Of a stretch of DNA of 52,575 nucleotides, positions 1-52,575 are shown piece after piece. Every line of letters starts with the position of its first letter. Positions within the stretch are counted from its first letter, which is position 1. Both the position numbers and the translations under genes were made by a program. Source of the DNA: Candidatus Aenigmarchaeota archaeon LH_S7 (GTDB lineage Archaea > Aenigmatarchaeota > Aenigmatarchaeia > QMZS01); assembly GCA_023659895.1 (NCBI GenBank), contig JAGXOL010000004.1, positions 1-52,575 of the forward strand, given 5' to 3'. The notes beneath the pieces are model-generated. The model was not told the DNA's origin. It did no database searches and worked only from the letters and a program-made list of their open reading frames with translations.

Positions 1-2
1 CA

Positions 3-3000
3 TTCATCGAGGCAAATTCACAGGAAACTTTATACATGTATTATGGCAACCCTTCTGCCAGTTCTGCCTCAAATGGAACCAATACCTTTGAGTTCTTTGA
101 TGATTTTGAAGACGGAGACTATACAGACAAGTGGACAGTAGATAACGGGACATGGACAGAAGAATCAGGAGTATTAAAACAAACAGACGCTGCCAACACT
201 GACACATGGCATGATGGGATTAAAGTTAGTAGCCCACCGACTCTGGGTGAAAGAATAATGAGGTGCAAAATTAAGATTATCACTGCCGCAGACTCATATG
301 CCGCATATTCTCTAAAATGGAGCGATTCCAACAATTTCTTACATTCTGAGTTGAGGAATATAAATACAGACGATGTGAGAGGACTCGCATTTATAGACGG
401 AGCCTCGGAAACTACACACGATTTTGGCTTTGAAATCTTAGAAGATACATGGTATGAATTAATAACCAAGATTGATGCGGACGGGAATGTAACCTTCATC
501 GCAGATGGCGAAACCTTTACTTTCAGCGATGTAAACTGGGATCAACTCTGGGAAGGTATAAACCTACACACTTATGAAACAGAAGCTCATTTCGACGACA
601 TTTATGTAAGAAAATATGCAGACCCAGAGCCAGCAACCACAATTGGCTCAGAAGAAACCTCAAACTTTCAGATTACAACTGAAGGAACCTCTTATATCAG
701 ATTCAGAAGCAAGGACATAGCAGGAAATTTAGAAGAAACAAAGAATGAGACAATAAAAATAGATACAGCACCACCAGAAATTCAATTTGTCCCTCCAACA
801 ACAGAAACAGGAAATTATTCAAAAGATTGGATAGTAGCAAATGTAACAGCTTCAGACTCAGGAGCAGAATTGGACACAATAAACCTAACTCTCTGGAACT
901 CAACAGGTGGATTAGTTCAATACAATACCTCAGATATTTCCCCTCTATTCATCAATTTCACAACTTTACCAGATGATACTTATTACCTAAATGCAACAGT
1001 AAATGATACAACAGGAAAAACAAACAAAACAGAAACAAGGACAATTCTATTAGATACAACAGAACCAAACATGAGCTGGGAATACCCAACTCCTGAGAAC
1101 AACTCTTACAAAACAGAAAACTACACAGAAATAAATCTTACAATTGATGAACCAAATTTAGATTCTTTTAAATTTAACTGGTATAATGGAACAAACTGGA
1201 CAAATTCAAGTTTCTATGATTCAAATTTTGTTTTGGGGATGAATCTTAACAATAATTCAGATATTGGAGAAACTTCAACAAAAGCAGTGGATATTTCAAA
1301 GTATGAGAATAATGGAACAATAGTAAAACCAAGTGATTGGTGGAATGAGAGTTTTAAATATAGAAAGAAACTAACAATTACGAATAACAATGCAACAAAT
1401 CTGACAATTGGAAAACCGATTAACTTCACTTTAGATACTGCGAGTTTGGTTTCAACTGGAAAATTATTGGCGAATGGAGATGATTTGAGAATTGTTTGTG
1501 GAGGAGATGAGGTTAATAGGACAAACACAAGTTCTTTCAATTCAACTACAGAAATCTGGTTCAAATCTTGTGTTCAGATAAATGCTGGAGAGGACAGTGG
1601 AGATAATTTTTATGCCTATTATGGAAATTCTGAGGCTGGAACTCCAAATACTGGTGGAATTACTACTGAACAGAATTATAATCTAACTGTTGATAAAGGA
1701 GGAGAAAGTGTAATCAGGGCACAGTATGTAGATGGTAGATTTGGTAAGGCTCTCTCTTTTGATGGAGTGGATGATTATGTGGAAGTCCCGGATGACCCTA
1801 TTTTAGATATTAATTCTTCATACTCAGAAACTGCATGGGTATATCCGTCATCGACCAGTGGGAAGAATGATATAACTATGAAGGATAGTTCACAGTGGGC
1901 ATTTGGATTTCAAGTTAGGGATGGTCAATTAAGAGCGGGATTTGAGGATGAATCAGATGCTAACTTTATTGGGTCAGGTGGAACAGTAAATACAAATGAG
2001 TGGCAATTTCTAACAGTTATTTATAATGGCACTGATGTTATTGGTTATATTAATGGAGAAAGGGTTTTGGGTACAGATGGAGGAGGAACTCCATGTACAA
2101 ATGGTGAGCCTCTAACAATAGGTAAGGGAGAAGACTATTTCAATGGCACAATCGACGAAGTCCGTGTCTACAACCGATCTTTATCACCAGAAGAAATTCA
2201 AATGCACTATCAGTCAGAATTTTCAAAATATAATTCTTCAGAGTGGAGGTTTTATGACAATCTCTCTGTTGAAAATCAAACTCATAAATTCAATGTTTGG
2301 GCTAATGATACCTTAGGATGGAGTTCTGAAAACGAAATAATTGTGCATACAAATACAATTTCAATTTCAAATTTGAGTTTTGAAGATTCTGAGACAAAAC
2401 ATGAGTTTAATATTTCTGCGAATGCGACCCATACAGGAGGAGTAGATAAATTTACAGGGTGTCGTATCTATTGTTCTAATTGTAGCTCGGGTAGTTATAC
2501 AGGAAATTTAAACAAGACAGAGAGCCCTGCAAGGTGTAATTTATTAATAAATGAGTCTGATATGGATTTGGGGAAGACAGCAAACTTCAACATTTCATTT
2601 ATAGACTCCTATGGAAAGGAAAGATTTTCAAATACAGAAGAACATTCTTTACCAAATGTTGCTCCAGAAATTTCTTCTTTTTCAATTACAAATTGCTCTG
2701 AAGGGCATTGCTTTAATGTCTTTGCAAATGCTACTGATCTAAATGGAGCAACAGATATTTCTTCCTGCACAATTCATTATTATAACCCAACTGACCCAGG
2801 TGTTGGATGGAATTTTTTCCCAGGAACTCTAAGCTGTGGAAGTAATTCCTGTAATTGCACTGAACAAATATCAAATTCAACTACCGATTTAGGTAATGAT
2901 ATTGAAAATGAAATTGAAGTATATGTAGAGTTTGAAGATAGTTCAAGAGCAACAAATACAACTTCCCACTATAATAATACAATTATAAACCATGAGCCAA

Positions 3001-6000
3001 CGGTTAGTGCAGGTGCAAGTGCAATATCAGGAGAACATGCATTTAATCTTACAGCTTCTGTTAGTGACCCAGATTCAGATTCCTTAACCTGTAAAGCTTA
3101 TTTAAATGATACCTCTTCTGTCTCTTCCTGTGAAGTAAATATGTCAGGTCCAGTTTCTGGAGATTGTTATTTGAAGGTGAATACTTCAACCTGCTCAAAT
3201 TTCAGTGTTAATGACTGGCTAGATTCTGTTGTAGAGGTTGCAGACACTTGGGATAAAACAAATTCTTCTTCTGTAAGCCAACGGATTCCAAACAGAGTTC
3301 CAGGAGTTCCAACAAATCTTAATTTGCCAATAAATGATTCTTTCAATGATTCAACACATGTTGTAACAAATCATCCTTTAATAAACTGGACCAATCCAGC
3401 AGATCCAGAAAATGATACAATAAACATAACAGCAGCAGTTGGAGCAACCCAAAATCCAACAGCAGAAGATAATTCTGTAACAGTCCCAAACAATTCAATG
3501 AAATTGGGTTATGGAATTAACTTAATAGATGGTGAAACTTATTATTTCAGAATTAAATCTTGTGACTCATGGGACTGCTCTGATTATTTAGGAAATGAAA
3601 GTAATAACTTTACTATGAACTCAGAACCAACAATATCAGGTGCGGGGTTAAACCAGACATCAGGTTTAAAAGCAGGAACAATAGTCCATTTAAAGGCAAA
3701 CATTACTGATGAGCAAGAAGATTCAATAGAGTGGGCTAACTGGACCCTTAAGGAAAATGGGATTATAAAAAATTCAACTAGCGGAACTCCAATAAATAAT
3801 TTAAATGGAACAAAGAATGGGACAATCTGGAAATCACCTAACTTTAATATCACTGGAGGAGCAACTTATAACTGGACTCTGATAACTTCTGACTCTTTTG
3901 AGAATTCAACTACATCAGGAAGTTTTGAAGCAGAAAATAGTGCTCCAACAATCACACAAAATCCACTATTTGAAGATTATTCAGGACACAAATTCAGAGC
4001 TAATGCTACTGCTGAGGACCCAGACCCGGATGATATAGATTCCTGTACTGTTCTCCTTGATGATGGAGAGAGTTCAAATACAACTTCAGGAATTTTAAAA
4101 CAGATAGACACAAATAAGTATCTCTGTGAATATAATGTTTCCCTAGAGACAAACAAGAATTTCACTGTTTTAGAGCAAATTCTAGTATCTGTAAAATTCT
4201 CTGACGGGAAAGCAACAGCAACAACTTCAACAAAAACTCATAATATACCAAACAGGATTCCAACAAAACCTACAAATATCAATTTAGATGTTCAAAATTC
4301 AAGTAGGGTAATAGACCACAATCCAACTCTGGAATGGACTAAAGGTAGTGATGATGATGGGGATAATATAACAACTTATGTTTATGTTGATGAGGGAAAC
4401 TGCTCTGCTATAGACCCAACAACAGAAGAAAACTCTACCTCAGGAAATTCAACAGAAATTGGAGCAACTCTTTATTTGACAGATGGAAAAACCTATTGTC
4501 TGAGAGCAAGGAGTTATGATTCCTATGAATATGGATATTACTCAGATGAAGAAGAATTTTATATGAACTCAGAACCAGCAATAAATTCTGTTATGACAGA
4601 GCCAGAAGCAGAGAATATAGACCAACCAATGGAAATAAATCTTACAGCAAATATTACTGATTTAGATATTTATAATTTCAGTGATACAATTATATGGGCT
4701 AATTTTACTGTTAAGAGTGGAGGAAAGATAGTCAATAACACAAATGGAACTTCAATAAATAACTTGAATGGAACAAAAGATGGAGATTTATGGAGAGTAA
4801 GTTTCAATGCAAGCCCAAGCACAAATTATGAGTATAATGTAACAACTTCTGACGGGTATGAAACAAAAACCAGGACAGGCTCTTTTACAACAGGAAATCA
4901 GAATCCGAGTGCTGATGGCCCTTACTTTTCAGATAATCAGACAAGGCATGCTTTTATTGCCTGGGCAAATGCAACAGACTCTGATGGAAATATAACAAAC
5001 TGCACAATTCATTTTGATAATTTAACAGAATCCTGGAATTTTGAAAATAGTTCAGTAAACTGCTCAAAAGAAATAAATACTTCACATTTTGATGTTGGAG
5101 TTTCTATTTCAATTTATTTTGTTTTTGAGGATAATGCAAATGCAACAGTAACAACTCAAACTTTAAGTCATAAGATTCCGAACAGGGTTCCAACAAAACC
5201 TACAAATATCAATTTAGAAGTTCAAAATTCAAGCAGGGTAATAGACCACAATCCAACCCTAAAATGGACTAAAGGTAGTGATGATGAGAATGATACAGTA
5301 AAGACAAAAATATATGTTGAAAATTCATCTAATCCAACAACTTTGGAAACAGAAGTAGATGGAAATAGTACAACAATAGGAAATACTGTCCAATTATCAG
5401 ATGGGCAAACTTACTATTACAAACTTTGTTCAGCAGATAACTGGAGTTCTAACTGCTCAGAGATTTATAATTTCACGATGAATTCAAAACCAACGATTCA
5501 GAGTGCACAATTAAATAATACAGGAACTTTGCATGGGGGAGATATTGTTCACTTAGAGGCAAATATTACTGATGCAGAACTTGATAAAATAGTTTTTGCT
5601 AATTTCACAGTCCGGACTGGTAAAGGAATTGTTAATTCAACTGAGAATGTTTCAATAGAAAATTTAAATGGAACAAAGAATGGAATATGGAAATCAGCAG
5701 ATTTTGAGTTAGAACCTGGTTTAACTTATAACTGGAACATTACAACATCAGATTCTTTTGAGACAGCAGAGACAAGTGGTTCTTTTACAGTTGCAAATGC
5801 ACAACCAACAATAGGTCAAAGTATTAAATTTTATGACCTAGGAAATCACACTTTCAAAGCTAATGCGAGTGTAAATGATGCAGATGCTGATAATATTGAG
5901 AGTTGCACTATTTATATGGATGATGGAGAGAGTTCAAATACAACTTCAGGAATTTTAAAACAGATAGATTCAAATAATTATCTCTGCGAGTATAACATCT

Positions 6001-9000
6001 CTCCTGAGACAAACTCAGAGTTTAAGGTTTCAGATTTAATAACAGTGAAAATAACATTTACAGATTACGGGGGTGCAAGTGTGTCCACTTCTGATTCCCA
6101 TCAGATCCCAAACCAGAAACCAAATATTACTGCAATCTGGATAACTCCCAGTAATCCAAATACAAAAACAGATTTAGTTGGAAATAGAAATGCAAGTGAC
6201 CCTGAAGAGGATACCCTGTCCAATAATACATTTGATTGGTATCTTAATGGAGCAAAAGGAGAAACAACAGTTGAAGGAATTTTGCCACAGGTGAACACAA
6301 AGAAAGGAGAAAATTGGAGTGTTTGCTTGCAGGTAGTAGATCAATATAATGCGGTCTCTGATGAAAAATGTTCTGGAAATGTAACAATCCGGAATTATCC
6401 TCCTGATTTGAGTGATATTTCAGTTACCAAATATGCAGGGCACAGAATTTTAACTTCAACAATTGCAACAGATTATGATAATGAAACAGATTTCAAAAAT
6501 TGCACTCTTTATTATTTTGACCAAACTAACCAGAGCAATAAAACCGGAGTATTGGAAATAGATTATGGAACTGATTTAGAAGCAAAATGCTCAGAAAATA
6601 TTACTGCAGGAGACTGGATTATTCCAAATCATAAAATAAATATCACCATAGAGGTTTGTGATGGAAATTTGACTAATGGATTATCTAATCCAGGAAACTG
6701 CTCTAATATAACAACAGAAAATGTTGTAGTTCCCAATGTTGTTCCAGAAATTTCTTTAACTTCTCCTGAAAATAACAAAAACTCAACAAATAAGACAATT
6801 AAATTTATGTGGATTGGTTCTGATGCTGATTCAGACAATTTAACATATAATTTGACTATTTATAATAGGACCACAGACCTAATAAATGAGATAAATACAA
6901 CAAATGAGAGTTATACAACAAACCTATTAGATGGAATTTATTATTGGAATGTTTCTGTAACAGATTTGTTTGATGGAACAGAACTAAACACAACAAATTC
7001 AGAGACAAGAAAATTAACAATAGATACAACTCCACCAGAATTGATAAATGCAAGTTGTAATATAACTACAGAAAATAGAACAGAAGAAAATGCAACAAAC
7101 AGAACAATAAATGCAACACAGGGAGATAATATTACCTGTAGGTTTGAATTCAGGGATAATTCTCAAAGTTGGGGAATAGGTGGATTAAATAATGCAACTT
7201 TGAATATAAGTTATGAGAGTAAAGAAAATGAAGCAAGAAATTTAAACTTCTCCGAAAACAAAACAGAATTTAATTTAACAAATTTACCTGCAGGTTTTAC
7301 TGTTCTAAATTTAACAAGTTATGACTGGCTTGGAAATAATAATAGGACAAAGATAAATATAACAGTAACAGATATAGAGAATCCGAATATAACCTCAATA
7401 TCCCACTCTCCAACAAGTTTAGCGGATTTAGACCCAGAGGTAAATATTACTCTCTCAGCAAAGATAACAGATAATTTAGGAGTTGATAAAGTTTTACTTT
7501 ATTACCGAAGGAACGATTCTTTAAATCCAACAAACTGGAGTTCAACAGAGATGAATTTAAGTTCAGGAAATAACAGAAATGGAACTTATGAAATAGAATT
7601 AGAGAACTGGACCAAAGGGAATTGGACTTATTATATCTGGACTAATGACTCTTACAGAAATGAAATAAATTCAAGTGAGCAGAATTTAACAGGGTTGTTG
7701 CAGGTCTGGAAAGATTACACAATCTCAGTAGATATTTCCGGAGTTCCAGAGATAGCAATAATCAACCAGAACTTCACTATTGGAACAGTTAATTTCAATA
7801 ATACAGGAGACTTTAATTATACTTGTGCTTTGCCAAATTCTACTTCTATAAAAGTAACACCAACTGGAAGTATTGGAAACTTTAGTTTTGATTCTTCTTC
7901 TGTTGACTTGGAGCCAGCAGAAACAAAGACCAGAGAAATAAATGCAACAGGGAAGAAATTAGGAATTGCAAGTATAGAAATTCCTGTTGATTGTTCTTGC
8001 TTGAATTGTACAGAAAATAATTCTGATTATACTACAACAATAAACTTGGAGCCAGAAATAAATATAATAGCACCAGGCCCTTATTTTGAACTTACTGGAA
8101 CCTCGAAAATAGAGAAAGTAAAAGCTGGAGATTCTACAGATTTGATTGTAGGAATAAAGAATATTGGAAATGAAACTGGGATTAATCTATCAATTTTCCT
8201 TACCACACCTTCAGGCTTTTCAGTGAAACCTGCAAGGAGAAATATAAGTTCTTTTAGTTGTGAGTCTGGAGAAAATTATAAGACCTACTCTTATACAATT
8301 TCGGTTTCAGAGAGGGTTAAAACAGGGAACTATCTTCTCCATTTAAATACAAATTGCTCAAACTGTGAATATACCCAAACCTTTAAATTACCAAAAATAC
8401 CAGTAGAGAATCCAAGAATAGAAGAAGTTACCGAAAAAGTACCTACTGGAGGTGAAGCAGCACCAACACCAGCACCTACAGGATTAACAATAGAGCAAAA
8501 AAAGAAATTGATGCAAACCGAAGAAACCTTAGAAGTTGTTAGAAAAGAGCAGGAAAACTTTACTCTAACAGTAGAAAACATTTTTGATGGTCCAATGGAA
8601 GATGTGCATGTAAATGTTTCTGGTTATTTATCTCAATATTTATCTTTAGTACCAGATTCTGTTGATTTTATTCCTGTAAATGAAAGTTATGACTTTACAG
8701 TTCAGATTATAGCCCCTAAATATTTCACCAGAGGAACATACTATTTAAACTTCACAATTAATGCAACAATAAATGAGACAACAATAAAAAATAACATAAC
8801 AAAAAAGAAACTTACAGACTTAAAAGAGAACAGATTAGTAACCTTAATCATTCATGAGATTTCAAAGGCTGAGGCAGAGAAAAATTTGAACAAAAGTAAA
8901 GAAGTTTTGGAAGAATTTAATAAATCCAACTTTTATTCTAAAGAAATAGAAGAATCTATAAAAGAGATGAAAGAAGCTATAGAAAATAAAAACTATATAA

Positions 9001-9980
9001 AAACAAAGAATACAATTGAAAAAATTTTAGATACTAAAGAGAAAGCACATAAGGCAGATAGAGGGATGGCTAAAATAGAGGGATTAATTCAGAAAGCAGA
9101 GAAAAGAGAAATAAAAGTTGAAAAAACAAAGAGGCTTTTAAATTTGGCAAAGGCTGCTTTTGCAAGAGGAGATTACGCAACATCTTTATCAAGAACACAG
9201 GAAGCAAGATTAACTTATGCAGCAGAAACAAAAGGAGAGTTTTCCATAAGTTATTTCATAAAAGAAAACTGGGGTAAATTAGGAATTTTAACAGCAGTCT
9301 TAATATTATTGTCTATAGGAATATTCTTTGAACTAAAATTATCTAGGATAAAACTAAAATTAAAGAATTTGAAGAAAGAAGAAACTATTTTAATAGGATT
9401 AATGAAGGAAGCCCAGAAAGAATGCTTTGAACTTAAAAAACTCTCAATGAATGAATACACAACCACAATGAATCAATATGAAAAGAAGTTGAGCAGAGTA
9501 GTTTCAAGTATAATTGAATATGAAACAAAGAAAGCAAATATATTTAGATTTGGAGGAGTAGAAAAAGCACTAAGACAGGAAAGAAATAGATTACTCAAAT
9601 TAATCTCAGAAATGCAGAAAGCCTATTTAGAGAAAGGTGAGTTAGAGACTAGAATCTATAAAGATAGATTGAAAAGTTATGCAAAGAGATTTTCAGAGAT
9701 ACAGGAGAAAATTACTACTTTAGAAGCAGAAAAAGAAATTAGGAGAAAAACAGGGATTAAAAATAAGTTTAGAAAGTTTGTGGCTGGAATTCTATCCCGG
9801 AGACCAAGGTTATGGACTGAGTTGAAAAAAAGAAAAGAACTTGAAAAACAGGGAAAGGAAAAAAAACGAGGGATTAAATTAGCAGAAAGATTCAGAAATT
9901 TTGAAGGAAAGAGAAAAGAACTGAAAGAAAAGGCAAAAAAATTAAAAAAAAGTATATTTAGAAGGTGGTTTAAAAAATGA
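3..9980 (+). CDS. Giant (>3314 aa) mosaic cell-surface glycoprotein: DUF2341-like and LamG-like domains, Ig/FN3-like repeats, C-terminal TM anchor with Lys-rich cytoplasmic tail; 5' end lies outside the window
   Basis: Frame is open from position 3 (FIEANSQETLYMYYGNP, the typical DUF2341 C-terminal motif), so the annotated Met at 36 is internal. Second DUF2341-like block WWNESFKYRKKLTI; LamG motifs GRFGKALSFDGVDDYV and FNGTIDEVRVYNRSLS; many N-x-S/T sequons; TM LGILTAVLILLSIGIFF near the C-terminus. Confidence 0.9.
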   Translation, partial: FIEANSQETLYMYYGNPSASSASNGTNTFEFFDDFEDGDYTDKWTVDNGTWTEESGVLKQTDAANTDTWHDGIKVSSPPTLGERIMRCKIKIITAADSYAAYSLKWSDSNNFLHSELRNINTDDVRGLAFIDGASETTHDFGFEILEDTWYELITKIDADGNVTFIADGETFTFSDVNWDQLWEGINLHTYETEAHFDDIYVRKYADPEPATTIGSEETSNFQITTEGTSYIRFRSKDIAGNLEETKNETIKIDTAPPEIQFVPPTTETGNYSKDWIVANVTASDSGAELDTINLTLWNSTGGLVQYNTSDISPLFINFTTLPDDTYYLNATVNDTTGKTNKTETRTILLDTTEPNMSWEYPTPENNSYKTENYTEINLTIDEPNLDSFKFNWYNGTNWTNSSFYDSNFVLGMNLNNNSDIGETSTKAVDISKYENNGTIVKPSDWWNESFKYRKKLTITNNNATNLTIGKPINFTLDTASLVSTGKLLANGDDLRIVCGGDEVNRTNTSSFNSTTEIWFKSCVQINAGEDSGDNFYAYYGNSEAGTPNTGGITTEQNYNLTVDKGGESVIRAQYVDGRFGKALSFDGVDDYVEVPDDPILDINSSYSETAWVYPSSTSGKNDITMKDSSQWAFGFQVRDGQLRAGFEDESDANFIGSGGTVNTNEWQFLTVIYNGTDVIGYINGERVLGTDGGGTPCTNGEPLTIGKGEDYFNGTIDEVRVYNRSLSPEEIQMHYQSEFSKYNSSEWRFYDNLSVENQTHKFNVWANDTLGWSSENEIIVHTNTISISNLSFEDSETKHEFNISANATHTGGVDKFTGCRIYCSNCSSGSYTGNLNKTESPARCNLLINESDMDLGKTANFNISFIDSYGKERFSNTEEHSLPNVAPEISSFSITNCSEGHCFNVFANATDLNGATDISSCTIHYYNPTDPGVGWNFFPGTLSCGSNSCNCTEQISNSTTDLGNDIENEIEVYVEFEDSSRATNTTSHYNNTIINHEPTVSAGASAISGEHAFNLTASVSDPDSDSLTCKAYLNDTSSVSSCEVNMSGPVSGDCYLKVNTSTCSNFSVNDWLDSVVEVADTWDKTNSSSVSQRIPNRVPGVPTNLNLPINDSFNDSTHVVTNHPLINWTNPADPENDTINITAAVGATQNPTAEDNSVTVPNNSMKLGYGINLIDGETYYFRIKSCDSWDCSDYLGNESNNFTMNSEPTISGAGLNQTSGLKAGTIVHLKANITDEQEDSIEWANWTLKENGIIKNSTSGTPINNLNGTKNGTIWKSPNFNITGGATYNWTLITSDSFENSTTSGSFEAENSAPTITQNPLFEDYSGHKFRANATAEDPDPDDIDSCTVLLDDGESSNTTSGILKQIDTNKYLCEYNVSLETNKNFTVLEQILVSVKFSDGKATATTSTKTHNIPNRIPTKPTNINLDVQNSSRVIDHNPTLEWTKGSDDDGDNITTYVYVDEGNCSAIDPTTEENSTSGNSTEIGATLYLTDGKTYCLRARSYDSYEYGYYSDEEEFYMNSEPAINSVMTEPEAENIDQPMEINLTANITDLDIYNFSDTIIWANFTVKSGGKIVNNTNGTSINNLNGTKDGDLWRVSFNASPSTNYEYNVTTSDGYETKTRTGSFTTGNQNPSADGPYFSDNQTRHAFIAWANATDSDGNITNCTIHFDNLTESWNFENSSVNCSKEINTSHFDVGVSISIYFVFEDNANATVTTQTLSHKIPNRVPTKPTNINLEVQNSSRVIDHNPTLKWTKGSDDENDTVKTKIYVENSSNPTTLETEVDGNSTTIGNTVQLSDGQTYYYKLCSADNWSSNCSEIYNFTMNSKPTIQSAQLNNTGTLHGGDIVHLEANITDAELDKIVFANFTVRTGKGIVNSTENVSIENLNGTKNGIWKSADFELEPGLTYNWNITTSDSFETAETSGSFTVANAQPTIGQSIKFYDLGNHTFKANASVNDADADNIESCTIYMDDGESSNTTSGILKQIDSNNYLCEYNISPETNSEFKVSDLITVKITFTDYGGASVSTSDSHQIPNQKPNITAIWITPSNPNTKTDLVGNRNASDPEEDTLSNNTFDWYLNGAKGETTVEGILPQVNTKKGENWSVCLQVVDQYNAVSDEKCSGNVTIRNYPPDLSDISVTKYAGHRILTSTIATDYDNETDFKNCTLYYFDQTNQSNKTGVLEIDYGTDLEAKCSENITAGDWIIPNHKINITIEVCDGNLTNGLSNPGNCSNITTENVVVPNVVPEISLTSPENNKNSTNKTIKFMWIGSDADSDNLTYNLTIYNRTTDLINEINTTNESYTTNLLDGIYYWNVSVTDLFDGTELNTTNSETRKLTIDTTPPELINASCNITTENRTEENATNRTINATQGDNITCRFEFRDNSQSWGIGGLNNATLNISYESKENEARNLNFSENKTEFNLTNLPAGFTVLNLTSYDWLGNNNRTKINITVTDIENPNITSISHSPTSLADLDPEVNITLSAKITDNLGVDKVLLYYRRNDSLNPTNWSSTEMNLSSGNNRNGTYEIELENWTKGNWTYYIWTNDSYRNEINSSEQNLTGLLQVWKDYTISVDISGVPEIAIINQNFTIGTVNFNNTGDFNYTCALPNSTSIKVTPTGSIGNFSFDSSSVDLEPAETKTREINATGKKLGIASIEIPVDCSCLNCTENNSDYTTTINLEPEINIIAPGPYFELTGTSKIEKVKAGDSTDLIVGIKNIGNETGINLSIFLTTPSGFSVKPARRNISSFSCESGENYKTYSYTISVSERVKTGNYLLHLNTNCSNCEYTQTFKLPKIPVENPRIEEVTEKVPTGGEAAPTPAPTGLTIEQKKKLMQTEETLEVVRKEQENFTLTVENIFDGPMEDVHVNVSGYLSQYLSLVPDSVDFIPVNESYDFTVQIIAPKYFTRGTYYLNFTINATINETTIKNNITKKKLTDLKENRLVTLIIHEISKAEAEKNLNKSKEVLEEFNKSNFYSKEIEESIKEMKEAIENKNYIKTKNTIEKILDTKEKAHKADRGMAKIEGLIQKAEKREIKVEKTKRLLNLAKAAFARGDYATSLSRTQEARLTYAAETKGEFSISYFIKENWGKLGILTAVLILLSIGIFFELKLSRIKLKLKNLKKEETILIGLMKEAQKECFELKKLSMNEYTTTMNQYEKKLSRVVSSIIEYETKKANIFRFGGVEKALRQERNRLLKLISEMQKAYLEKGELETRIYKDRLKSYAKRFSEIQEKITTLEAEKEIRRKTGIKNKFRKFVAGILSRRPRLWTELKKRKELEKQGKEKKRGIKLAERFRNFEGKRKELKEKAKKLKKSIFRRWFKK
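4059..5968 (+). repeat. Intragenic identical 50-bp repeat pair (4059-4108 and 5919-5968)
   Basis: gatgatggagagagttcaaatacaacttcaggaattttaaaacagataga occurs twice; offset 1860 bp (2 x 930). Confidence 0.9.
4251..5287 (+). repeat. Intragenic near-identical 107-bp repeat pair (4251-4357 and 5181-5287) in FN3-like modules
   Basis: Both copies encode NR(I/V)PTKPTNINL(D/E)VQNSSRVIDHNPTL(E/K)WTKGSDD; offset 930 bp. Confidence 0.9.
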
Positions 9981-11077
9981 TGAGAAAAATTTTTTGTTTA
10001 TTGTTAATTTCTGCTTTGCTAGTAATCCCTGTTTTTGGTTTATCTGATGAAGCAATAGGGACCAATAACAGTTTAAGTAAGGCAGAATTTAAAATTAAGG
10101 AGATGAAAGAAGCAAATTTATCCACGGAAAGGGTTTCTGATGTTTATCTCAAGGCAAAACAGTTGTATGATGCACAGGTTGCTTTAGAGAAAGCTGGAGG
10201 AAAACCTGATTATTCTCTTGCAAAAAAGAAGATAAAAAAAATAGAAGATTTAAAAGAAAAAGGTTTTCTTTTAGCAGATGAATTAAAAGCATTAAAGTTG
10301 AGAATAAAAGAAAGTGATGTTAATACAACTAAAGCTGAGATTATTTACTCTGAGGCTCTTAAAGAATTTGAAGATGAGAGATATGAAAAGGCAAAGAAGT
10401 TAATAGAGAAAACTTATACAAAATTATCTGAGTTAGAATCCACTGCAGCAAGAATAGGAGCTTTTTATGAAGCAGTATCAAAAACCTTTGAGAATTTCAT
10501 CAGAGAAAATTTTAAGAAAATAATTTCTGTTATTCTTATAATCTCAGTAACCCTTATAGTCTTACGTAACAGAATAAAAATTTACAGATTAAAAAAGAAA
10601 TTAAGATTGTTAGAATTAAGAAAAGAGATTCTAAAAAAATTAATTAAAAAAACTCAGAGTGATTATTTTGAAAAAGGGATAATTGGAGAAGACACTTACA
10701 CATTAAGAATAGATAAGTTCGGAGAACTTATAAGAGATATTAACAGACAAATTCCTCTAGTTAAGGCTAATATTGCTAAGGTGAAAAAACCTGAAAAGAG
10801 GAGAGAAGAAAAAAAAGAAAATCTGATTAAGAGAGGGATTCAGAAAATAGGTGAAAAAAAGAAAAAACAATCAGAGAGACAGCGAATAAAAGAGAGAGGA
10901 AAGAAAACAAAAGAGAAAGTAGAGAAATTGAAGGATAGAGATTTAGAGAAAATAGCTGAAGATCTTTTAGAAATCCAGAAGAAAATAAAGAAGCCAAGGA
11001 ATCCTGTAAAAAGAATTTTCTATAAAATAGATGTTTATCGAAGAAGAAAAAGATTAAAAAGAAAATTAAAGAGCTAA
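9977..11077 (+). CDS. Membrane protein with signal peptide, helical/coiled-coil ectodomain, single TM and basic tail; paralogous to the C-terminal anchor region of the giant protein
   Basis: ATGA overlap with the upstream stop; N-terminal signal peptide; TM IISVILIISVTLIVL; shares the L..L.K..Q..YFE.G.I...Y motif with the giant protein tail. Confidence 0.8.
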   Translation: MMRKIFCLLLISALLVIPVFGLSDEAIGTNNSLSKAEFKIKEMKEANLSTERVSDVYLKAKQLYDAQVALEKAGGKPDYSLAKKKIKKIEDLKEKGFLLADELKALKLRIKESDVNTTKAEIIYSEALKEFEDERYEKAKKLIEKTYTKLSELESTAARIGAFYEAVSKTFENFIRENFKKIISVILIISVTLIVLRNRIKIYRLKKKLRLLELRKEILKKLIKKTQSDYFEKGIIGEDTYTLRIDKFGELIRDINRQIPLVKANIAKVKKPEKRREEKKENLIKRGIQKIGEKKKKQSERQRIKERGKKTKEKVEKLKDRDLEKIAEDLLEIQKKIKKPRNPVKRIFYKIDVYRRRKRLKRKLKS

Positions 11078-11087
11078 TATTTAAAAG

Positions 11088-11870
11088 CTATGTAAGTGAG
11101 AATGTGGTCTTTAATTTTTCACCAAGTATTGAGTTAGGATATACAACAATACCTTTGTTTTCAACAATTTTCATTTCAACAATTTTTCTTTTAATATTTA
11201 TTCCTCTCATCTTTAAAACTTCTATGGCAGAACTTCTTTTCCCATATCTCTCTATAATACTATAAAGACCAATAATTCCATCTGCAAGGAAACTTATAAC
11301 CTCACCTTTTTCTGAATAAGTCATTCCGAGATGTGTTGGATGAGCAACTTCTCTGATTAAAAAACTTGTAATATTGCTTCTCTCTAAATACCTGAAAAAT
11401 TGCTCCATATAAATTCTAAACCTGCTCTCTTTTCCACTAAAAGCTGCTGCTATTGATGACAGACTATCTACAATAATGATATCAGGACTAAAATCTTTTG
11501 GCATCAAAATAGGGTGTATATCAATTAATAATTCTCTTTTAGCCTCAGAAAGCATGGCTTCAACAGATCTTGAAATATCTATTGCTCTGAATCTTTTTAA
11601 TCTTAGTAATCCTTGTTTTTCAAATTTTTCTGGATTCCAGTTAAATCCCTGCATATGTTCTTTTAATTTTTTTTCTGGCTCCTCAAAACTCATATACAGA
11701 ACTTTCTTCCCATTCAAGCAGGCATTGTTGGCAAGTTGCAAACAGAAAATTGTTTTGCCAGAACCAGGTCCTCCTTCAACTAGCACACTTGAACCGATTG
11801 GAATTCCTTTTCCAAGTAATTTATCAAATCCTTTTATTCCAGATTTGAAAAATTTTTCTTTAGTATCCAT
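11088..11870 (-). CDS. KaiC/RAD55-like (RecA superfamily) single-domain ATPase
   Basis: FFKSGIKGFDKLLGKGIP, Walker A GGPGSGKT, SFEE, Walker B IIVDS, ADGII, EVLKMRG. Confidence 0.9.
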   Translation of the reverse strand: MDTKEKFFKSGIKGFDKLLGKGIPIGSSVLVEGGPGSGKTIFCLQLANNACLNGKKVLYMSFEEPEKKLKEHMQGFNWNPEKFEKQGLLRLKRFRAIDISRSVEAMLSEAKRELLIDIHPILMPKDFSPDIIIVDSLSSIAAAFSGKESRFRIYMEQFFRYLERSNITSFLIREVAHPTHLGMTYSEKGEVISFLADGIIGLYSIIERYGKRSSAIEVLKMRGINIKRKIVEMKIVENKGIVVYPNSILGEKLKTTFSLT

Positions 11871-12183
11871 AATTATATTTATATAATATATAAGTGGCTA
11901 CATCCCATATTCAACTAAATGACCAGAGATAAATAAAGAAGTTACTCAAATCTTAATCCCCTTTCTTCTTAGAAACATTAATCCTCTCAATATCAAAACA
12001 TTTTAAAACAGAAAAATCAGTATAAAAAATACTCTACTAAAACTAACAAATATTTCTACAATCAGTTTAGATAAACCCAAAGGAATAGATGCAGGTATTT
12101 TCCTAATTCTATGTAGAGCACCTACTGCAATTTCTAATTTATCAAATCCCTCTAAAACCTTTCTCAAACTGCGGAGAATCCTG

Positions 12184-12294
12184 GTCTTATCACCAACTCC
12201 TCAATGTTTCTATCTACCTTTGTTTTTATCTTTGGGTTTAATCTCTTTATCAACTTGCCCATAAAATCGCTTAAATTTTATTTTGGGATGCAGC
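12184..12294 (+). repeat. Direct repeat, left copy (flanks defence island)
   Basis: First 32 bp identical to 18859-18890, then a 16-bp insert, then 63 bp with 6 mismatches to 18891-18953. Confidence 0.9.
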
Positions 12295-12461
12295 CGTTTT
12301 ATGGAGTAGAGCTAGTCCTTAAGAAGTTAGGAATAGATTTCAATTAATATTTTAATTTATCAGTTTATTTATGGCTCAGAAGAAAATTACTGAAATAAAT
12401 TTAGAGTTTGAGATTTTTGTTGATGAAGGATTAAAAAAGAATGGTAGCGGGAGAGAATAAA

Positions 12462-13166
12462 ATGGAGAAAAAGAAAGATCAAATAAAAAAATCATTTACT
12501 CTCCATGATTTGCCAAGATCTGAAAGACCACGAGAGCGGTTAGTTCAGTTTGGCGAGCAGGCACTTTCAGCTCAGGAATTGCTCCAGTTGATTTTGGGGC
12601 GCGGTGTAGCTGGTGAATCTGTTATGATAACATCCCAAAAATTACTTTCTCATTTTGGTAGTCTTCAGAAATTAGCCGAAGCTAGCCTTGAAGAATTATA
12701 CTCAATTAAAAGAATTGGACTGGCTAAAGCAGCGCAAATAAAGGCTGTTTTTGAAATTGCCCGCAGACTCGCCACTCAAGACACCCCTTACAAAAGCAAA
12801 GAATTGAATCATCCAGAAGATATTTATAAACACATCAAAAGCAAATTAAAGGATTATAGCAAAGAACATTTTTATTTGATTGCTCTAAATTCTCGTAATT
12901 ATTCAATCAATGAAGTTTCTATCGGCACTCTTAATGCTAACCTTATCCATCCTCGCGAAGTTTTTGCTGAAGCTATCAAAATCAGAGCTGCTCAAATTAT
13001 TATCGCCCACAATCATCCTTCAGGTAACCCTGAACCATCAGAAGATGATTTAGAAATTACAAAGCAGCTAGTAGAAGCCAGTAAAATTTTAGGTATAGAG
13101 ATATCTGACCATATTATTGTTGCTAAAGACAGTTTCTTTAGTTTCAAAGATAAAGGGTTGATCTAA
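12462..13166 (+). CDS. radC: RadC/UPF0758 family JAB-domain protein
   Basis: LPRSERPRERL...ALSAQELLQLIL N-terminus, HhH region, JAMM motif E...HNHPSGNPEPSEDD. Start at 12462 preferred; in-frame ATG also at 12441. Confidence 0.92.
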   Translation: MEKKKDQIKKSFTLHDLPRSERPRERLVQFGEQALSAQELLQLILGRGVAGESVMITSQKLLSHFGSLQKLAEASLEELYSIKRIGLAKAAQIKAVFEIARRLATQDTPYKSKELNHPEDIYKHIKSKLKDYSKEHFYLIALNSRNYSINEVSIGTLNANLIHPREVFAEAIKIRAAQIIIAHNHPSGNPEPSEDDLEITKQLVEASKILGIEISDHIIVAKDSFFSFKDKGLI

Positions 13167-13170
13167 AATT

Positions 13171-14862
13171 ATGACAAAAAACAATAAACAATCAGAAATA
13201 GAAAAATTAAAAACTGAGATTGATCGATTGAAAAAAGAATTGAAGAAAAAGAAAAAATATGGTTTAGTCTGGGAAGACAAATCTGAAGATGTGGTAGAGA
13301 TGTGCAAAGAGAAATTGCCGATAGTAAAGGAAGTAAAGAGTAGGGAAATAATCACTAACAAAAATAAACCAGTTAATTTATTGATTGAAGGAGATAATTA
13401 TCATGCGCTCTCAGTTTTAAATTATACTCACGCCAAAAAAGTTGATGTTATTTATATTGATCCTCCCTATAATACCGGTAATAAAGATTTTATTTTCAAT
13501 GATAAATATATTGACCCCGAAGATGGCTACCGACATTCGAAATGGCTTTCTTTTATAGAGAAAAGATTAAAGTTGGCGAGGAATTTATTAAAAAATACAG
13601 GAGTAATTTTTATTTCAATCAATGATAATGAAGTGGCACAGTTGAAAGCATTGATGGATGAAGTGTTTCAAGGTAATTTTATTGCAAATATTATATGGAG
13701 AAAAAGAGCAGGGGGTGGCAATGATAGTAGATATATTGCTGTAGACCATGAATACATTTTAGTCTATAGCAAAACAAAAAATCCTAAATTTTATACTTTA
13801 CCCCTAATAACAAAACAGCTTAAAAGTTACAAACATCAAGATGAAAAAATTAGCACACACGGTCCTTATATGCTAAAGCCATTACACGAACCCACTCTTC
13901 AAGATAGTAAAGGATTGCATTACGATATAAAGTGTCCCGACGGAACAATATTAAAAGGTAACGAACATCAATGGAAATGTAACCGAGAAACTTTTTTGAA
14001 GAGATTAAAGGATAATAGAATAATTTTTAAACGAGATAGAAGGGGTCAATGGAAGGTTTACTACAAGATACATTTAAACGAAAAAGAGGGAGAGTTAATA
14101 TTTGATGAGAATGGAAATATCGCTCAAAGAGAAAGATTGCCACTGTCTATTCTATATGACCTAGTCTTAAATAGTGAGGGTGGAAGAGAGATTAAAGAAA
14201 TCTTCAACATAAAAACTCCAAAAGAAGTTTTTTCTAATCCTAAACCTGTAGATTTAATAAAACATCTTTTAAATTTCTCAACAAACAAGCATTCAGTCAT
14301 TTTAGATTTTATGGCTGGTACTGGCACTACTGGACAAGCAGCTTTAGAACTCAATAAAGAAGACGGCGGTAATCGTCAATTTATTCTTTGCACTAATAAT
14401 GAGAATAATATCTGTACTAATGTTTGTTATCCGAGAATTAAGAAAGTTATTGAGGGATATAAAAACTTAAAAGACGAAAAAGTTGAGGGCTTGGGTGGCA
14501 ACCTAAAATATTTCAAAACCGATTTTGTTGATTCCGAGCCAACAGATAAAAATAAAAAGAAATTGACCGAACAAGCAACAGAGATGCTTTGTATAAAAGA
14601 AGAAACTTTTGAGCCAGTAACTAACAATGAAAGATTTAAGATTTTCAAAAATTCTAACCATTACACCGGCATTATTTGGGAACAGTTAGCTATTCCAGAA
14701 TTTAAAAAAGCAATAAAAAACATTAAGGGTAAATTTAGTGTCTATGTTTTTTCCTTGGGTGATGAAACTTTTGATGAAGAATTTGCTGATGTTAAACAAA
14801 AAATTAAACTTTCTCCTATACCAGAAGCAATTTTAAGAGTGTATAGGAGAAGTTTTAGGTAA
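13171..14862 (+). CDS. mod: Type III R-M DNA methyltransferase (Mod, beta-class amino-MTase)
   Basis: KYGLVW and LLIEGDN N-terminal motifs, motif IV IYIDPPYNTG, NPKP, motif I ILDFMAGTGTTG; order IV-TRD-I. Confidence 0.92.
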   Translation: MTKNNKQSEIEKLKTEIDRLKKELKKKKKYGLVWEDKSEDVVEMCKEKLPIVKEVKSREIITNKNKPVNLLIEGDNYHALSVLNYTHAKKVDVIYIDPPYNTGNKDFIFNDKYIDPEDGYRHSKWLSFIEKRLKLARNLLKNTGVIFISINDNEVAQLKALMDEVFQGNFIANIIWRKRAGGGNDSRYIAVDHEYILVYSKTKNPKFYTLPLITKQLKSYKHQDEKISTHGPYMLKPLHEPTLQDSKGLHYDIKCPDGTILKGNEHQWKCNRETFLKRLKDNRIIFKRDRRGQWKVYYKIHLNEKEGELIFDENGNIAQRERLPLSILYDLVLNSEGGREIKEIFNIKTPKEVFSNPKPVDLIKHLLNFSTNKHSVILDFMAGTGTTGQAALELNKEDGGNRQFILCTNNENNICTNVCYPRIKKVIEGYKNLKDEKVEGLGGNLKYFKTDFVDSEPTDKNKKKLTEQATEMLCIKEETFEPVTNNERFKIFKNSNHYTGIIWEQLAIPEFKKAIKNIKGKFSVYVFSLGDETFDEEFADVKQKIKLSPIPEAILRVYRRSFR

Positions 14863-14864
14863 TT

Positions 14865-15713
14865 ATGACAATTCCAGAATCACAATTAGAAACATGGGCG
14901 CATCAGGGTGCAATTACAACTGCTAAGGCTACCCATGAATCTATAAGAAATGCTTTAGATTCTTATGAATGGCCTGATGGTGTAAATTTTAAAGTTTATC
15001 TCCAAGGCTCATATAAAAACAATACTAATATTCGTGGCGATAGCGATGTAGATGTTGTAGCTCAACTTAACTCAACTTTTTGTAGCAATTTATCCAAAGA
15101 CCAAAAAAGAATTTTGGGCTTAACTTCTGCCACTTATCACTTATCCGATTTTAGGGTAGATGTTTTAAAAATTCTAAAAGATTATTACGGCCAGAGCCAA
15201 ATAACCGAAGGCAACAAATCAATTAAGATAAAAGCGAATAATGGAAGATTGCCTGCTGATGTAATTGTTTGTGCTCAGTACAGACGATATAAAACTGTAA
15301 ATATCAATGGTTATGTTGAGGGAATGTGTTTCTGGACCAAAAACGACGATAGACAAATAATAAATTATCCAAAAGTTCACTATGACAATGGAGTTTCAAA
15401 ACATCAAGACAGCAATAAATGGTATAAACCAGTAGTGAGGTTATTAAAAAACAGCCGAGGAAATATTCCCGGAGATGCAACGCCATCATATTTTTTGGAG
15501 TGTATGCTTTATAATGTGCCTAATTCTAAATTCGGAACAAGTTATCACAATACCTTTTGCAATGTTGTGAATTGGCTTAATGAAAATAGTTTAGATAATT
15601 TTGTTTGCCAAAATGGGCAATTGGAACTTTTTGGTCTGACGCAAGATCAGTGGGACACAAATCAAGCAAAGATATTTATTAAAAATCTTATTTCACTTTG
15701 GAATAACTGGTAA
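14865..15713 (+). CDS. cdnE: CD-NTase (cGAS/DncV-like nucleotidyltransferase), CdnE clade
   Basis: MTIPESQLETWAHQGA, LQGSY, RGDSDVDVV (DxD), ADVIVC, INYPKVH, YKPVVRLLKN, PSYFLECMLYNVP; closely resembles Rhodothermus marinus CdnE as recalled from memory. Confidence 0.93.
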   Translation: MTIPESQLETWAHQGAITTAKATHESIRNALDSYEWPDGVNFKVYLQGSYKNNTNIRGDSDVDVVAQLNSTFCSNLSKDQKRILGLTSATYHLSDFRVDVLKILKDYYGQSQITEGNKSIKIKANNGRLPADVIVCAQYRRYKTVNINGYVEGMCFWTKNDDRQIINYPKVHYDNGVSKHQDSNKWYKPVVRLLKNSRGNIPGDATPSYFLECMLYNVPNSKFGTSYHNTFCNVVNWLNENSLDNFVCQNGQLELFGLTQDQWDTNQAKIFIKNLISLWNNW

Positions 15714-15714
15714 T

Positions 15715-16299
15715 ATGCATCCATATTCAATAGATACAGAGGAAAGAAAAAATATTTTATTGTCCTTGGCAATAATTGGCGTTGCTTTTTCTTGGAGTTT
15801 TTACAAAATACTCGGCAACTATCAAATCTCTTTGCCGTGGTGGGTTGAAAGTCCCTCTATATTGTTTTTCTATGGGGTACTTTTTATTGTTTTTGATAAA
15901 TGGGCTTGGAAAATTTTTGGAAGAATCGGTTTTGTAAAAACTCCTAACTTAAACGGGGAATGGAACGGGGATTTAAAAACTTCTTTTGATGAGCATTCAT
16001 CGGAAGTAAAAGCAACTTTAAAGATTTTTCAAGATTGGACAAAAATAAAAATCATTTTAATCACCAAGGGATCATCGTCTTATAATGAAACCGCGTCTTT
16101 TGTTATAGAAGCGCCAGAAGGAATACATTTAAGCTATCAATATATTAATGAACCAAAATCAAGTGCCACAAAAACGATGAGAATTCATAGGGGAACCGCG
16201 CGACTACTTTTTAATGAAAAAGAAAATACGCTTGTTGGGGAATACTATTCAGGCAGGGATAGACAAAATTTTGGAAGTTTAAATTTTAAAAGAGATTAA
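15715..16299 (+). CDS. cap15: CBASS effector Cap15 (2TM + SMODS-associated beta-barrel)
   Basis: MHPYSID start, two TM helices, FDKWAWK, PNLNGEWNG, IFQDW, YQYINEP, HRGT, LVGEYYSGRDRQNFG; immediately downstream of the CD-NTase. Confidence 0.9.
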   Translation: MHPYSIDTEERKNILLSLAIIGVAFSWSFYKILGNYQISLPWWVESPSILFFYGVLFIVFDKWAWKIFGRIGFVKTPNLNGEWNGDLKTSFDEHSSEVKATLKIFQDWTKIKIILITKGSSSYNETASFVIEAPEGIHLSYQYINEPKSSATKTMRIHRGTARLLFNEKENTLVGEYYSGRDRQNFGSLNFKRD

Positions 16300-16301
16300 T
16301 T

Positions 16302-18533
16302 ATGCCACTAAAAATTTATCAAGAAGATGCAACAGATGAGTTATTAGATAAAGCTAAACGGCTTTTAGGTCGTTCTGGTGAAAAGAAACTTGTTTTCAAA
16401 GCGCCTACTGGTTCGGGTAAAACGATAATGATGGCAGAGTTTTTAAAACAATTAGTTGAAGATCGAGAATTAAGGCAACCTCTTTCTTTTATTTGGACCG
16501 CACCACGCCCAGTTTTAACTAAGCAAAGCAAAAAGAAATTAGAAAATTATTTTGAAGAAAGCAGAGCCTTAAAATGTTCTTTTTTTGAAGATTTGGATGA
16601 CAGAAAAATTGGTGAAAATGAAATTTTATTTTTCAATTGGGAGAGCATCAATAAAAAGGACAATATTTATATTCGTGATAATGAGCAAGATTTCAATTTG
16701 TCAAAGGTGTTAGAGAAGACAAAAGAAGAAGGGCGAGAAATAGTTTTGGTAATTGATGAAGCGCATCATCATGCTACAAGTGAAATTTCTCAAGGGCTGA
16801 TTGCAATGATTGGACCAAAATTAACATTAGAAGTTTCTGCAACACCTGTTTTACAAGGTGACGAAATGGCAAATGTGGATTTAGAAGATGTTAAAACCGA
16901 GGGAATGATTAAAAAAGCAGTGGTTCTTAATGAAAAATTTGTCAATCTTTTAAAGAAAGGGAAAATTGAATCAGATTTAAGTGGTGGAAGTGAGGGATTG
17001 GTTATTAAAGCGGCATTGCAGAAAAGAGAAGAATTATTAAAGGCGTTCCAAAAGGAAAAAACAAACATAAATCCTCTTGTTTTGATTCAGCTCCCAGATA
17101 GAATCGGCCAGCTTGAAGACACGATGAAAGATAGAGTAATTAGAATTCTGAAAGATAAATATAAGGTTTCAACTGAAAATGGAAAGTTAGCTATTTGGCT
17201 TTCTGGAGAGCATGTTAATAAAGAAGAGGTAGAAAATAGTGATAGTGAAGTAGAGATATTGATTTTTAAGCAGGCAATTGCTTTGGGTTGGGATTGTCCA
17301 CGAGCACAGATTTTAGTTTTATTTAGAGAGTGGCATAGTCCTATTTTTTCAATCCAAACCGTTGGCAGAATTATGAGGATGCCTGAACCAATTAAGGGGC
17401 ACTATGATAATGAAGTTTTAAACTATGGTTATGTTTATACTAATTTAGAAGGTATTGAAATTAAAGAAGATATCGCCCGCGATTATATTACTATTCATCC
17501 AAGCAAAAGACGAGACGATTATAGCCCTATCAATTTATTGTCTTGTTATTCAAAACGCCAGCGTGAGAAGACAAGATTATCACCATTTTTTATAGAATTA
17601 TTTTTGAAAGAAGCAAAAGATTATGGATTAAAAAAGAAAATAGATACGAAAGCAAAGAAATTAGATATAAAAGTATTCAGTGATTGGAAAGCCGAAAATA
17701 TCGATGTATTAGCTGGGAAAATGATTGCAGGCGATAAAGAAATTAAAGTAAGTGCCTTTGATTCACAACGATTATTTGATTTTTTTACAAGAAAGAGTTT
17801 AAGAGAAGGTGAAGTTTTTCTATATCCAGAAGATAGATCCGCTGGTCGGATCAAAGAAGCAATTTATAAATTTTTTGAAACAGCGTTTAAAATGAGGCGT
17901 GGAGAACAAGAAGACGAAGTTGTCCAGATTGTTTTGAGTGAAAAAAACATACAACATTTTGTCAATATAATTGATAAAAGTAAAGTAGAATATCAGAAGG
18001 AAATAGCAAAGCGAGAGCCAGAACTTGTCTTTGAGGATAACTGGAATATACCAGAATCATTAACCTTCGGAGAGGATTATATAGAAGAAGACAGAAAAAG
18101 ATCTATCATGCAACCGTTTTGTAGTGGTAGTCGTTGGAGCACAGAAAAAGCTTTCATAGAATTTCTAGATAACTCAAAAAATATAGAATGGTGGTTTAAG
18201 AATGGAGATCGTGATAAGACTTTCTTTGCTGTACCATACGAAGAAAGTGGATTAAAAAAACCTTTTTATGTTGATTTTATTGTTAAATTAAAAAATGGTA
18301 AAATTGGGTTATTTGATGTTAAATCTGGGATAACTTTAAAAGTTGCACGGTCAAAGATAGATGGATTATATAATTATGTTCTGGAACAAAACAAAAAAGG
18401 AAAAAATCTTTTTGGTGGAATAACTACAAATACCGACCAAAGAAATTACCGTGGAAGATGGATTTATTTTAATCAGATAAGTAAAAACTTAAAAGAAAAT
18501 GATTTTAGCAATTGGCAAACTTTAGAATTATAG
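16302..18533 (+). CDS. res: Type III restriction enzyme Res subunit (SF2 helicase-like ATPase + PD-(D/E)xK nuclease)
   Basis: Walker A APTGSGKT, DEAHH, SAT, LGWDCPRA, QTVGRIMR; C-terminal FYVDFIV...LFDVKSG. Confidence 0.92.
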   Translation: MPLKIYQEDATDELLDKAKRLLGRSGEKKLVFKAPTGSGKTIMMAEFLKQLVEDRELRQPLSFIWTAPRPVLTKQSKKKLENYFEESRALKCSFFEDLDDRKIGENEILFFNWESINKKDNIYIRDNEQDFNLSKVLEKTKEEGREIVLVIDEAHHHATSEISQGLIAMIGPKLTLEVSATPVLQGDEMANVDLEDVKTEGMIKKAVVLNEKFVNLLKKGKIESDLSGGSEGLVIKAALQKREELLKAFQKEKTNINPLVLIQLPDRIGQLEDTMKDRVIRILKDKYKVSTENGKLAIWLSGEHVNKEEVENSDSEVEILIFKQAIALGWDCPRAQILVLFREWHSPIFSIQTVGRIMRMPEPIKGHYDNEVLNYGYVYTNLEGIEIKEDIARDYITIHPSKRRDDYSPINLLSCYSKRQREKTRLSPFFIELFLKEAKDYGLKKKIDTKAKKLDIKVFSDWKAENIDVLAGKMIAGDKEIKVSAFDSQRLFDFFTRKSLREGEVFLYPEDRSAGRIKEAIYKFFETAFKMRRGEQEDEVVQIVLSEKNIQHFVNIIDKSKVEYQKEIAKREPELVFEDNWNIPESLTFGEDYIEEDRKRSIMQPFCSGSRWSTEKAFIEFLDNSKNIEWWFKNGDRDKTFFAVPYEESGLKKPFYVDFIVKLKNGKIGLFDVKSGITLKVARSKIDGLYNYVLEQNKKGKNLFGGITTNTDQRNYRGRWIYFNQISKNLKENDFSNWQTLEL

Positions 18534-18858
18534 TGATATTACTTTCGTCATTTGATAACAAGTATATAGGCTTAACTAATTGAAAGAAATATACCCTTTC
18601 GTTCTTTTTCTTCCTCTTTTCTGAATTCACACTCAGGAATATTCCCAACAATCTCTTTTGTCATATTTTTTTAAGTCTAATAAAGTAAAACAATATTAAG
18701 TAAAGATTTTAAGATACTTTCCACATAATATATATTTATATTAAAAATATATAATTTTTTTATCTTAACCTCAAACTGTTTTTTATACTCTTTCATATAT
18801 GCACCTTGTTTGCTATTTTTCCAAGGAGGTGGAAGTTCTAAAACAACGTTTGCTATTA

Positions 18859-18953
18859 GTCTTATCACCAACTCCTCAATGTTTCTATCTTTGGGTTTAA
18901 TCTCTTTATCAGCTTGCCCCTAAAATCACTTAAATTTTATTTCGGGATATAGC
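18859..18953 (+). repeat. Direct repeat, right copy (flanks defence island)
   Basis: gtcttatcaccaactcctcaatgtttctatct + ttgggtttaatctctttatc...gggatatagc; matches 12184-12294. Confidence 0.9.
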
Positions 18954-18990
18954 TTATTGATAAATATTTAAATAGTTTTAGAATATATTT

Positions 18991-19323
18991 ATGGTAGTAA
19001 ATGTTAAAGCTTTCTCAGAAGTTGTAGGAAAAGATGTATTTACTTTAGATGGAAAATATTGTGGAAAAGTTAAGGATTTCAAAGCAGACTTGAGGAAATT
19101 CAAAGTAACATCCTTGATAATTGAGGCTTTTAAGGGAACTTTCCTTTCAGAGGTCTTAGGAGGAGAGAAGAAAGGAGTTATAGTACCATTTTCCGCTGTG
19201 GAAGCAGTTGATGATATTGTTTTAGTGAGGAATATTTTTAAAGGGGTTTCCGAGGAATCCAGTTCAGAGTCTTCAGGTGTCTCTGAACAATCCAAGCAAC
19301 AACAATCCTCTTACAAAAAATAA
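18991..19323 (+). CDS. PRC-barrel domain protein
   Basis: FSEVVGKDVFTLDGKYCGKVKD...VPFSAVEAVDDIVLV pattern. Confidence 0.88.
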   Translation: MVVNVKAFSEVVGKDVFTLDGKYCGKVKDFKADLRKFKVTSLIIEAFKGTFLSEVLGGEKKGVIVPFSAVEAVDDIVLVRNIFKGVSEESSSESSGVSEQSKQQQSSYKK

Positions 19324-19410
19324 TTTATTTTCTTTAATTTGATAAATCTTGAGAGAAATATTTATTTAATAATTAAATTATGGAATTGGTAGTACTATTA
19401 AGCAATTTTT

Positions 19411-19483
19411 AGCCTTGGGAGGGAATTGAACCCCCAACCTTAGGTTTACGAAACCTACGCTCTGCCAGTTGAGCTACCAAGGC
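19411..19483 (-). tRNA. tRNA-Thr(CGT), intronless, no encoded CCA
   Basis: Reverse complement folds as acceptor GCCTTGG/CCAAGGC, D-arm GCTC/GAGC, anticodon stem TAGGT/ACCTA with loop TTCGTAA, T-arm GGGGG-TTCAATT-CCCTC, discriminator T. Confidence 0.96.
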
Positions 19484-19509
19484 ACAATTAATTTAATTAC
19501 AAATAAGAA

Positions 19510-19683
19510 TTAAATCTTCAAACCAATTTCCTTCAATTTCTCCTTAACCATTGGAGCACAATCTCTGCAAACCCAAACCTCTTTCTTAGCAAATTTTGTC
19601 TTTTTCACAATCTGTAATCTCCCTACTTTGTGAGCCTTGAACTTTTTCCTGCAAACATCGCATTTATGTAATTTTACTGCCAT
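19510..19683 (-). CDS. Small basic zinc-finger protein (57 aa, CxxC...CxxC); not in the ORF track
   Basis: MAVKLHKCDVCRKKFKAHKVGRLQIVKKTKFAKKEVWVCRDCAPMVKEKLKEIGLKI*; TT-ATG start context. Confidence 0.75.
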   Translation of the reverse strand: MAVKLHKCDVCRKKFKAHKVGRLQIVKKTKFAKKEVWVCRDCAPMVKEKLKEIGLKI

Positions 19684-19691
19684 AAAGTATT

Positions 19692-19967
19692 ATGGCAGAA
19701 GCTCCATATAAAAGAACTTATAAACACGCAAAAGGAAGAGGTAGTGAACAAACTGTAGTGTGTTCCCTATGCGGAAAAAAAGTGCCTAAATACAAAACTT
19801 TTACAAAAAAGAAAGGATTTTTCATAACAGACCCTTCAGTAAAGAGAGAAGTTTCAGACAGCAACTTGCTCTTACCAAGAAAGAAAATCTACATCTGCCC
19901 ACAATGCGCAAGACACAAGAAAATATCGCAACCAGGAAGATCCAGGAAATCAAGAGCAAAGAAGTAA
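19692..19967 (+). CDS. rps26e: 30S ribosomal protein eS26 (S26e)
   Basis: KGRGSEQTVVCSLCGKKVPKYK...PRKKIYICPQCARHKKI aligns with the eS26 pattern KGRGH...C..C...VPKDKA...K.YYC.SCA.H.K; four Zn cysteines. Confidence 0.85.
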   Translation: MAEAPYKRTYKHAKGRGSEQTVVCSLCGKKVPKYKTFTKKKGFFITDPSVKREVSDSNLLLPRKKIYICPQCARHKKISQPGRSRKSRAKK

Positions 19968-20305
19968 TATGAAAGATTTTGCATTTCAAACAACCAAGAA
20001 GGCTGCAAACTACCTTTAAAGAATTTTAGGAGAGATGAGACACTAACTTCTGAGAGGGGGATGGCAAAAGAAATCGTGACAAAATATGACAAGGAAAATG
20101 ATTCCTTCTTCGTGGAGCAAATCTCAAAAAACTATCCAAATCACAACATTCTAACAGAGGAAAATGGATTCATTGACAAGAAAAAAGGATTATACTTGGA
20201 TTATTGACCCTCTGGATGGGACAAGCAATTATGCAACAGCAAACCCTTTTTTTTCTCAGTTTCCCTTGCAGTAGCAAAGAACAATGAAATTATTTTGGGA
20301 ATTAT

Positions 20306-20626
20306 ACTTAACCAAAGGCAAGAAAACTCCTTATTTCAATAATGGAGATGAATTGCCTATATAAAAGTTTTTTTGTAAATATATATAAGGACATACAGGT
20401 CCTGTATTGTCTTCTGGGTATATCTTGGAAGACGGGGCTGCTGAACCTACAATAGTGAAATAAGGCGTCTGAAAAAGGTGACTCAGCCCTAAACTAAAGC
20501 GTGTTAGACCAAAACCTCTGCTATAGTAAGTTTTGTTAGCGACTTTAGAACCTCGTTAGCCTTCTGTATTCAAAACAGTGTTTTGGTTAAGGAAGCTCCT
20601 GAATTTATTCAGGGAGAGGAAGTCAC
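20306..20626 (+). mobile_element. Non-autonomous IS200/IS605 derivative (321 bp) with left end, omega-RNA-like scaffold and right end, but no ORF
   Basis: ccaaaggcaagaaaactcc (20312-20330) identical to 31361-31379; left-end hairpin ggcaa..ctcc..ggag..ttgcc; 31-bp match (1 mismatch) 20408-20438 vs 32445-32475; right-end hairpin ctcctgaat-tt-attcagggag ending GTCAC. Removal after TTAT restores in-frame GII-NAPF. Confidence 0.82.
20377..20389 (+). promoter_or_regulatory. Candidate TATA box upstream of the omega-RNA-like scaffold
   Basis: aaatatatataag lies ~20-30 nt upstream of the conserved scaffold hairpin at 20410. Confidence 0.35.
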
Positions 20627-21081
20627 AAACGCACCTTTCATTGCGGAAAAAGGAAAGGGAGCCTTCCTGAATGGAAAGAAAATACAAGTATCTGAAGTAA
20701 ATAAAATTGAGAAAAGTTATTTACTCAGCTGCCAGGGAGGAGAACGAGATAATAAAAGAATTGCGAAAATAAACTCTGTAATCTACCAATCTCAAAGGAC
20801 ATGAAAAAGCTTGGCTCTGGAGCAATAGAAGGAGCTTATGTTGCTTGCGGAAGAGCGGATGCTTTTATTTCTCCGCAGATTGCTTCTTGGGACATAGCTG
20901 CAACAGCACTAATCCTAAAAGAAGCTGGAGGAAAAATCACTGATTTTGAAGGTAATGATTGGACACCAAAACAAAGCAATGTGATTCTCTCAAATGGAAA
21001 AATTCACAACAATATTATTGAATTAGTAGGAAAAGCTTTGAAATCATAATTGTCCGAGAAAGTTATCGAAATTAATTAAGT

Positions 21082-21615
21082 TTAGGCAGGTTTCTCATAT
21101 ATGAAAAGTCCATCTTGGAATTTTCTCCTATCCTTTTTACTTAACTTAGTCATTCTCTCTAATTTTGCAGCTGTCTGCCCTGCAAGTTCTTTATCTATTC
21201 CAGAAACTGTTATTTCATCCTTTGAAGCTTTTACTTCAACATTCTCAGGAATCTGCCTCTTTATAATATCCTTCTGACCAAGAAAATTCTTGACTTGTAT
21301 TTCATTACCTTGTACCTCAATTGAAATAGGGAAATGAACGTAAACAATCTTTAGTTTGTACTTATAACCTTCCTGCACACCATTAAACAAGTTCAAAACA
21401 TGATTCTTCACAGTGTTCAAAAGAGCTTTCCCTTTCTTGCTATCCAAATTTATACTTATTTTCAATTGTTTATCCTTTTTCTCAAACTTCAAAATATTAG
21501 CAACCACTCTGTTATAGAAATCTCTCTCAACCTCTCCTTTTTCCCCTTTTGCTTTCACTTTGAGTCTATCAACTTCCACCTCAATGTTTTCAGGAATATT
21601 AATAGCAACTTCCAT
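21082..21615 (-). CDS. rpl6: 50S ribosomal protein uL6
   Basis: IPENIEV...KGEKGEVER, YKYKLKIVYVHFP, NFLGQK, VSGIDKELAGQTAA, DRRKFQDG. Confidence 0.96.
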   Translation of the reverse strand: MEVAINIPENIEVEVDRLKVKAKGEKGEVERDFYNRVVANILKFEKKDKQLKISINLDSKKGKALLNTVKNHVLNLFNGVQEGYKYKLKIVYVHFPISIEVQGNEIQVKNFLGQKDIIKRQIPENVEVKASKDEITVSGIDKELAGQTAAKLERMTKLSKKDRRKFQDGLFIYEKPA

Positions 21616-21645
21616 TAATTTACAGAGAAATAAATTTTTTATTCT

Positions 21646-22986
21646 CTATTTTGGTATCTCTTTAATAACTTCATCAACCAGATCTTTTATTTTCTCAAAT
21701 TCTTCCTTTTCAGATGATTCAGCACCTATAGATATCTTCGCTTCCGTGTTTGAAGGCCTGAACAAAGCCCAACCATTATTAAAATTAACTCTTACACCAT
21801 CCAAAGTTATTAAATCATAACTTTTCTCTTCAAATTTCTTCTTCAAACTCTCAATAAACTTGAACTTTTCTTCTTCTTTGATATAAACCCTATCAGAATA
21901 AGAATAATATTTAGGATATTTAGAGGTTAGTTCAGACAAATTTTTTCCTTCCTCTTTCATAATACTCAAAATCCTCATGCAAGCAATCAATACATCATCA
22001 GCGTAACTAGTTTCTTTAAAGAAATAGTGCCCTGAAACTTCCCCAGCAATCACAGCTCTTTCCTCCAAGCACTTATTTGCAATATATGTGTGCCCTACTT
22101 TCCATATTATTGGTGTCCCCCCATTTTCCTTTGTGACATCATCAACTAACTTAGAACACAAAACATCATGAATAACTTTCCCTTTCTCATTTTTTAACTT
22201 GTCTTCTATCAACAATGAAAAAATATGATTCGTATTAATTAAATTACCTTTTCCATCAACAATATTTAACCTGTCCCCATCTGAATCAAAACCAAAACCC
22301 AAATCCGCACCTTTTTCTTTCACTTCTTTTTTTAAATCAACAATAAATTCTTTATTCATAGGATCTGGTATGTGATTAGGAAAATTACCATTTGGCTCAC
22401 AATACAATTCAATCACTTCAGCACCCTTTTCTTTCAAAGCTTGGGAATATATTTTTCCTGCAGAACCATTTGTTGCATCCACAACAACTTTTGTTTCATT
22501 AAAATTAGATCCAAAAGATTTTATAAAATTAATATACTCTTTCTTAATATCTCTTTTATTTAATTTCCCTTTACCTTCACTAAACTTACCTTTTTTGATA
22601 GTTTCCTTAATCTTGTTTAAACCAGTTTCATAGCCGATTGGAATCCCTTTGAAATTACAAACCTTGAAACCATTAAACTCTTTTGTTAAATGAGAACCTG
22701 TAACCATTATTCCCATTTCATAACCCAATTTATAACAAGCAAAGTAAATTACAGGAGTAGGAACCATTCCTATATCAGTAACTTCAATACCTGATTCAAC
22801 TAAACCTTTAACTAAATTATCTTTCAAAGAAGGAGAACTCAATCTTGCATCCCAACCCACAACAATTTTCTTGTCAGGGTACAAGGTTCCAAATGCCTTA
22901 CCAAACAAGTAAGCAACATTTTCATCAATTTCTTGGGGATAATTCCCCCTAACATCATAAGATCGAAATATTTTTTCAAGTTCCAT
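21646..22986 (-). CDS. Phosphomannomutase/phosphoglucomutase
   Basis: IFRSYDVRG, GWDARLSS, phosphoserine loop TGSH, metal loop FDSDGDR, GEVSGH, DGVR, RPSNTE. Confidence 0.95.
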   Translation of the reverse strand: MELEKIFRSYDVRGNYPQEIDENVAYLFGKAFGTLYPDKKIVVGWDARLSSPSLKDNLVKGLVESGIEVTDIGMVPTPVIYFACYKLGYEMGIMVTGSHLTKEFNGFKVCNFKGIPIGYETGLNKIKETIKKGKFSEGKGKLNKRDIKKEYINFIKSFGSNFNETKVVVDATNGSAGKIYSQALKEKGAEVIELYCEPNGNFPNHIPDPMNKEFIVDLKKEVKEKGADLGFGFDSDGDRLNIVDGKGNLINTNHIFSLLIEDKLKNEKGKVIHDVLCSKLVDDVTKENGGTPIIWKVGHTYIANKCLEERAVIAGEVSGHYFFKETSYADDVLIACMRILSIMKEEGKNLSELTSKYPKYYSYSDRVYIKEEEKFKFIESLKKKFEEKSYDLITLDGVRVNFNNGWALFRPSNTEAKISIGAESSEKEEFEKIKDLVDEVIKEIPK

Positions 22987-23004
22987 AATTCTATAAAATT
23001 CTTT

Positions 23005-23211
23005 TTAACACTCAATTACATGTAATGGTTTATTCCCCTTTTCCTTAGGTCTATATCCGCAATCCCACATTTTTTCTGGCCAGTCTGGATTGTACCAAGG
23101 GAAATTATCAGAACCAACAGGACTTCTCCCATATTTTCTTTCCACATTTGAAGGATCTTCAATTTGTTTTATAACTTTGCCTTTGAAAAATATGTATATT
23201 TTGTAATTTAA
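23005..23211 (-). pseudogene. Orphan 3' gene fragment without a start codon (68 codons)
   Basis: Open stretch KIYIFFKGKVIKQIEDPSNVERKYGRSPVGSDNFPWYNPDWPEKMWDCGYRPKEKGNKPLHVIEC*; its 5' part would lie under the IS remnant. Confidence 0.45.
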
Positions 23212-23239
23212 TTAATTTAAATACAAGTATTACAGATAA

Positions 23240-23564
23240 AGTCCCAAAAAAGCTACCGATTGGCTTAGAATTAAGGGTATTAAAGTTCTCTGTATATATT
23301 TATAGAGTTCTTTCTCTATAGTGGCTGGAGAAAGGTTAAAACTTCAGAACACTACACCTGTAAACCGTTGGCAACAACTAAATAAGAGGTAAGGTGCTTA
23401 TACAATAAAAAGACCAACGAGGTTTAGGCTATATGTCTAAACTAGGGGTTGTTTTGGCACAGCCCGTAACTGAGGCAGAGTTCATAAAGAAGTCAGCCGA
23501 AAGGTTTAGGGGTTCAGAGTGCGATCTCAGAATCTCCTGACTTTAGTGAGGGGGAGAGTGTCAA
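23240..23564 (+). mobile_element. Decayed tnpB remnant retaining omega-RNA scaffold and IS right end
   Basis: Right end tcagaatctcctgacttta...gtgtcaa (ends 23564) matches 32514-32547; hairpin gtttaggc-TATAT-gtctaaac then gggg and gcccgtaactg parallel the intact element; faint TnpB-like translation KATDWLRIKGIKV. Left boundary approximate, no left end seen. Confidence 0.75.
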
Positions 23565-23884
23565 TTTTCACCCCTCCACCTTCTTTTTCTCCCAACAACC
23601 TTATAATCTCCACCTTCTATTCTTATTCCTTTTCCATTAACAATTGCATCTGAAATCTTCTTTCTCGCACTAACCAACAAACGATTCAATGTTGGTTGGG
23701 AAACCTCCATCTTTTTAGCAGTCTTTACCTGGTCTAACTCTTCATAATCCTTTAAGCGAATTGCCTCATACTCATCAACATTCAACAGAACTTCCTCTAG
23801 ACCAGATATTCTTGCTCCAGCTGGCTTGAAATAATTTGTTTTCGGCAAATTTAGGACTTTTCTGAGTCTTCTTGGCCTAGGCAT
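23561..23884 (-). CDS. DUF134 family HTH protein
   Basis: MPRPRRLRKV...YFKPAG...DEYEAIRLKDYEELDQ...MEVSQPT...ARKKISDAIVNGKGIRIEGG; GAGGT SD upstream. Confidence 0.92.
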   Translation of the reverse strand: MPRPRRLRKVLNLPKTNYFKPAGARISGLEEVLLNVDEYEAIRLKDYEELDQVKTAKKMEVSQPTLNRLLVSARKKISDAIVNGKGIRIEGGDYKVVGRKRRWRGEN

Positions 23885-23886
23885 TG

Positions 23887-24195
23887 TTATACCTCATTTA
23901 ATTCTTTTAAAACTTCCTCAACTTTTTTGTTTTCAACTTCTTTAACCTTAACTCCTCCTTGTTCAAGAACATCTTTCATGTTTCTTCCTACTCTACCACA
24001 AACCACAATTTCAACTCCTTCATTCTTTAACATCTCTGCTACTTTTATCCCTGCTCTCCCACCATGAACATAAGGGTTCTCAATTGCTTTTATCAACTTT
24101 CCGTCCTCAAAAATCAAATAGTAAGGAGATCTACCCCCCACTTCACTTACCTCTGATTTTTCATCTTTTCCCATCGCAGAAATTCCCACTCTCAT
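23887..24195 (-). CDS. NifB/NifX-family (FeMo-cofactor-binding-like) protein
   Basis: GRSPYYLIFE...IENPY..GGRAGIKVAEML...VVCGRVG pattern. Confidence 0.88.
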   Translation of the reverse strand: MRVGISAMGKDEKSEVSEVGGRSPYYLIFEDGKLIKAIENPYVHGGRAGIKVAEMLKNEGVEIVVCGRVGRNMKDVLEQGGVKVKEVENKKVEEVLKELNEV

Positions 24196-24699
24196 AATCT
24201 AATAATTTTTTCAATAATTAAACCTTGGATTATTGAAACAAAAACCATTACTAAAGTAAGAACAACAACGAACTTAACTCCGAAGTAAGTAATTATTATA
24301 GGAATCAATGGAATCTTTATTGCCCTGTTGTACAAAAAAACAGAAATGAAACCATACCTCACACCTTTTTCTTTCAGGTCTTTCAAGAGAGGATACCACA
24401 TATAAATAGAACCTGTTGACAATATTCCTCCTCCAATTGCTATTAACCAACCCTTAACACCTTTTTCTTTTCCCAAAATACTTGACTATTTTCTTTGAAG
24501 TTACAAAATAATTAATCAAGGTCATGAAACCCAGAACTAAGAATAAGATAGGAATAATCTTCCTCGCAATTCCCCAAGCAAACTCCAAGGTTGGATAAAA
24601 CATTGCTGGATAAACAAAAGAACCTGCAAAAAACAAAATTATCACTACTAAAAGAAATAAGCTTCCTCCAACCCTCTCTTCCAACTTTAATTCCATCAT
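24192..24699 (-). pseudogene. Permease (DUF318-like) split by a single +1 frameshift into track ORFs 24454-24699 and 24192-24476
   Basis: Junction TAT TTT G GGA AAA GAA; removing one base gives ...KY(F/L)GKEKGVKGWLIAI...GSIYMWYPLL, the typical full permease. Confidence 0.7.
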
Positions 24700-25118
24700 A
24701 TCACTCCTAAAATCATGACAGTAAGAACTGCCACAATGATTGAAAATATAAAAGAGAGCCCATTCCTGAGCAATGCGAATTTCTTACCAAGCAAAAGACC
24801 TTCTGCGGGTAACTGAACAATACCAACAGTAACCCAGGCAACAAGAAAAGCGGTGACCGCAATTAACTTAACACCCTGATTTAAGAATTCCCCACCAAGA
24901 ACATAACTGTTTATTGGATTTCCAGCTAGAATACTACCTATAGCACTACCAATAAAGGAATCAACTAGATAATGATTTCCAAAAACTGAGGAATAAAAAG
25001 AACTTGGAATTAAGATAGAGGCCATACTGATTAATAATATGATCCCTATCAATGTTGGGAGGGTCTTGTACATCCCTCTGGCTGCTCTTTTCACAGCCTG
25101 TATTGCTCTCTGTCCCAT
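24696..25118 (-). CDS. Permease (DUF318-like small membrane protein)
   Basis: GSAIGSILAGNPINSYVLGGEFL...AWVTVGIVQLPAE...FALLRN motif; hydrophobic. Confidence 0.85.
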   Translation of the reverse strand: MGQRAIQAVKRAARGMYKTLPTLIGIILLISMASILIPSSFYSSVFGNHYLVDSFIGSAIGSILAGNPINSYVLGGEFLNQGVKLIAVTAFLVAWVTVGIVQLPAEGLLLGKKFALLRNGLSFIFSIIVAVLTVMILGVI

Positions 25119-25120
25119 GA

Positions 25121-25309
25121 TTATCTAATTCTTCTATTCTTCCTTCTCCAACCTCTTCTTTGAGCTAAACCAGCTCCGCAAGGACCTAAGCCCCTACCCA
25201 ATCTAGTTTTAGCTGTGCTATTGTTCTCGTTGGAGTCATTACAAAGACCCAATCCTCTTCCTGTTTTTGGACCTTGTCCCAAAGGACCTGTTTTATCTTT
25301 TCCAGGCAT
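25121..25309 (-). CDS. DUF5320 family protein
   Basis: MPGKDKTGPLGQGPKTGRGLGLC N-terminus, Gly/Arg-rich tail; GAGGTGA SD. Confidence 0.88.
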   Translation of the reverse strand: MPGKDKTGPLGQGPKTGRGLGLCNDSNENNSTAKTRLGRGLGPCGAGLAQRRGWRRKNRRIR

Positions 25310-25381
25310 AATACATCACCTCATGAATATATTACGAATATATATTCATAATTAATACACGAAAAATTTAAATACTTTAAA

Positions 25382-26359
25382 TCACTTCTTTTTAGCTGCC
25401 TTAGCCCTATAAAACCTCCTTTTAACAGTCCTGAAATACTTGTAGAAATGATGTGTCTTGGAAAGTTCAGCTCTTGTAATATCTGATGAAAGCAAGAACC
25501 CTGCAAATAATAATAATGCACCTCCATACAACAAACTAATTGAAGGAATCTCCCCCAAAATTATAAAACCGAAAAAAGCTGCTATTAAAGGAGAAACTAC
25601 AATGTCCACAAGAGAATAAATATTAGCATTTATTTTTTGTAAAGCAAAGGTGATGAAAAGGTACACCACACCAGTAGAGAAAACACCTAAACCAAGAACC
25701 CAGACTATTGCTGGTATCTGAACTGTTATTGCTAACAAAGGAGCTAATGAATAAGCATTGAAAGCAAACCACTCACCAAAACCAAAAATAAATGGCATTG
25801 GACTCAAGAAAACTGCTGCAAAAACTAAAAACCAAAAAACAATACCAGTTGTCTCAATCTTATCTTCATATCTCATGTAAGCAATCAAAACAGCATAAAT
25901 CAAACCATCTAACAAGGCAACCGCATTTCCAAAAGCATAACTCCCTGAAAAAGGTTTTGCTATGAAAACACCAAGGAAAGCAATCAAGAAAACAATTAGG
26001 TGCAACTTTGTTGTTTTTTCCTTCAAGAAAACAATTGAGAAAATGAAAACGAAGAAAGAATAAGTTGTCCATAATATTACTGCATTAGCAATAGGAACAA
26101 TACTGATTGCAAAATTAAAAGTTACCAATTGCGAAGCTATGAGACCTCCAATTATCAGAGTAGGTTTTATCTCCTTTCTTGAAATGTTCAGAAAACTCCT
26201 GTCAATCAAAGGAATTGTTATACCTAAGAAAAGTAATGCGAACAAAACACTATAAAAAGTGAGGGAAAATATGTTGATTGCATTCCCGGTTAGTTTAATG
26301 AAAATACCTATGGTGGCTTCTGCAACAGTTACAACTGTGAGTGGAAAATATTTGTTCAT
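25382..26359 (-). CDS. DMT/EamA family transporter
   Basis: About 10 TM helices in two EamA halves (FLKEK, FGFIILGE); start at 26359 supported by GGAG SD. Confidence 0.88.
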   Translation of the reverse strand: MNKYFPLTVVTVAEATIGIFIKLTGNAINIFSLTFYSVLFALLFLGITIPLIDRSFLNISRKEIKPTLIIGGLIASQLVTFNFAISIVPIANAVILWTTYSFFVFIFSIVFLKEKTTKLHLIVFLIAFLGVFIAKPFSGSYAFGNAVALLDGLIYAVLIAYMRYEDKIETTGIVFWFLVFAAVFLSPMPFIFGFGEWFAFNAYSLAPLLAITVQIPAIVWVLGLGVFSTGVVYLFITFALQKINANIYSLVDIVVSPLIAAFFGFIILGEIPSISLLYGGALLLFAGFLLSSDITRAELSKTHHFYKYFRTVKRRFYRAKAAKKK

Positions 26360-26369
26360 AATTACTCCT

Positions 26370-26624
26370 TTAAAATACAATTATTTTATTCTTTCTCCAT
26401 CCCATAGAATCAGTTATTATTAAAACATTCATTAATCTATTAACATTATAATCTAAATCATAATTATAAAAATCTGTATGAATATTTCCCAAATTAATTT
26501 CTAAATTCTCATCAAGTTGTGTCAAATTTTTAGAAAATTGTTTTGTTTCTGGAGATTGAACACAACCACTCAAAAACCAAACTTACTACTGTAAGCAGAA
26601 TAAATATACTTATAAATATTTTAT
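26370..26624 (-). pseudogene. Decayed lipoprotein-like gene
   Basis: GAGGT SD, then AT(G)-KIFISIFILLTVVSLVF, then a frameshift into LSGCVQ (lipobox-like) of track ORF 26370-26573. Confidence 0.4.
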
Positions 26625-26704
26625 GTTTTGACCTCTGCTGCCGAACTTTTATTAAATGCTTGCTTTCCGTTAGATTTATAAGTTATTTCCAATCTTAATT
26701 AATA

Positions 26705-27586
26705 ATGACAATGAAATTTTTAATAGTTGGAGATTTGCATGGAAATAAGCCAAACATTTACTTTGAAGGCTTTGATGCAATTATAGCTCCAGGGGATTTT
26801 TGTTCAGATGCTCTAAGAAAGTATATGTTTCAAGCATTAAGAGAAAATTTACAAAATCCTGATTCTAAAGTAGAATGGTATGATTTAGTAGGAAAAAGAG
26901 AAGCAAGAAAAATGATTAAAAAATCTCTTTCAGATGGGAGAAAAATATTAGAACAACTTAATTCTTTTGATGTTCCAGTTTATATTGTTCCAGGAAATTG
27001 GGATTGGACAAAAGAAAGAAATTCAGATTGGGATTTCCTAAAACAAGACCATTATAGAACCCTTACAAAAGGACTTTCCAATATTATTGATGTGCAGCAT
27101 AGAATTGTGGATATTGGAAATTATCAAATAATAGGACATGGAATTTCTTCAGGTCCAGAATATCCACAATATAAAGAAGATTTGGAAAGGCTAAAGCCAA
27201 AAGAATTGGCAAAAATAAAAAAAGAATATGAAAGAGATTCAAAGAAAGTTGCTTCTTTTTTTGGAAAAGCATCAAAGCCAGTTATTTTTTTATCCCATAA
27301 TGTGCCATTTAATACACCGCTTGATGAAATCACAGATAAAGATTCTCCAAGATATGGCTATCATTACGGTTCATTAATTGCCAAAGAAATGATTGACAAA
27401 TACCACCCATGTATTTGCATTGGTGGGCACATGCATGAACATTTTACAAAATCTAAGGTTGGAAAAACAACGGCAATTAATGCTGGATTTGGTTCTTATG
27501 TAAATGTTTGGATGGAGTTATTGGAAGATAAAATAAAAAGATTGGAATTTCATCAAGAAGGAGGCACTAACTCATTTCTTCTGTGA
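26705..27586 (+). CDS. Calcineurin-like metallophosphoesterase
   Basis: GDLHG, PGDF, PGNWD, SHNVP, GGHMHE, INAG motifs; start may be 26711. Confidence 0.9.
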   Translation: MTMKFLIVGDLHGNKPNIYFEGFDAIIAPGDFCSDALRKYMFQALRENLQNPDSKVEWYDLVGKREARKMIKKSLSDGRKILEQLNSFDVPVYIVPGNWDWTKERNSDWDFLKQDHYRTLTKGLSNIIDVQHRIVDIGNYQIIGHGISSGPEYPQYKEDLERLKPKELAKIKKEYERDSKKVASFFGKASKPVIFLSHNVPFNTPLDEITDKDSPRYGYHYGSLIAKEMIDKYHPCICIGGHMHEHFTKSKVGKTTAINAGFGSYVNVWMELLEDKIKRLEFHQEGGTNSFLL

Positions 27587-27603
27587 GGCGGACTCGCAAT
27601 TGA

Positions 27604-27696
27604 GCATAATACATACGATTAAGAGAAGTCTGAGTAGAGCAAGGATTTAGATGTATCGAGGTGCAACCGAGCGAAACCGTTAAATCGCTGTTATAT
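27604..27696 (-). other. attC-like imperfect palindrome (integron cassette recombination site-like)
   Basis: Minus strand reads ATATAAC-AG-CGATTTAA ... TTAATCG ... ATTATGC: paired end boxes and inner boxes with one unpaired base; GC-richer than surroundings. Confidence 0.4.
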
Positions 27697-27810
27697 TCCC
27701 GGAGGGCTGAAATTTAGTGCAACATTCCGAAGGAAAATTTTTGAGTTTTGAAATAAGCAAAAACCTCCTATTTCTTTTTCATCCATTGCCCCTCTTATAT
27801 CCTTATTCAT
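27691..27810 (-). CDS. Possible 39-aa ORF ending inside the attC-like end box
   Basis: MNKDIRGAMDEKEIGGFCLFQNSKIFLRNVALNFSPPGI*; TT-ATG start; stop is the TAA of ATATAAC. Coding status unproven. Confidence 0.25.
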   Translation of the reverse strand: MNKDIRGAMDEKEIGGFCLFQNSKIFLRNVALNFSPPGI

Positions 27811-27833
27811 AATTTAATTAATTAAGAAATATT

Positions 27834-28475
27834 ATGACACTTAATTCCCTTGTACAACTCTCCCCAACAAAACTCAATCTTCTTCAGGAGTGTCCGCGGT
27901 GTTTTTGGCTTGATGTTGTGAAGAAAATTAGGAGACCGCAGGGTCCAATGTCCTCAATCCCAATAAAAATGGATTCTATAATCAAGAAATACTTTGACAA
28001 GTACAGGGAAAGGAATGAGCTCCCACCAATAATAAAGGAAAATGTTTCAGGGAGGTTACCGAAAAACATGCCGAAAACTCTTTACCACAGGGAAAACTCC
28101 AGCATAAACCTGATGGGAAGGCCTGATGAGTACCTTGAAGTTGATGGAAAGTTCATTGTACCTTTTGACCACAAGACAAAGAGCAAGCCACCTGAGAACG
28201 TGCATCCAGCATATCAATTACAATTGGATATTTACTCCTACTTGCTGAAAAAGAATGGATACAACACAACAAACCTTGGTTACCTTGCTTTCTATTACCC
28301 TTGTGATTGTGATTTGCATGATGGATTGGATATTCACTGCAAGGTCTTGAAAGTTCCAACAGATTTTACCCACGTTCAAAGATTAATCAAGAAAGCTGAA
28401 GATATTTTGAATGGGAAAATCCCAGAGAAGGGAACAGGTTGTCCTTTCTGTGAGTGGTTGGATAAGTTGAAATAA
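27834..28475 (+). CDS. PD-(D/E)xK nuclease, solo Cas4/RecB-like
   Basis: LSPTKL..CPRCFW, GRPD, FDHKTK, YQLQLDIY, GCPFC; four Cys in a 2+2 arrangement. Confidence 0.88.
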   Translation: MTLNSLVQLSPTKLNLLQECPRCFWLDVVKKIRRPQGPMSSIPIKMDSIIKKYFDKYRERNELPPIIKENVSGRLPKNMPKTLYHRENSSINLMGRPDEYLEVDGKFIVPFDHKTKSKPPENVHPAYQLQLDIYSYLLKKNGYNTTNLGYLAFYYPCDCDLHDGLDIHCKVLKVPTDFTHVQRLIKKAEDILNGKIPEKGTGCPFCEWLDKLK

Positions 28476-28476
28476 T

Positions 28477-28696
28477 TTATAATGTGTCAGTGTAGACACC
28501 ATCACATACAACTTCAGTTATAATCATGTCTTTGAAATCAGAGTATCTTTTACAGAATTCTCCAAGCAATTCAACAATATCCTTATCAATCTTATTTGAT
28601 AAATTTTATCAACTTCTGGACCTCTAAATACCTTGGAAAGTCATTTTCCAGGAAATTATATACTCCTTCATTAACTCCATTCAGATTATTTTTCAT
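28477..28696 (-). pseudogene. Small gene with one +1 frameshift
   Basis: MKNNLNGVNEGVYNFLENDFPRYLEVQKLIK then in a shifted frame LSNKIDKDIVELLGEFCKRYSDFKDMIITEVVCDGVYTDTL*; 220 bp = 73 codons + 1. Confidence 0.45.
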
Positions 28697-28726
28697 AATT
28701 GAAAAGTGTAAGTTATTTATGTTTAA

Positions 28727-28972
28727 TCAATTTTCCATGTCAGCGAAAAATTCTTTTGATTCATTATAAGCTTTTTCCCTTTGTTTCAACTTCCTCAAAC
28801 AATTGATGCAGAAGAAACCCTCAAGAGTGTAGTTAACAGTTTTCCTTAGCTCCATCCCATTCTTCATAACAACTTGGTCAGGTTCCTCAAAAATAAAAAT
28901 TTCATGATGCAGTTTAGGTTTACCTTTGTAATTACCTTTTTTACCACACACGCAACATTTACTTAAACTCAT
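28727..28972 (-). CDS. Small hypothetical zinc-finger protein
   Basis: CCVCG...FFCINC, two CxxC pairs. Confidence 0.65.
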   Translation of the reverse strand: MSLSKCCVCGKKGNYKGKPKLHHEIFIFEEPDQVVMKNGMELRKTVNYTLEGFFCINCLRKLKQREKAYNESKEFFADMEN

Positions 28973-29060
28973 GTTAGGGCCACAATTATTATTTACACAG
29001 AATTTTTATATATGTAAATGGATGCAAAGCTATGAAGACACTTAAATACCACCCAAAGTT

Positions 29061-31334
29061 TTAAAAACCCTCCAAACTCTTTTGCTCACTATACAAATCC
29101 TTCTTGTTATAACCCAAAACTGATAGAATTCTCAACGCTGCAGGAATTACCTGGTTGTTAACATAGTAATCCTCATCATAACTCTGCGCATCCTCATACC
29201 ACCTTGCCCTGTCTGAAATACTTTTCCCATTCCTCGTGACAATGTATTGTATTAAGCTACCCCTTGAAACTTCCACACCTCTTCTCTCTAAATCACGTGC
29301 AACTCTTATATGAGGTCCTATCTGTTCATAATCCTCAATATTTTTTGTTAACTGTCTCCTGATAACAAGTTTTTCCATGTCAATCTCCCCTTTCTTAACT
29401 TTTTTCACAACATCTCTTACGTGCTCAACAGCTTTTTTTTCCTTCCCTTTCAAGATGTTTTCAAGAACTTTTTCCTGAGTTTCCTTTGCAAGATCACTCC
29501 AGTCCCCACGGATATACTCAAACCCTTTCACAAGAATATTATCTTTATCATCAACCAATGCATATCTCTTCTTTGCACCTTTTCCCTCAGTACCAACAAA
29601 AATTCCACTCTTGTAAAACCCTTCATACTCAAGCTCCATTATTCCTGGCAACTTTTTATTAATTTTTTCAAGGAACTTTTTCACATCCCTCTCTCCACAA
29701 ATCATCAATGAATCAGTGTCCCCATATACAACCTCAAAACCATCCTTCTCAGCTTTCTCAATAGTTTCCTTAACATATTTTCTTCCAAGAGCAGTTATAG
29801 ATTCAGCACATTTCAAGCAGTACCAGCGGGCAGCAAAGAAACCCAGATAACCATAAGTGGAATTTGCAAGCAGTTTCAAAGCTTTCTCATCAACACCTTT
29901 CCCCTGCTTTTTCTTAATTTCAATTCTTTTTTTAATCAAATCATCAACAATCTCTACGATGAATCCCTTCTCCTTCTTAAATCTATGCTCCTTACCATCA
30001 ATATTTACCTTGAATTTTCCTTTTGGGTCCAAGGTATCAGGTGAGATGTTGTGCGAGACTAAAATGGAAGGGTATAGGGATTTGAAATCCAAAACATGAA
30101 TCTTTTCGTAAATTCCAGGTTTTGGTGGATGCACGTAAGCACCAATGTAACTTTGCTTTCTCCTTTCCTCAAGTTCATTATGACTAGGACGGTTCTTGAT
30201 GAAAATGTTCTTTCTTACAGATTCCCTGATTAAATAATTCTCCACTAGTTGGCTGTAACCACTCCTTGTACAATCAAACAAGTCAAGTCCAATCAGATTT
30301 GAGAACCTGTATTCTAGAGGAAGAATCTCCTGCCCAAGCAAATAAGTTATCCTGCAGTCTTGCAAATTGTACTTGAAGATTTTATCAATTTTCTTAGTTT
30401 CATTTGAATCCCAGATATCCTTGCTTTCTTGTATTTCAATGTCATCTTTTCCCTCACCAAGAAAGTACCTTGCAACCTCATCCAATTTCAAGCTCCTTGT
30501 TCTCACTTCCGCGGACAAGTGCTTTGCAAGAATGTTAAACAAGTCAATGTGAATGCAATTCTTGAAGTTTGCTCCTCTCCTGCTTTTCAAGATTGGATGT
30601 TCAAGACCGAGTTCTTCAGACCTGGTTTTAAGATATTCCATGTCAAAATTGTCCCCATTATAGGAGACCACAGCATCATATTCATCAATCAACTCAAAGA
30701 ATTTCCTTAGCATTTCCTTCTCATTTTTCAAGACAATAACATTATCAAGACTTGATTTCTTCCATGTCAAGACCCTATGTTTGTTGTAGCAATAAAGTCC
30801 AATACAAATAATCTTGTTCTCTTTTACATCGAAAAATGGTTTGTAAAGCTCAATATCAAAGGATGCAATCTTTGGCTCGTAAAGACCTTCTTTTTTAACA
30901 AGCTTCTTCCCTTCAATCTTGTAACCATTCAACAACTTGATTTGGTTATCAATCAAATACCTTTTAGCGAATGGGATATCATACTCCCTCTTGTTTTTGA
31001 TATTTTTCATCTCCCTTACTGGATCTTTCATTACATTTACATCCCTTGGCTGTTTGCAATAGATTTTCAATGCCTTTACCTTTTTATTCAAATCAATTTT
31101 TTCAACAATCTCAACTCTAGTAGGCTTTAGTTTCTCCCCATTATAATCCATTTCAAATCCTTCAATTTCCTTCTTCATCTTCTCAATTTTTTTCTGTTCA
31201 GGAATTGCGTAAAAATAAGGCTCAAAACCAGGATCTTCAAAAACTTTTTTCTCCCTTTTGTCAGTCCTTCCAAAAACCCTGACCACAGGATTTCCGTCTC
31301 TTATTTCATAATCAGCTGTTAAAGGGTAGAACAT
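29061..31334 (-). CDS. polB: Family B DNA polymerase
   Basis: Exo I FDIE, Exo II YNGDNFD, Exo III YNLQD, DFKSLYPS, KLLANSTYG, YGDTDS, C-terminal PIP box QKSLEGF. True start 31334; the track extension runs into the IS left end. Confidence 0.96.
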   Translation of the reverse strand: MFYPLTADYEIRDGNPVVRVFGRTDKREKKVFEDPGFEPYFYAIPEQKKIEKMKKEIEGFEMDYNGEKLKPTRVEIVEKIDLNKKVKALKIYCKQPRDVNVMKDPVREMKNIKNKREYDIPFAKRYLIDNQIKLLNGYKIEGKKLVKKEGLYEPKIASFDIELYKPFFDVKENKIICIGLYCYNKHRVLTWKKSSLDNVIVLKNEKEMLRKFFELIDEYDAVVSYNGDNFDMEYLKTRSEELGLEHPILKSRRGANFKNCIHIDLFNILAKHLSAEVRTRSLKLDEVARYFLGEGKDDIEIQESKDIWDSNETKKIDKIFKYNLQDCRITYLLGQEILPLEYRFSNLIGLDLFDCTRSGYSQLVENYLIRESVRKNIFIKNRPSHNELEERRKQSYIGAYVHPPKPGIYEKIHVLDFKSLYPSILVSHNISPDTLDPKGKFKVNIDGKEHRFKKEKGFIVEIVDDLIKKRIEIKKKQGKGVDEKALKLLANSTYGYLGFFAARWYCLKCAESITALGRKYVKETIEKAEKDGFEVVYGDTDSLMICGERDVKKFLEKINKKLPGIMELEYEGFYKSGIFVGTEGKGAKKRYALVDDKDNILVKGFEYIRGDWSDLAKETQEKVLENILKGKEKKAVEHVRDVVKKVKKGEIDMEKLVIRRQLTKNIEDYEQIGPHIRVARDLERRGVEVSRGSLIQYIVTRNGKSISDRARWYEDAQSYDEDYYVNNQVIPAALRILSVLGYNKKDLYSEQKSLEGF

Positions 31335-31357
31335 AACTAAATTTACCCTAATTTTAT

Positions 31358-32547
31358 AAACCAAAGGCAAGAAAACTCCCAAATCGTGTAGAGGATTTGC
31401 CCTTAAAATAGTTTAAAATATAATTAAATATGGTCTGTGTTAGAAAAACAATTAAATGCAAGATAATAAAGCCAACAGAATTAAAGTTAAAACATTTAAA
31501 CAAAGAAAATAACAATTTACAAGAACTGCTACAATTAGAAAAATTTGGATTAGATTTACTGCCAATTTACCGATCTCTTAAAAAGAAGGTATACTCTGCA
31601 AATATACAACAAGCCTTAAGATTTTATAAAAAGATTAAACTAAATAAAGAATATCCAATATCCTTTAGAAAAGATTTATTAGAGATTAGAAAAACAAATA
31701 ACAAACTATCAGAGTATTGGGTTAAAATACCTACTAAACAAAGAAAAGGTGGTTTAAAGTTAGCAATTAAATCACAACCTTTTCTCTTTGAAGATTATGA
31801 GATTTGTGAATCCAAACTGTTTAAAAAGAAAAATAATTGGTTTTTAAATCTAACAGTTCAAAAAGAAGTTGAACTGAATAATACTTATGACTCCGTTCTT
31901 AGTCTTGATTTGGGACAGAAATATATGGGCGTATCGGTGATGCATCCATCTGCTTTAATGACTCCTAAATTCTACGGCAAAGAAGTCAGAGGAATAAGAA
32001 GAAAATACGACTATATTAGGAAGCAACTCAGTAAGAAAAAGGTATTGAAAGAAATAAAAAACTTTGGACAGAAGGAGCAAAGAAAAGTAACTGATTGTCT
32101 CCATAATATTTCTAATAGGATTATAGAGTTTGCACAGACCAATAACTCTGTAATTGTGTTGGGGAATTTGAAAGGGCTTAGAAGCTCAGTGAAAGGTAAA
32201 GGTAGAAAGTTCAATAGGATTGTTTCAAATATGCCTTATTATCAATTAACACAAATGCTCGAATACAAAGCAAATTGGAATGGAATAAGAGTAGTAAAAG
32301 TAAATGAAAGGGGAACAAGTCATACTTGTTGTAAATGTAGTTCTAAAGGTTTAAGACCAAAGCAAGGAGTTTTCAATTGTTCTGTTTGTGGACTAAAAGA
32401 CTTTAATGCAGATATAAACGGTGCTACTAATATAGGTAATAAAGTGTCTTCTGGGTATATCTTGGAAGATGGGGCAACATTGACTTTGCCCGAAACTGGT
32501 GCAATATGACATCAGAATCTCCTGACTTTAATCGTGGAGGGTGTCAA
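31358..32547 (+). mobile_element. IS200/IS605-family solo-tnpB element (IS1341-like), no tnpA
   Basis: Preceded by TTAT; left end ccaaaggcaagaaaactcc with hairpin caaatc/gatttg; right end cagaatctcctgactttaatcgtggagggtgtcaa; left boundary uncertain by ~3 bp. Confidence 0.88.
31430..32509 (+). CDS. tnpB: RNA-guided nuclease TnpB with rearranged RuvC-II site
   Basis: RuvC-I LSLDLG; RuvC-II VIVLGNL (G instead of E) with E in VNERGTS 48 aa later; Zn finger CCKC...CSVC; RuvC-III NADINGATNI. Confidence 0.9.
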   Translation: MVCVRKTIKCKIIKPTELKLKHLNKENNNLQELLQLEKFGLDLLPIYRSLKKKVYSANIQQALRFYKKIKLNKEYPISFRKDLLEIRKTNNKLSEYWVKIPTKQRKGGLKLAIKSQPFLFEDYEICESKLFKKKNNWFLNLTVQKEVELNNTYDSVLSLDLGQKYMGVSVMHPSALMTPKFYGKEVRGIRRKYDYIRKQLSKKKVLKEIKNFGQKEQRKVTDCLHNISNRIIEFAQTNNSVIVLGNLKGLRSSVKGKGRKFNRIVSNMPYYQLTQMLEYKANWNGIRVVKVNERGTSHTCCKCSSKGLRPKQGVFNCSVCGLKDFNADINGATNIGNKVSSGYILEDGATLTLPETGAI

Positions 32548-32567
32548 CTATTCAATGAAGTAATTAC
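32445..32567 (+). ncRNA. Predicted TnpB omega-RNA (reRNA): scaffold to 32547 plus ~20-nt guide ctattcaatgaagtaattac
   Basis: Overlaps tnpB 3' end and IS right end as established for TnpB loci; conserved blocks shared with 20408-20438 and 23422-23564. Confidence 0.65.
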
Positions 32568-35500
32568 CAAAATAAGGATTGTTTGGCCATAAACATTTCA
32601 GTTTTTCATCTGCGATTTTGTTTTGACCATACCAAGATACCATATTACCTATTTCACAACCAACTACTGAACAACCTGCTAGACCAAGTCCTGCAGTGAA
32701 AACTCCGCAGATTCCGGTTATTCCAAGTTCAGCAATTATTGAACCTGCCGCTATGCCTTTCTCTTTGAGTCCTTCATGATTAGGTGGAGGAGTGTAACAA
32801 AATCCTTCTGTTTCTGGCTTAGAAACATATCTTACTTTTAAGCAATCGGTAGTAGTCTTTGTATCTAATTTGGTCCAATAAGGTTTACCATATTCAGTTT
32901 CATTTGAAAGTTCACCATTTTCATTTGCATCTGAACTTAAATCAACTTTCGCAGGCAAAGTTTGGATTGAGCCCTCTTTAATAGTTTTTATAACCCCTTC
33001 CTTAATATGATTTACATAATCGTCGTCTTCGTCTTCCGGATATGCCTTGTTCAAACCTTCTGTTATGTTTTCTCTAGGATGAGAGCATGCAGATTCTGAT
33101 TTAACTTTTAAGTCAATTTCTGATGTCAAATCTCCCTCATTAGAATCTATTTCATCATTACCAATTCTCCATTCTGTGCAGCACCATTCTTCAGTTTCTA
33201 TCTCCGTGGAACCTTTAAATCCAAATTGTTTTTGTTTACCTTCACCTATCTTTTCCCAATTAGAACACTTTAACCATTGCTCGCCCCTAACACAATCGGA
33301 AGTGTAGAAAGGTACTGAGGGCACAGAAGAATCTGCGCATGTAAATTTTGAAGTATCTTCAGAAATGTATCTAGTGCAATTCAAATTTTGCGCTTTAAAA
33401 AAGGCATCACATTCACTTGAGAATTCTGTTCTGAACATTTTATACTCAGGCCTATTCTTTATATAGTTAGTGAAACTAAGATTAATCTGGTATTTTACAG
33501 TTGTAGAATCTATATTAATAGGTTTTTTATCTATAATATTAATACTCTCTGAACCCAAATTTTCTTCTTCCTTAATCAAATCTATATTTTCACCATAATC
33601 GCGATATAAGGTTATATTACATTCAGCTTCATCATCATTTTCAACATTCTTTACCTCACACTCAAAAATATAGGTGTTTATTGAGGTCTCATCAATGAAA
33701 GGATCCTTGTCCAATACACAATTACATTCTGTTTTAGTTATATTCATCTTTCCACCACAAGGGGATGCACTGTAAAATCTGGTGTAAGCAGAAGAACTCA
33801 ACAATTTATCAATAAACCTTACCATATTAGGAATCTCAACAACTTTTGGAGTAGGAGGAGTGTATTCAATTATATCTTTGCTATCTCCTGAGTTCTTTTT
33901 CCCACCAAAACAATATATCTTACCTTCTAAAGACTCTACACAAGATAAGCTCTTTATAGTAAAAGGTAGTTCTCCAATCACATCAGAGTTTTTTTCTGTA
34001 GAATTATCTCTCGGATCAAACTCAACAATATCATCTAAATAATCATCACTACTACTTTCCCCACCAAAACAATAGATTTTTTTGTTCAAAGAGCTTTCAG
34101 CACAGGAAAGATGCCCTATTTTCTTTTCCAAAGATTCTACTGTATTAATCTCTCCTGGGTTATTCGGGTCAAACTCAACAATATCATCTAAATAATCATC
34201 ATTACTATTTTTCCCACCAAAACAATAAATATTGTTATTCAAAGAGCTTTCCACACAGGAGGAATAAGCTGTTTTTGCAGGAAGTGTTGCAGACATACAG
34301 GAAGTTGTATTTGCTGAAGGATTAAACCTATCAATATCATCTGAATAATCTGTACTATTTTTTCCACCAAAACAATAAATGAGCCCATTTTTGGAGCTTT
34401 CCACGCAAGAAAGCCCTTCTCTTGGAGATATCTTTAATGATTCTCCTAAAGGTCCTGGTATAGTATTTATCTCATCTTTTTTAACATCATATTTTAATAT
34501 TTCACTCTGGTAAGTACTTGTGTTATCCACCCCACCAAAACAATAAATATTGTTATTCAAAGAGCTTTCTACACAAGAAAGTCCTTTTATAGCAGGAGTT
34601 AAGTTTGCGACCAATTCATCATTTACATAATAGTAAGTGGGATCATAACTAAAAATTTGGTCAAAGTAAGTATCTGCAATATATTCTGTACTTTTTATTC
34701 CACCAAAACAGTATATCTTGTTTTGACTAGTTCCAGTACAAGAGAGCTCACGCCTTCCTTGTAAATTAAGTATAGTAGAGCTCTCTGGATAAAGTTTTTT
34801 AGGAAGCTTAGAATCTTTCACAACAACTTTTGGTTCATTTCTGTTAAACGAAACACCTGCTTTGGAACTTTCCATAGCATACTTATTTAGTTCTATGTAA
34901 TCGATCCCTGCTTGCTTACATTCCTCCAAAGGATAAATTCCTATTGAGGGATTTGCCTGCGACTTCAAACATAAAGAGTGGTCCATACAAGGAGAGAATT
35001 TCATTTGAGATATTTGCATTCTATCAAGTGCATTACTAAAAACAAAACTTGAGCCGTACCAAGTACCCCACCTACCAACAACATGCTTTTTATGTGCGTG
35101 CTTTAAAACTTTCTTTGATGCAAACATAGCCAAGTGAGGAAGGGAAGAAATTTTTGTATTATCCATTTGACTATGATAAATAGCTTGAGTCCACCTCAAA
35201 GGCTTTGAATCATCAAATAATTTCTCTGGTTCTAATTTATCCCCTATCCTATGTATCCTGGTGTAAGATTCTAGAGCGTTTATATAATCATCATTTTCAA
35301 TGTCCTCTGCTGTCCAGCCTGCCTTTTTCAATATTCTTTTGACCTCCATTGTTTCACCTGGATATATAGTATTATCTCCATTTTTTAATCTTTGAGTTAT
35401 ATCAAACACTATATCTTTGTCTTTTTTATTTATAAGACCTTGATCAAAACCTGTATGAGCATAATTTTCAAGGCCTTTTCTTGCCTCCTTGGCTGCTTTA

Positions 35501-36552
35501 TAATACTTTTCCCCACCTATTCCTAAATCATTCAATTTACTAATCCTCTCTGCTTTAGTTTTATCAGATTTTGACAAGTATTTAATATTTTTCATAAACT
35601 TTTTTGCCTCTCCATGAGTCATCCTGCCATCCATGAAATCATCTATTTTATTATAAAAATTTTTTGAGTGCATTTCAATCTTAGAAAATTTACTAATATC
35701 CTCTACATCAATAGCCTTTACTGCCGAATAACTCTTGGCATATTCATTGAAGTGAGCTTTAGATTTAGTAGTGCACTTATCCATAATCCATCTCCAAAGA
35801 TTATTAGCAGAGGATTTGACTTTGGTGGAGATTTTTGGCCAAAGATCTTTTAAGAACAATTTTCTACCAATCTTTCTGGATTTTTGACCAGCCAAAAAAA
35901 TTTTTGTGACTGTAGCTCCTGCTTTTTTAGCTGCTCTAGATTTTCTGATTGCATCTTCAAAATTTCTTCCTGCTAATTTACCAGCTTTTTTAACAGTTTT
36001 ACCCACAACATAACTTCCTCCTCCAGCACCAGCTTTTCCTACCCATTTCAAAGCCCCAGCAAGCCTATGAAATGGAACCAAGCAGGTAGCAACTTCAGCA
36101 CTTCTCCAAACCATTGAGGTGGTTCTCATTGCAGCAACTTCACTCCATCCTGTCCAACCTGTATCCTCCCCTTCAGGAAATTTTTCATAATAAATCGTGT
36201 ACCAAGGATCCCCATAAGATTCCAAAGCAGTCATGTATCTCATGGCCTTGCCCACAGCTTCCACATCACCTGTAATAAAGCTATGAAGAAAACTAATAGG
36301 ATTTGCTTCAGCACCTCTTGAACTTATTTTTTGGGGTAAGTTTATTTCAACAGTTCTTGTAGCTCCTTGAGGGGAAGCGCAAACATAGTTCATCGCGGTT
36401 TGCAAGTTTTTTGTACTTTTTTCCGCTTCCTGTTCATATTGAAAGGAGGCCCACATCCCAAGGAAGTGGGATGTTATCATTAAAGTAAATACTACTACTA
36501 CTAACCCAATAAATATTTGCAGAGAGTGGGAAAAAAACCCTTTTGATTTCAT
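32548..36552 (-). CDS. 1334-aa secreted/membrane-anchored protein with six Cys-rich kelch blades
   Basis: MKSKG|FF then hydrophobic helix (class III signal-like); six SC.ES....IYCFGG blades; DNA repeats 34213-34251/34531-34569 and 34016-34048/34169-34201; Gly-rich hydrophobic C-terminal segment. Confidence 0.85.
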   Translation of the reverse strand: MKSKGFFSHSLQIFIGLVVVVFTLMITSHFLGMWASFQYEQEAEKSTKNLQTAMNYVCASPQGATRTVEINLPQKISSRGAEANPISFLHSFITGDVEAVGKAMRYMTALESYGDPWYTIYYEKFPEGEDTGWTGWSEVAAMRTTSMVWRSAEVATCLVPFHRLAGALKWVGKAGAGGGSYVVGKTVKKAGKLAGRNFEDAIRKSRAAKKAGATVTKIFLAGQKSRKIGRKLFLKDLWPKISTKVKSSANNLWRWIMDKCTTKSKAHFNEYAKSYSAVKAIDVEDISKFSKIEMHSKNFYNKIDDFMDGRMTHGEAKKFMKNIKYLSKSDKTKAERISKLNDLGIGGEKYYKAAKEARKGLENYAHTGFDQGLINKKDKDIVFDITQRLKNGDNTIYPGETMEVKRILKKAGWTAEDIENDDYINALESYTRIHRIGDKLEPEKLFDDSKPLRWTQAIYHSQMDNTKISSLPHLAMFASKKVLKHAHKKHVVGRWGTWYGSSFVFSNALDRMQISQMKFSPCMDHSLCLKSQANPSIGIYPLEECKQAGIDYIELNKYAMESSKAGVSFNRNEPKVVVKDSKLPKKLYPESSTILNLQGRRELSCTGTSQNKIYCFGGIKSTEYIADTYFDQIFSYDPTYYYVNDELVANLTPAIKGLSCVESSLNNNIYCFGGVDNTSTYQSEILKYDVKKDEINTIPGPLGESLKISPREGLSCVESSKNGLIYCFGGKNSTDYSDDIDRFNPSANTTSCMSATLPAKTAYSSCVESSLNNNIYCFGGKNSNDDYLDDIVEFDPNNPGEINTVESLEKKIGHLSCAESSLNKKIYCFGGESSSDDYLDDIVEFDPRDNSTEKNSDVIGELPFTIKSLSCVESLEGKIYCFGGKKNSGDSKDIIEYTPPTPKVVEIPNMVRFIDKLLSSSAYTRFYSASPCGGKMNITKTECNCVLDKDPFIDETSINTYIFECEVKNVENDDEAECNITLYRDYGENIDLIKEEENLGSESINIIDKKPINIDSTTVKYQINLSFTNYIKNRPEYKMFRTEFSSECDAFFKAQNLNCTRYISEDTSKFTCADSSVPSVPFYTSDCVRGEQWLKCSNWEKIGEGKQKQFGFKGSTEIETEEWCCTEWRIGNDEIDSNEGDLTSEIDLKVKSESACSHPRENITEGLNKAYPEDEDDDYVNHIKEGVIKTIKEGSIQTLPAKVDLSSDANENGELSNETEYGKPYWTKLDTKTTTDCLKVRYVSKPETEGFCYTPPPNHEGLKEKGIAAGSIIAELGITGICGVFTAGLGLAGCSVVGCEIGNMVSWYGQNKIADEKLKCLWPNNPYFGNYFIE

Positions 36553-36619
36553 AATTTATTAACAAACATATTAGAAAAGCTTATTTAAAGTTTCAAGGCA
36601 AATATTTAAGTGAGTAACA

Positions 36620-36847
36620 ATGGTAGAATTCGAAACACTGAAAAGCGAAGAAAAAAATTTTGGTAAAAACAATTTTTTGGAAATCGCTAGAAAAATAGCA
36701 AAAAGTGAAGAAGGAGAAAATGAATTTGTGCAAATAGCTCGGGGATTTTTTGCCCCAGATGGAAGCAGGAGATATAAGAAATCAATTGCAGTACCAGATG
36801 AAGCCGAGATAAAGGATTTCATCACACAAAAAATTAAAGAAGTATAA
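36620..36847 (+). CDS. Small conserved-looking hypothetical protein, possibly PC4/PUR-like nucleic-acid-binding fold
   Basis: NFLEIARK...EFVQIARGFF...RYKKSIAVP then a helix resembles the four-strand-plus-helix PC4 pattern; weak. Confidence 0.6.
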   Translation: MVEFETLKSEEKNFGKNNFLEIARKIAKSEEGENEFVQIARGFFAPDGSRRYKKSIAVPDEAEIKDFITQKIKEV

Positions 36848-36866
36848 TTTTCTTTTTTCTTTTTAT
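36848..36866 (+). terminator. Candidate archaeal oligo-T terminator
   Basis: T-rich tract ttttcttttttctttttat directly after the stop codon. Confidence 0.35.
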
Positions 36867-36883
36867 ATACTCAAATTATAGTT

Positions 36884-38794
36884 ATGGGTAAATTAATTAA
36901 GAAAGAAGATGCTTATTATCCTGATAAAGAATTTAAAAAACGTGCATGGGTGAAAGATAATTCCATTTATAAGAAAGCTAATCGCGATCCAATTAAGTTT
37001 TGGGATGAACTTGCACGAGAGCTACACTGGTTCAGGAAATGGAAAAAAACTTTCAAACATGAGCCCCCTTATTTTCACTGGTTCACTGGAGGAAAAATAA
37101 ATATTTCTTATAATTGTCTTGAGAGAAATCTTGAAAAAAGAAGAAACAAGGTTGCTTTAATATGGGAGCCAGAGCCAAAAAACGAAAGAGAAAGAGTCTT
37201 TACTTACTATGATTTGTATAGACAGGTTAACAAGTTTGCTAATTCCTTGAAGGAAATGGGTGTTAATAAAGGTGATGTAGTTGGAATTTACATGCCAATG
37301 ATCCCAGAGTCTTTAATAGCAATGCTTGCCTGTGCAAGAATAGGTGCAATCCACACAGTTGTTTTCTCAGCTTTCTCCCCTAAAGCCTTAAATATAAGAT
37401 TAAACCAAACCAATGCAAAAATTTTAATTACTGCAGATGGATATTATAGGAAAGGAAAAGAAATGAACTTGAAAGCGAATGCTGACAAAGGATCTAAAGG
37501 AACAAAAGTAAAGAAAGTTGTGACAGTGAGAAGAACAAATAGCAAAATCAAAAAAAAGAAAGGAGATTGTTATTGGGATGAAGTTATTGAAAAACAAAAA
37601 GATTACTGCAAGCCAGCTGAAATGAACGCAGAAGACACTTTGTTTATCTTGTTTACTAGTGGAAGCACAGGAAAACCAAAAGGGGTGATGCATGCTTGTG
37701 GGGGATATACTGTGCAAGCTTACTGGACTGCGAAGTTGATTTTTGATTTGTGTGATAATGATATTTTTTGGAGCACTGCTGACATAGGATGGATAACAGG
37801 ACACACTTATTCTTGCTATGGACCTTTACTGAATGGTACTACCTTTGTCTTATATGAAGGAGTTCCTGACTACCCAGAAACTGATAGATGGTGCCATATA
37901 ATAGAAAAATATGGTGTAACAACTTTTTACACTGCTCCAACCGCAATAAGAATGTTTGAGAAGGAAGTGGGAAAAGTAAAGGAAAACTTGAAGACTTTGC
38001 AATTAATTGCTTCTGTTGGAGAACCAATAAATGAGGAGGCTTGGAAATGGTTTTTTAAGCAGGTAGGTAAAGGAAACTGCCCTGTCTTGGATACTTGGTG
38101 GCAAACTGAGACTGGTGGAATTTTAATTACCTCCTTACCAGGAGTGGGACCTTTCAAACCAACCTTTGCGGGAATGCCTTTCCCAGGTGTGCAAACAGAC
38201 ATTTTGGATAATAAAGGGAAGAAGGTTAAAGCAAATCAGAAAGGAAATCTTGTAATTTTACCTCCTTTCAGCCCTGGAATGTTGAGGGGTGTTTACAAAA
38301 ATCCTAAGAAATACAAGAAAACTTATTTTGGTGAGTATGGAGACAAAGTTTATTTTACTGAGGACATAGCTTACAAAGATAAGAAAGGATTGGTAAGGAT
38401 TGTTGGGAGAGCAGATGATGTTATAAAAGTTGCAGGACATAGGATTTCAACTGGGGAAATGGAAAATATCATTGATTCCAACAACAAGGTTGCAGAATGT
38501 GCTGTTGTAGGAATCCCACACAAGATAAAAGGTGAAACCCCTGTTGTTTTTGTTGTGTTAAACCCAAAAAAGAAAGCCACTGAAAAAGACATTTTAAAGT
38601 TAATTACGGAGGGTATAGGGAAGATCGCAAAACCACAGAAAATCTTTTTTGTCAAAGACCTTCCAAAGACAAGAAGCGGAAAAATCATGAGACGTATCTT
38701 AAGAAAATTTTTTACAGGAGAGGATTTAGGAGACTTATCAACCTTAGCAAATCCTCAGACAGTGGATGAGATAAAGAAGAAAATTAAGAAATGA
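36884..38794 (+). CDS. acs: AMP-forming acetyl-CoA synthetase
   Basis: NISYNCLER, GAIHTVVFSAFS, FTSGSTGKPKG, ADIGWITGHTY, VGEPIN, DTWWQTETGG, GRADD, PKTRSGKIMRR. Confidence 0.96.
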   Translation: MGKLIKKEDAYYPDKEFKKRAWVKDNSIYKKANRDPIKFWDELARELHWFRKWKKTFKHEPPYFHWFTGGKINISYNCLERNLEKRRNKVALIWEPEPKNERERVFTYYDLYRQVNKFANSLKEMGVNKGDVVGIYMPMIPESLIAMLACARIGAIHTVVFSAFSPKALNIRLNQTNAKILITADGYYRKGKEMNLKANADKGSKGTKVKKVVTVRRTNSKIKKKKGDCYWDEVIEKQKDYCKPAEMNAEDTLFILFTSGSTGKPKGVMHACGGYTVQAYWTAKLIFDLCDNDIFWSTADIGWITGHTYSCYGPLLNGTTFVLYEGVPDYPETDRWCHIIEKYGVTTFYTAPTAIRMFEKEVGKVKENLKTLQLIASVGEPINEEAWKWFFKQVGKGNCPVLDTWWQTETGGILITSLPGVGPFKPTFAGMPFPGVQTDILDNKGKKVKANQKGNLVILPPFSPGMLRGVYKNPKKYKKTYFGEYGDKVYFTEDIAYKDKKGLVRIVGRADDVIKVAGHRISTGEMENIIDSNNKVAECAVVGIPHKIKGETPVVFVVLNPKKKATEKDILKLITEGIGKIAKPQKIFFVKDLPKTRSGKIMRRILRKFFTGEDLGDLSTLANPQTVDEIKKKIKK

Positions 38795-38988
38795 TTATAG
38801 GTTTTAAGTAAATTTAAAAAATTAAATGAAGATTTCGCAGAAAAAAGATATAATGATTTGAAAATATCATGCAAAAATAAAAATTATGAAAAAGCAGTTT
38901 CAGATATTTTTTGTTAGGTTATTTGGAAAATAAAAATGTAGATTATAAATCAAAATTCTTGCTGAGAGATATGAAAAGAATTAACTAG
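38791..38988 (+). pseudogene. Possible decayed small gene coupled to acs
   Basis: ATGA overlap with the acs stop; protein-like text across frames (NEDFAEKRYNDLK...KAVSDIF / LLGYLENKNVDYKSKFLLRDMKRIN*). Confidence 0.35.
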
Positions 38989-40099
38989 TTTGGTTTTTCA
39001 TATCTTCCCTAAGTTTTTCCACATTCAACCTGAACAATTTCACTTCAGGATTGTTAACATAAGAAGGCTCGAAATACTCAAGACCTTTCCCATTGTAGAA
39101 AAACATTTTCGTGAACAATGAATCCTCAATAACATCATTCATATAGATTGCATAAGGTCTGCAGAGAGCGTATTGTCTTCTTGAAGGAGAACAAAAATTA
39201 GGTACATTAATATGTGAAACACAGAAAGTGCTACCCTTCTTGGTTGGAATACATTTACCAGCTGGCTGGGACAAAGGAGTTCCATCCAAAGAAACCCATA
39301 AAGTTCCAGAAACTGTTGCATTAGGGTATTCTATCTCAGAAATTGAGCCATTCTGTACTAGAACCATTTTCTCAATTTTATTATATTGACTTTGTTGCAC
39401 CATATAAGGAATTATTTCTTGAGTACCGTTCTTGTTAAGAATCTTCAAGACGAAAGGTCCATAAATCAATGCTTTTCCATCTTGCCAAGAGAGCTCCTGC
39501 TGTTTCTTATAAGGGAATAAAGCATAATCATAAGCCTGACCTTTTCCCTTTTCTGGATCCCAATGGGAGAAGTAAGTCCACCAATGAGATTTACCTATCA
39601 AGTCATTGGAAGCGAGTTCATATAATTCATTGCACTCACCCATATAACTTTCCAGAACTTTGGCTGCCCAGGTTTCATTGCTTGTTGATAAAACCCCTGA
39701 CATATCTTGAATCCTTGAAGTAACACAATATTTTGTTCCATCAATTTCTTTCACATAACCCTGCCTGTCTTTAACACAGTCCAAACCATTTAGATTACTT
39801 AATTTGGTATGTCGTTTAGAACCTTGAGAACCTCCATCAAAAACTATTTTTCTCTCGGACAAAGCAGCAATCCAGTAACCAGGATCCCAGTAAGTTGCTA
39901 CAACAGTACATTTAGGAGTATTATTTTGCAACCAGTTCATTGAGTTAACCCAGTTCCCTGATATTCCTGTCCCATGTCTTGAAGCCATTTGATTAGAACT
40001 TCCATAGGTAACGAATAGAGAATAACCCACAATGAGCAGGAACATTCCAAACACTATTATTGAGATATAATAACCAGACTTGTTTTTTTCTTCACTCAT
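38981..40099 (-). CDS. aglB: Oligosaccharyltransferase AglB/STT3, C-terminal half (last TM + soluble domain)
   Basis: One N-terminal TM; NWLQNNT...ATYWDPGYWI (WWDYG-motif variant), FDGGSQ, DK motif NDLIGK. Confidence 0.88.
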   Translation of the reverse strand: MSEEKNKSGYYISIIVFGMFLLIVGYSLFVTYGSSNQMASRHGTGISGNWVNSMNWLQNNTPKCTVVATYWDPGYWIAALSERKIVFDGGSQGSKRHTKLSNLNGLDCVKDRQGYVKEIDGTKYCVTSRIQDMSGVLSTSNETWAAKVLESYMGECNELYELASNDLIGKSHWWTYFSHWDPEKGKGQAYDYALFPYKKQQELSWQDGKALIYGPFVLKILNKNGTQEIIPYMVQQSQYNKIEKMVLVQNGSISEIEYPNATVSGTLWVSLDGTPLSQPAGKCIPTKKGSTFCVSHINVPNFCSPSRRQYALCRPYAIYMNDVIEDSLFTKMFFYNGKGLEYFEPSYVNNPEVKLFRLNVEKLREDMKNQTS

Positions 40100-41321
40100 A
40101 TTTCCTTACCATTCTTATAAAAATATCAAATAAAATTCCTATAGCAATCCCAGCACAGATTGATAAAGGAATAGCAAGAAGCATTGCGAAACGAACAGCC
40201 CATATAGAACCGTATAAAGTAGGAAGAATCCATATCAACATAAAAAAGAACGTCTCAGGATAGATAGATTTCCTCCCAAAGTTTTTATAGAACAAATAAC
40301 CTAGAAAAGCAAGACCTAAAAGTCCAAATATAAAAATTGAAATCCCCACGCGAGACAAAATTTGATTTAAAGAAGCCCCCATCTCCTCAGAAATTGAAAC
40401 CCATACATTAGGAGATATTCCTCCCTCAGCTTTAGCTTCTTGGAAGAAGTTAGTAACCCCAATGATACTTTCTGTGGGACCAAGACCTTGTAAAGAGAAT
40501 GTAAAAATAAAAAATGTGAGGAATAGAACTATGTAAACTATTAAATGACCTTTAAAAAAGTAATAGCTGTGTTTTAGTTTTTCCTTAAAATTATCTCCCT
40601 TAGCTATTAAAATATTATATCCTCCATGAAACACAAACAAACCTATTAGGAGCCAAGGTATGTACGCGAAACCACTCCATGTTAGAGCGAAAGCTGCAAG
40701 TGAGATACCTCCTAGGATAGACAAAATTATTGGCAAAGGTTTCTTAAGATTATTTATATCAATCCTGTTGTAAGCTGACAAAAACAAAGCTACTATTAAC
40801 AAAGATAAAAGAATATTGATGCAGTCGGTATCAAAAAAACCTGCCATTGTTCTAGATAAAATTGAAGGAGTCATTCCAATAAAGAAAGCTGTGAATAAAC
40901 CTGCCTTGTTTGAATATAGCTCGCGACCAATCCAGAATGCAGGTATAACAGATAAAGCAGTTACAATAGCAGGGAACCAAAACAAAAATCTATAGAACTT
41001 GATTCCTGTCAAAGCATTTGCTATGGAAAAGGAATAAGCTGCGGAATAAGGGAAAAAACTTTGGCTAATACTTTTTTTTTCAGGCCACAATCTTAAAGGA
41101 TCCTTTTCAGGCATGTCCCCATCAACTATAAATTGTGTTTGCCTGTACCAGTAATGAGGGTCTGCAGCAAGTAGATAAGGCTGGTCAACCGTTGCAAGCC
41201 TTACAAACAAGCTTAAATAGAATACACCCAGAAGCAATAATAAAGAAATAGCTGTTTTATGTTTACTCAAAGTCCAAAATAATTTTGAAAAATCCAAAGA
41301 AATCTCTTTTTCTTCTGCCAT
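40092..41321 (-). CDS. aglB: Oligosaccharyltransferase AglB/STT3, N-terminal multi-TM half
   Basis: VRL...LAADPHYW, RTMAGFFDTD (DxD), WSGF, VSISEE (SVSE/TIXE-like), WAVRF. Confidence 0.9.
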   Translation of the reverse strand: MAEEKEISLDFSKLFWTLSKHKTAISLLLLLGVFYLSLFVRLATVDQPYLLAADPHYWYRQTQFIVDGDMPEKDPLRLWPEKKSISQSFFPYSAAYSFSIANALTGIKFYRFLFWFPAIVTALSVIPAFWIGRELYSNKAGLFTAFFIGMTPSILSRTMAGFFDTDCINILLSLLIVALFLSAYNRIDINNLKKPLPIILSILGGISLAAFALTWSGFAYIPWLLIGLFVFHGGYNILIAKGDNFKEKLKHSYYFFKGHLIVYIVLFLTFFIFTFSLQGLGPTESIIGVTNFFQEAKAEGGISPNVWVSISEEMGASLNQILSRVGISIFIFGLLGLAFLGYLFYKNFGRKSIYPETFFFMLIWILPTLYGSIWAVRFAMLLAIPLSICAGIAIGILFDIFIRMVRKYE

Positions 41322-41351
41322 AATTTATTAATTAGTTTTAATTATCATTCC

Positions 41352-42488
41352 TTATTTATGAAGTATCTCTATCACATCATCATTTTTTAATTCATAGTTT
41401 TTACCAAGTCTTTGCTTTGTTTTCACATTTATTCCGGAAATAAAATTGTCTCCAAAGTCCTTATGTATCTTGTAAGCTAAATCCAAAGTTGTAGAACCTG
41501 CAGGCATCAAATAAGCATCAGGCAAAATTCTCCCTTCCTTATCCTTCAAATTTTTTGAAACAGGATAAACAACAATGTAATTCAAAATATCAAAAACAAT
41601 TTTGTTTATTATCTCCTGCAGTCCAGTAGATTTATGATTATTCAAAAGATTTTTTATCTTTTCAAGAGCTTTCTTTTGTTTTTCATTTAAATTCCCAACA
41701 ACCTCAAAACCTTTATCCCCTGGCAAATATTTTATAAATTCTTTCTTTGAAGCTTTTTTTAGAGCTAGTTCAGCTTCAGCTGAGCAAGGTATAGCTCCTC
41801 TCTCAACTAATTTGTTAACCCATTTCTTACTTTCTTCTTTATCAACTTTGTTAGCTGCAACTAGAATTGGTTGGACTTCTTCCCTTAATTTCTTAGAGAA
41901 TTCAAATTTTTTTTCCTCACTCCATTTTTGAGGATCTTCTTTTAAATTCAAATTTTCAATAACTTTTTGAACTTCTTCCAAGGAAACATTTAAGCCAGAA
42001 AGCTGAGCTTCAATATCCTTCTTATCATTAATTTTTTTCCAGTTTTTTTCCAAAATTGAGAAAAACCATCTATTAAGCTCATTCTCCAAAAATTCAATAT
42101 CTTCTATGGGGTTGTGAGAGGAACATTCTTTCCCTTCTTTATCTGTGGTACCAGAAGCATCAACAATATGAATCAAAGCATTTGCTTGCCTTATGTTATC
42201 TAAAAACTGATTTCCCATTCCTTTTCCTTTATAAGCATCTGGGACCAAACCAGCAATATCTATTAATTCAACAGGAACAAATCTGTTACCTTCAACACAA
42301 TAACCTTGGTTAGGATTACATTTCACATCAAAAAACTTTTCAATACACTCCACACGAACAAATCCTACACCTATGTTAGGATCTATAGTAGTGAAAGGAA
42401 AATTACCAATTTTCGCATCCACCAAAGTAGAAGCCTTAAAAAAGGTTGATTTCCCAGAATTAGGCTTTCCAACAATCCCAATTTTCAT
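41352..42488 (-). CDS. ychF: Obg-family YchF-like ATPase/GTPase with TGS domain
   Basis: GKPNSGKST, NFPFTTIDPN, DIAGLV, NKVD, C-terminal DLAYKIH TGS domain. Confidence 0.92.
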   Translation of the reverse strand: MKIGIVGKPNSGKSTFFKASTLVDAKIGNFPFTTIDPNIGVGFVRVECIEKFFDVKCNPNQGYCVEGNRFVPVELIDIAGLVPDAYKGKGMGNQFLDNIRQANALIHIVDASGTTDKEGKECSSHNPIEDIEFLENELNRWFFSILEKNWKKINDKKDIEAQLSGLNVSLEEVQKVIENLNLKEDPQKWSEEKKFEFSKKLREEVQPILVAANKVDKEESKKWVNKLVERGAIPCSAEAELALKKASKKEFIKYLPGDKGFEVVGNLNEKQKKALEKIKNLLNNHKSTGLQEIINKIVFDILNYIVVYPVSKNLKDKEGRILPDAYLMPAGSTTLDLAYKIHKDFGDNFISGINVKTKQRLGKNYELKNDDVIEILHK

Positions 42489-42532
42489 AAATTATAAACC
42501 AAATTTAAGAAGATAGGTTTAGATACCTTCTC

Positions 42533-42538
42533 TATAAA
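42533..42538 (+). promoter_or_regulatory. Candidate TATA box for a leaderless transcript of 42560
   Basis: tataaa at -27..-22 relative to the ATG. Confidence 0.4.
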
Positions 42539-42559
42539 CTATTATTCCCCCAAATATTT

Positions 42560-42850
42560 ATGAGAAAAGGTTATTTCTTTTCCCTGGAAGTACTGCTTGC
42601 AATTTTGATAATCCTGTCCTCTTTATTTATCTATAGTGCGAGTTCTGAATACACTGAAAACAAAGAAAAAAGGATTTATAAAGCCTTGGATTTGCTTGAG
42701 AAGCAAAATAAGTTAGATTCTGGAAATCTGGAAAACAAATTAGAAACTATTTTAGGTTTTGATGTAGGAGTTAGCGAGGACTGTAATAAACTAAAATATT
42801 TACTCACAAGAAATTCCAACACTTTTAAGACAATCAATGTTTGCTATTGA
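42560..42850 (+). CDS. Small protein with class III (prepilin-like) signal peptide
   Basis: MRKG|YFFSLEVLLAILII. Confidence 0.7.
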   Translation: MRKGYFFSLEVLLAILIILSSLFIYSASSEYTENKEKRIYKALDLLEKQNKLDSGNLENKLETILGFDVGVSEDCNKLKYLLTRNSNTFKTINVCY

Positions 42851-43541
42851 AATCTTCCAACTTCTTTATTAGGTTATCTGGGGTAGAGGTATATGATATC
42901 GCAAGAGGTACTTTGTCAAGCTTTGCAATCCTCAAAGCAATTTCATCAATCTTTTTGATTCCATGTAATACTATTAATCCTGGTTTCAGATTTGTTAGTC
43001 GTAGGGCAACTAAAGGTGAACGACCTCTACTCAAATTCGTGAATATTAAGCAATGATAATTTATCAATGAGGAAACCCTTGCGAGTTCCGTAGGAGAAAA
43101 ATTAATAATAGCTTTTTCACTATCTATCAAAGAATATCCAAATATATTGTTATCTTCAAATTCATAGCAAGGCTCTCCATTAATCCCTTTCAAAAACTCC
43201 TTTATTGTCACAGGTTTTTCAAATTCTTTCATGCTCATGATGAAAGAGTTCAGCTCAGGAGATTCATACAAAGAAGTAAATTCTTTTATGGTTTCTCCAC
43301 CTTTCCTGGAATCAATGTTTATTATGGATTCCACTATTCTATATATTAATTTTATTCCTGGTGATTTTCTTCTCCCTGACTCATAATCTGAAATCACAGA
43401 AGCACTCATTCCCAGCTCTTTTGAAAGTTCTATTTGAGAAACTTTAAATATTTGTCTCCATTTTTTTATTGTTTCTCCTGGTAGAGAAGATAAAACCACC
43501 TCCCCAGCTATCTTTTTCTTTAGTTCACTCAACTTATCCAT
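42834..43541 (-). CDS. Archaeal transcriptional regulator, HTH-XRE + DRTGG-like domain (COG1709-like)
   Basis: KIAGEVVLS..PGETIKKWRQIF...SVISDYESGRRKSPG; FTNLSRGRSPLVALR. Confidence 0.9.
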   Translation of the reverse strand: MDKLSELKKKIAGEVVLSSLPGETIKKWRQIFKVSQIELSKELGMSASVISDYESGRRKSPGIKLIYRIVESIINIDSRKGGETIKEFTSLYESPELNSFIMSMKEFEKPVTIKEFLKGINGEPCYEFEDNNIFGYSLIDSEKAIINFSPTELARVSSLINYHCLIFTNLSRGRSPLVALRLTNLKPGLIVLHGIKKIDEIALRIAKLDKVPLAISYTSTPDNLIKKLEDFNSKH

Positions 43542-43563
43542 AAATTAATTTTTATTTATTTTT

Positions 43564-43737
43564 ATGGCAGAACCAGCGGAAGTTACTAAGGTTTTAAAGA
43601 GAGAAGGCCCAAAAGGGGTCAGTGTAGTGAAATGTAAAATATTAAATAGAGATAAAACTTTGGAAAGGGCTGTGATAGGAGCTGTGAAAGAAGGAGATAT
43701 AATTTATTTAAAAGAAACTGAGATGGGAGGATTATGA
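43564..43737 (+). CDS. rps28e: 30S ribosomal protein eS28; not in the ORF track
   Basis: MAEPAEVTKVLKREGPKGVSVVKCKILNRDKTLERAVIGAVKEGDIIYLKETEMGGL*. Confidence 0.92.
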   Translation: MAEPAEVTKVLKREGPKGVSVVKCKILNRDKTLERAVIGAVKEGDIIYLKETEMGGL

Positions 43738-43892
43738 GCAAATGTACTTATTGTGGGAAAAACGTAAAAAAAGGCTCAGGAGTCATGTTTGTAACAAACA
43801 AAGGCAAAATTTTATATTTCTGTTCAAGCAAGTGTAAAAAATATTATAAGATGAACAGGACAAAGGGAAAATGGGCAGTTACAGCGAAATAA
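43734..43892 (+). CDS. rpl24e: 50S ribosomal protein eL24; not in the ORF track
   Basis: MSKCTYCGKNVKKGSGVMFVTNKGKILYFCSSKCKK; ATGA overlap with rps28e and GGAGG SD; conserved gene order. Confidence 0.95.
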   Translation: MSKCTYCGKNVKKGSGVMFVTNKGKILYFCSSKCKKYYKMNRTKGKWAVTAK

Positions 43893-43942
43893 TTTATTAT
43901 AATATTCAACTTATGACAAATTAAAAGCTAGAAAGTAATTTT

Positions 43943-45382
43943 ATGAAGAGATTAGTCTTTTTGTTGATTTTAATATTTGTCCTTATACCAGCTCACGCAG
44001 AGGTAATCCATGATATTTCTGTTTCTCAAGAAACTCTGAAAATAAATTCCACTTTAATTTTGCAATCAGATGAAATTTTGGATTACTGGGAAGTTTCCTT
44101 ATCAATGCCATCCGATTCAGAAATCATTAAAATTAAGGATTCTGTTGGGATTATAGAAGATTATGAATTTGTAGGAGATGAGTTGAGTTTTAAAACAAAT
44201 TCCAAAAGGTCAAAAACAAAAATCGTGAACATTATCTACTCAGTACCTGTAAAAGAAAAATATGGTTTCAAATCCTCTTCTCTTGGATTATTTGGTTTTG
44301 GGAATGAAACCACAACAATTTTGGCTCCAAATTTTTCTTATTTCTTTGTTCCTAATGCGGAAATCCAGTATGGTGAGGAGATAAAAGCAAAGGGAAAAGG
44401 ACCTTTAAACGCGAAAATTCTTTTTGGGGGAGAAAAGGAAAGTGAACACTTTTTTACTAACTCTGAGTTAAATCTGAGTGAACTTGAAAACTATTATTGG
44501 ATTTTGGAAGGTCTTACAGGAATTGAACCTCCTACCAAGTTTGGAATTGCTGTTTTATCAGAAGAGGAATATGAAGGAGATTTGGAAAAATGGAGCGCGG
44601 GAATCTTTACTGGGGGTCTTATTGTGGTGAGAGAAGATTTAAAAGATAAAAAGAAAATGAAGACATTGATGCATGAAACTGCTCATGGTTTTAACTCTTT
44701 TGTTTTGGATTGGGATAACACAAAAATAAGCTGGTTTGATGAAGGAATTGCTACTTGTACAGGTTCGATAATTTCAAGACTTTTGAACCAGACAACTCCA
44801 GAACTTTTTGGTGAAGAAATCAGATGGAGGGAGAAAAACAAGATTTATTATTTAGAACCTTACCAGAAACCTGAGGATTTGTTGAATTATTACAAAGAAG
44901 GAAAGCATTGGATGCTTAACTGGTATCCAAAAAAATATGCTGATGAAAGAAGAGAGTTTGGTTATGCTTATTCTGAACTTTTTATTAGAGGGTATTTGAA
45001 AGACAATCCAAAAGGCTTGCATCCAGTTTACGAGCAATTAATAGAAATTGATGAAAGAGTTAAAAATGAAGATAAAAGAAATCAAATTCTATTAAACATT
45101 CTGAACGAAGATTTCAAACCTTGCTATTTTTCTAACTTGGAGGGAATTAAGAATTGCACAAAAGAACTTAATGAAATGACTTTTGAAATCCCTAAGGGAA
45201 AAGGAAAAAAGTTAAATTATCAGGTTGAAGCTCCTGAAGTGCCTGAAGTTGATGAGCAGGACTATGTAGATATAGGTAATATCTCTAATGAAACAAATTC
45301 CTTCCTCCAAAACATACAAAATTTCTTTAATTTTATAATCTCAGGATTGCAAAGCTTGTTTAACCAATTTAATAATTTATAA
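43943..45382 (+). CDS. Secreted gluzincin (M1/MA-like) zinc metallopeptidase
   Basis: Signal peptide; HETAH-x18-E (WFDEG). Confidence 0.82.
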   Translation: MKRLVFLLILIFVLIPAHAEVIHDISVSQETLKINSTLILQSDEILDYWEVSLSMPSDSEIIKIKDSVGIIEDYEFVGDELSFKTNSKRSKTKIVNIIYSVPVKEKYGFKSSSLGLFGFGNETTTILAPNFSYFFVPNAEIQYGEEIKAKGKGPLNAKILFGGEKESEHFFTNSELNLSELENYYWILEGLTGIEPPTKFGIAVLSEEEYEGDLEKWSAGIFTGGLIVVREDLKDKKKMKTLMHETAHGFNSFVLDWDNTKISWFDEGIATCTGSIISRLLNQTTPELFGEEIRWREKNKIYYLEPYQKPEDLLNYYKEGKHWMLNWYPKKYADERREFGYAYSELFIRGYLKDNPKGLHPVYEQLIEIDERVKNEDKRNQILLNILNEDFKPCYFSNLEGIKNCTKELNEMTFEIPKGKGKKLNYQVEAPEVPEVDEQDYVDIGNISNETNSFLQNIQNFFNFIISGLQSLFNQFNNL

Positions 45383-45423
45383 TAAAGTCCTCAAGAAACA
45401 TAATCATAAATAGGACTAATATT

Positions 45424-46020
45424 ATGAGGGCTCTAAAAAAAATAAAATCTTTTATCAAGGAATTAGAATACTTTCTTCATGAAACAAAAAATTCTGTTTT
45501 GTTAAGATTCTTTTTAGTAATAATTGTTGTCCTAGCATATTTTACTTTTGTTTCACTTGAATATGGTTTGAGTCAGGGATTTTTCATAACTTTCTTGACC
45601 TGGTCCTTTTTCGTTTTCTGCACACCAATCGCAGATGCAGGTTTTTTATTAGATTTTCCTGTACGCTTAATAACAAAAATAAGAATGATTTATTCAGAAA
45701 CAATTGTCTGGATGATTGTTTTTTTCACAAACTTTTACACAATCATTTTTAATCCAAGTATCTATGAAACAACCTTTATATTGCAATTATTTAAACATAT
45801 TTTATTTACCCCTTTCCCTTTTTGGTCAATAATTGTTCTTTCTTGCATGGGAACATTCCTTTCAATTTATTTTGGTGACGAGCTAATGGATGTTATAAAT
45901 TACAAAGAGAGAAAGAAATATTTGAAACACAAAAACAAAAGGAACCTTGTAGTACTTTTATTTTTAGTTGCAGCAATAATAGTTCTATATGATTTTCTCT
46001 TGATAAAAGGTGGGAATTGA
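45424..46020 (+). CDS. Hypothetical multi-pass membrane protein
   Basis: 4-5 hydrophobic segments; motif FFVFCTPIADAGFLLDFPVRL. Confidence 0.75.
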   Translation: MRALKKIKSFIKELEYFLHETKNSVLLRFFLVIIVVLAYFTFVSLEYGLSQGFFITFLTWSFFVFCTPIADAGFLLDFPVRLITKIRMIYSETIVWMIVFFTNFYTIIFNPSIYETTFILQLFKHILFTPFPFWSIIVLSCMGTFLSIYFGDELMDVINYKERKKYLKHKNKRNLVVLLFLVAAIIVLYDFLLIKGGN

Positions 46021-46035
46021 TGTTTTAAGTATTTT

Positions 46036-47391
46036 TTAACCAATCTCAAAGAATTTTCTCACTGCTGGGTTCATATCCTCCAAATAGTAAGTGGAAATTC
46101 TCTCATAGAAATTGTGCAATATCATTACAGTTAACAAAATTCCAGTACCAGTTCCTAAAGCACCAGTTAAATCAGCTAAAGCAGCAAGCAAACCAACAGC
46201 TATACCCCCTATTATGGTTAAAGGGTAAATATACTTGCTCAGTATTTTCATTAGAACTCTCTTGTCTTTCCTAAACCCTGGTATTTGCATTCCTGTAGAA
46301 GTAATCTGGTCTGCGACAGCATCAGGACCCATATTAGCAGTTTCAACCCAGAACAGAGCAAAAATTACACACAAGGCAGATAAGAATAATGTATAAGTAA
46401 CCAATCTTATAGGATCAACAGGAGTTAATCCAAGCATTATATCTTGTAAAGCCCCTCCCTGACCATGACGAGGAATTGAGAGATAGTAAGCAATACCATT
46501 TTCTGCATTACCTTGGTCATCAAATTCTCCTAAAAAAGGTATTCCTTGAGAATCAAGCATTGAACCCATCATAGAAATTTGAATTGTAAAAGCTGCTGCC
46601 AAAATCACAGGAATATTTGATGTGTAAAAGAAATTAAGAGGCCATCTCCTCCCAAAACCTCTTATTTGAGAGAAAGCTAAAGGAATCTCAACTTTTATTG
46701 ACTGCGCGTAAAGACATAAAGCAAACACTAGAACAGTGGCACCTATTATACTTAGAGGGAATATAACAGAACCTGGCTGTCCTGCAGCGAAAAACTGGAA
46801 TATTTGTGGAATCATACCTGCAGCTGTTTCACCAAATGGTGAAATAAGACCAATAAAAACAGCCTTGGAAACTCCTGCAGCAATGAAAAGAGAAACACCA
46901 CTACCCAAGCCCCATTTCATTATTAGCTCATCAAGGAAAACAATAATCAAACCACCTAATGCAATTTGTAAGGCAACAATTGGTATTAAAGAAGTAGATT
47001 GAGCAGGAACAGCACCAAACATTACATAAGCAAAACCTTCTAAGAAACAGAAAGCCATCGCAAGTGTTTTCTGCGTACCTTGGAACTTAGCTCTTCCCTC
47101 TTGGGAATTCATATCAATATTAATGATTTTTGAACCCACAAGAACCTGTAATAAAATGGATGATGTAACTATAGGGCCAATACCCAAAGTCCCTAAAGTA
47201 CCAAAAGTGGAACCAAGCAAAACAGAGACTTGCTGAAATTGTGCATAAGCACTTTCAGTAGCACCGAAAACTTCAATACTACCCATCAAGAAAAAAAGTA
47301 ATAAACCTACTGCTGTCCATTTAACTCTGGATTTAAAATTCAATCTGGTTACTGGATTAACAACACCAGGTAGTTTATTTAATATAGGCAT
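46036..47391 (-). CDS. secY: Preprotein translocase subunit SecY (archaeal)
   Basis: LGIGPIVTSSILLQVL, LDELIMKWGLGSGVSLFI, NFFYTSNIPVIL, IPGFR, GTGILLTV. Confidence 0.97.
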   Translation of the reverse strand: MPILNKLPGVVNPVTRLNFKSRVKWTAVGLLLFFLMGSIEVFGATESAYAQFQQVSVLLGSTFGTLGTLGIGPIVTSSILLQVLVGSKIINIDMNSQEGRAKFQGTQKTLAMAFCFLEGFAYVMFGAVPAQSTSLIPIVALQIALGGLIIVFLDELIMKWGLGSGVSLFIAAGVSKAVFIGLISPFGETAAGMIPQIFQFFAAGQPGSVIFPLSIIGATVLVFALCLYAQSIKVEIPLAFSQIRGFGRRWPLNFFYTSNIPVILAAAFTIQISMMGSMLDSQGIPFLGEFDDQGNAENGIAYYLSIPRHGQGGALQDIMLGLTPVDPIRLVTYTLFLSALCVIFALFWVETANMGPDAVADQITSTGMQIPGFRKDKRVLMKILSKYIYPLTIIGGIAVGLLAALADLTGALGTGTGILLTVMILHNFYERISTYYLEDMNPAVRKFFEIG

Positions 47392-47424
47392 AAGTTACTT
47401 GATAAATTTTTATTTTAGTAATAC

Positions 47425-47895
47425 TTAATAAAATACATCAAAAATGTTGATTCCACTCAAAACAACCACACTTACTATTGTACCTGCAATCAAAACACCT
47501 ATTATGTTTGCCTTAGAAAATTTCTTTCTCGGAAATCCTAGCAAGAATGCAGCCAAAGCTCCTGTATATACTCCTGAGCCAGGCAAAGGGATTCCAATAA
47601 ATATTGTCAGACCTAAAGCACCATATTTTTTCACATATTTTTCCGCTTTCTTTTGAGTTTTCTCCACATATTTTTGATAGATTCTATCCAAAAACTTAAT
47701 CCTCAAAACGATTTCAAGAACTGTGTTCAAAAGCTCAAACACAATCTCCCCCAAAATTATATTCAAGATCATTATTGCAGGTATTATTAACAAACCTAAA
47801 TTCGCGATTAACAAAGCATAAGGTATTGAGGCCCTCAACTCTAAACCAGGAAAAAAGGTTAAGCCTATTATATAGACAAAATGCATAACCTCCAT
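47425..47895 (-). CDS. Small multidrug-export-like membrane protein (COG2426)
   Basis: PGLELRASIP, YGALGLTIFIGIPLPGSGVYTGALAA. Confidence 0.9.
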   Translation of the reverse strand: MEVMHFVYIIGLTFFPGLELRASIPYALLIANLGLLIIPAIMILNIILGEIVFELLNTVLEIVLRIKFLDRIYQKYVEKTQKKAEKYVKKYGALGLTIFIGIPLPGSGVYTGALAAFLLGFPRKKFSKANIIGVLIAGTIVSVVVLSGINIFDVFY

Positions 47896-48005
47896 TGTGA
47901 ACCACCCCTTAACTTATTTAGGGACTTCCTGCTTCTCCGAAAGGCTGACTTCAGTTGAGAAGTGAACTCCTCTCTCCACAGGCTTAACTTCCGACAGTCC
48001 CTGCC
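47877..48005 (-). ncRNA. Predicted omega-RNA of the second tnpB; guide aatggaggttatgcattttg
   Basis: Position over the tnpB 3' end and right end, by analogy with characterised TnpB loci. Confidence 0.55.
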
Positions 48006-49098
48006 GTAGTGATTTATTCAGGATGTTAATTGAGGCGTTTAGGTCTCTATCCATCCTTAAGCCACAATGAGGACATCTATGTATTCTTGTAGTTAGAGTT
48101 TTTGGAACTTTATAACCACACTGACTACAGTCTATTGTTGTTCCTGCTGGTTCAACTTGCTCTACTAACCCACCAGATTCTTCCTCTTTGTAGGTTAGCA
48201 ATTCAGCAAATTTATTCCAGCAAGTATCAAGTATGTGTTTTGCTAAATAAGGATGACGAACCATTCCATTTATGTTTAAGTTCTCTATAGTAATATACTC
48301 ATACTGTTGAGCTAAGTGATAACTTAGTTTATGTAGGAAGTCTAATCTCTGATTCGTCAAGGTTTCATATCTTGTTGCTAGTCTAATTCTTTGTTTATCC
48401 TTATTTTTAGAACCTTTCTTCTTTTTACTTAATCTTCTGTGTTCTCTTTTAAGTTTTCTTTCTGTTTTCTTAAGAAATCTTGGATTTTCAATAACAGTTC
48501 CATCTGATAAAGTAGCAAAGTTCTCCAATCCTAAATCTATTCCAATTTTGTTCTCTGGGTATTTGTGTTTAACTGGTTTGCTTTCTATCTCACAACTAAA
48601 GGAAATAAACCATTTGTTACTTAGTGTTTTCTTAATTGTGAGGGTTTTAACCTCTCCTTTGATCTTTCTGTGTTGTTTAATCTTAATATTTCCTATTTTT
48701 GATAAGTGGAGTCTTCTATTTAACTCAAAACCTGACTGTGGATAAGTTATACTTTTATAGAACTTCTTGAATCTTGGATAACCTACTTTAATTTTCTTAC
48801 CCTTCTTCTTTTCTTTAACTCTCCTGAAAAAGTTTGAGAGTGCTTTGTCTATCCTGTTTGAAGCATTCTGTAGAACTTGAGAATGAACTTTATTTAATTG
48901 TTTTCTCTTTATTTTGCTGTGTTGTTTGATTATCATGTTTAAGTCATATCCTGTCAGGTTTTCTCCTGTTTGCTCATAAGTTTCTTTCTTAATTTCTAAC
49001 AAATCATTATATAGATCCTTACAGACATCCAGAGTTTTGTTTAATCTTTCTTCTTGTGTTTTGTTTGGGTATATTCTGAACTTAAAGGCTTTCTTCAT
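47897..49098 (-). mobile_element. Second IS200/IS605-family solo-tnpB element; right end ...GGTGGTTCAC at 47897, left end not recognised
   Basis: Minus strand 3' region AGGCAGGGACTGTCGGAAGTTAAGCCTGTGGAG...GAAGCAGGAAGTCCC...GTTCAC is typical of tnpB omega-RNA/right ends. Confidence 0.8.
47914..49098 (-). CDS. tnpB: RNA-guided nuclease TnpB, canonical D-E-D
   Basis: KAFKFRIYPN HTH, GYPRFK, RuvC-I IGIDLG, RuvC-II ITIENL, Zn finger CSQC...CPHC, RuvC-III DRDLNASINI. Confidence 0.94.
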   Translation of the reverse strand: MKKAFKFRIYPNKTQEERLNKTLDVCKDLYNDLLEIKKETYEQTGENLTGYDLNMIIKQHSKIKRKQLNKVHSQVLQNASNRIDKALSNFFRRVKEKKKGKKIKVGYPRFKKFYKSITYPQSGFELNRRLHLSKIGNIKIKQHRKIKGEVKTLTIKKTLSNKWFISFSCEIESKPVKHKYPENKIGIDLGLENFATLSDGTVIENPRFLKKTERKLKREHRRLSKKKKGSKNKDKQRIRLATRYETLTNQRLDFLHKLSYHLAQQYEYITIENLNINGMVRHPYLAKHILDTCWNKFAELLTYKEEESGGLVEQVEPAGTTIDCSQCGYKVPKTLTTRIHRCPHCGLRMDRDLNASINILNKSLRQGLSEVKPVERGVHFSTEVSLSEKQEVPK

Positions 49099-49185
49099 TA
49101 TTATATATATTAAGAAGTATTTAGAGGTAATTGAGCCATCTTGGTTTTCTTGTTTCTGATTAGGGTATAAAATTTCATTATATTT

Positions 49186-50343
49186 ATGGAATTAAACATA
49201 GGAATTGTGGGACACGTGGACCACGGAAAAACAAGTTTAGTTGAAGCTTTAACTGGTGAATGGGTGGATACTTTCTCAGAGGAAAAAAAGAGAGGAATTA
49301 CAATTCGTTTAGGGTATGCAGATTTCTCCCTTTACAGATGCACAAAATGTAATAAATTAAACATTAACAAGAAGTGTATCTATTGCTTTTCTGATTGCAA
49401 ACATGAAAGAACATTTTCTTTGGTTGATGCTCCAGGTCACGAAAGTTTAATCCCTGTTGTCTTAACTGGAGCTTCTTTGTTCAATTCAGCAATTTTAGTT
49501 ATAGCTGCAAATGAAAAATGTCCTCAGCCACAAACAATAGAACACTTGAGAGCTTTGGAAATTGGCAAGATTGAAAATATTATTATTGTCCAAAACAAGA
49601 TTGATTTGGTTTCTGAGGAAGAAGCAAAAAAGAATTATGAGCAGATAAAAAATTATCTTAAGGGAACTATTGCAGAAAACGCACCTATTATACCTATGTC
49701 TTCCCAACAAAAAGTTGGATTGGAATATTTACTTGAGGAATTATCAAAACTCAAAACACCAGAATATCCAAAAGGAGATTTCTTGTTTTTGGTTGCCCGT
49801 TCTTTTGATGTTAACAAGCCAGGAATCTCTGTTGAGAACTTATCAGGAGCTACTATTGGAGGTAGTGTGATAAGAGGAGCCTTAAAAGTTGGTGAGGAGA
49901 TTACAATAAAACCAATCAAGAAAGGTGATGATTTTATTGAGATGAAAACAAAAATAAAGGAGATAAGGAGAGGAGAGGAAAAGGTGGAAGAAGCAACTTG
50001 CGGAGGACTAGTCTCATTACAAACCTCTTTAGACCCTGGTTTAGGTAAATCTGATAAACTAGCAGGTTGCATAGCTGGAAAAGGAAAAATGCCTGAAAAA
50101 ATTTATACCTTTGAAGCAGATTACAATTTGTTTAAAGAATATAATTTGAACACTGGAGATACTTTGTTAATAACTTGCAGGAATACAAGAAGCGCTGGAA
50201 GAATAATTTCAATCAACAAGGAAAAACTTAAAGTAGAATTAAAAACACCTATTTCAGTGGAAGAAGGCTCAAAAATCATTTATTCAAAGCTTATAGAAGG
50301 AAAGTGGAGATTAGTGGGTTGGGGAGAAATAAAGAATTATTAA
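49186..50343 (+). CDS. eif2g: Translation initiation factor aIF2 gamma subunit
   Basis: GHVDHGKTS, EEKKRGITIRLGYA, Zn knuckle, DAPGH, QNKID, RSFDVNKPG, WRLVGWG. Confidence 0.96.
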   Translation: MELNIGIVGHVDHGKTSLVEALTGEWVDTFSEEKKRGITIRLGYADFSLYRCTKCNKLNINKKCIYCFSDCKHERTFSLVDAPGHESLIPVVLTGASLFNSAILVIAANEKCPQPQTIEHLRALEIGKIENIIIVQNKIDLVSEEEAKKNYEQIKNYLKGTIAENAPIIPMSSQQKVGLEYLLEELSKLKTPEYPKGDFLFLVARSFDVNKPGISVENLSGATIGGSVIRGALKVGEEITIKPIKKGDDFIEMKTKIKEIRRGEEKVEEATCGGLVSLQTSLDPGLGKSDKLAGCIAGKGKMPEKIYTFEADYNLFKEYNLNTGDTLLITCRNTRSAGRIISINKEKLKVELKTPISVEEGSKIIYSKLIEGKWRLVGWGEIKNY

Positions 50344-50412
50344 TTCTTTCTATTAGCCCAAGAATTCTAAAAACCAGCTGTTGCTACTATTAATTTTTTT
50401 TGTGTTTATTTT

Positions 50413-51255
50413 ATGAGAATATCATCACCAAATTTAGTGAAAAATTTGGTAAGTAAAGGAACAAGACTGGAAGGAAGAGATTTTCTAGAGTATAGAAATA
50501 TTAAGGTAGAATTAAACCCTGTGGACAAAGCTGAGGGAAGCTGTTATGTTGAAATGGGAGACACAAAAGTGATTGTAGGAGTAAAATTTGGTGTTATGGA
50601 ACCTTACCCAGATACACCTAATGAAGGGGGTTTAGTAGTTTCATTAAATTATGTTCCTATAGTTTTTCAGGATTTAGAGAAGAATATTGACATAGAGTTT
50701 TCTAGAGTAATTGACAGGAGCATTAGGGAAAGCAACATGTTAAACATGGAGGATTTTTGTGTTACGAAAGGGGAAAAAGCAATCCAGGTTTTCATTGATG
50801 GTTATGTATTGAACTATGATGGAAACTTAGTGGATGCCTTGAATTTAGCTGCAGTAAAAGCTCTTAAAAACACAAAGATGCCAAAAATTGAGAAGGGGGA
50901 AATTGTTTTAACAGACCAAAACATAAAATTGAATCATTTACCTATCATGGTAACAATTTCCAGTATAGAAGGAAATTATATGGTTGACCTGAACAAGACA
51001 GAGGAAAAAGCAATTGATTATTCATTTATTGTATCCTTTTTGAATGAGAATGAAACTTGCGCAATGCAGAAGATGGGGACAGGAGGAATAAAATCTAGTG
51101 AACTAAAAAAGTTGATGGAAATAGGTAAAGAAAAACAAAAAGAATTGAGAAAATTTTTATTTAATTCACAGTTTAAAAAGCAAATAACTTCACAAAGCAA
51201 CAGGACTTTCCCCACCATGCCAGCTTTGCCTAGGCCTAATTTGAGTTTTATATAA
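50413..51255 (+). CDS. rrp42: Exosome complex subunit Rrp42
   Basis: GTRLEGRDFLEYR, KAEGSCYVEMGDTKVIVGVK, PYPDTPNEG, SRVIDRSIRES, DGNLVDA. Confidence 0.93.
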   Translation: MRISSPNLVKNLVSKGTRLEGRDFLEYRNIKVELNPVDKAEGSCYVEMGDTKVIVGVKFGVMEPYPDTPNEGGLVVSLNYVPIVFQDLEKNIDIEFSRVIDRSIRESNMLNMEDFCVTKGEKAIQVFIDGYVLNYDGNLVDALNLAAVKALKNTKMPKIEKGEIVLTDQNIKLNHLPIMVTISSIEGNYMVDLNKTEEKAIDYSFIVSFLNENETCAMQKMGTGGIKSSELKKLMEIGKEKQKELRKFLFNSQFKKQITSQSNRTFPTMPALPRPNLSFI

Positions 51256-52443
51256 TCTTTCTGAGTTGTCATCCAAAACTATTGCAGTACCCTTTAGCTT
51301 AGGAAGTTCATCTAAATATTTTGAGATATCATAGAGCATATATGTTTGCATTATGGCTTTCAATGAGTTAATATCCCTTTGAGAGGTTAAACGATGCGCA
51401 ATAATCAAATCAGTTTGGGAAATAACATCACTATGCAACTTATCTGGCATTTGAGTTATGAAAACTTGAGATATACCTGGCTGACGACCTTGCCTAATAA
51501 CAGTTAAAGTTATATCTGTGGCAGCAGTTGATCCCTTAGCAGGAACAAAATTATGTGCTTCATCTGTAACAATCCAGCAAAGAGGTATTTTTCTTTTTTT
51601 ATTTAGATCCTCAATAGTTGCTATTTCTTCTTCTTTCCTTGCCAGAATCCTTGCCTCGTAAATTTTTTTCATTATCAATCCAATAATCAAACTTCTGACA
51701 CTCCAACCAGCACCTCCACTAAACAAGCTAACATCAAAAATCACTAATTTTCCAGGCTTAAGGAATTCATAAATGTCTGTTCCCTTTTCAGAAAAAATCC
51801 CCCATTTTTTAGCATTTAATAGCATGTTTTCAACTTTCAATTTAATTTTTTCATCAAAATCCTGCTCATTAATTTTCTTTGCAATACCATCAATTGAATA
51901 ATTACCTTCCATCTTTTCCAAAGCTCTTGACAAAAGAATTCCTTCCAATTCATTTTGCTCAAAACCCAAAGCATAACACCAATCAGTTATGTTGAGCTCA
52001 CTTGGCTTAAAAGAAAAGGTTTTATCGTAAGGAATATCCGCATTATCAAAATTCTCAGTCTGCCCTACAGGAATATATTCCTCTACACCAAAACCTTGAG
52101 GTTTTAAATCCCATTGATACAATAAATCTCTCTGTTTGTTGTTAGGATATTTCATAGTCCAGAAAACTCCTTGAGTGTCTATAGTTACAACACAAAGGTT
52201 GTTTCTTATATTTTCCGGTAACTTGCAAATTTCTTCAGCAATTACCATTCCTGTGTAAGATTTTCCTGAACCTCTTTTACCCACAATAGTTACGATGTGA
52301 GGTCTTAAAACATCCATTTTTATAGGGGTTGTTGTGTGAGTTTCAGTTCCTGTACCAACAATATTTTTTCCAATATCAAGTAATCCTTTGCTTTTGAATT
52401 CCTGCATATCTTTCCAGTCTCTCCCAGCAATAATCTCTGGCAT
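51190..52443 (-). CDS. HerA/FtsK-superfamily (DUF87) ATPase
   Basis: Walker A GKRGSGKSYT, IDTQG, Walker B VTDEAHN, RQGRQPGIS, TQMP; start 52443 preferred because the track extension runs into the terminal tandem repeat. Confidence 0.88.
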   Translation of the reverse strand: MPEIIAGRDWKDMQEFKSKGLLDIGKNIVGTGTETHTTTPIKMDVLRPHIVTIVGKRGSGKSYTGMVIAEEICKLPENIRNNLCVVTIDTQGVFWTMKYPNNKQRDLLYQWDLKPQGFGVEEYIPVGQTENFDNADIPYDKTFSFKPSELNITDWCYALGFEQNELEGILLSRALEKMEGNYSIDGIAKKINEQDFDEKIKLKVENMLLNAKKWGIFSEKGTDIYEFLKPGKLVIFDVSLFSGGAGWSVRSLIIGLIMKKIYEARILARKEEEIATIEDLNKKRKIPLCWIVTDEAHNFVPAKGSTAATDITLTVIRQGRQPGISQVFITQMPDKLHSDVISQTDLIIAHRLTSQRDINSLKAIMQTYMLYDISKYLDELPKLKGTAIVLDDNSERLYKTQIRPRQSWHGGESPVAL

Positions 52444-52475
52444 AATAGAATCTTTTTCTTTAGAAAAGAAAAAGC

Positions 52476-52575
52476 TTCTAGCCAAAAAGAAAAATAATCT
52501 TATCCAAGCATAAGACACTTTCTAGCCAAAAAGAAAAATAATCTTATCCAAGCATAAGACACTTTCTAGCCAAAC
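52476..52575 (+). repeat. Exact 44-bp tandem repeat (2 full copies + partial) at the window end
   Basis: ttctagccaaaaagaaaaataatcttatccaagcataagacact at 52476-52519 and 52520-52563, third copy starting 52564. Confidence 0.95.

What the first reader, a model, noticed from the sequence alone, without database searches (positions are those of the whole stretch)
12462..18533. Complete CBASS (CdnE + Cap15) nested inside a type III R-M operon in an archaeon
Seen: gene order radC-mod-cdnE-cap15-res on one strand with gaps of only 4, 2, 1 and 2 bp, so the CBASS pair sits between mod and res and is almost certainly co-transcribed with them. All catalytic motifs look intact. Established: mod and res are normally adjacent; CdnE+Cap15 is a type I CBASS that kills or arrests cells by membrane damage; anti-phage effectors embedded in R-M operons have precedent (PrrC in a type I R-M). 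Inference: this is a layered module in which R-M is the first line and CBASS the back-up, possibly a guard sensing Mod/Res inhibition. I do not know of this architecture being described.
Basis: partly seen in the sequence, partly recalled or inferred. Interest (0 to 1): 0.92.

Follow-up and report, generated by a model that had tools for sequence, protein, structure and literature searches.

The report
CBASS cargo inside restriction-modification operon
A tiny-genome archaeon carries a horizontally acquired restriction-modification operon with a two-gene suicide-signalling antiviral system (CBASS) wedged between its methylase and nuclease genes; that gap is a swappable cargo slot in this operon family, so this is a new example of a known habit, not a new machine.

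Summary
radC, mod, cdnE, cap15 and res lie on one strand with gaps of 4, 2, 1 and 2 nt, all catalytic motifs are intact, and the host is an archaeon with a genome of about 0.74 Mb.

In 66 related Mod/Res operons the mod|res junction is empty in 35. In the other 31 it holds about 20 unrelated, mostly defence-type cargoes (Old, Ppl-like, PD-Lambda-3, Schlafen and others), never CBASS. The closest Res (87% identical) has an empty slot.

CBASS-bearing operons are scattered over the Res tree, and the closest CdnE (85%) sits beside a type II R-M. Cargo and backbone therefore have separate histories. My best reading is two independent defence layers that share transcription and transfer. This extends the published "embedded defence genes" pattern to a type III-like R-M family.

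One result goes beyond that. In the CdnE-Cap15 subclade at least 62% identical to this one, 18 of 23 loci adjoin DNA-modification systems of at least 8 unrelated kinds. In sister clades the figure is at most 8 of 54 (p about 1e-7). A generic functional or regulatory link to restriction remains possible (about 20%). A specific Mod/Res guard is unlikely.

The parts
12161..12294 (.). Left copy of a 130-150 nt dispersed repeat that brackets the island
   Evidence: the repeat finder families D1 and D2. There are four copies in the genome.
12441..13166 (+). radC (UPF0758 HhH N-domain plus RadC-like JAB domain). It is the first gene of the RadC-Mod-Res backbone.
   Evidence: PF04002 140 bits, PF20582 81 bits, NF000642 239 bits. 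It is 87% identical to the RadC of the empty-slot operon L168. RadC precedes Mod in 16 of 25 related loci that have at least 2 kb of upstream sequence.
13171..14862 (+). mod: type III-class beta N6/N4 DNA methyltransferase (DPPY motif, DFMAGTG motif)
   Evidence: PADLOC MTase_III PDLC03642 350 bits; PF01555 145 bits. It is only 55% identical to the L168 Mod although RadC and Res are 87% identical; one possible reason, not tested here, is a different recognition domain.
14865..15713 (+). cdnE: minimal clade-E CD-NTase (cargo gene 1)
   Evidence: PADLOC cyclase PDLC00788 373 bits over the full length. 349 bits to RmCdnE, PDB 6E0K, with the GS/DxD/D active site aligned. 4321 homologues at E<=1e-10.
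15715..16299 (+). cap15: two-TM, beta-barrel cyclic-dinucleotide receptor/effector (cargo gene 2)
   Evidence: PF18153 121 bits and PF23471 34 bits. PADLOC 2TM effector PDLC00703 261 bits. 59 bits to Cap15, PDB 7N34.
16302..18533 (+). res: SF2 (DEAH) helicase with a C-terminal PD-(D/E)xK-like nuclease motif; a type III-like restriction subunit
   Evidence: PF04851 87.5 bits; PADLOC REase_III 57 bits, partial. Helicase motifs and D658/D672/K674 are conserved. There is no sequence match in the PDB. The model gives only generic SF2 fold hits. More than 7980 homologues, about 740 aa in the 120 best listed.
18836..18953 (.). Right copy of the dispersed repeat that brackets the island
   Evidence: the repeat finder D1 (91%) and D2 (80%); alignment of the four copies.

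Best explanation
The locus is a horizontally acquired defence cassette of about 6.1 kb (about 6.8 kb with its flanking repeats) in a DPANN-type archaeon.

Its backbone belongs to a very widespread, highly conserved type III-like restriction-modification family with the layout RadC - Mod - [slot] - Res. In this family the mod|res junction is a cargo slot. About half of the family members have it empty. The rest hold one or two co-oriented, tightly packed genes of many unrelated, mostly defence-type families.

Here the slot holds a complete type I CBASS: a clade-E CD-NTase plus Cap15. The five genes are most probably transcribed together and translationally coupled.

Inferred mechanism: Mod methylates host DNA, and Res translocates on and cuts unmethylated incoming DNA as the first line of defence. 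Independently, CdnE senses infection. For the studied CdnE03-Cap15 system the trigger is a structured phage RNA; the trigger here is unknown. CdnE then makes a cyclic dinucleotide, probably cUMP-AMP-like given about 60% identity to RmCdnE. Cap15 binds it through its beta-barrel and disrupts the membrane, aborting the infection.

The nesting gives shared expression and joint horizontal transfer. It does not make a Mod/Res-CdnE protein machine.

Shown here: the gene identities, motif integrity, slot variability, the mosaic history of cargo and backbone, and the patchy distribution in relatives. Inferred: co-transcription, activity in the archaeal host, the nucleotide product, the trigger, and the functional independence of the two layers.
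For: - Gene identities and motifs.
- Slot variability: 80 metagenome loci were found with Res as query. Of the 66 that show both Mod and Res, 35 are empty and 31 are filled. There are about 20 unrelated cargo clusters, including Old (PDLC02358, 194 bits, 5 loci), Ppl-like/SMC_N proteins of 894-1036 aa (3 loci), PD-Lambda-3_B/Hypoth_Ymh, Schlafen AlbA_2, TPR and Bro-N; most are unknown.
- Nearest Res relatives: 87% identity has an empty slot; 81% carries Schlafen plus a 240-aa protein; 80% carries a 919-aa SMC-like protein.
- On the Res tree, CBASS-bearing operons fall in at least five separate places. The window is sister to the empty L168 (SH-aLRT 98).
- Mosaic history: RadC and Res are 87% identical to L168, yet the closest CdnE (85%) is in a type II R-M context (L002).
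- The same cargo also occurs outside type III operons.
- Acquisition: among 60 relatives only two have a Mod-Res pair (47-49% identity, no cargo), and one has decayed fragments. The island is bracketed by a dispersed repeat.
- Published precedent for embedding: 10.1101/2024.01.29.577857. CdnE03-Cap15 sensing phage RNA: PMC10686824 (abstract listed).
Against: - Independence of the two layers is inferred, not shown.
- The CdnE-Cap15 subclade that includes this locus adjoins DNA-modification systems far more often than sister clades do: 18/23 against at most 8/54, Fisher p=1.6e-7. The partners are of at least 8 unrelated kinds. Pure hitch-hiking does not obviously predict this.
- The pair has entered this Res family's slot repeatedly.
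- No transcript or read data could be examined.
- It is untested whether bacterial-type Cap15 works in an archaeal membrane.
- The Res nuclease domain is supported only by a conserved motif and a low-confidence model.
Confidence: 0.72

Rival explanations
1. Restriction-coupled CBASS. In this reading the CdnE-Cap15 subclade is a specialised partner of DNA-modification-based defences. CdnE, or its expression, would respond to a generic consequence of restriction or of its failure. Candidates are DNA ends or fragments, unmethylated DNA, DNA-damage/LexA-type de-repression, or anti-restriction DNA mimics. CBASS would then fire as a back-up when R-M is engaged or overwhelmed.
For: - 18 of 23 loci whose CdnE is at least 62% identical to this one adjoin R-M or other modification systems. 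These are: the type III-like slot (7); the 3' end of a canonical-length type III Res (L184); type II systems with TdeIII (3), HNH, AccI, MamI or EcoRV; LexA-methyltransferase fusions (L005, L007, L179, L185); Dcm plus LexA (L008); and Hma-like DUF1156/DUF499 (L181). Sources.
- Sister clades: at most 8 of 54; p=1.6e-7.
- In the CdnE tree the R-M-linked loci form one clade (support 93/93) with the type III-slot members basal.
- Repeated independent nesting in the Res family.
- Precedent for a dsDNA-activated CD-NTase with Cap15: DancE, 10.64898/2026.10.06.757031.
- Precedent for a guard embedded in an R-M operon: PrrC in EcoprrI, as discussed.
Against: - The partner R-M proteins are not homologous to one another, so a specific protein-protein guard is implausible.
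- CdnE is 81-85% identical between type II and type III contexts, so there is no partner-specific adaptation.
- 5 of 23 subclade members have no modification system nearby (L009, L012, L180, L183, L186).
- None of 69 Res-sampled operons carries CBASS, so the backbone does not need it.
- The counts are not phylogenetically corrected, and the sample is small.
- DancE has an AGS-C domain, which this 282-aa enzyme probably lacks (its length leaves no room for one; the 164-position Pfam SMODS model matches residues 17-125).
- Co-selection for joint transfer and expression explains the association without any mechanistic coupling.
Confidence: 0.2
2. Assembly artefact. In this reading the island, or the CBASS pair inside it, was joined to the archaeal contig wrongly, for instance through the dispersed repeats at both ends. 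The archaeon would then not really carry this operon.
For: - The island is bracketed by a repeat that also lies at or near contig ends elsewhere in the assembly.
- All five genes have their closest relatives in bacteria or unclassified assemblies.
- Reads could not be inspected.
Against: - The internal junctions mod|cdnE and cap15|res occur with the same spacing and near-identical sequence in independent assemblies (L003, L013, L182).
- The island lies in the middle of a contig of at least 52.6 kb (the window; 56.6 kb by the contig length listed), with archaeal genes on both sides.
- Its G+C content equals that of the flanks: 32.7% against 33.6%.
- The two flanking repeat copies differ (91% and 80% identity, one indel), so they are not collapsed copies.
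- A relative in the same family holds decayed fragments of a 73-81% identical Res.
Confidence: 0.03
3. Recently transferred but non-functional passenger. In this reading the cassette is intact only because it arrived recently from bacteria. It would not be expressed, or Cap15 would not work in the archaeal membrane, so there is no layered defence in this host.
For: - Very high identity to bacterial homologues (85-87%) and a patchy distribution in relatives.
- A same-family relative shows a decayed copy of the backbone, so such cassettes do decay in this lineage.
Against: - All five ORFs are full length with intact motifs and the same lengths as their closest relatives (Mod 563 aa and Res 743 aa, as in L168).
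- The G+C content is indistinguishable from the host's.
- CBASS is reported at over 3% prevalence in archaea (PMC12988326).
Confidence: 0.05

Closest known systems
Type I CBASS with a clade-E CD-NTase and Cap15 (RmCdnE, PDB 6E0K/6E0L; Cap15, PDB 7N34/7N35; S. schleiferi CdnE03-Cap15, PMC10686824)
   Same: It is a two-gene cyclase-plus-effector unit with no Cap2/Cap3 or HORMA/TRIP13 genes. The GS/DxD/D active site is intact, and the enzyme is about 60% identical to RmCdnE (349 bits). The effector has the Cap15 two-TM plus beta-barrel architecture.
   Different: It has no promoter region or regulator of its own. It sits 2 nt after mod and 2 nt before res, inside another defence operon, and the host is an archaeon. 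Its trigger and nucleotide product are untested.
Genetically embedded defence systems ('guilt-by-embedding', Payne, Hughes, Fineran and Jackson, bioRxiv 10.1101/2024.01.29.577857). The classic case is PrrC inside the type Ic EcoprrI hsd operon.
   Same: The cargo is co-oriented between genes of a DNA-modification-based defence system. The host system is also found without cargo, and the cargo is also found elsewhere. Many alternative cargoes occupy the same position, several of them known defences (Old, Ppl-like, PD-Lambda-3).
   Different: The host system here is a type III-like RadC-Mod-Res family. It is not among the four host systems that paper analysed (Hma, BREX, DISARM, type I R-M), and CBASS is not mentioned in its main text. 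Unlike PrrC, no functional dependence on the host R-M is known.
Type III restriction-modification (EcoP15I/EcoP1I: Mod plus Res)
   Same: The Mod is a beta-class methyltransferase that scores 350 bits on PADLOC MTase_III. The Res has an N-terminal SF2 DEAH helicase and a C-terminal D...D-x-K motif. The order is mod then res in one operon, and the two are adjacent in empty-slot relatives.
   Different: Res is about 740 aa, against about 970 aa for EcoP15I Res (length from my own knowledge). It has no sequence match to any PDB chain and only a weak, partial REase_III hit (57 bits). A RadC-like JAB gene usually precedes mod (16 of 25 loci). The family has cargo slots at mod|res and at radC|mod.

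Membership tests
Type I CBASS (CD-NTase plus effector only) | A CD-NTase with an intact [G-S]...[D-x-D]...[D] nucleotidyltransferase active site | tested here: met
   G48-S49, D61/D63 and D132 are invariant in 25 homologues and align with RmCdnE. PADLOC cyclase model matched full length, 373 bits.
Type I CBASS (CD-NTase plus effector only) | An adjacent effector gene with a cyclic-nucleotide receptor domain | tested here: met
   Cap15_CD_rec 121 bits plus Cap15_TM. The gene starts 1 nt after cdnE.
Type I CBASS (CD-NTase plus effector only) | No Cap2/Cap3 (type II), HORMA/TRIP13 (type III) or other signature accessory genes | tested here: met
   The only other genes in the operon are RadC, Mod and Res. 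The RadC JAB domain matches the housekeeping-type RadC equivalog, not Cap3.
Type I CBASS (CD-NTase plus effector only) | Cyclic oligonucleotide synthesis on infection, and effector-dependent abortive infection | not testable with these tools
   This needs expression, phage challenge and LC-MS.
CD-NTase clade E | Closest similarity to characterised CdnE enzymes | tested here: met
   The best PDB hits are RmCdnE (349 bits), EfCdnE, a cyclic dipyrimidine nucleotide synthase (7x4f, 124 bits) and ClCdnE.
Type III restriction-modification | A Mod subunit: beta-class N6-adenine methyltransferase with DPPY and AdoMet motifs | tested here: met
   PADLOC MTase_III 350 bits over residues 15-473; PF01555 145 bits. 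DPPY and DFMAGTG are visible in the translation.
Type III restriction-modification | A Res subunit: SF2 helicase ATPase plus a C-terminal PD-(D/E)xK endonuclease | tested here: inconclusive
   The helicase part is clear (PF04851 87 bits; motifs I, II, III and VI; Foldseek gives SF2 helicases including LlaGI). The nuclease part rests on the conserved D658/D672/K674 and an alpha-beta-beta-beta-alpha-beta segment in a model with pLDDT 53. REase_III scores only 57 bits, and there is no PDB sequence match.
Type III restriction-modification | mod and res adjacent in one operon | tested here: not met
   In this locus they are separated by 1439 nt that hold cdnE and cap15. In 35 of 66 relatives they are adjacent.
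Type III restriction-modification | ATP-dependent cleavage that requires two inversely oriented unmethylated sites | not testable with these tools
   This is a biochemical property.
Embedded defence system (guilt-by-embedding / PrrC type) | The cargo lies between genes of a known defence system, in the same orientation | tested here: met
   The same arrangement occurs in L003, L010, L011, L013 and L182.
Embedded defence system (guilt-by-embedding / PrrC type) | The host system exists without the cargo, and the cargo exists outside the host system | tested here: met
   Empty slots in 35 of 66 relatives and in the nearest relative L168. CdnE-Cap15 also lies beside type II R-M systems or alone.
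Embedded defence system (guilt-by-embedding / PrrC type) | The cargo is held in check by, or triggered through, the host R-M. This is the PrrC-type guard, which defines PrrC-like cases only. | not tested
   There are no functional data. The comparative evidence argues against a partner-specific interaction.

The most novel reading that the evidence does not exclude
The CdnE-Cap15 subclade to which this locus belongs may be a 'restriction-coupled CBASS'. On this reading it is a promoter-less abortive-infection unit that has specialised in living inside or beside DNA-modification defences: the type III-like slot, at least six kinds of type II R-M, LexA-methyltransferase fusions, and Hma-like systems. 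Its cyclase or its expression would be triggered by a generic product of restriction or of restriction failure (DNA ends, DNA damage/LexA cleavage, anti-restriction mimics). That would be a general second-line alarm wired to first-line restriction across bacteria and DPANN archaea.
Probability: 0.2. Interest if true: 0.75.

Novelty: new variant of a known kind. Interest (0 to 1): 0.45.

Why it matters
Each part is ordinary: a type I CBASS and a type III-like R-M. Nesting defence genes inside modification-based defence operons is also a published pattern.

Three things are worth keeping:
- The RadC-Mod-[slot]-Res family is huge (thousands of homologues, the 120 best-scoring at 70-87% identity) and acts as a carrier of swappable cargo. 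Its unknown cargoes are therefore ready-made candidates for new anti-phage genes.
- A specific CdnE-Cap15 subclade is found next to restriction systems of many unrelated kinds far more often than its sister clades. This gives a concrete, cheap experiment on whether CBASS activation or expression can be tied to restriction.
- It documents very recent inter-domain spread of a two-layer defence cassette into a DPANN-type archaeon. That group is reported to be poor in R-M and CRISPR (PMC12988326).

Tried and rejected
- AlphaFold2 of Res with a 20-sequence alignment gave pLDDT 53. Foldseek then returned only generic SF2 helicases at low TM-score. This confirms the helicase fold and nothing about the nuclease domain.
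- The sigma-70 promoter and terminator scan of 11800-19100 was no better than shuffles, and the model does not suit an archaeal host.
- Search for a syntenic empty site in relatives: G009, G007 and G004 keep the coiled-coil and KaiC-like pair, but the right-flank genes are not nearby. No clean pre-insertion site was found.
- Viral-contig scans: no CdnE at 62% identity or above, and only two Res homologues at 58-62%. There is no evidence that phages carry the cassette.
- Burroughs et al. 2015 (SMODS networks) could not be fetched. I could not check whether it mentions SMODS/R-M linkage.
- The lactococcal plasmidome paper (PMC11381338) has CBASS but no embedding in R-M.
- I considered DancE-type dsDNA activation as a direct model. 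I kept it only as a precedent, because DancE carries an AGS-C domain that this short (282-aa) enzyme probably lacks.
- I considered Panoptes-type inverse signalling. I rejected it as a primary model because that system uses mCpol, not a CD-NTase (abstracts listed).
- The NCBIfam hit 'DS2_2_antiphage' (310 bits, below the 350 cut-off) was not traced to a publication.
Full report
OBSERVATION. All are on the + strand, with gaps of 4, 2, 1 and 2 nt. Profile searches identify them as follows:
- A full-length RadC/UPF0758 protein (NF000642, 239 bits).
- A type III-class Mod methyltransferase (PADLOC MTase_III 350 bits; PF01555 145 bits).
- A CD-NTase (PADLOC cyclase PDLC00788, 373 bits, end to end).
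- Cap15 (PF18153 121 bits plus the Cap15 TM helices).
- An SF2 helicase of the ResIII family (87.5 bits), with only a weak, partial hit to PADLOC REase_III (57 bits).

The cyclase is about 60% identical to Rhodothermus marinus CdnE (PDB 6E0K, 349 bits), and the GS/DxD/D active site aligns. Cap15 matches PDB 7N34. Res has no sequence relative in the PDB. Its helicase motifs and a C-terminal D658...D672-x-K674 motif are invariant or nearly so among 20 homologues.

The host is archaeal: SecY matches the archaeal-type model above its cut-off, and there are weaker matches to archaeal-type GlmM, a family B polymerase and S26e. The assembly is 0.74 Mb and 85% complete, which is a DPANN-type genome.

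IS THE ARCHITECTURE RECURRENT? A scan of one genome per species with a CdnE alignment returned 80 loci. phmmer with the five window proteins found the same Mod-CdnE-Cap15-Res order in four assemblies: a Nitrospirota MAG (L003, with a RadC fragment), a Planctomycetota MAG (L010), a Lentimicrobium MAG (L011) and an unclassified bacterium (L013, with the complete RadC-Mod-CdnE-Cap15-Res). A Cloacimonadota contig begins inside cdnE and continues Cap15-Res (L080). An Elusimicrobiota MAG adds a further case (L182). The junction sequences are nearly the same: TAATTATG at both cargo borders in the window and in L013, and almost the same in L003. The arrangement is therefore real and recurrent, not a one-off and not an artefact of this contig.

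WHAT THE BACKBONE IS. The Res protein belongs to a very large and conserved family: more than 7980 homologues, with the best 120 at 70-87% identity and about 740 aa. I fetched 80 metagenome loci with Res as query and located RadC, Mod and Res in them.
- Of the 66 loci that show both Mod and Res, 35 have the two genes abutting (gap of 41 nt or less). The other 31 carry 387-3115 nt of extra sequence at the mod|res junction; in 29 of these a single gene (127-1036 aa) on the same strand is tightly packed between them, one holds several small ORFs and one has no ORF of 60 aa or more.
- None of these cargoes is CdnE or Cap15.
- The cargoes fall into about 20 unrelated clusters. Those that can be named are defence-type: an Old-family ATPase-TOPRIM nuclease (PADLOC Old 194 bits, five loci), PHP/SMC-like ATPases of about 900-1000 aa with a Ppl hit (three loci), PD-Lambda-3_B/Hypoth_Ymh, Schlafen AlbA_2, TPR and Bro-N. 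Most have no match.
- RadC precedes Mod in 16 of 25 loci with enough upstream sequence. A second, less often filled slot lies between RadC and Mod (DUF3800 in L169).

The three closest relatives of the window's Res settle the point. The 87%-identical one is RadC-Mod-Res with an empty slot. The 81% one carries Schlafen plus a 240-aa protein. The 80% one carries a 919-aa SMC-like protein.

On a Res tree the six CBASS-bearing operons fall in at least five separate places, each next to operons with empty slots or other cargo. The window is sister to the empty L168 (SH-aLRT 98). Component identities are mosaic: RadC and Res are 87% identical to L168 but Mod only 55%, while the nearest CdnE (85%) lies in a type II R-M context. 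Cargo and backbone thus have different histories.

ACQUISITION. Among 60 relatives in the same family or class, only two have a Mod-Res pair (47-49% identity, adjacent, no cargo). One same-family genome has decayed fragments of a 73-81% identical Res with in-frame stops. The island is bracketed by direct copies of a 130-150 nt repeat, at 12161-12294 and 18836-18953. Two further copies exist in the assembly, one at a contig end next to a fragment that looks transposase-like by eye (not profile-tested). Relatives keep the left-flank gene pair but not the right flank, so no clean empty site could be shown. The island's G+C content (32.7%) equals that of the flanks (33.6%). I read this as a horizontally acquired cassette, shared very recently with bacteria from similar habitats.

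AN ADDED RESULT: THE CARGO'S OWN PREFERENCES. Looking from the CdnE side, the loci closest to the window that are not in a type III-like slot are still next to restriction-modification genes:
- L002: N6/N4 methyltransferase plus HNH nuclease.
- L004, L006, L045: TdeIII nuclease plus methyltransferase.
- L005: AccI nuclease plus a LexA-methyltransferase fusion.
- L007: MamI nuclease plus a LexA-methyltransferase fusion.
- L008: a C5-type DNA methyltransferase (assigned by eye, not profile-tested) plus a LexA-like gene.

- A LexA-methyltransferase fusion (L179).
- EcoRV nuclease plus a LexA-Dam fusion (L185).
- A canonical-length ResIII protein directly upstream (L184).
- An Hma-like DUF1156/DUF499 pair (L181).
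- One more type III-like slot (L182).
- Three loci without any modification gene (L180, L183, L186).

Altogether, 18 of 23 loci whose CdnE is at least 62% identical to the window's adjoin a DNA-modification system, and the partners are of at least eight unrelated kinds. In the 54 loci of the sister clades (60% identity or less) I found a methyltransferase within 5 kb in at most 8. A Pfam tally of 131 immediate neighbours there shows only about three each of N6_Mtase, Eco57I, Methylase_S and ResIII. Fisher's exact test gives p=1.6e-7. This figure is not corrected for phylogeny.

In the CdnE tree the R-M-linked loci form one clade (93/93), with the type III-slot members basal and the type II-linked ones nested within.

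It also constrains that idea. The partner enzymes are not homologous to one another, and CdnE is 81-85% identical across contexts. Any coupling must therefore run through something generic, such as DNA ends, DNA damage or LexA-type control, anti-restriction mimics, or simply shared expression and transfer. It cannot be a specific Mod/Res-CdnE contact.

MECHANISM I COMMIT TO (confidence 0.72). There are two independent layers in one transcription and transfer unit. Mod/Res restricts unmethylated DNA. CdnE senses infection by its own route; for CdnE03-Cap15 that route is a structured phage RNA (PMC10686824, abstract). CdnE makes a cyclic dinucleotide, probably cUMP-AMP-like by homology to RmCdnE. 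From my own knowledge, the uracil-selecting Asn is N166 in RmCdnE; the aligned Asn, in the motif NYPK, is conserved here. Cap15 binds the nucleotide and permeabilises the membrane. The gene identities, motif integrity, slot variability and mosaic history are shown here. Co-transcription, activity in the archaeal host, the product, the trigger and the independence of the layers are inferred.

COMPARISON WITH WHAT IS KNOWN. The CBASS pair passes every testable membership criterion for type I CBASS and for CD-NTase clade E. The backbone is type III-like: Mod passes, but Res is only partly supported as a type III Res. The nested layout is a case of genetically embedded defence systems (bioRxiv 10.1101/2024.01.29.577857; the PrrC/EcoprrI paradigm). 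That paper analysed Hma, BREX, DISARM and type I R-M, and its main text mentions neither type III R-M nor CBASS. My other literature searches found no description of CBASS nested in a type III operon. CBASS in archaea is known, at over 3% prevalence (PMC12988326). Earlier notes of this scan on other genomes describe the same RadC-Mod-[slot]-Res carrier and the same CBASS cargo. I treated them as leads and re-derived the slot result here from independent searches.

VERDICT. The finding is a new variant of a known kind: embedding extended to a type III-like family, with CBASS as recurrent cargo, in an archaeon. Interest is moderate (0.45). The most novel reading still open is a restriction-coupled CBASS subclade (probability about 0.2).

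LIMITS. No read or transcript data were available. The Res model was poor. The samples are small and not phylogenetically corrected. Burroughs et al. 2015 could not be consulted.

Noticed in passing
window 12161-12294 and 18836-18953; G000:C17:5371-5476 (L177); G000:C16:1088-1156 (L178): A 130-150 nt dispersed repeat family has four copies in the assembly. Two direct copies (91% and 80% identical segments, one 16-nt indel) bracket the defence island. One other copy lies at a contig end beside a fragment that looks transposase-like by eye (L177 4964-5290, - strand). It could be a MITE or IS end, or a recombination site for island gain and loss.
   Followed up: partly
L005:1155-3431(-), L007:1459-3018(-), L179:3456-4907(-), L185:3206-4915(-): Genes fusing a LexA DNA-binding domain and an S24 peptidase domain to a DNA methyltransferase (Eco57I-like, N6_N4 or Dam type) lie divergently just upstream of CdnE-Cap15, next to type II nucleases (AccI, MamI, EcoRV). 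This suggests SOS-type, self-cleaving control of both the R-M system and the CBASS pair. In sister-clade loci, 7 of 131 neighbouring proteins are S24 peptidases.
   Followed up: partly
L088:5477-6325, L091:3772-4617, L105:3224-4075; L094:8352-8993, L097:2850-3491; L106:1877-2800, L123:2650-3570; L100:4257-4916, L149:2636-3304: Recurrent cargo families occupy the mod|res slot: 281-283 aa, 213 aa and 306-307 aa with no Pfam or PADLOC match, and 219-222 aa with only a weak PDC-M14B hit (29 bits). They are candidate new anti-phage genes by the embedding argument.
   Followed up: partly
L169:1566-2324; gaps of 426-1227 nt between RadC and Mod in L086, L088, L091, L100, L101, L121, L160: A second cargo slot exists between radC and mod in the same operon family. 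It is filled in seven of the 27 loci with RadC (an eighth, L141, has a 295-nt gap). In a further locus fetched separately, L169, it holds DUF3800.
   Followed up: partly
window 14860-14867 and 16297-16304; L013 and L003 junctions: Both borders of the CBASS cargo read TAATTATG (stop codon, TT, start codon). The same octamer is found at both borders in L013, and nearly the same in L003. The empty-slot relative L168 has TGAAAAAATG instead. This is either a translational-coupling signal or a recombination microhomology.
   Followed up: no
G012:C48:19527-20525 (L165): A genome of the same archaeal family holds fragments of a Res gene 73-81% identical to the window's, broken by in-frame TAA stops. 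This shows earlier acquisition and decay of the same backbone in this lineage.
   Followed up: partly
window 3-9980 and 9977-11077: A giant ORF of at least 3325 aa runs off the 5' end of the window. It is followed, with a 4-nt overlap, by a 366-aa lysine-rich coiled-coil protein with a signal or TM segment. By eye these look like the very large surface proteins common in DPANN genomes.
   Followed up: no
window 14865-15713: The NCBIfam model NF053871 'DS2_2_antiphage, anti-phage nucleotidyltransferase' matches CdnE end to end at 310 bits, below its 350-bit cut-off. I did not trace the source study of that 'DS2' system.
   Followed up: no
L009:8373-11279: One of the few subclade members without R-M lies beside genes that look, by eye only, like a serine recombinase and phage-type genes. 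Its Cap15 is truncated to 141 aa. It may be a decaying copy on a mobile element.
   Followed up: no

Follow-up and report, generated by a model that had tools for sequence, protein, structure and literature searches.

Gene-less IS608-type elements retain a guide-RNA module beside a tnpB-bearing relative in an Aenigmarchaeota genome

Results

Three IS608-type elements in the window

The analyzed stretch of DNA (the window) comprises 52,575 nucleotides of an Aenigmarchaeota (DPANN) genome, referred to as G000. Three omega-RNA scaffolds lie on its plus strand at 32,444–32,547 (copy A), 20,407–20,626 (copy B), and 23,419–23,564 (copy C), where they had been predicted, and are the right ends of IS608-type IS200/IS605 elements. 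One of these elements is a full copy with a tnpB gene (A), and two are gene-less miniatures that keep the guide-RNA module (B and C). The order of parts is common to all three and consists of stem 1, GGGG, stem 2, a linker, stem 3, a guide (GAAT or GAAG), the right-end hairpin, and a tail ending in TCAA or TCAC. Stem 1, which has a TATAT loop, is formed by TCTTCTGGG/CTTGGAAGA in A and B (9 bp including three G-U pairs) and by GTTTAGGC/GTCTAAAC in C; the original prediction of a differing stem 1 is therefore correct for C, whereas A and B are identical in this helix. Stem 2 reads GGGCAA/TTGCCC in A and GGGYTG/CARCCC in B and C. It is followed by the linker (A/G)AAC(T/C) and by stem 3 with family-specific inserts, which in C includes AGCC-GAAA-GGYT. 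No known RNA family was detected at the three loci in Rfam 15 (gathering threshold and E ≤ 5). The loci had been assigned to a single IS family, but at least two subfamilies are represented, and in fact three.

Copy A is a tnpB-only, IS1341-like insertion sequence of 1,190 bp (31,358–32,547, plus strand) located behind the TAM TTAT (31,354–31,357), which precedes seven family-A left ends on six contigs including C52 and C8. Three further full copies with 87–90% identity are found on C11 (two) and C52, and fragments occur at contig ends. The tnpB gene (31,430–32,509, plus strand) codes for a protein of 359 amino acids whose match to PF07282 (E = 1e-20, 74 bits) indicates a TnpB fold with a zinc-ribbon/TNB domain; its best solved relatives, judged by sequence matches, are TnpB/Cas12f-like PDB chains (E = 1e-17 to 1e-12). 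The scaffold of 104 nt overlaps the last 66 nt of tnpB and was recognized by the covariance-model search (R1, 110 bits) and by fold prediction. It contains stem 1 at 32,447–32,469, the GAAT guide with the right hairpin at 32,515–32,539, and the tail GGTGTCAA. The first letters of the adjoining guide segment (32,548–32,567, plus strand) are complementary to the stop codon of a gene for a 1,334-aa repeat protein.

The RuvC aspartates of the A-type TnpB are retained (the D in LDLG and the D in NADING). In all TnpBs found here the canonical RuvC-II glutamate is replaced by glycine, with V(L/V/I)G(N/D)L at the position of the catalytic glutamate of the solved relatives, and an alternative glutamate is present in NERGTS of the A-type protein; the motif is kept as NE(R/S)(G/Y)TS or PE(A/G)YTS in types A, C, D, and G013:C15. 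TnpB branches with a rearranged RuvC-II site, in which the glutamate is replaced by glycine and an alternative glutamate is present, have been described (PMC10691335), and the proteins compared here by sequence alone resemble them in the glycine at this site and in the conserved glutamate before (G/Y)TS. The RuvC site fits these rearranged clades, and nuclease activity would follow from the published model.

Copy B is a PATE/MITE-like element of 321 bp (20,306–20,626, plus strand) inside an inositol-monophosphatase (IMPase) gene (20,034–21,049, plus strand; PF00459). Its left cleavage site and TAM, TTAT (20,302–20,305), precedes the left end in 12 of the 14 B copies of three genomes; the two exceptions are a copy whose left end is of family C and follows TTAC, and a copy with a truncated left end. 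The left end of copy B (20,323–20,347, plus strand) contains the DNA guide AAAA at 20,323–20,326, which pairs with the TTAT target according to the IS608 rule (PMC3201880), and the subterminal hairpin CTCC...GGAG at 20,327–20,347. Alignment of the B and A left ends identified a TATA-like box, a relic of the tnpB start (ATGG in sister B copies, ATAAGG in the window copy), and a short leader hairpin GGAC..GTCC at 20,377–20,402 on the plus strand. This region probably represents the promoter that once served tnpB and has become fused to the RNA module, with its putative promoter function being deduced from position. The scaffold (20,407–20,626, plus strand; R1, 131.9 bits; fold predictions) has a length of 220 nt and consists of stem 1 (20,410–20,432), stem 2 with an enlarged loop, stem 3, an extra hairpin, and the right end with the GAAG guide, the right hairpin (20,592–20,616), and the tail ...TCAC. 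The guide segment (20,627–20,646, plus strand) is IMPase coding DNA directly after the right end. When TTAT is joined to position 20,627, with 20,306–20,626 removed, a collinear PF00459 match is restored (protein 1–177 to profile 85–268, E = 1e-43), showing that insertion was seamless and without target duplication. The predicted empty junction after excision reads ...GGAATTAT|AAACGCACC...; no joint skipping the element was found in the DNA runs, which are tiny contig sets, and the occupied site is present in run X1, which may be the source sample.

Copy C is a gene-less element of 331 bp (23,234–23,564, plus strand) between a phosphoglucomutase gene and a DUF134 gene. It follows the TAM and left cleavage site TTAC (23,230–23,233), which lies before every family-C left end, 19 nt before the hairpin foot and with the guide AAAG. 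Gene-less family-C copies occur on contigs C44, C55, and C3; copy C is 87% identical to C55:27704-27348 over 361 aligned nt, its left end matches C3:4266-4420, and over its last 149 nt it shares 90.6% identity with the right end of a tnpB-bearing copy on contig C56. Since the left hairpin of the window copy is altered, this copy may no longer move. The scaffold of 146 nt (23,419–23,564, plus strand; R1, 137 bits; fold prediction) comprises stem 1 (23,422–23,442), the GAAA-capped insert (23,495–23,506), and the GAAT guide with the right hairpin (23,530–23,556) and the tail AGTGTCAA. Its guide segment (23,565–23,584, plus strand) is antisense to the last DUF134 codons. B and C had been described as RNA loci, and their scaffolds are indeed present; both loci are, however, complete gene-less elements that possess a left end as well.

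Element ends and cleavage rules

All families have subterminal imperfect palindromes at both ends and lack terminal inverted repeats. The left hairpin is CTCC/CTAC...GGAG/GTAG, and the right hairpin is CTCC-T-GAC-TTTA-GTC-GT-GGAG in every family. Left targets and guides go together as TTAC with AAAG (C) and TTAT with AAAA (A and B), and the chimeric copy C11:14176 obeys the target of its C-type left end. Right cleavage sites, which lie inside the element, are paired with their guides as TCAA with GAAT (A and C) and TCAC with GAAG (B, D, and the G013:C15 type). In IS608 of Helicobacter pylori the TTAC target is located 19 nt from the left hairpin foot and is read by the guide AAAG, the right cleavage site TCAA is served by a 4-nt guide located 5′ to the hairpin, and no target duplication occurs (PMC3201880). 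All of these traits recur here. In contrast to the elements described here, IS608 carries tnpA; further differences are TTAT/AAAA in A and B, TCAC/GAAG in B and D, and a distance of 8–10 nt between the right cleavage site and the hairpin foot.

tnpB and tnpA genes in three genomes

The G000 assembly (740 kb) is 85% complete, and the three assemblies that contain family B (G000 and its two relatives, G012 and G013) are 70–85% complete; contigs often end inside these repeats. A search by tblastn revealed at least five intact tnpB genes in G000, namely at least four of type A and one of type C, besides fragments at contig ends. The original prediction of only one tnpB thus holds for the window, but not for the genome. 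The C-type gene (G000:C56:17168-18232), detected with 46% identity in this search, adjoins a scaffold at C56:18174-18317 with the same gtttaggc/gtctaaa stem 1. Copy C, which had been regarded as an orphan of a single tnpB, therefore belongs to a family with its own intact tnpB and a 91%-identical scaffold, a situation that the original prediction itself had named as refuting it (distinct IS subfamilies with TnpBs of their own). A D-type tnpB on contig C8 is cut off by the contig start and shares TCAC and GAAG with family B. The Y1 transposase (PF01797) was absent from the 85%-complete G000 assembly, so that the elements may or may not be mobile in G000 at present; this domain is present in G013, where it is encoded in a tnpA+tnpB element with a family-C left end, and also in G012.

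Family B comprises approximately 10 copies at unrelated sites in G000, to which G012 and G013 together add no fewer than seven, each copy being about 325 bp long. None of the 14 full copies in the three genomes contains tnpB or a coding remnant, and these assemblies yielded no cognate tnpB for B, so that B would need a nuclease in trans. Family B agrees best with A in its 5′ module, at 31 of 35 positions, and with D in its 3′ module, where 28 of 36 are shared, and G013 contains B copies with no A-type tnpB assembled; on these sequence features the candidate partner TnpB of B is ambiguous. Family B might instead have a tnpB of its own, located in the 15% of the genome that is missing from the assembly or collapsed where contigs end, and this cognate nuclease would then serve B in place of those of A or D. 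The modest completeness of the three assemblies, the many contigs ending inside repeats, and the truncated D-type gene on C8 with its B-like TCAC and GAAG speak for this explanation, yet it appears rather improbable given the uniform length of all 14 full copies and the lack of any tblastn fragment linked to a B-type scaffold.

Expression

In a metatranscriptome of the same study, a contig of 192 nt with a depth of 19 maps to the B scaffold (20,395–20,585); it is unstranded and stems from a multi-copy element. This contig hints at expression of the B RNA, but could also be explained by DNA carry-over. No signal was obtained for the A and C scaffolds, and 16 kb of neighboring genes had no metatranscriptome contig except for one that is tnpB-like.

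Covariation and constraint

A genome-wide search with the covariance model (R1) and blastn, as suggested in the original prediction, yielded 28 scaffold matches in G000. An alignment of 17 sequences, representing all genome copies, was used to score 28 base pairs, and 94% of the cells were paired. Changes on both sides were observed in 14 of the 28 pairs, with compensatory changes in four helices. None of 500 shuffles reached the observed values on four of five measures; on the fifth, the count of further pair types, 6 of them did. When partners were slid by 1–3 columns as a control, 38–57% of the cells were paired. The scaffolds of B and C have thus remained intact and covarying after the loss of tnpB, as had been proposed.

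A different reading of B and C is that they are inert relics without a functional RNA, whose right end is kept as DNA substrate of TnpA or whose copies are simply young. The right-end hairpin is a TnpA DNA signal in any case, the RNA evidence is weak, and no pair shows a double change within family B, where divergence is too low to be informative, so that the conservation may reflect youth. However, stems 1–3 are not part of the TnpA hairpin and show covariation when the families are compared, and the three G-U pairs in stem 1 correspond to A-C mismatches on the opposite strand and hence fit a plus-strand RNA only. Within family B, moreover, the scaffold has a mean pairwise identity of 96.7% compared to 84% for the left end. 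Terminal-only elements of approximately 50 nt exist in the same genome (G000), and TnpA substrates can be that much shorter also according to PMC3119063; a long scaffold is therefore needless for a mere role as TnpA substrate. Taken together, inert relics are an unlikely explanation.

Guides and targets

The guides predicted for A, B, and C start exactly at the element boundaries. Each guide is the DNA adjoining its own copy, and the guide flank of B differs in every B copy. The proposed guide repertoire found no support, as the guides represent own flanks only: 16-nt guide matches with up to three mismatches in the genome were at chance level and none was located behind a TAM, and the three window guides had no exact match in the viral contig collection viral_contigs. 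One exact 16-mer, a match of the C6 guide at C11:46052, loses its similarity directly behind the matching stretch and has CACAAG in front of it. Although standalone omega RNAs are said to “provide for targeting additional sites” (PMC10691335), it is thus very improbable that the orphan RNAs steer a single TnpB to extra genomic or viral targets in regulation or defense, since the TnpBs are encoded in multi-copy mobile elements and not domesticated and copy C has its own nuclease family.

Discussion

The three loci are most probably explained as IS608-like right ends, with A being a tnpB-only insertion sequence and B and C deletion derivatives of the PATE/MITE type that keep the omega-RNA module, the RNA of which would load a TnpB for homing or retention. 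In B and C the deletion would have taken essentially the tnpB reading frame alone and spared the left end, the region of the former tnpB promoter, and the complete omega-RNA module. All elements would be substrates of a Y1 TnpA that inserts families A and B 3′ of TTAT and family C 3′ of TTAC and cuts behind TCAA or TCAC, the site being read by the 4-nt DNA guide beside the subterminal hairpin. The RNA of each copy, presumably starting from the former promoter region in B, would run past the right end into the flanking DNA and be loaded into TnpB, which may be of type C for copy C and of type A or D, acting in trans, for B. The TnpB complex would then cut the TAM-adjacent empty site left by excision, and recombination would restore the element.

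Both the use of standalone omega RNAs in trans and gene-less derivatives of the PATE type have already been published (PMC10691335, PMC10055086). Standalone omega RNAs (Altae-Tran et al., 2021), in the account given of them in PMC10691335, are mobilized loci without effector and transposase that are reported to work in trans with compatible effectors. The elements described here resemble them, as far as that account goes, in sharing a genome with effector-bearing copies and in their intact scaffold; they differ in the DPANN host and in the B scaffold, which is twice as long as the scaffold of the closest tnpB-bearing relative. Gene-less PATE-like IS200/IS605 elements of Geobacillus stearothermophilus often encode an omega RNA that needs the TnpB of another element (Meers et al., 2023; PMC10055086). 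Like B and C, they have a left and a right end without genes, and several IS families share one TnpA; an active TnpA has been identified in that genome, whereas none is assembled in G000. Among archaea, the PATEs of Haloquadratum walsbyi (PMC3119063) are likewise gene-less IS605 derivatives, although their host is a haloarchaeon and not a DPANN archaeon. They include HqIRS71 and form homogeneous multi-copy families with terminal-only forms of about 50 bp (52 bp) that arose by deletion between the two hairpins, and one PATE retains the C-terminal tnpB region. Their insertions occur without an intact tnpA, the same puzzle as in G000, where no TnpA is assembled. Since this work predates omega RNAs, the RNA structure was not analyzed there.

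For family B, one may tentatively go further and consider a guide-RNA-only lineage that has persisted in at least two genera of Aenigmarchaeota with neither a nuclease nor a transposase gene. With its promoter-fused, enlarged scaffold of 220 nt, an A/D mosaic, it could possibly act as a hyperparasite that competes for the TnpB of tnpB-bearing elements and holds on even inside a housekeeping gene.

These elements extend a known class by a clear-cut example from a DPANN archaeon and open no new question. Across the three or four IS608-like subfamilies that reside together in this genome, covariation is seen in the RNA helices, between TAM and DNA guide, and between the right cleavage site and the guide that reads it. 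The compact scaffold of 104 nt, belonging to a TnpB with a rearranged active site, is suited to biochemistry.

Scaffold anatomy and element families

The three omega-RNA scaffolds described in the original prediction (copies A, B, and C) are real and have one order of parts in common. A stem 1 with a TATAT loop leads into GGGG and then stem 2; a linker of the AAAC type connects these to stem 3, whose inserts are specific to each family. Next come four nucleotides, which read GAAT or GAAG, and the hairpin of the right end, which is CTCC-T-GAC-TTTA-GTC-GT-GGAG or varies from it slightly. A short tail ends with TCAA in copies A and C and with TCAC in copy B. The scaffold of copy A (32444–32547) overlaps the final 66 nt of a tnpB gene coding for 359 amino acids (31430–32509; PF07282), and the closest public tnpB fragments stem from MAGs of Candidatus Aenigmarchaeota, which places the host among the DPANN archaea. 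That stem 1 differs between copies yet remains complementary holds true for copy C but not for A versus B, whose first stems are identical.

The window corresponds to C44:1-52575 in the LH_S7 genome (740 kb, 56 contigs, 85% complete). A tblastn search of this genome with the TnpB of the window retrieved four intact family-A tnpB genes (85–100% identical), one intact gene with 46% identity (C56:17168-18232), a C-terminal piece at the start of contig C8 (63%), and several more fragments at contig ends. Since the scaffold type of copy C, including gtttaggc-tatat-gtctaaa, also follows the gene on contig C56, family C possesses its own nuclease, and the reading that a single tnpB serves all three RNAs was not upheld; the original prediction had itself listed this outcome as one that would refute it. 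The gene on C8 defines a fourth type, D. The copies of family B, approximately 10 in LH_S7 plus at least seven from two related genomes, all measure about 325 bp, and none carries a tnpB. At C8:6588-6688 (minus strand), a scaffold of type D stands alone downstream of a gene that is Fic-like by its HPFIDGNGR motif; its stem 1 has decayed, and its left end is not recognizable. C11:14176-14495 is a chimera of a family-C left end (behind TTAC) and the body and right end of family B (TCAC).

Copies B and C as whole gene-less elements

The possibility that B and C are bare RNA loci was ruled out by the left end present in both. In element B (20306–20626, behind TTAT), the guide AAAA and the hairpin of the left end are followed by the A/T-rich stretch found ahead of tnpB in family A, by what remains of the tnpB start (which reads ATGG in sister copies), by another, short hairpin, and by the 220-nt scaffold; element C extends from 23234 to 23564 behind TTAC. 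In both, internal deletion removed essentially only the tnpB frame, and the RNA module now adjoins a region that, judged by its position, is a putative promoter. Excision of 20306–20626 links ...GGAATTAT with AAACGCACC... in one collinear Inositol_P match, and B thus is a seamless insertion within a gene. Apart from the element, this inositol-monophosphatase gene (20034–21049) contains frame changes at homopolymers near 20180, 20246, and approximately 20800. An independent contig of run X1 restores the frame with two additional nucleotides (AA) behind 20180 and one (T) behind 20246, so that at least these two shifts seem to reflect assembly error or strain variation rather than decay.

RNA structure, expression, and nuclease

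In an alignment of 17 sequences, 94% of the cells were paired over 28 pairs, and both sides had changed in 14 pairs. Counts of this kind are inflated because the copies are related, but in all helices the changes separate one family from another. Of 500 shuffles, none reached the observed value on four of five measures; on the fifth, which counts further pair types, 6 did. Pairing fell to 38–57% when partners were slid. Three more observations speak for a structured RNA. Stem 1 fits a plus-strand RNA only, as it includes three G-U pairs. Copies of family B are 96.7% identical in the scaffold versus 84% in the left end. Furthermore, terminal-only elements of about 50 nt, with the left end fused to the right end, exist in LH_S7. 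A TnpA substrate therefore needs no long scaffold, and the fact that B and C have kept theirs suggests that it acts as RNA. The terminal-only elements of family C (C11:43957-44010, C55:11981-11930, and C44:53362-53415, the last just outside the window) consist of the first ~30 nt of the left end and the last ~20 nt of the right end, fused across two similar hairpins, and resemble the 52-bp PATEs of Haloquadratum.

The metatranscriptome of the same study contained a 192-nt contig on 20395–20585 (depth 19, 95% identical), no contig for the left end of B, and only a 153-nt tnpB-like contig within the 16-kb stretch 20700–36700. This hints at an abundant B RNA, but the contig is unstranded and derives from a multi-copy element, and DNA carry-over may account for it.

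All TnpB types have glycine at the canonical RuvC-II glutamate position (V-L/V/I-G-N/D-L in the alignment), and a glutamate directly ahead of the (G/Y)TS motif is conserved. This arrangement matches published clades with rearranged active sites, for which activity is predicted (PMC10691335). As to the partner of B, its 5' module is nearest to A (31/35 positions), and D is slightly nearer for the middle (19/25) and 3' (28/36) modules; TTAT is common to B and A, and both TCAC and GAAG are common to B and D. No A-type tnpB was found in the assembly of the related genome G013, although B copies are present there.

Transposition signals and insertion sites

All families follow the cleavage-site and guide rules of IS608 (PMC3201880). 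Family C has TTAC 19 nt ahead of the foot of the left hairpin, guide AAAG, GAAT before the right hairpin, and the end TCAA. TTAT is paired with AAAA in families A and B, and TCAC with GAAG in families B, D, and the type on G013:C15. These matched changes of site and guide confirm the element boundaries. A Y1 transposase was not found in the LH_S7 assembly (85% complete); G013 carries tnpA and tnpB behind the same left end as family C. The related genome G012 also carries a solo tnpA of IS200 type, which is unrelated and whose ends differ.

At the left junction of the family-A element (31335–31365; TTTTAT/AAACC) the minus strand reads GGTTTATAAAA, ~20–27 nt ahead of the ATG at which a family-B DNA polymerase gene (ORF 29061–31382) likely starts. 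The element occupies the polB TATA box and may re-create it. As TTAT followed by a left end beginning with A always yields TTATA, archaeal promoters may be preferred sites for families A and B. The family-C element inserted on the stop codon of a DUF134 gene (23558–23569): before the insertion, the complement of the TTAC target (GTAA) supplied the stop; a TGA within the tail of the element now serves instead, and the protein ends with N in place of K.

Other repeats in the window are a direct repeat of ~130 nt (12161–12294 and 18836–18953, 6.66 kb apart, 80–91% identical), six periodic repeats of 150–168 nt (33874–34722) in a 1334-aa ORF (32548–36552, minus strand), and a perfect tandem duplication of 44 nt at the window end (52476–52563).

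Guides, known systems, and distribution

The predicted guides start exactly at the element ends, and each consists of the DNA that flanks the copy to which it belongs. A scan of the LH_S7 genome revealed no second target adjoining a TAM, and none of the three window guides was matched exactly in viral_contigs. One family-A guide (C6:11803 flank) shares its first 16 nt exactly with C11:46052, an unrelated locus without TAM; chance is an unlikely cause, and no consequence is visible. Under the homing model (PMC10055086), the target of each guide would be the empty donor site.

Standalone omega RNAs acting in trans (PMC10691335) and PATEs encoding omega RNAs (PMC10055086) have already been described, as have archaeal PATEs, including 52-bp terminal-only forms and one retaining the C-terminal region of tnpB, and their mobility without intact tnpA (PMC3119063). 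Overall, what had been observed in the window was confirmed, and the original interpretation is supported in part.

Searches with a covariance model that was trained on 17 copies gave 28 matches in LH_S7 (looser threshold, E ≤ 1) and, at E ≤ 0.001, 17 in G012 and 14 in G013. Three further related genomes had a single weak match each (~30 bits), and the remaining 35 had none. By these counts the families are confined to a few lineages, probably co-occurring ones, in two genera. The presence of high-copy element families in only 3 of 41 related genomes, spanning two genera, suggests their recent horizontal spread among co-occurring Aenigmarchaeota.
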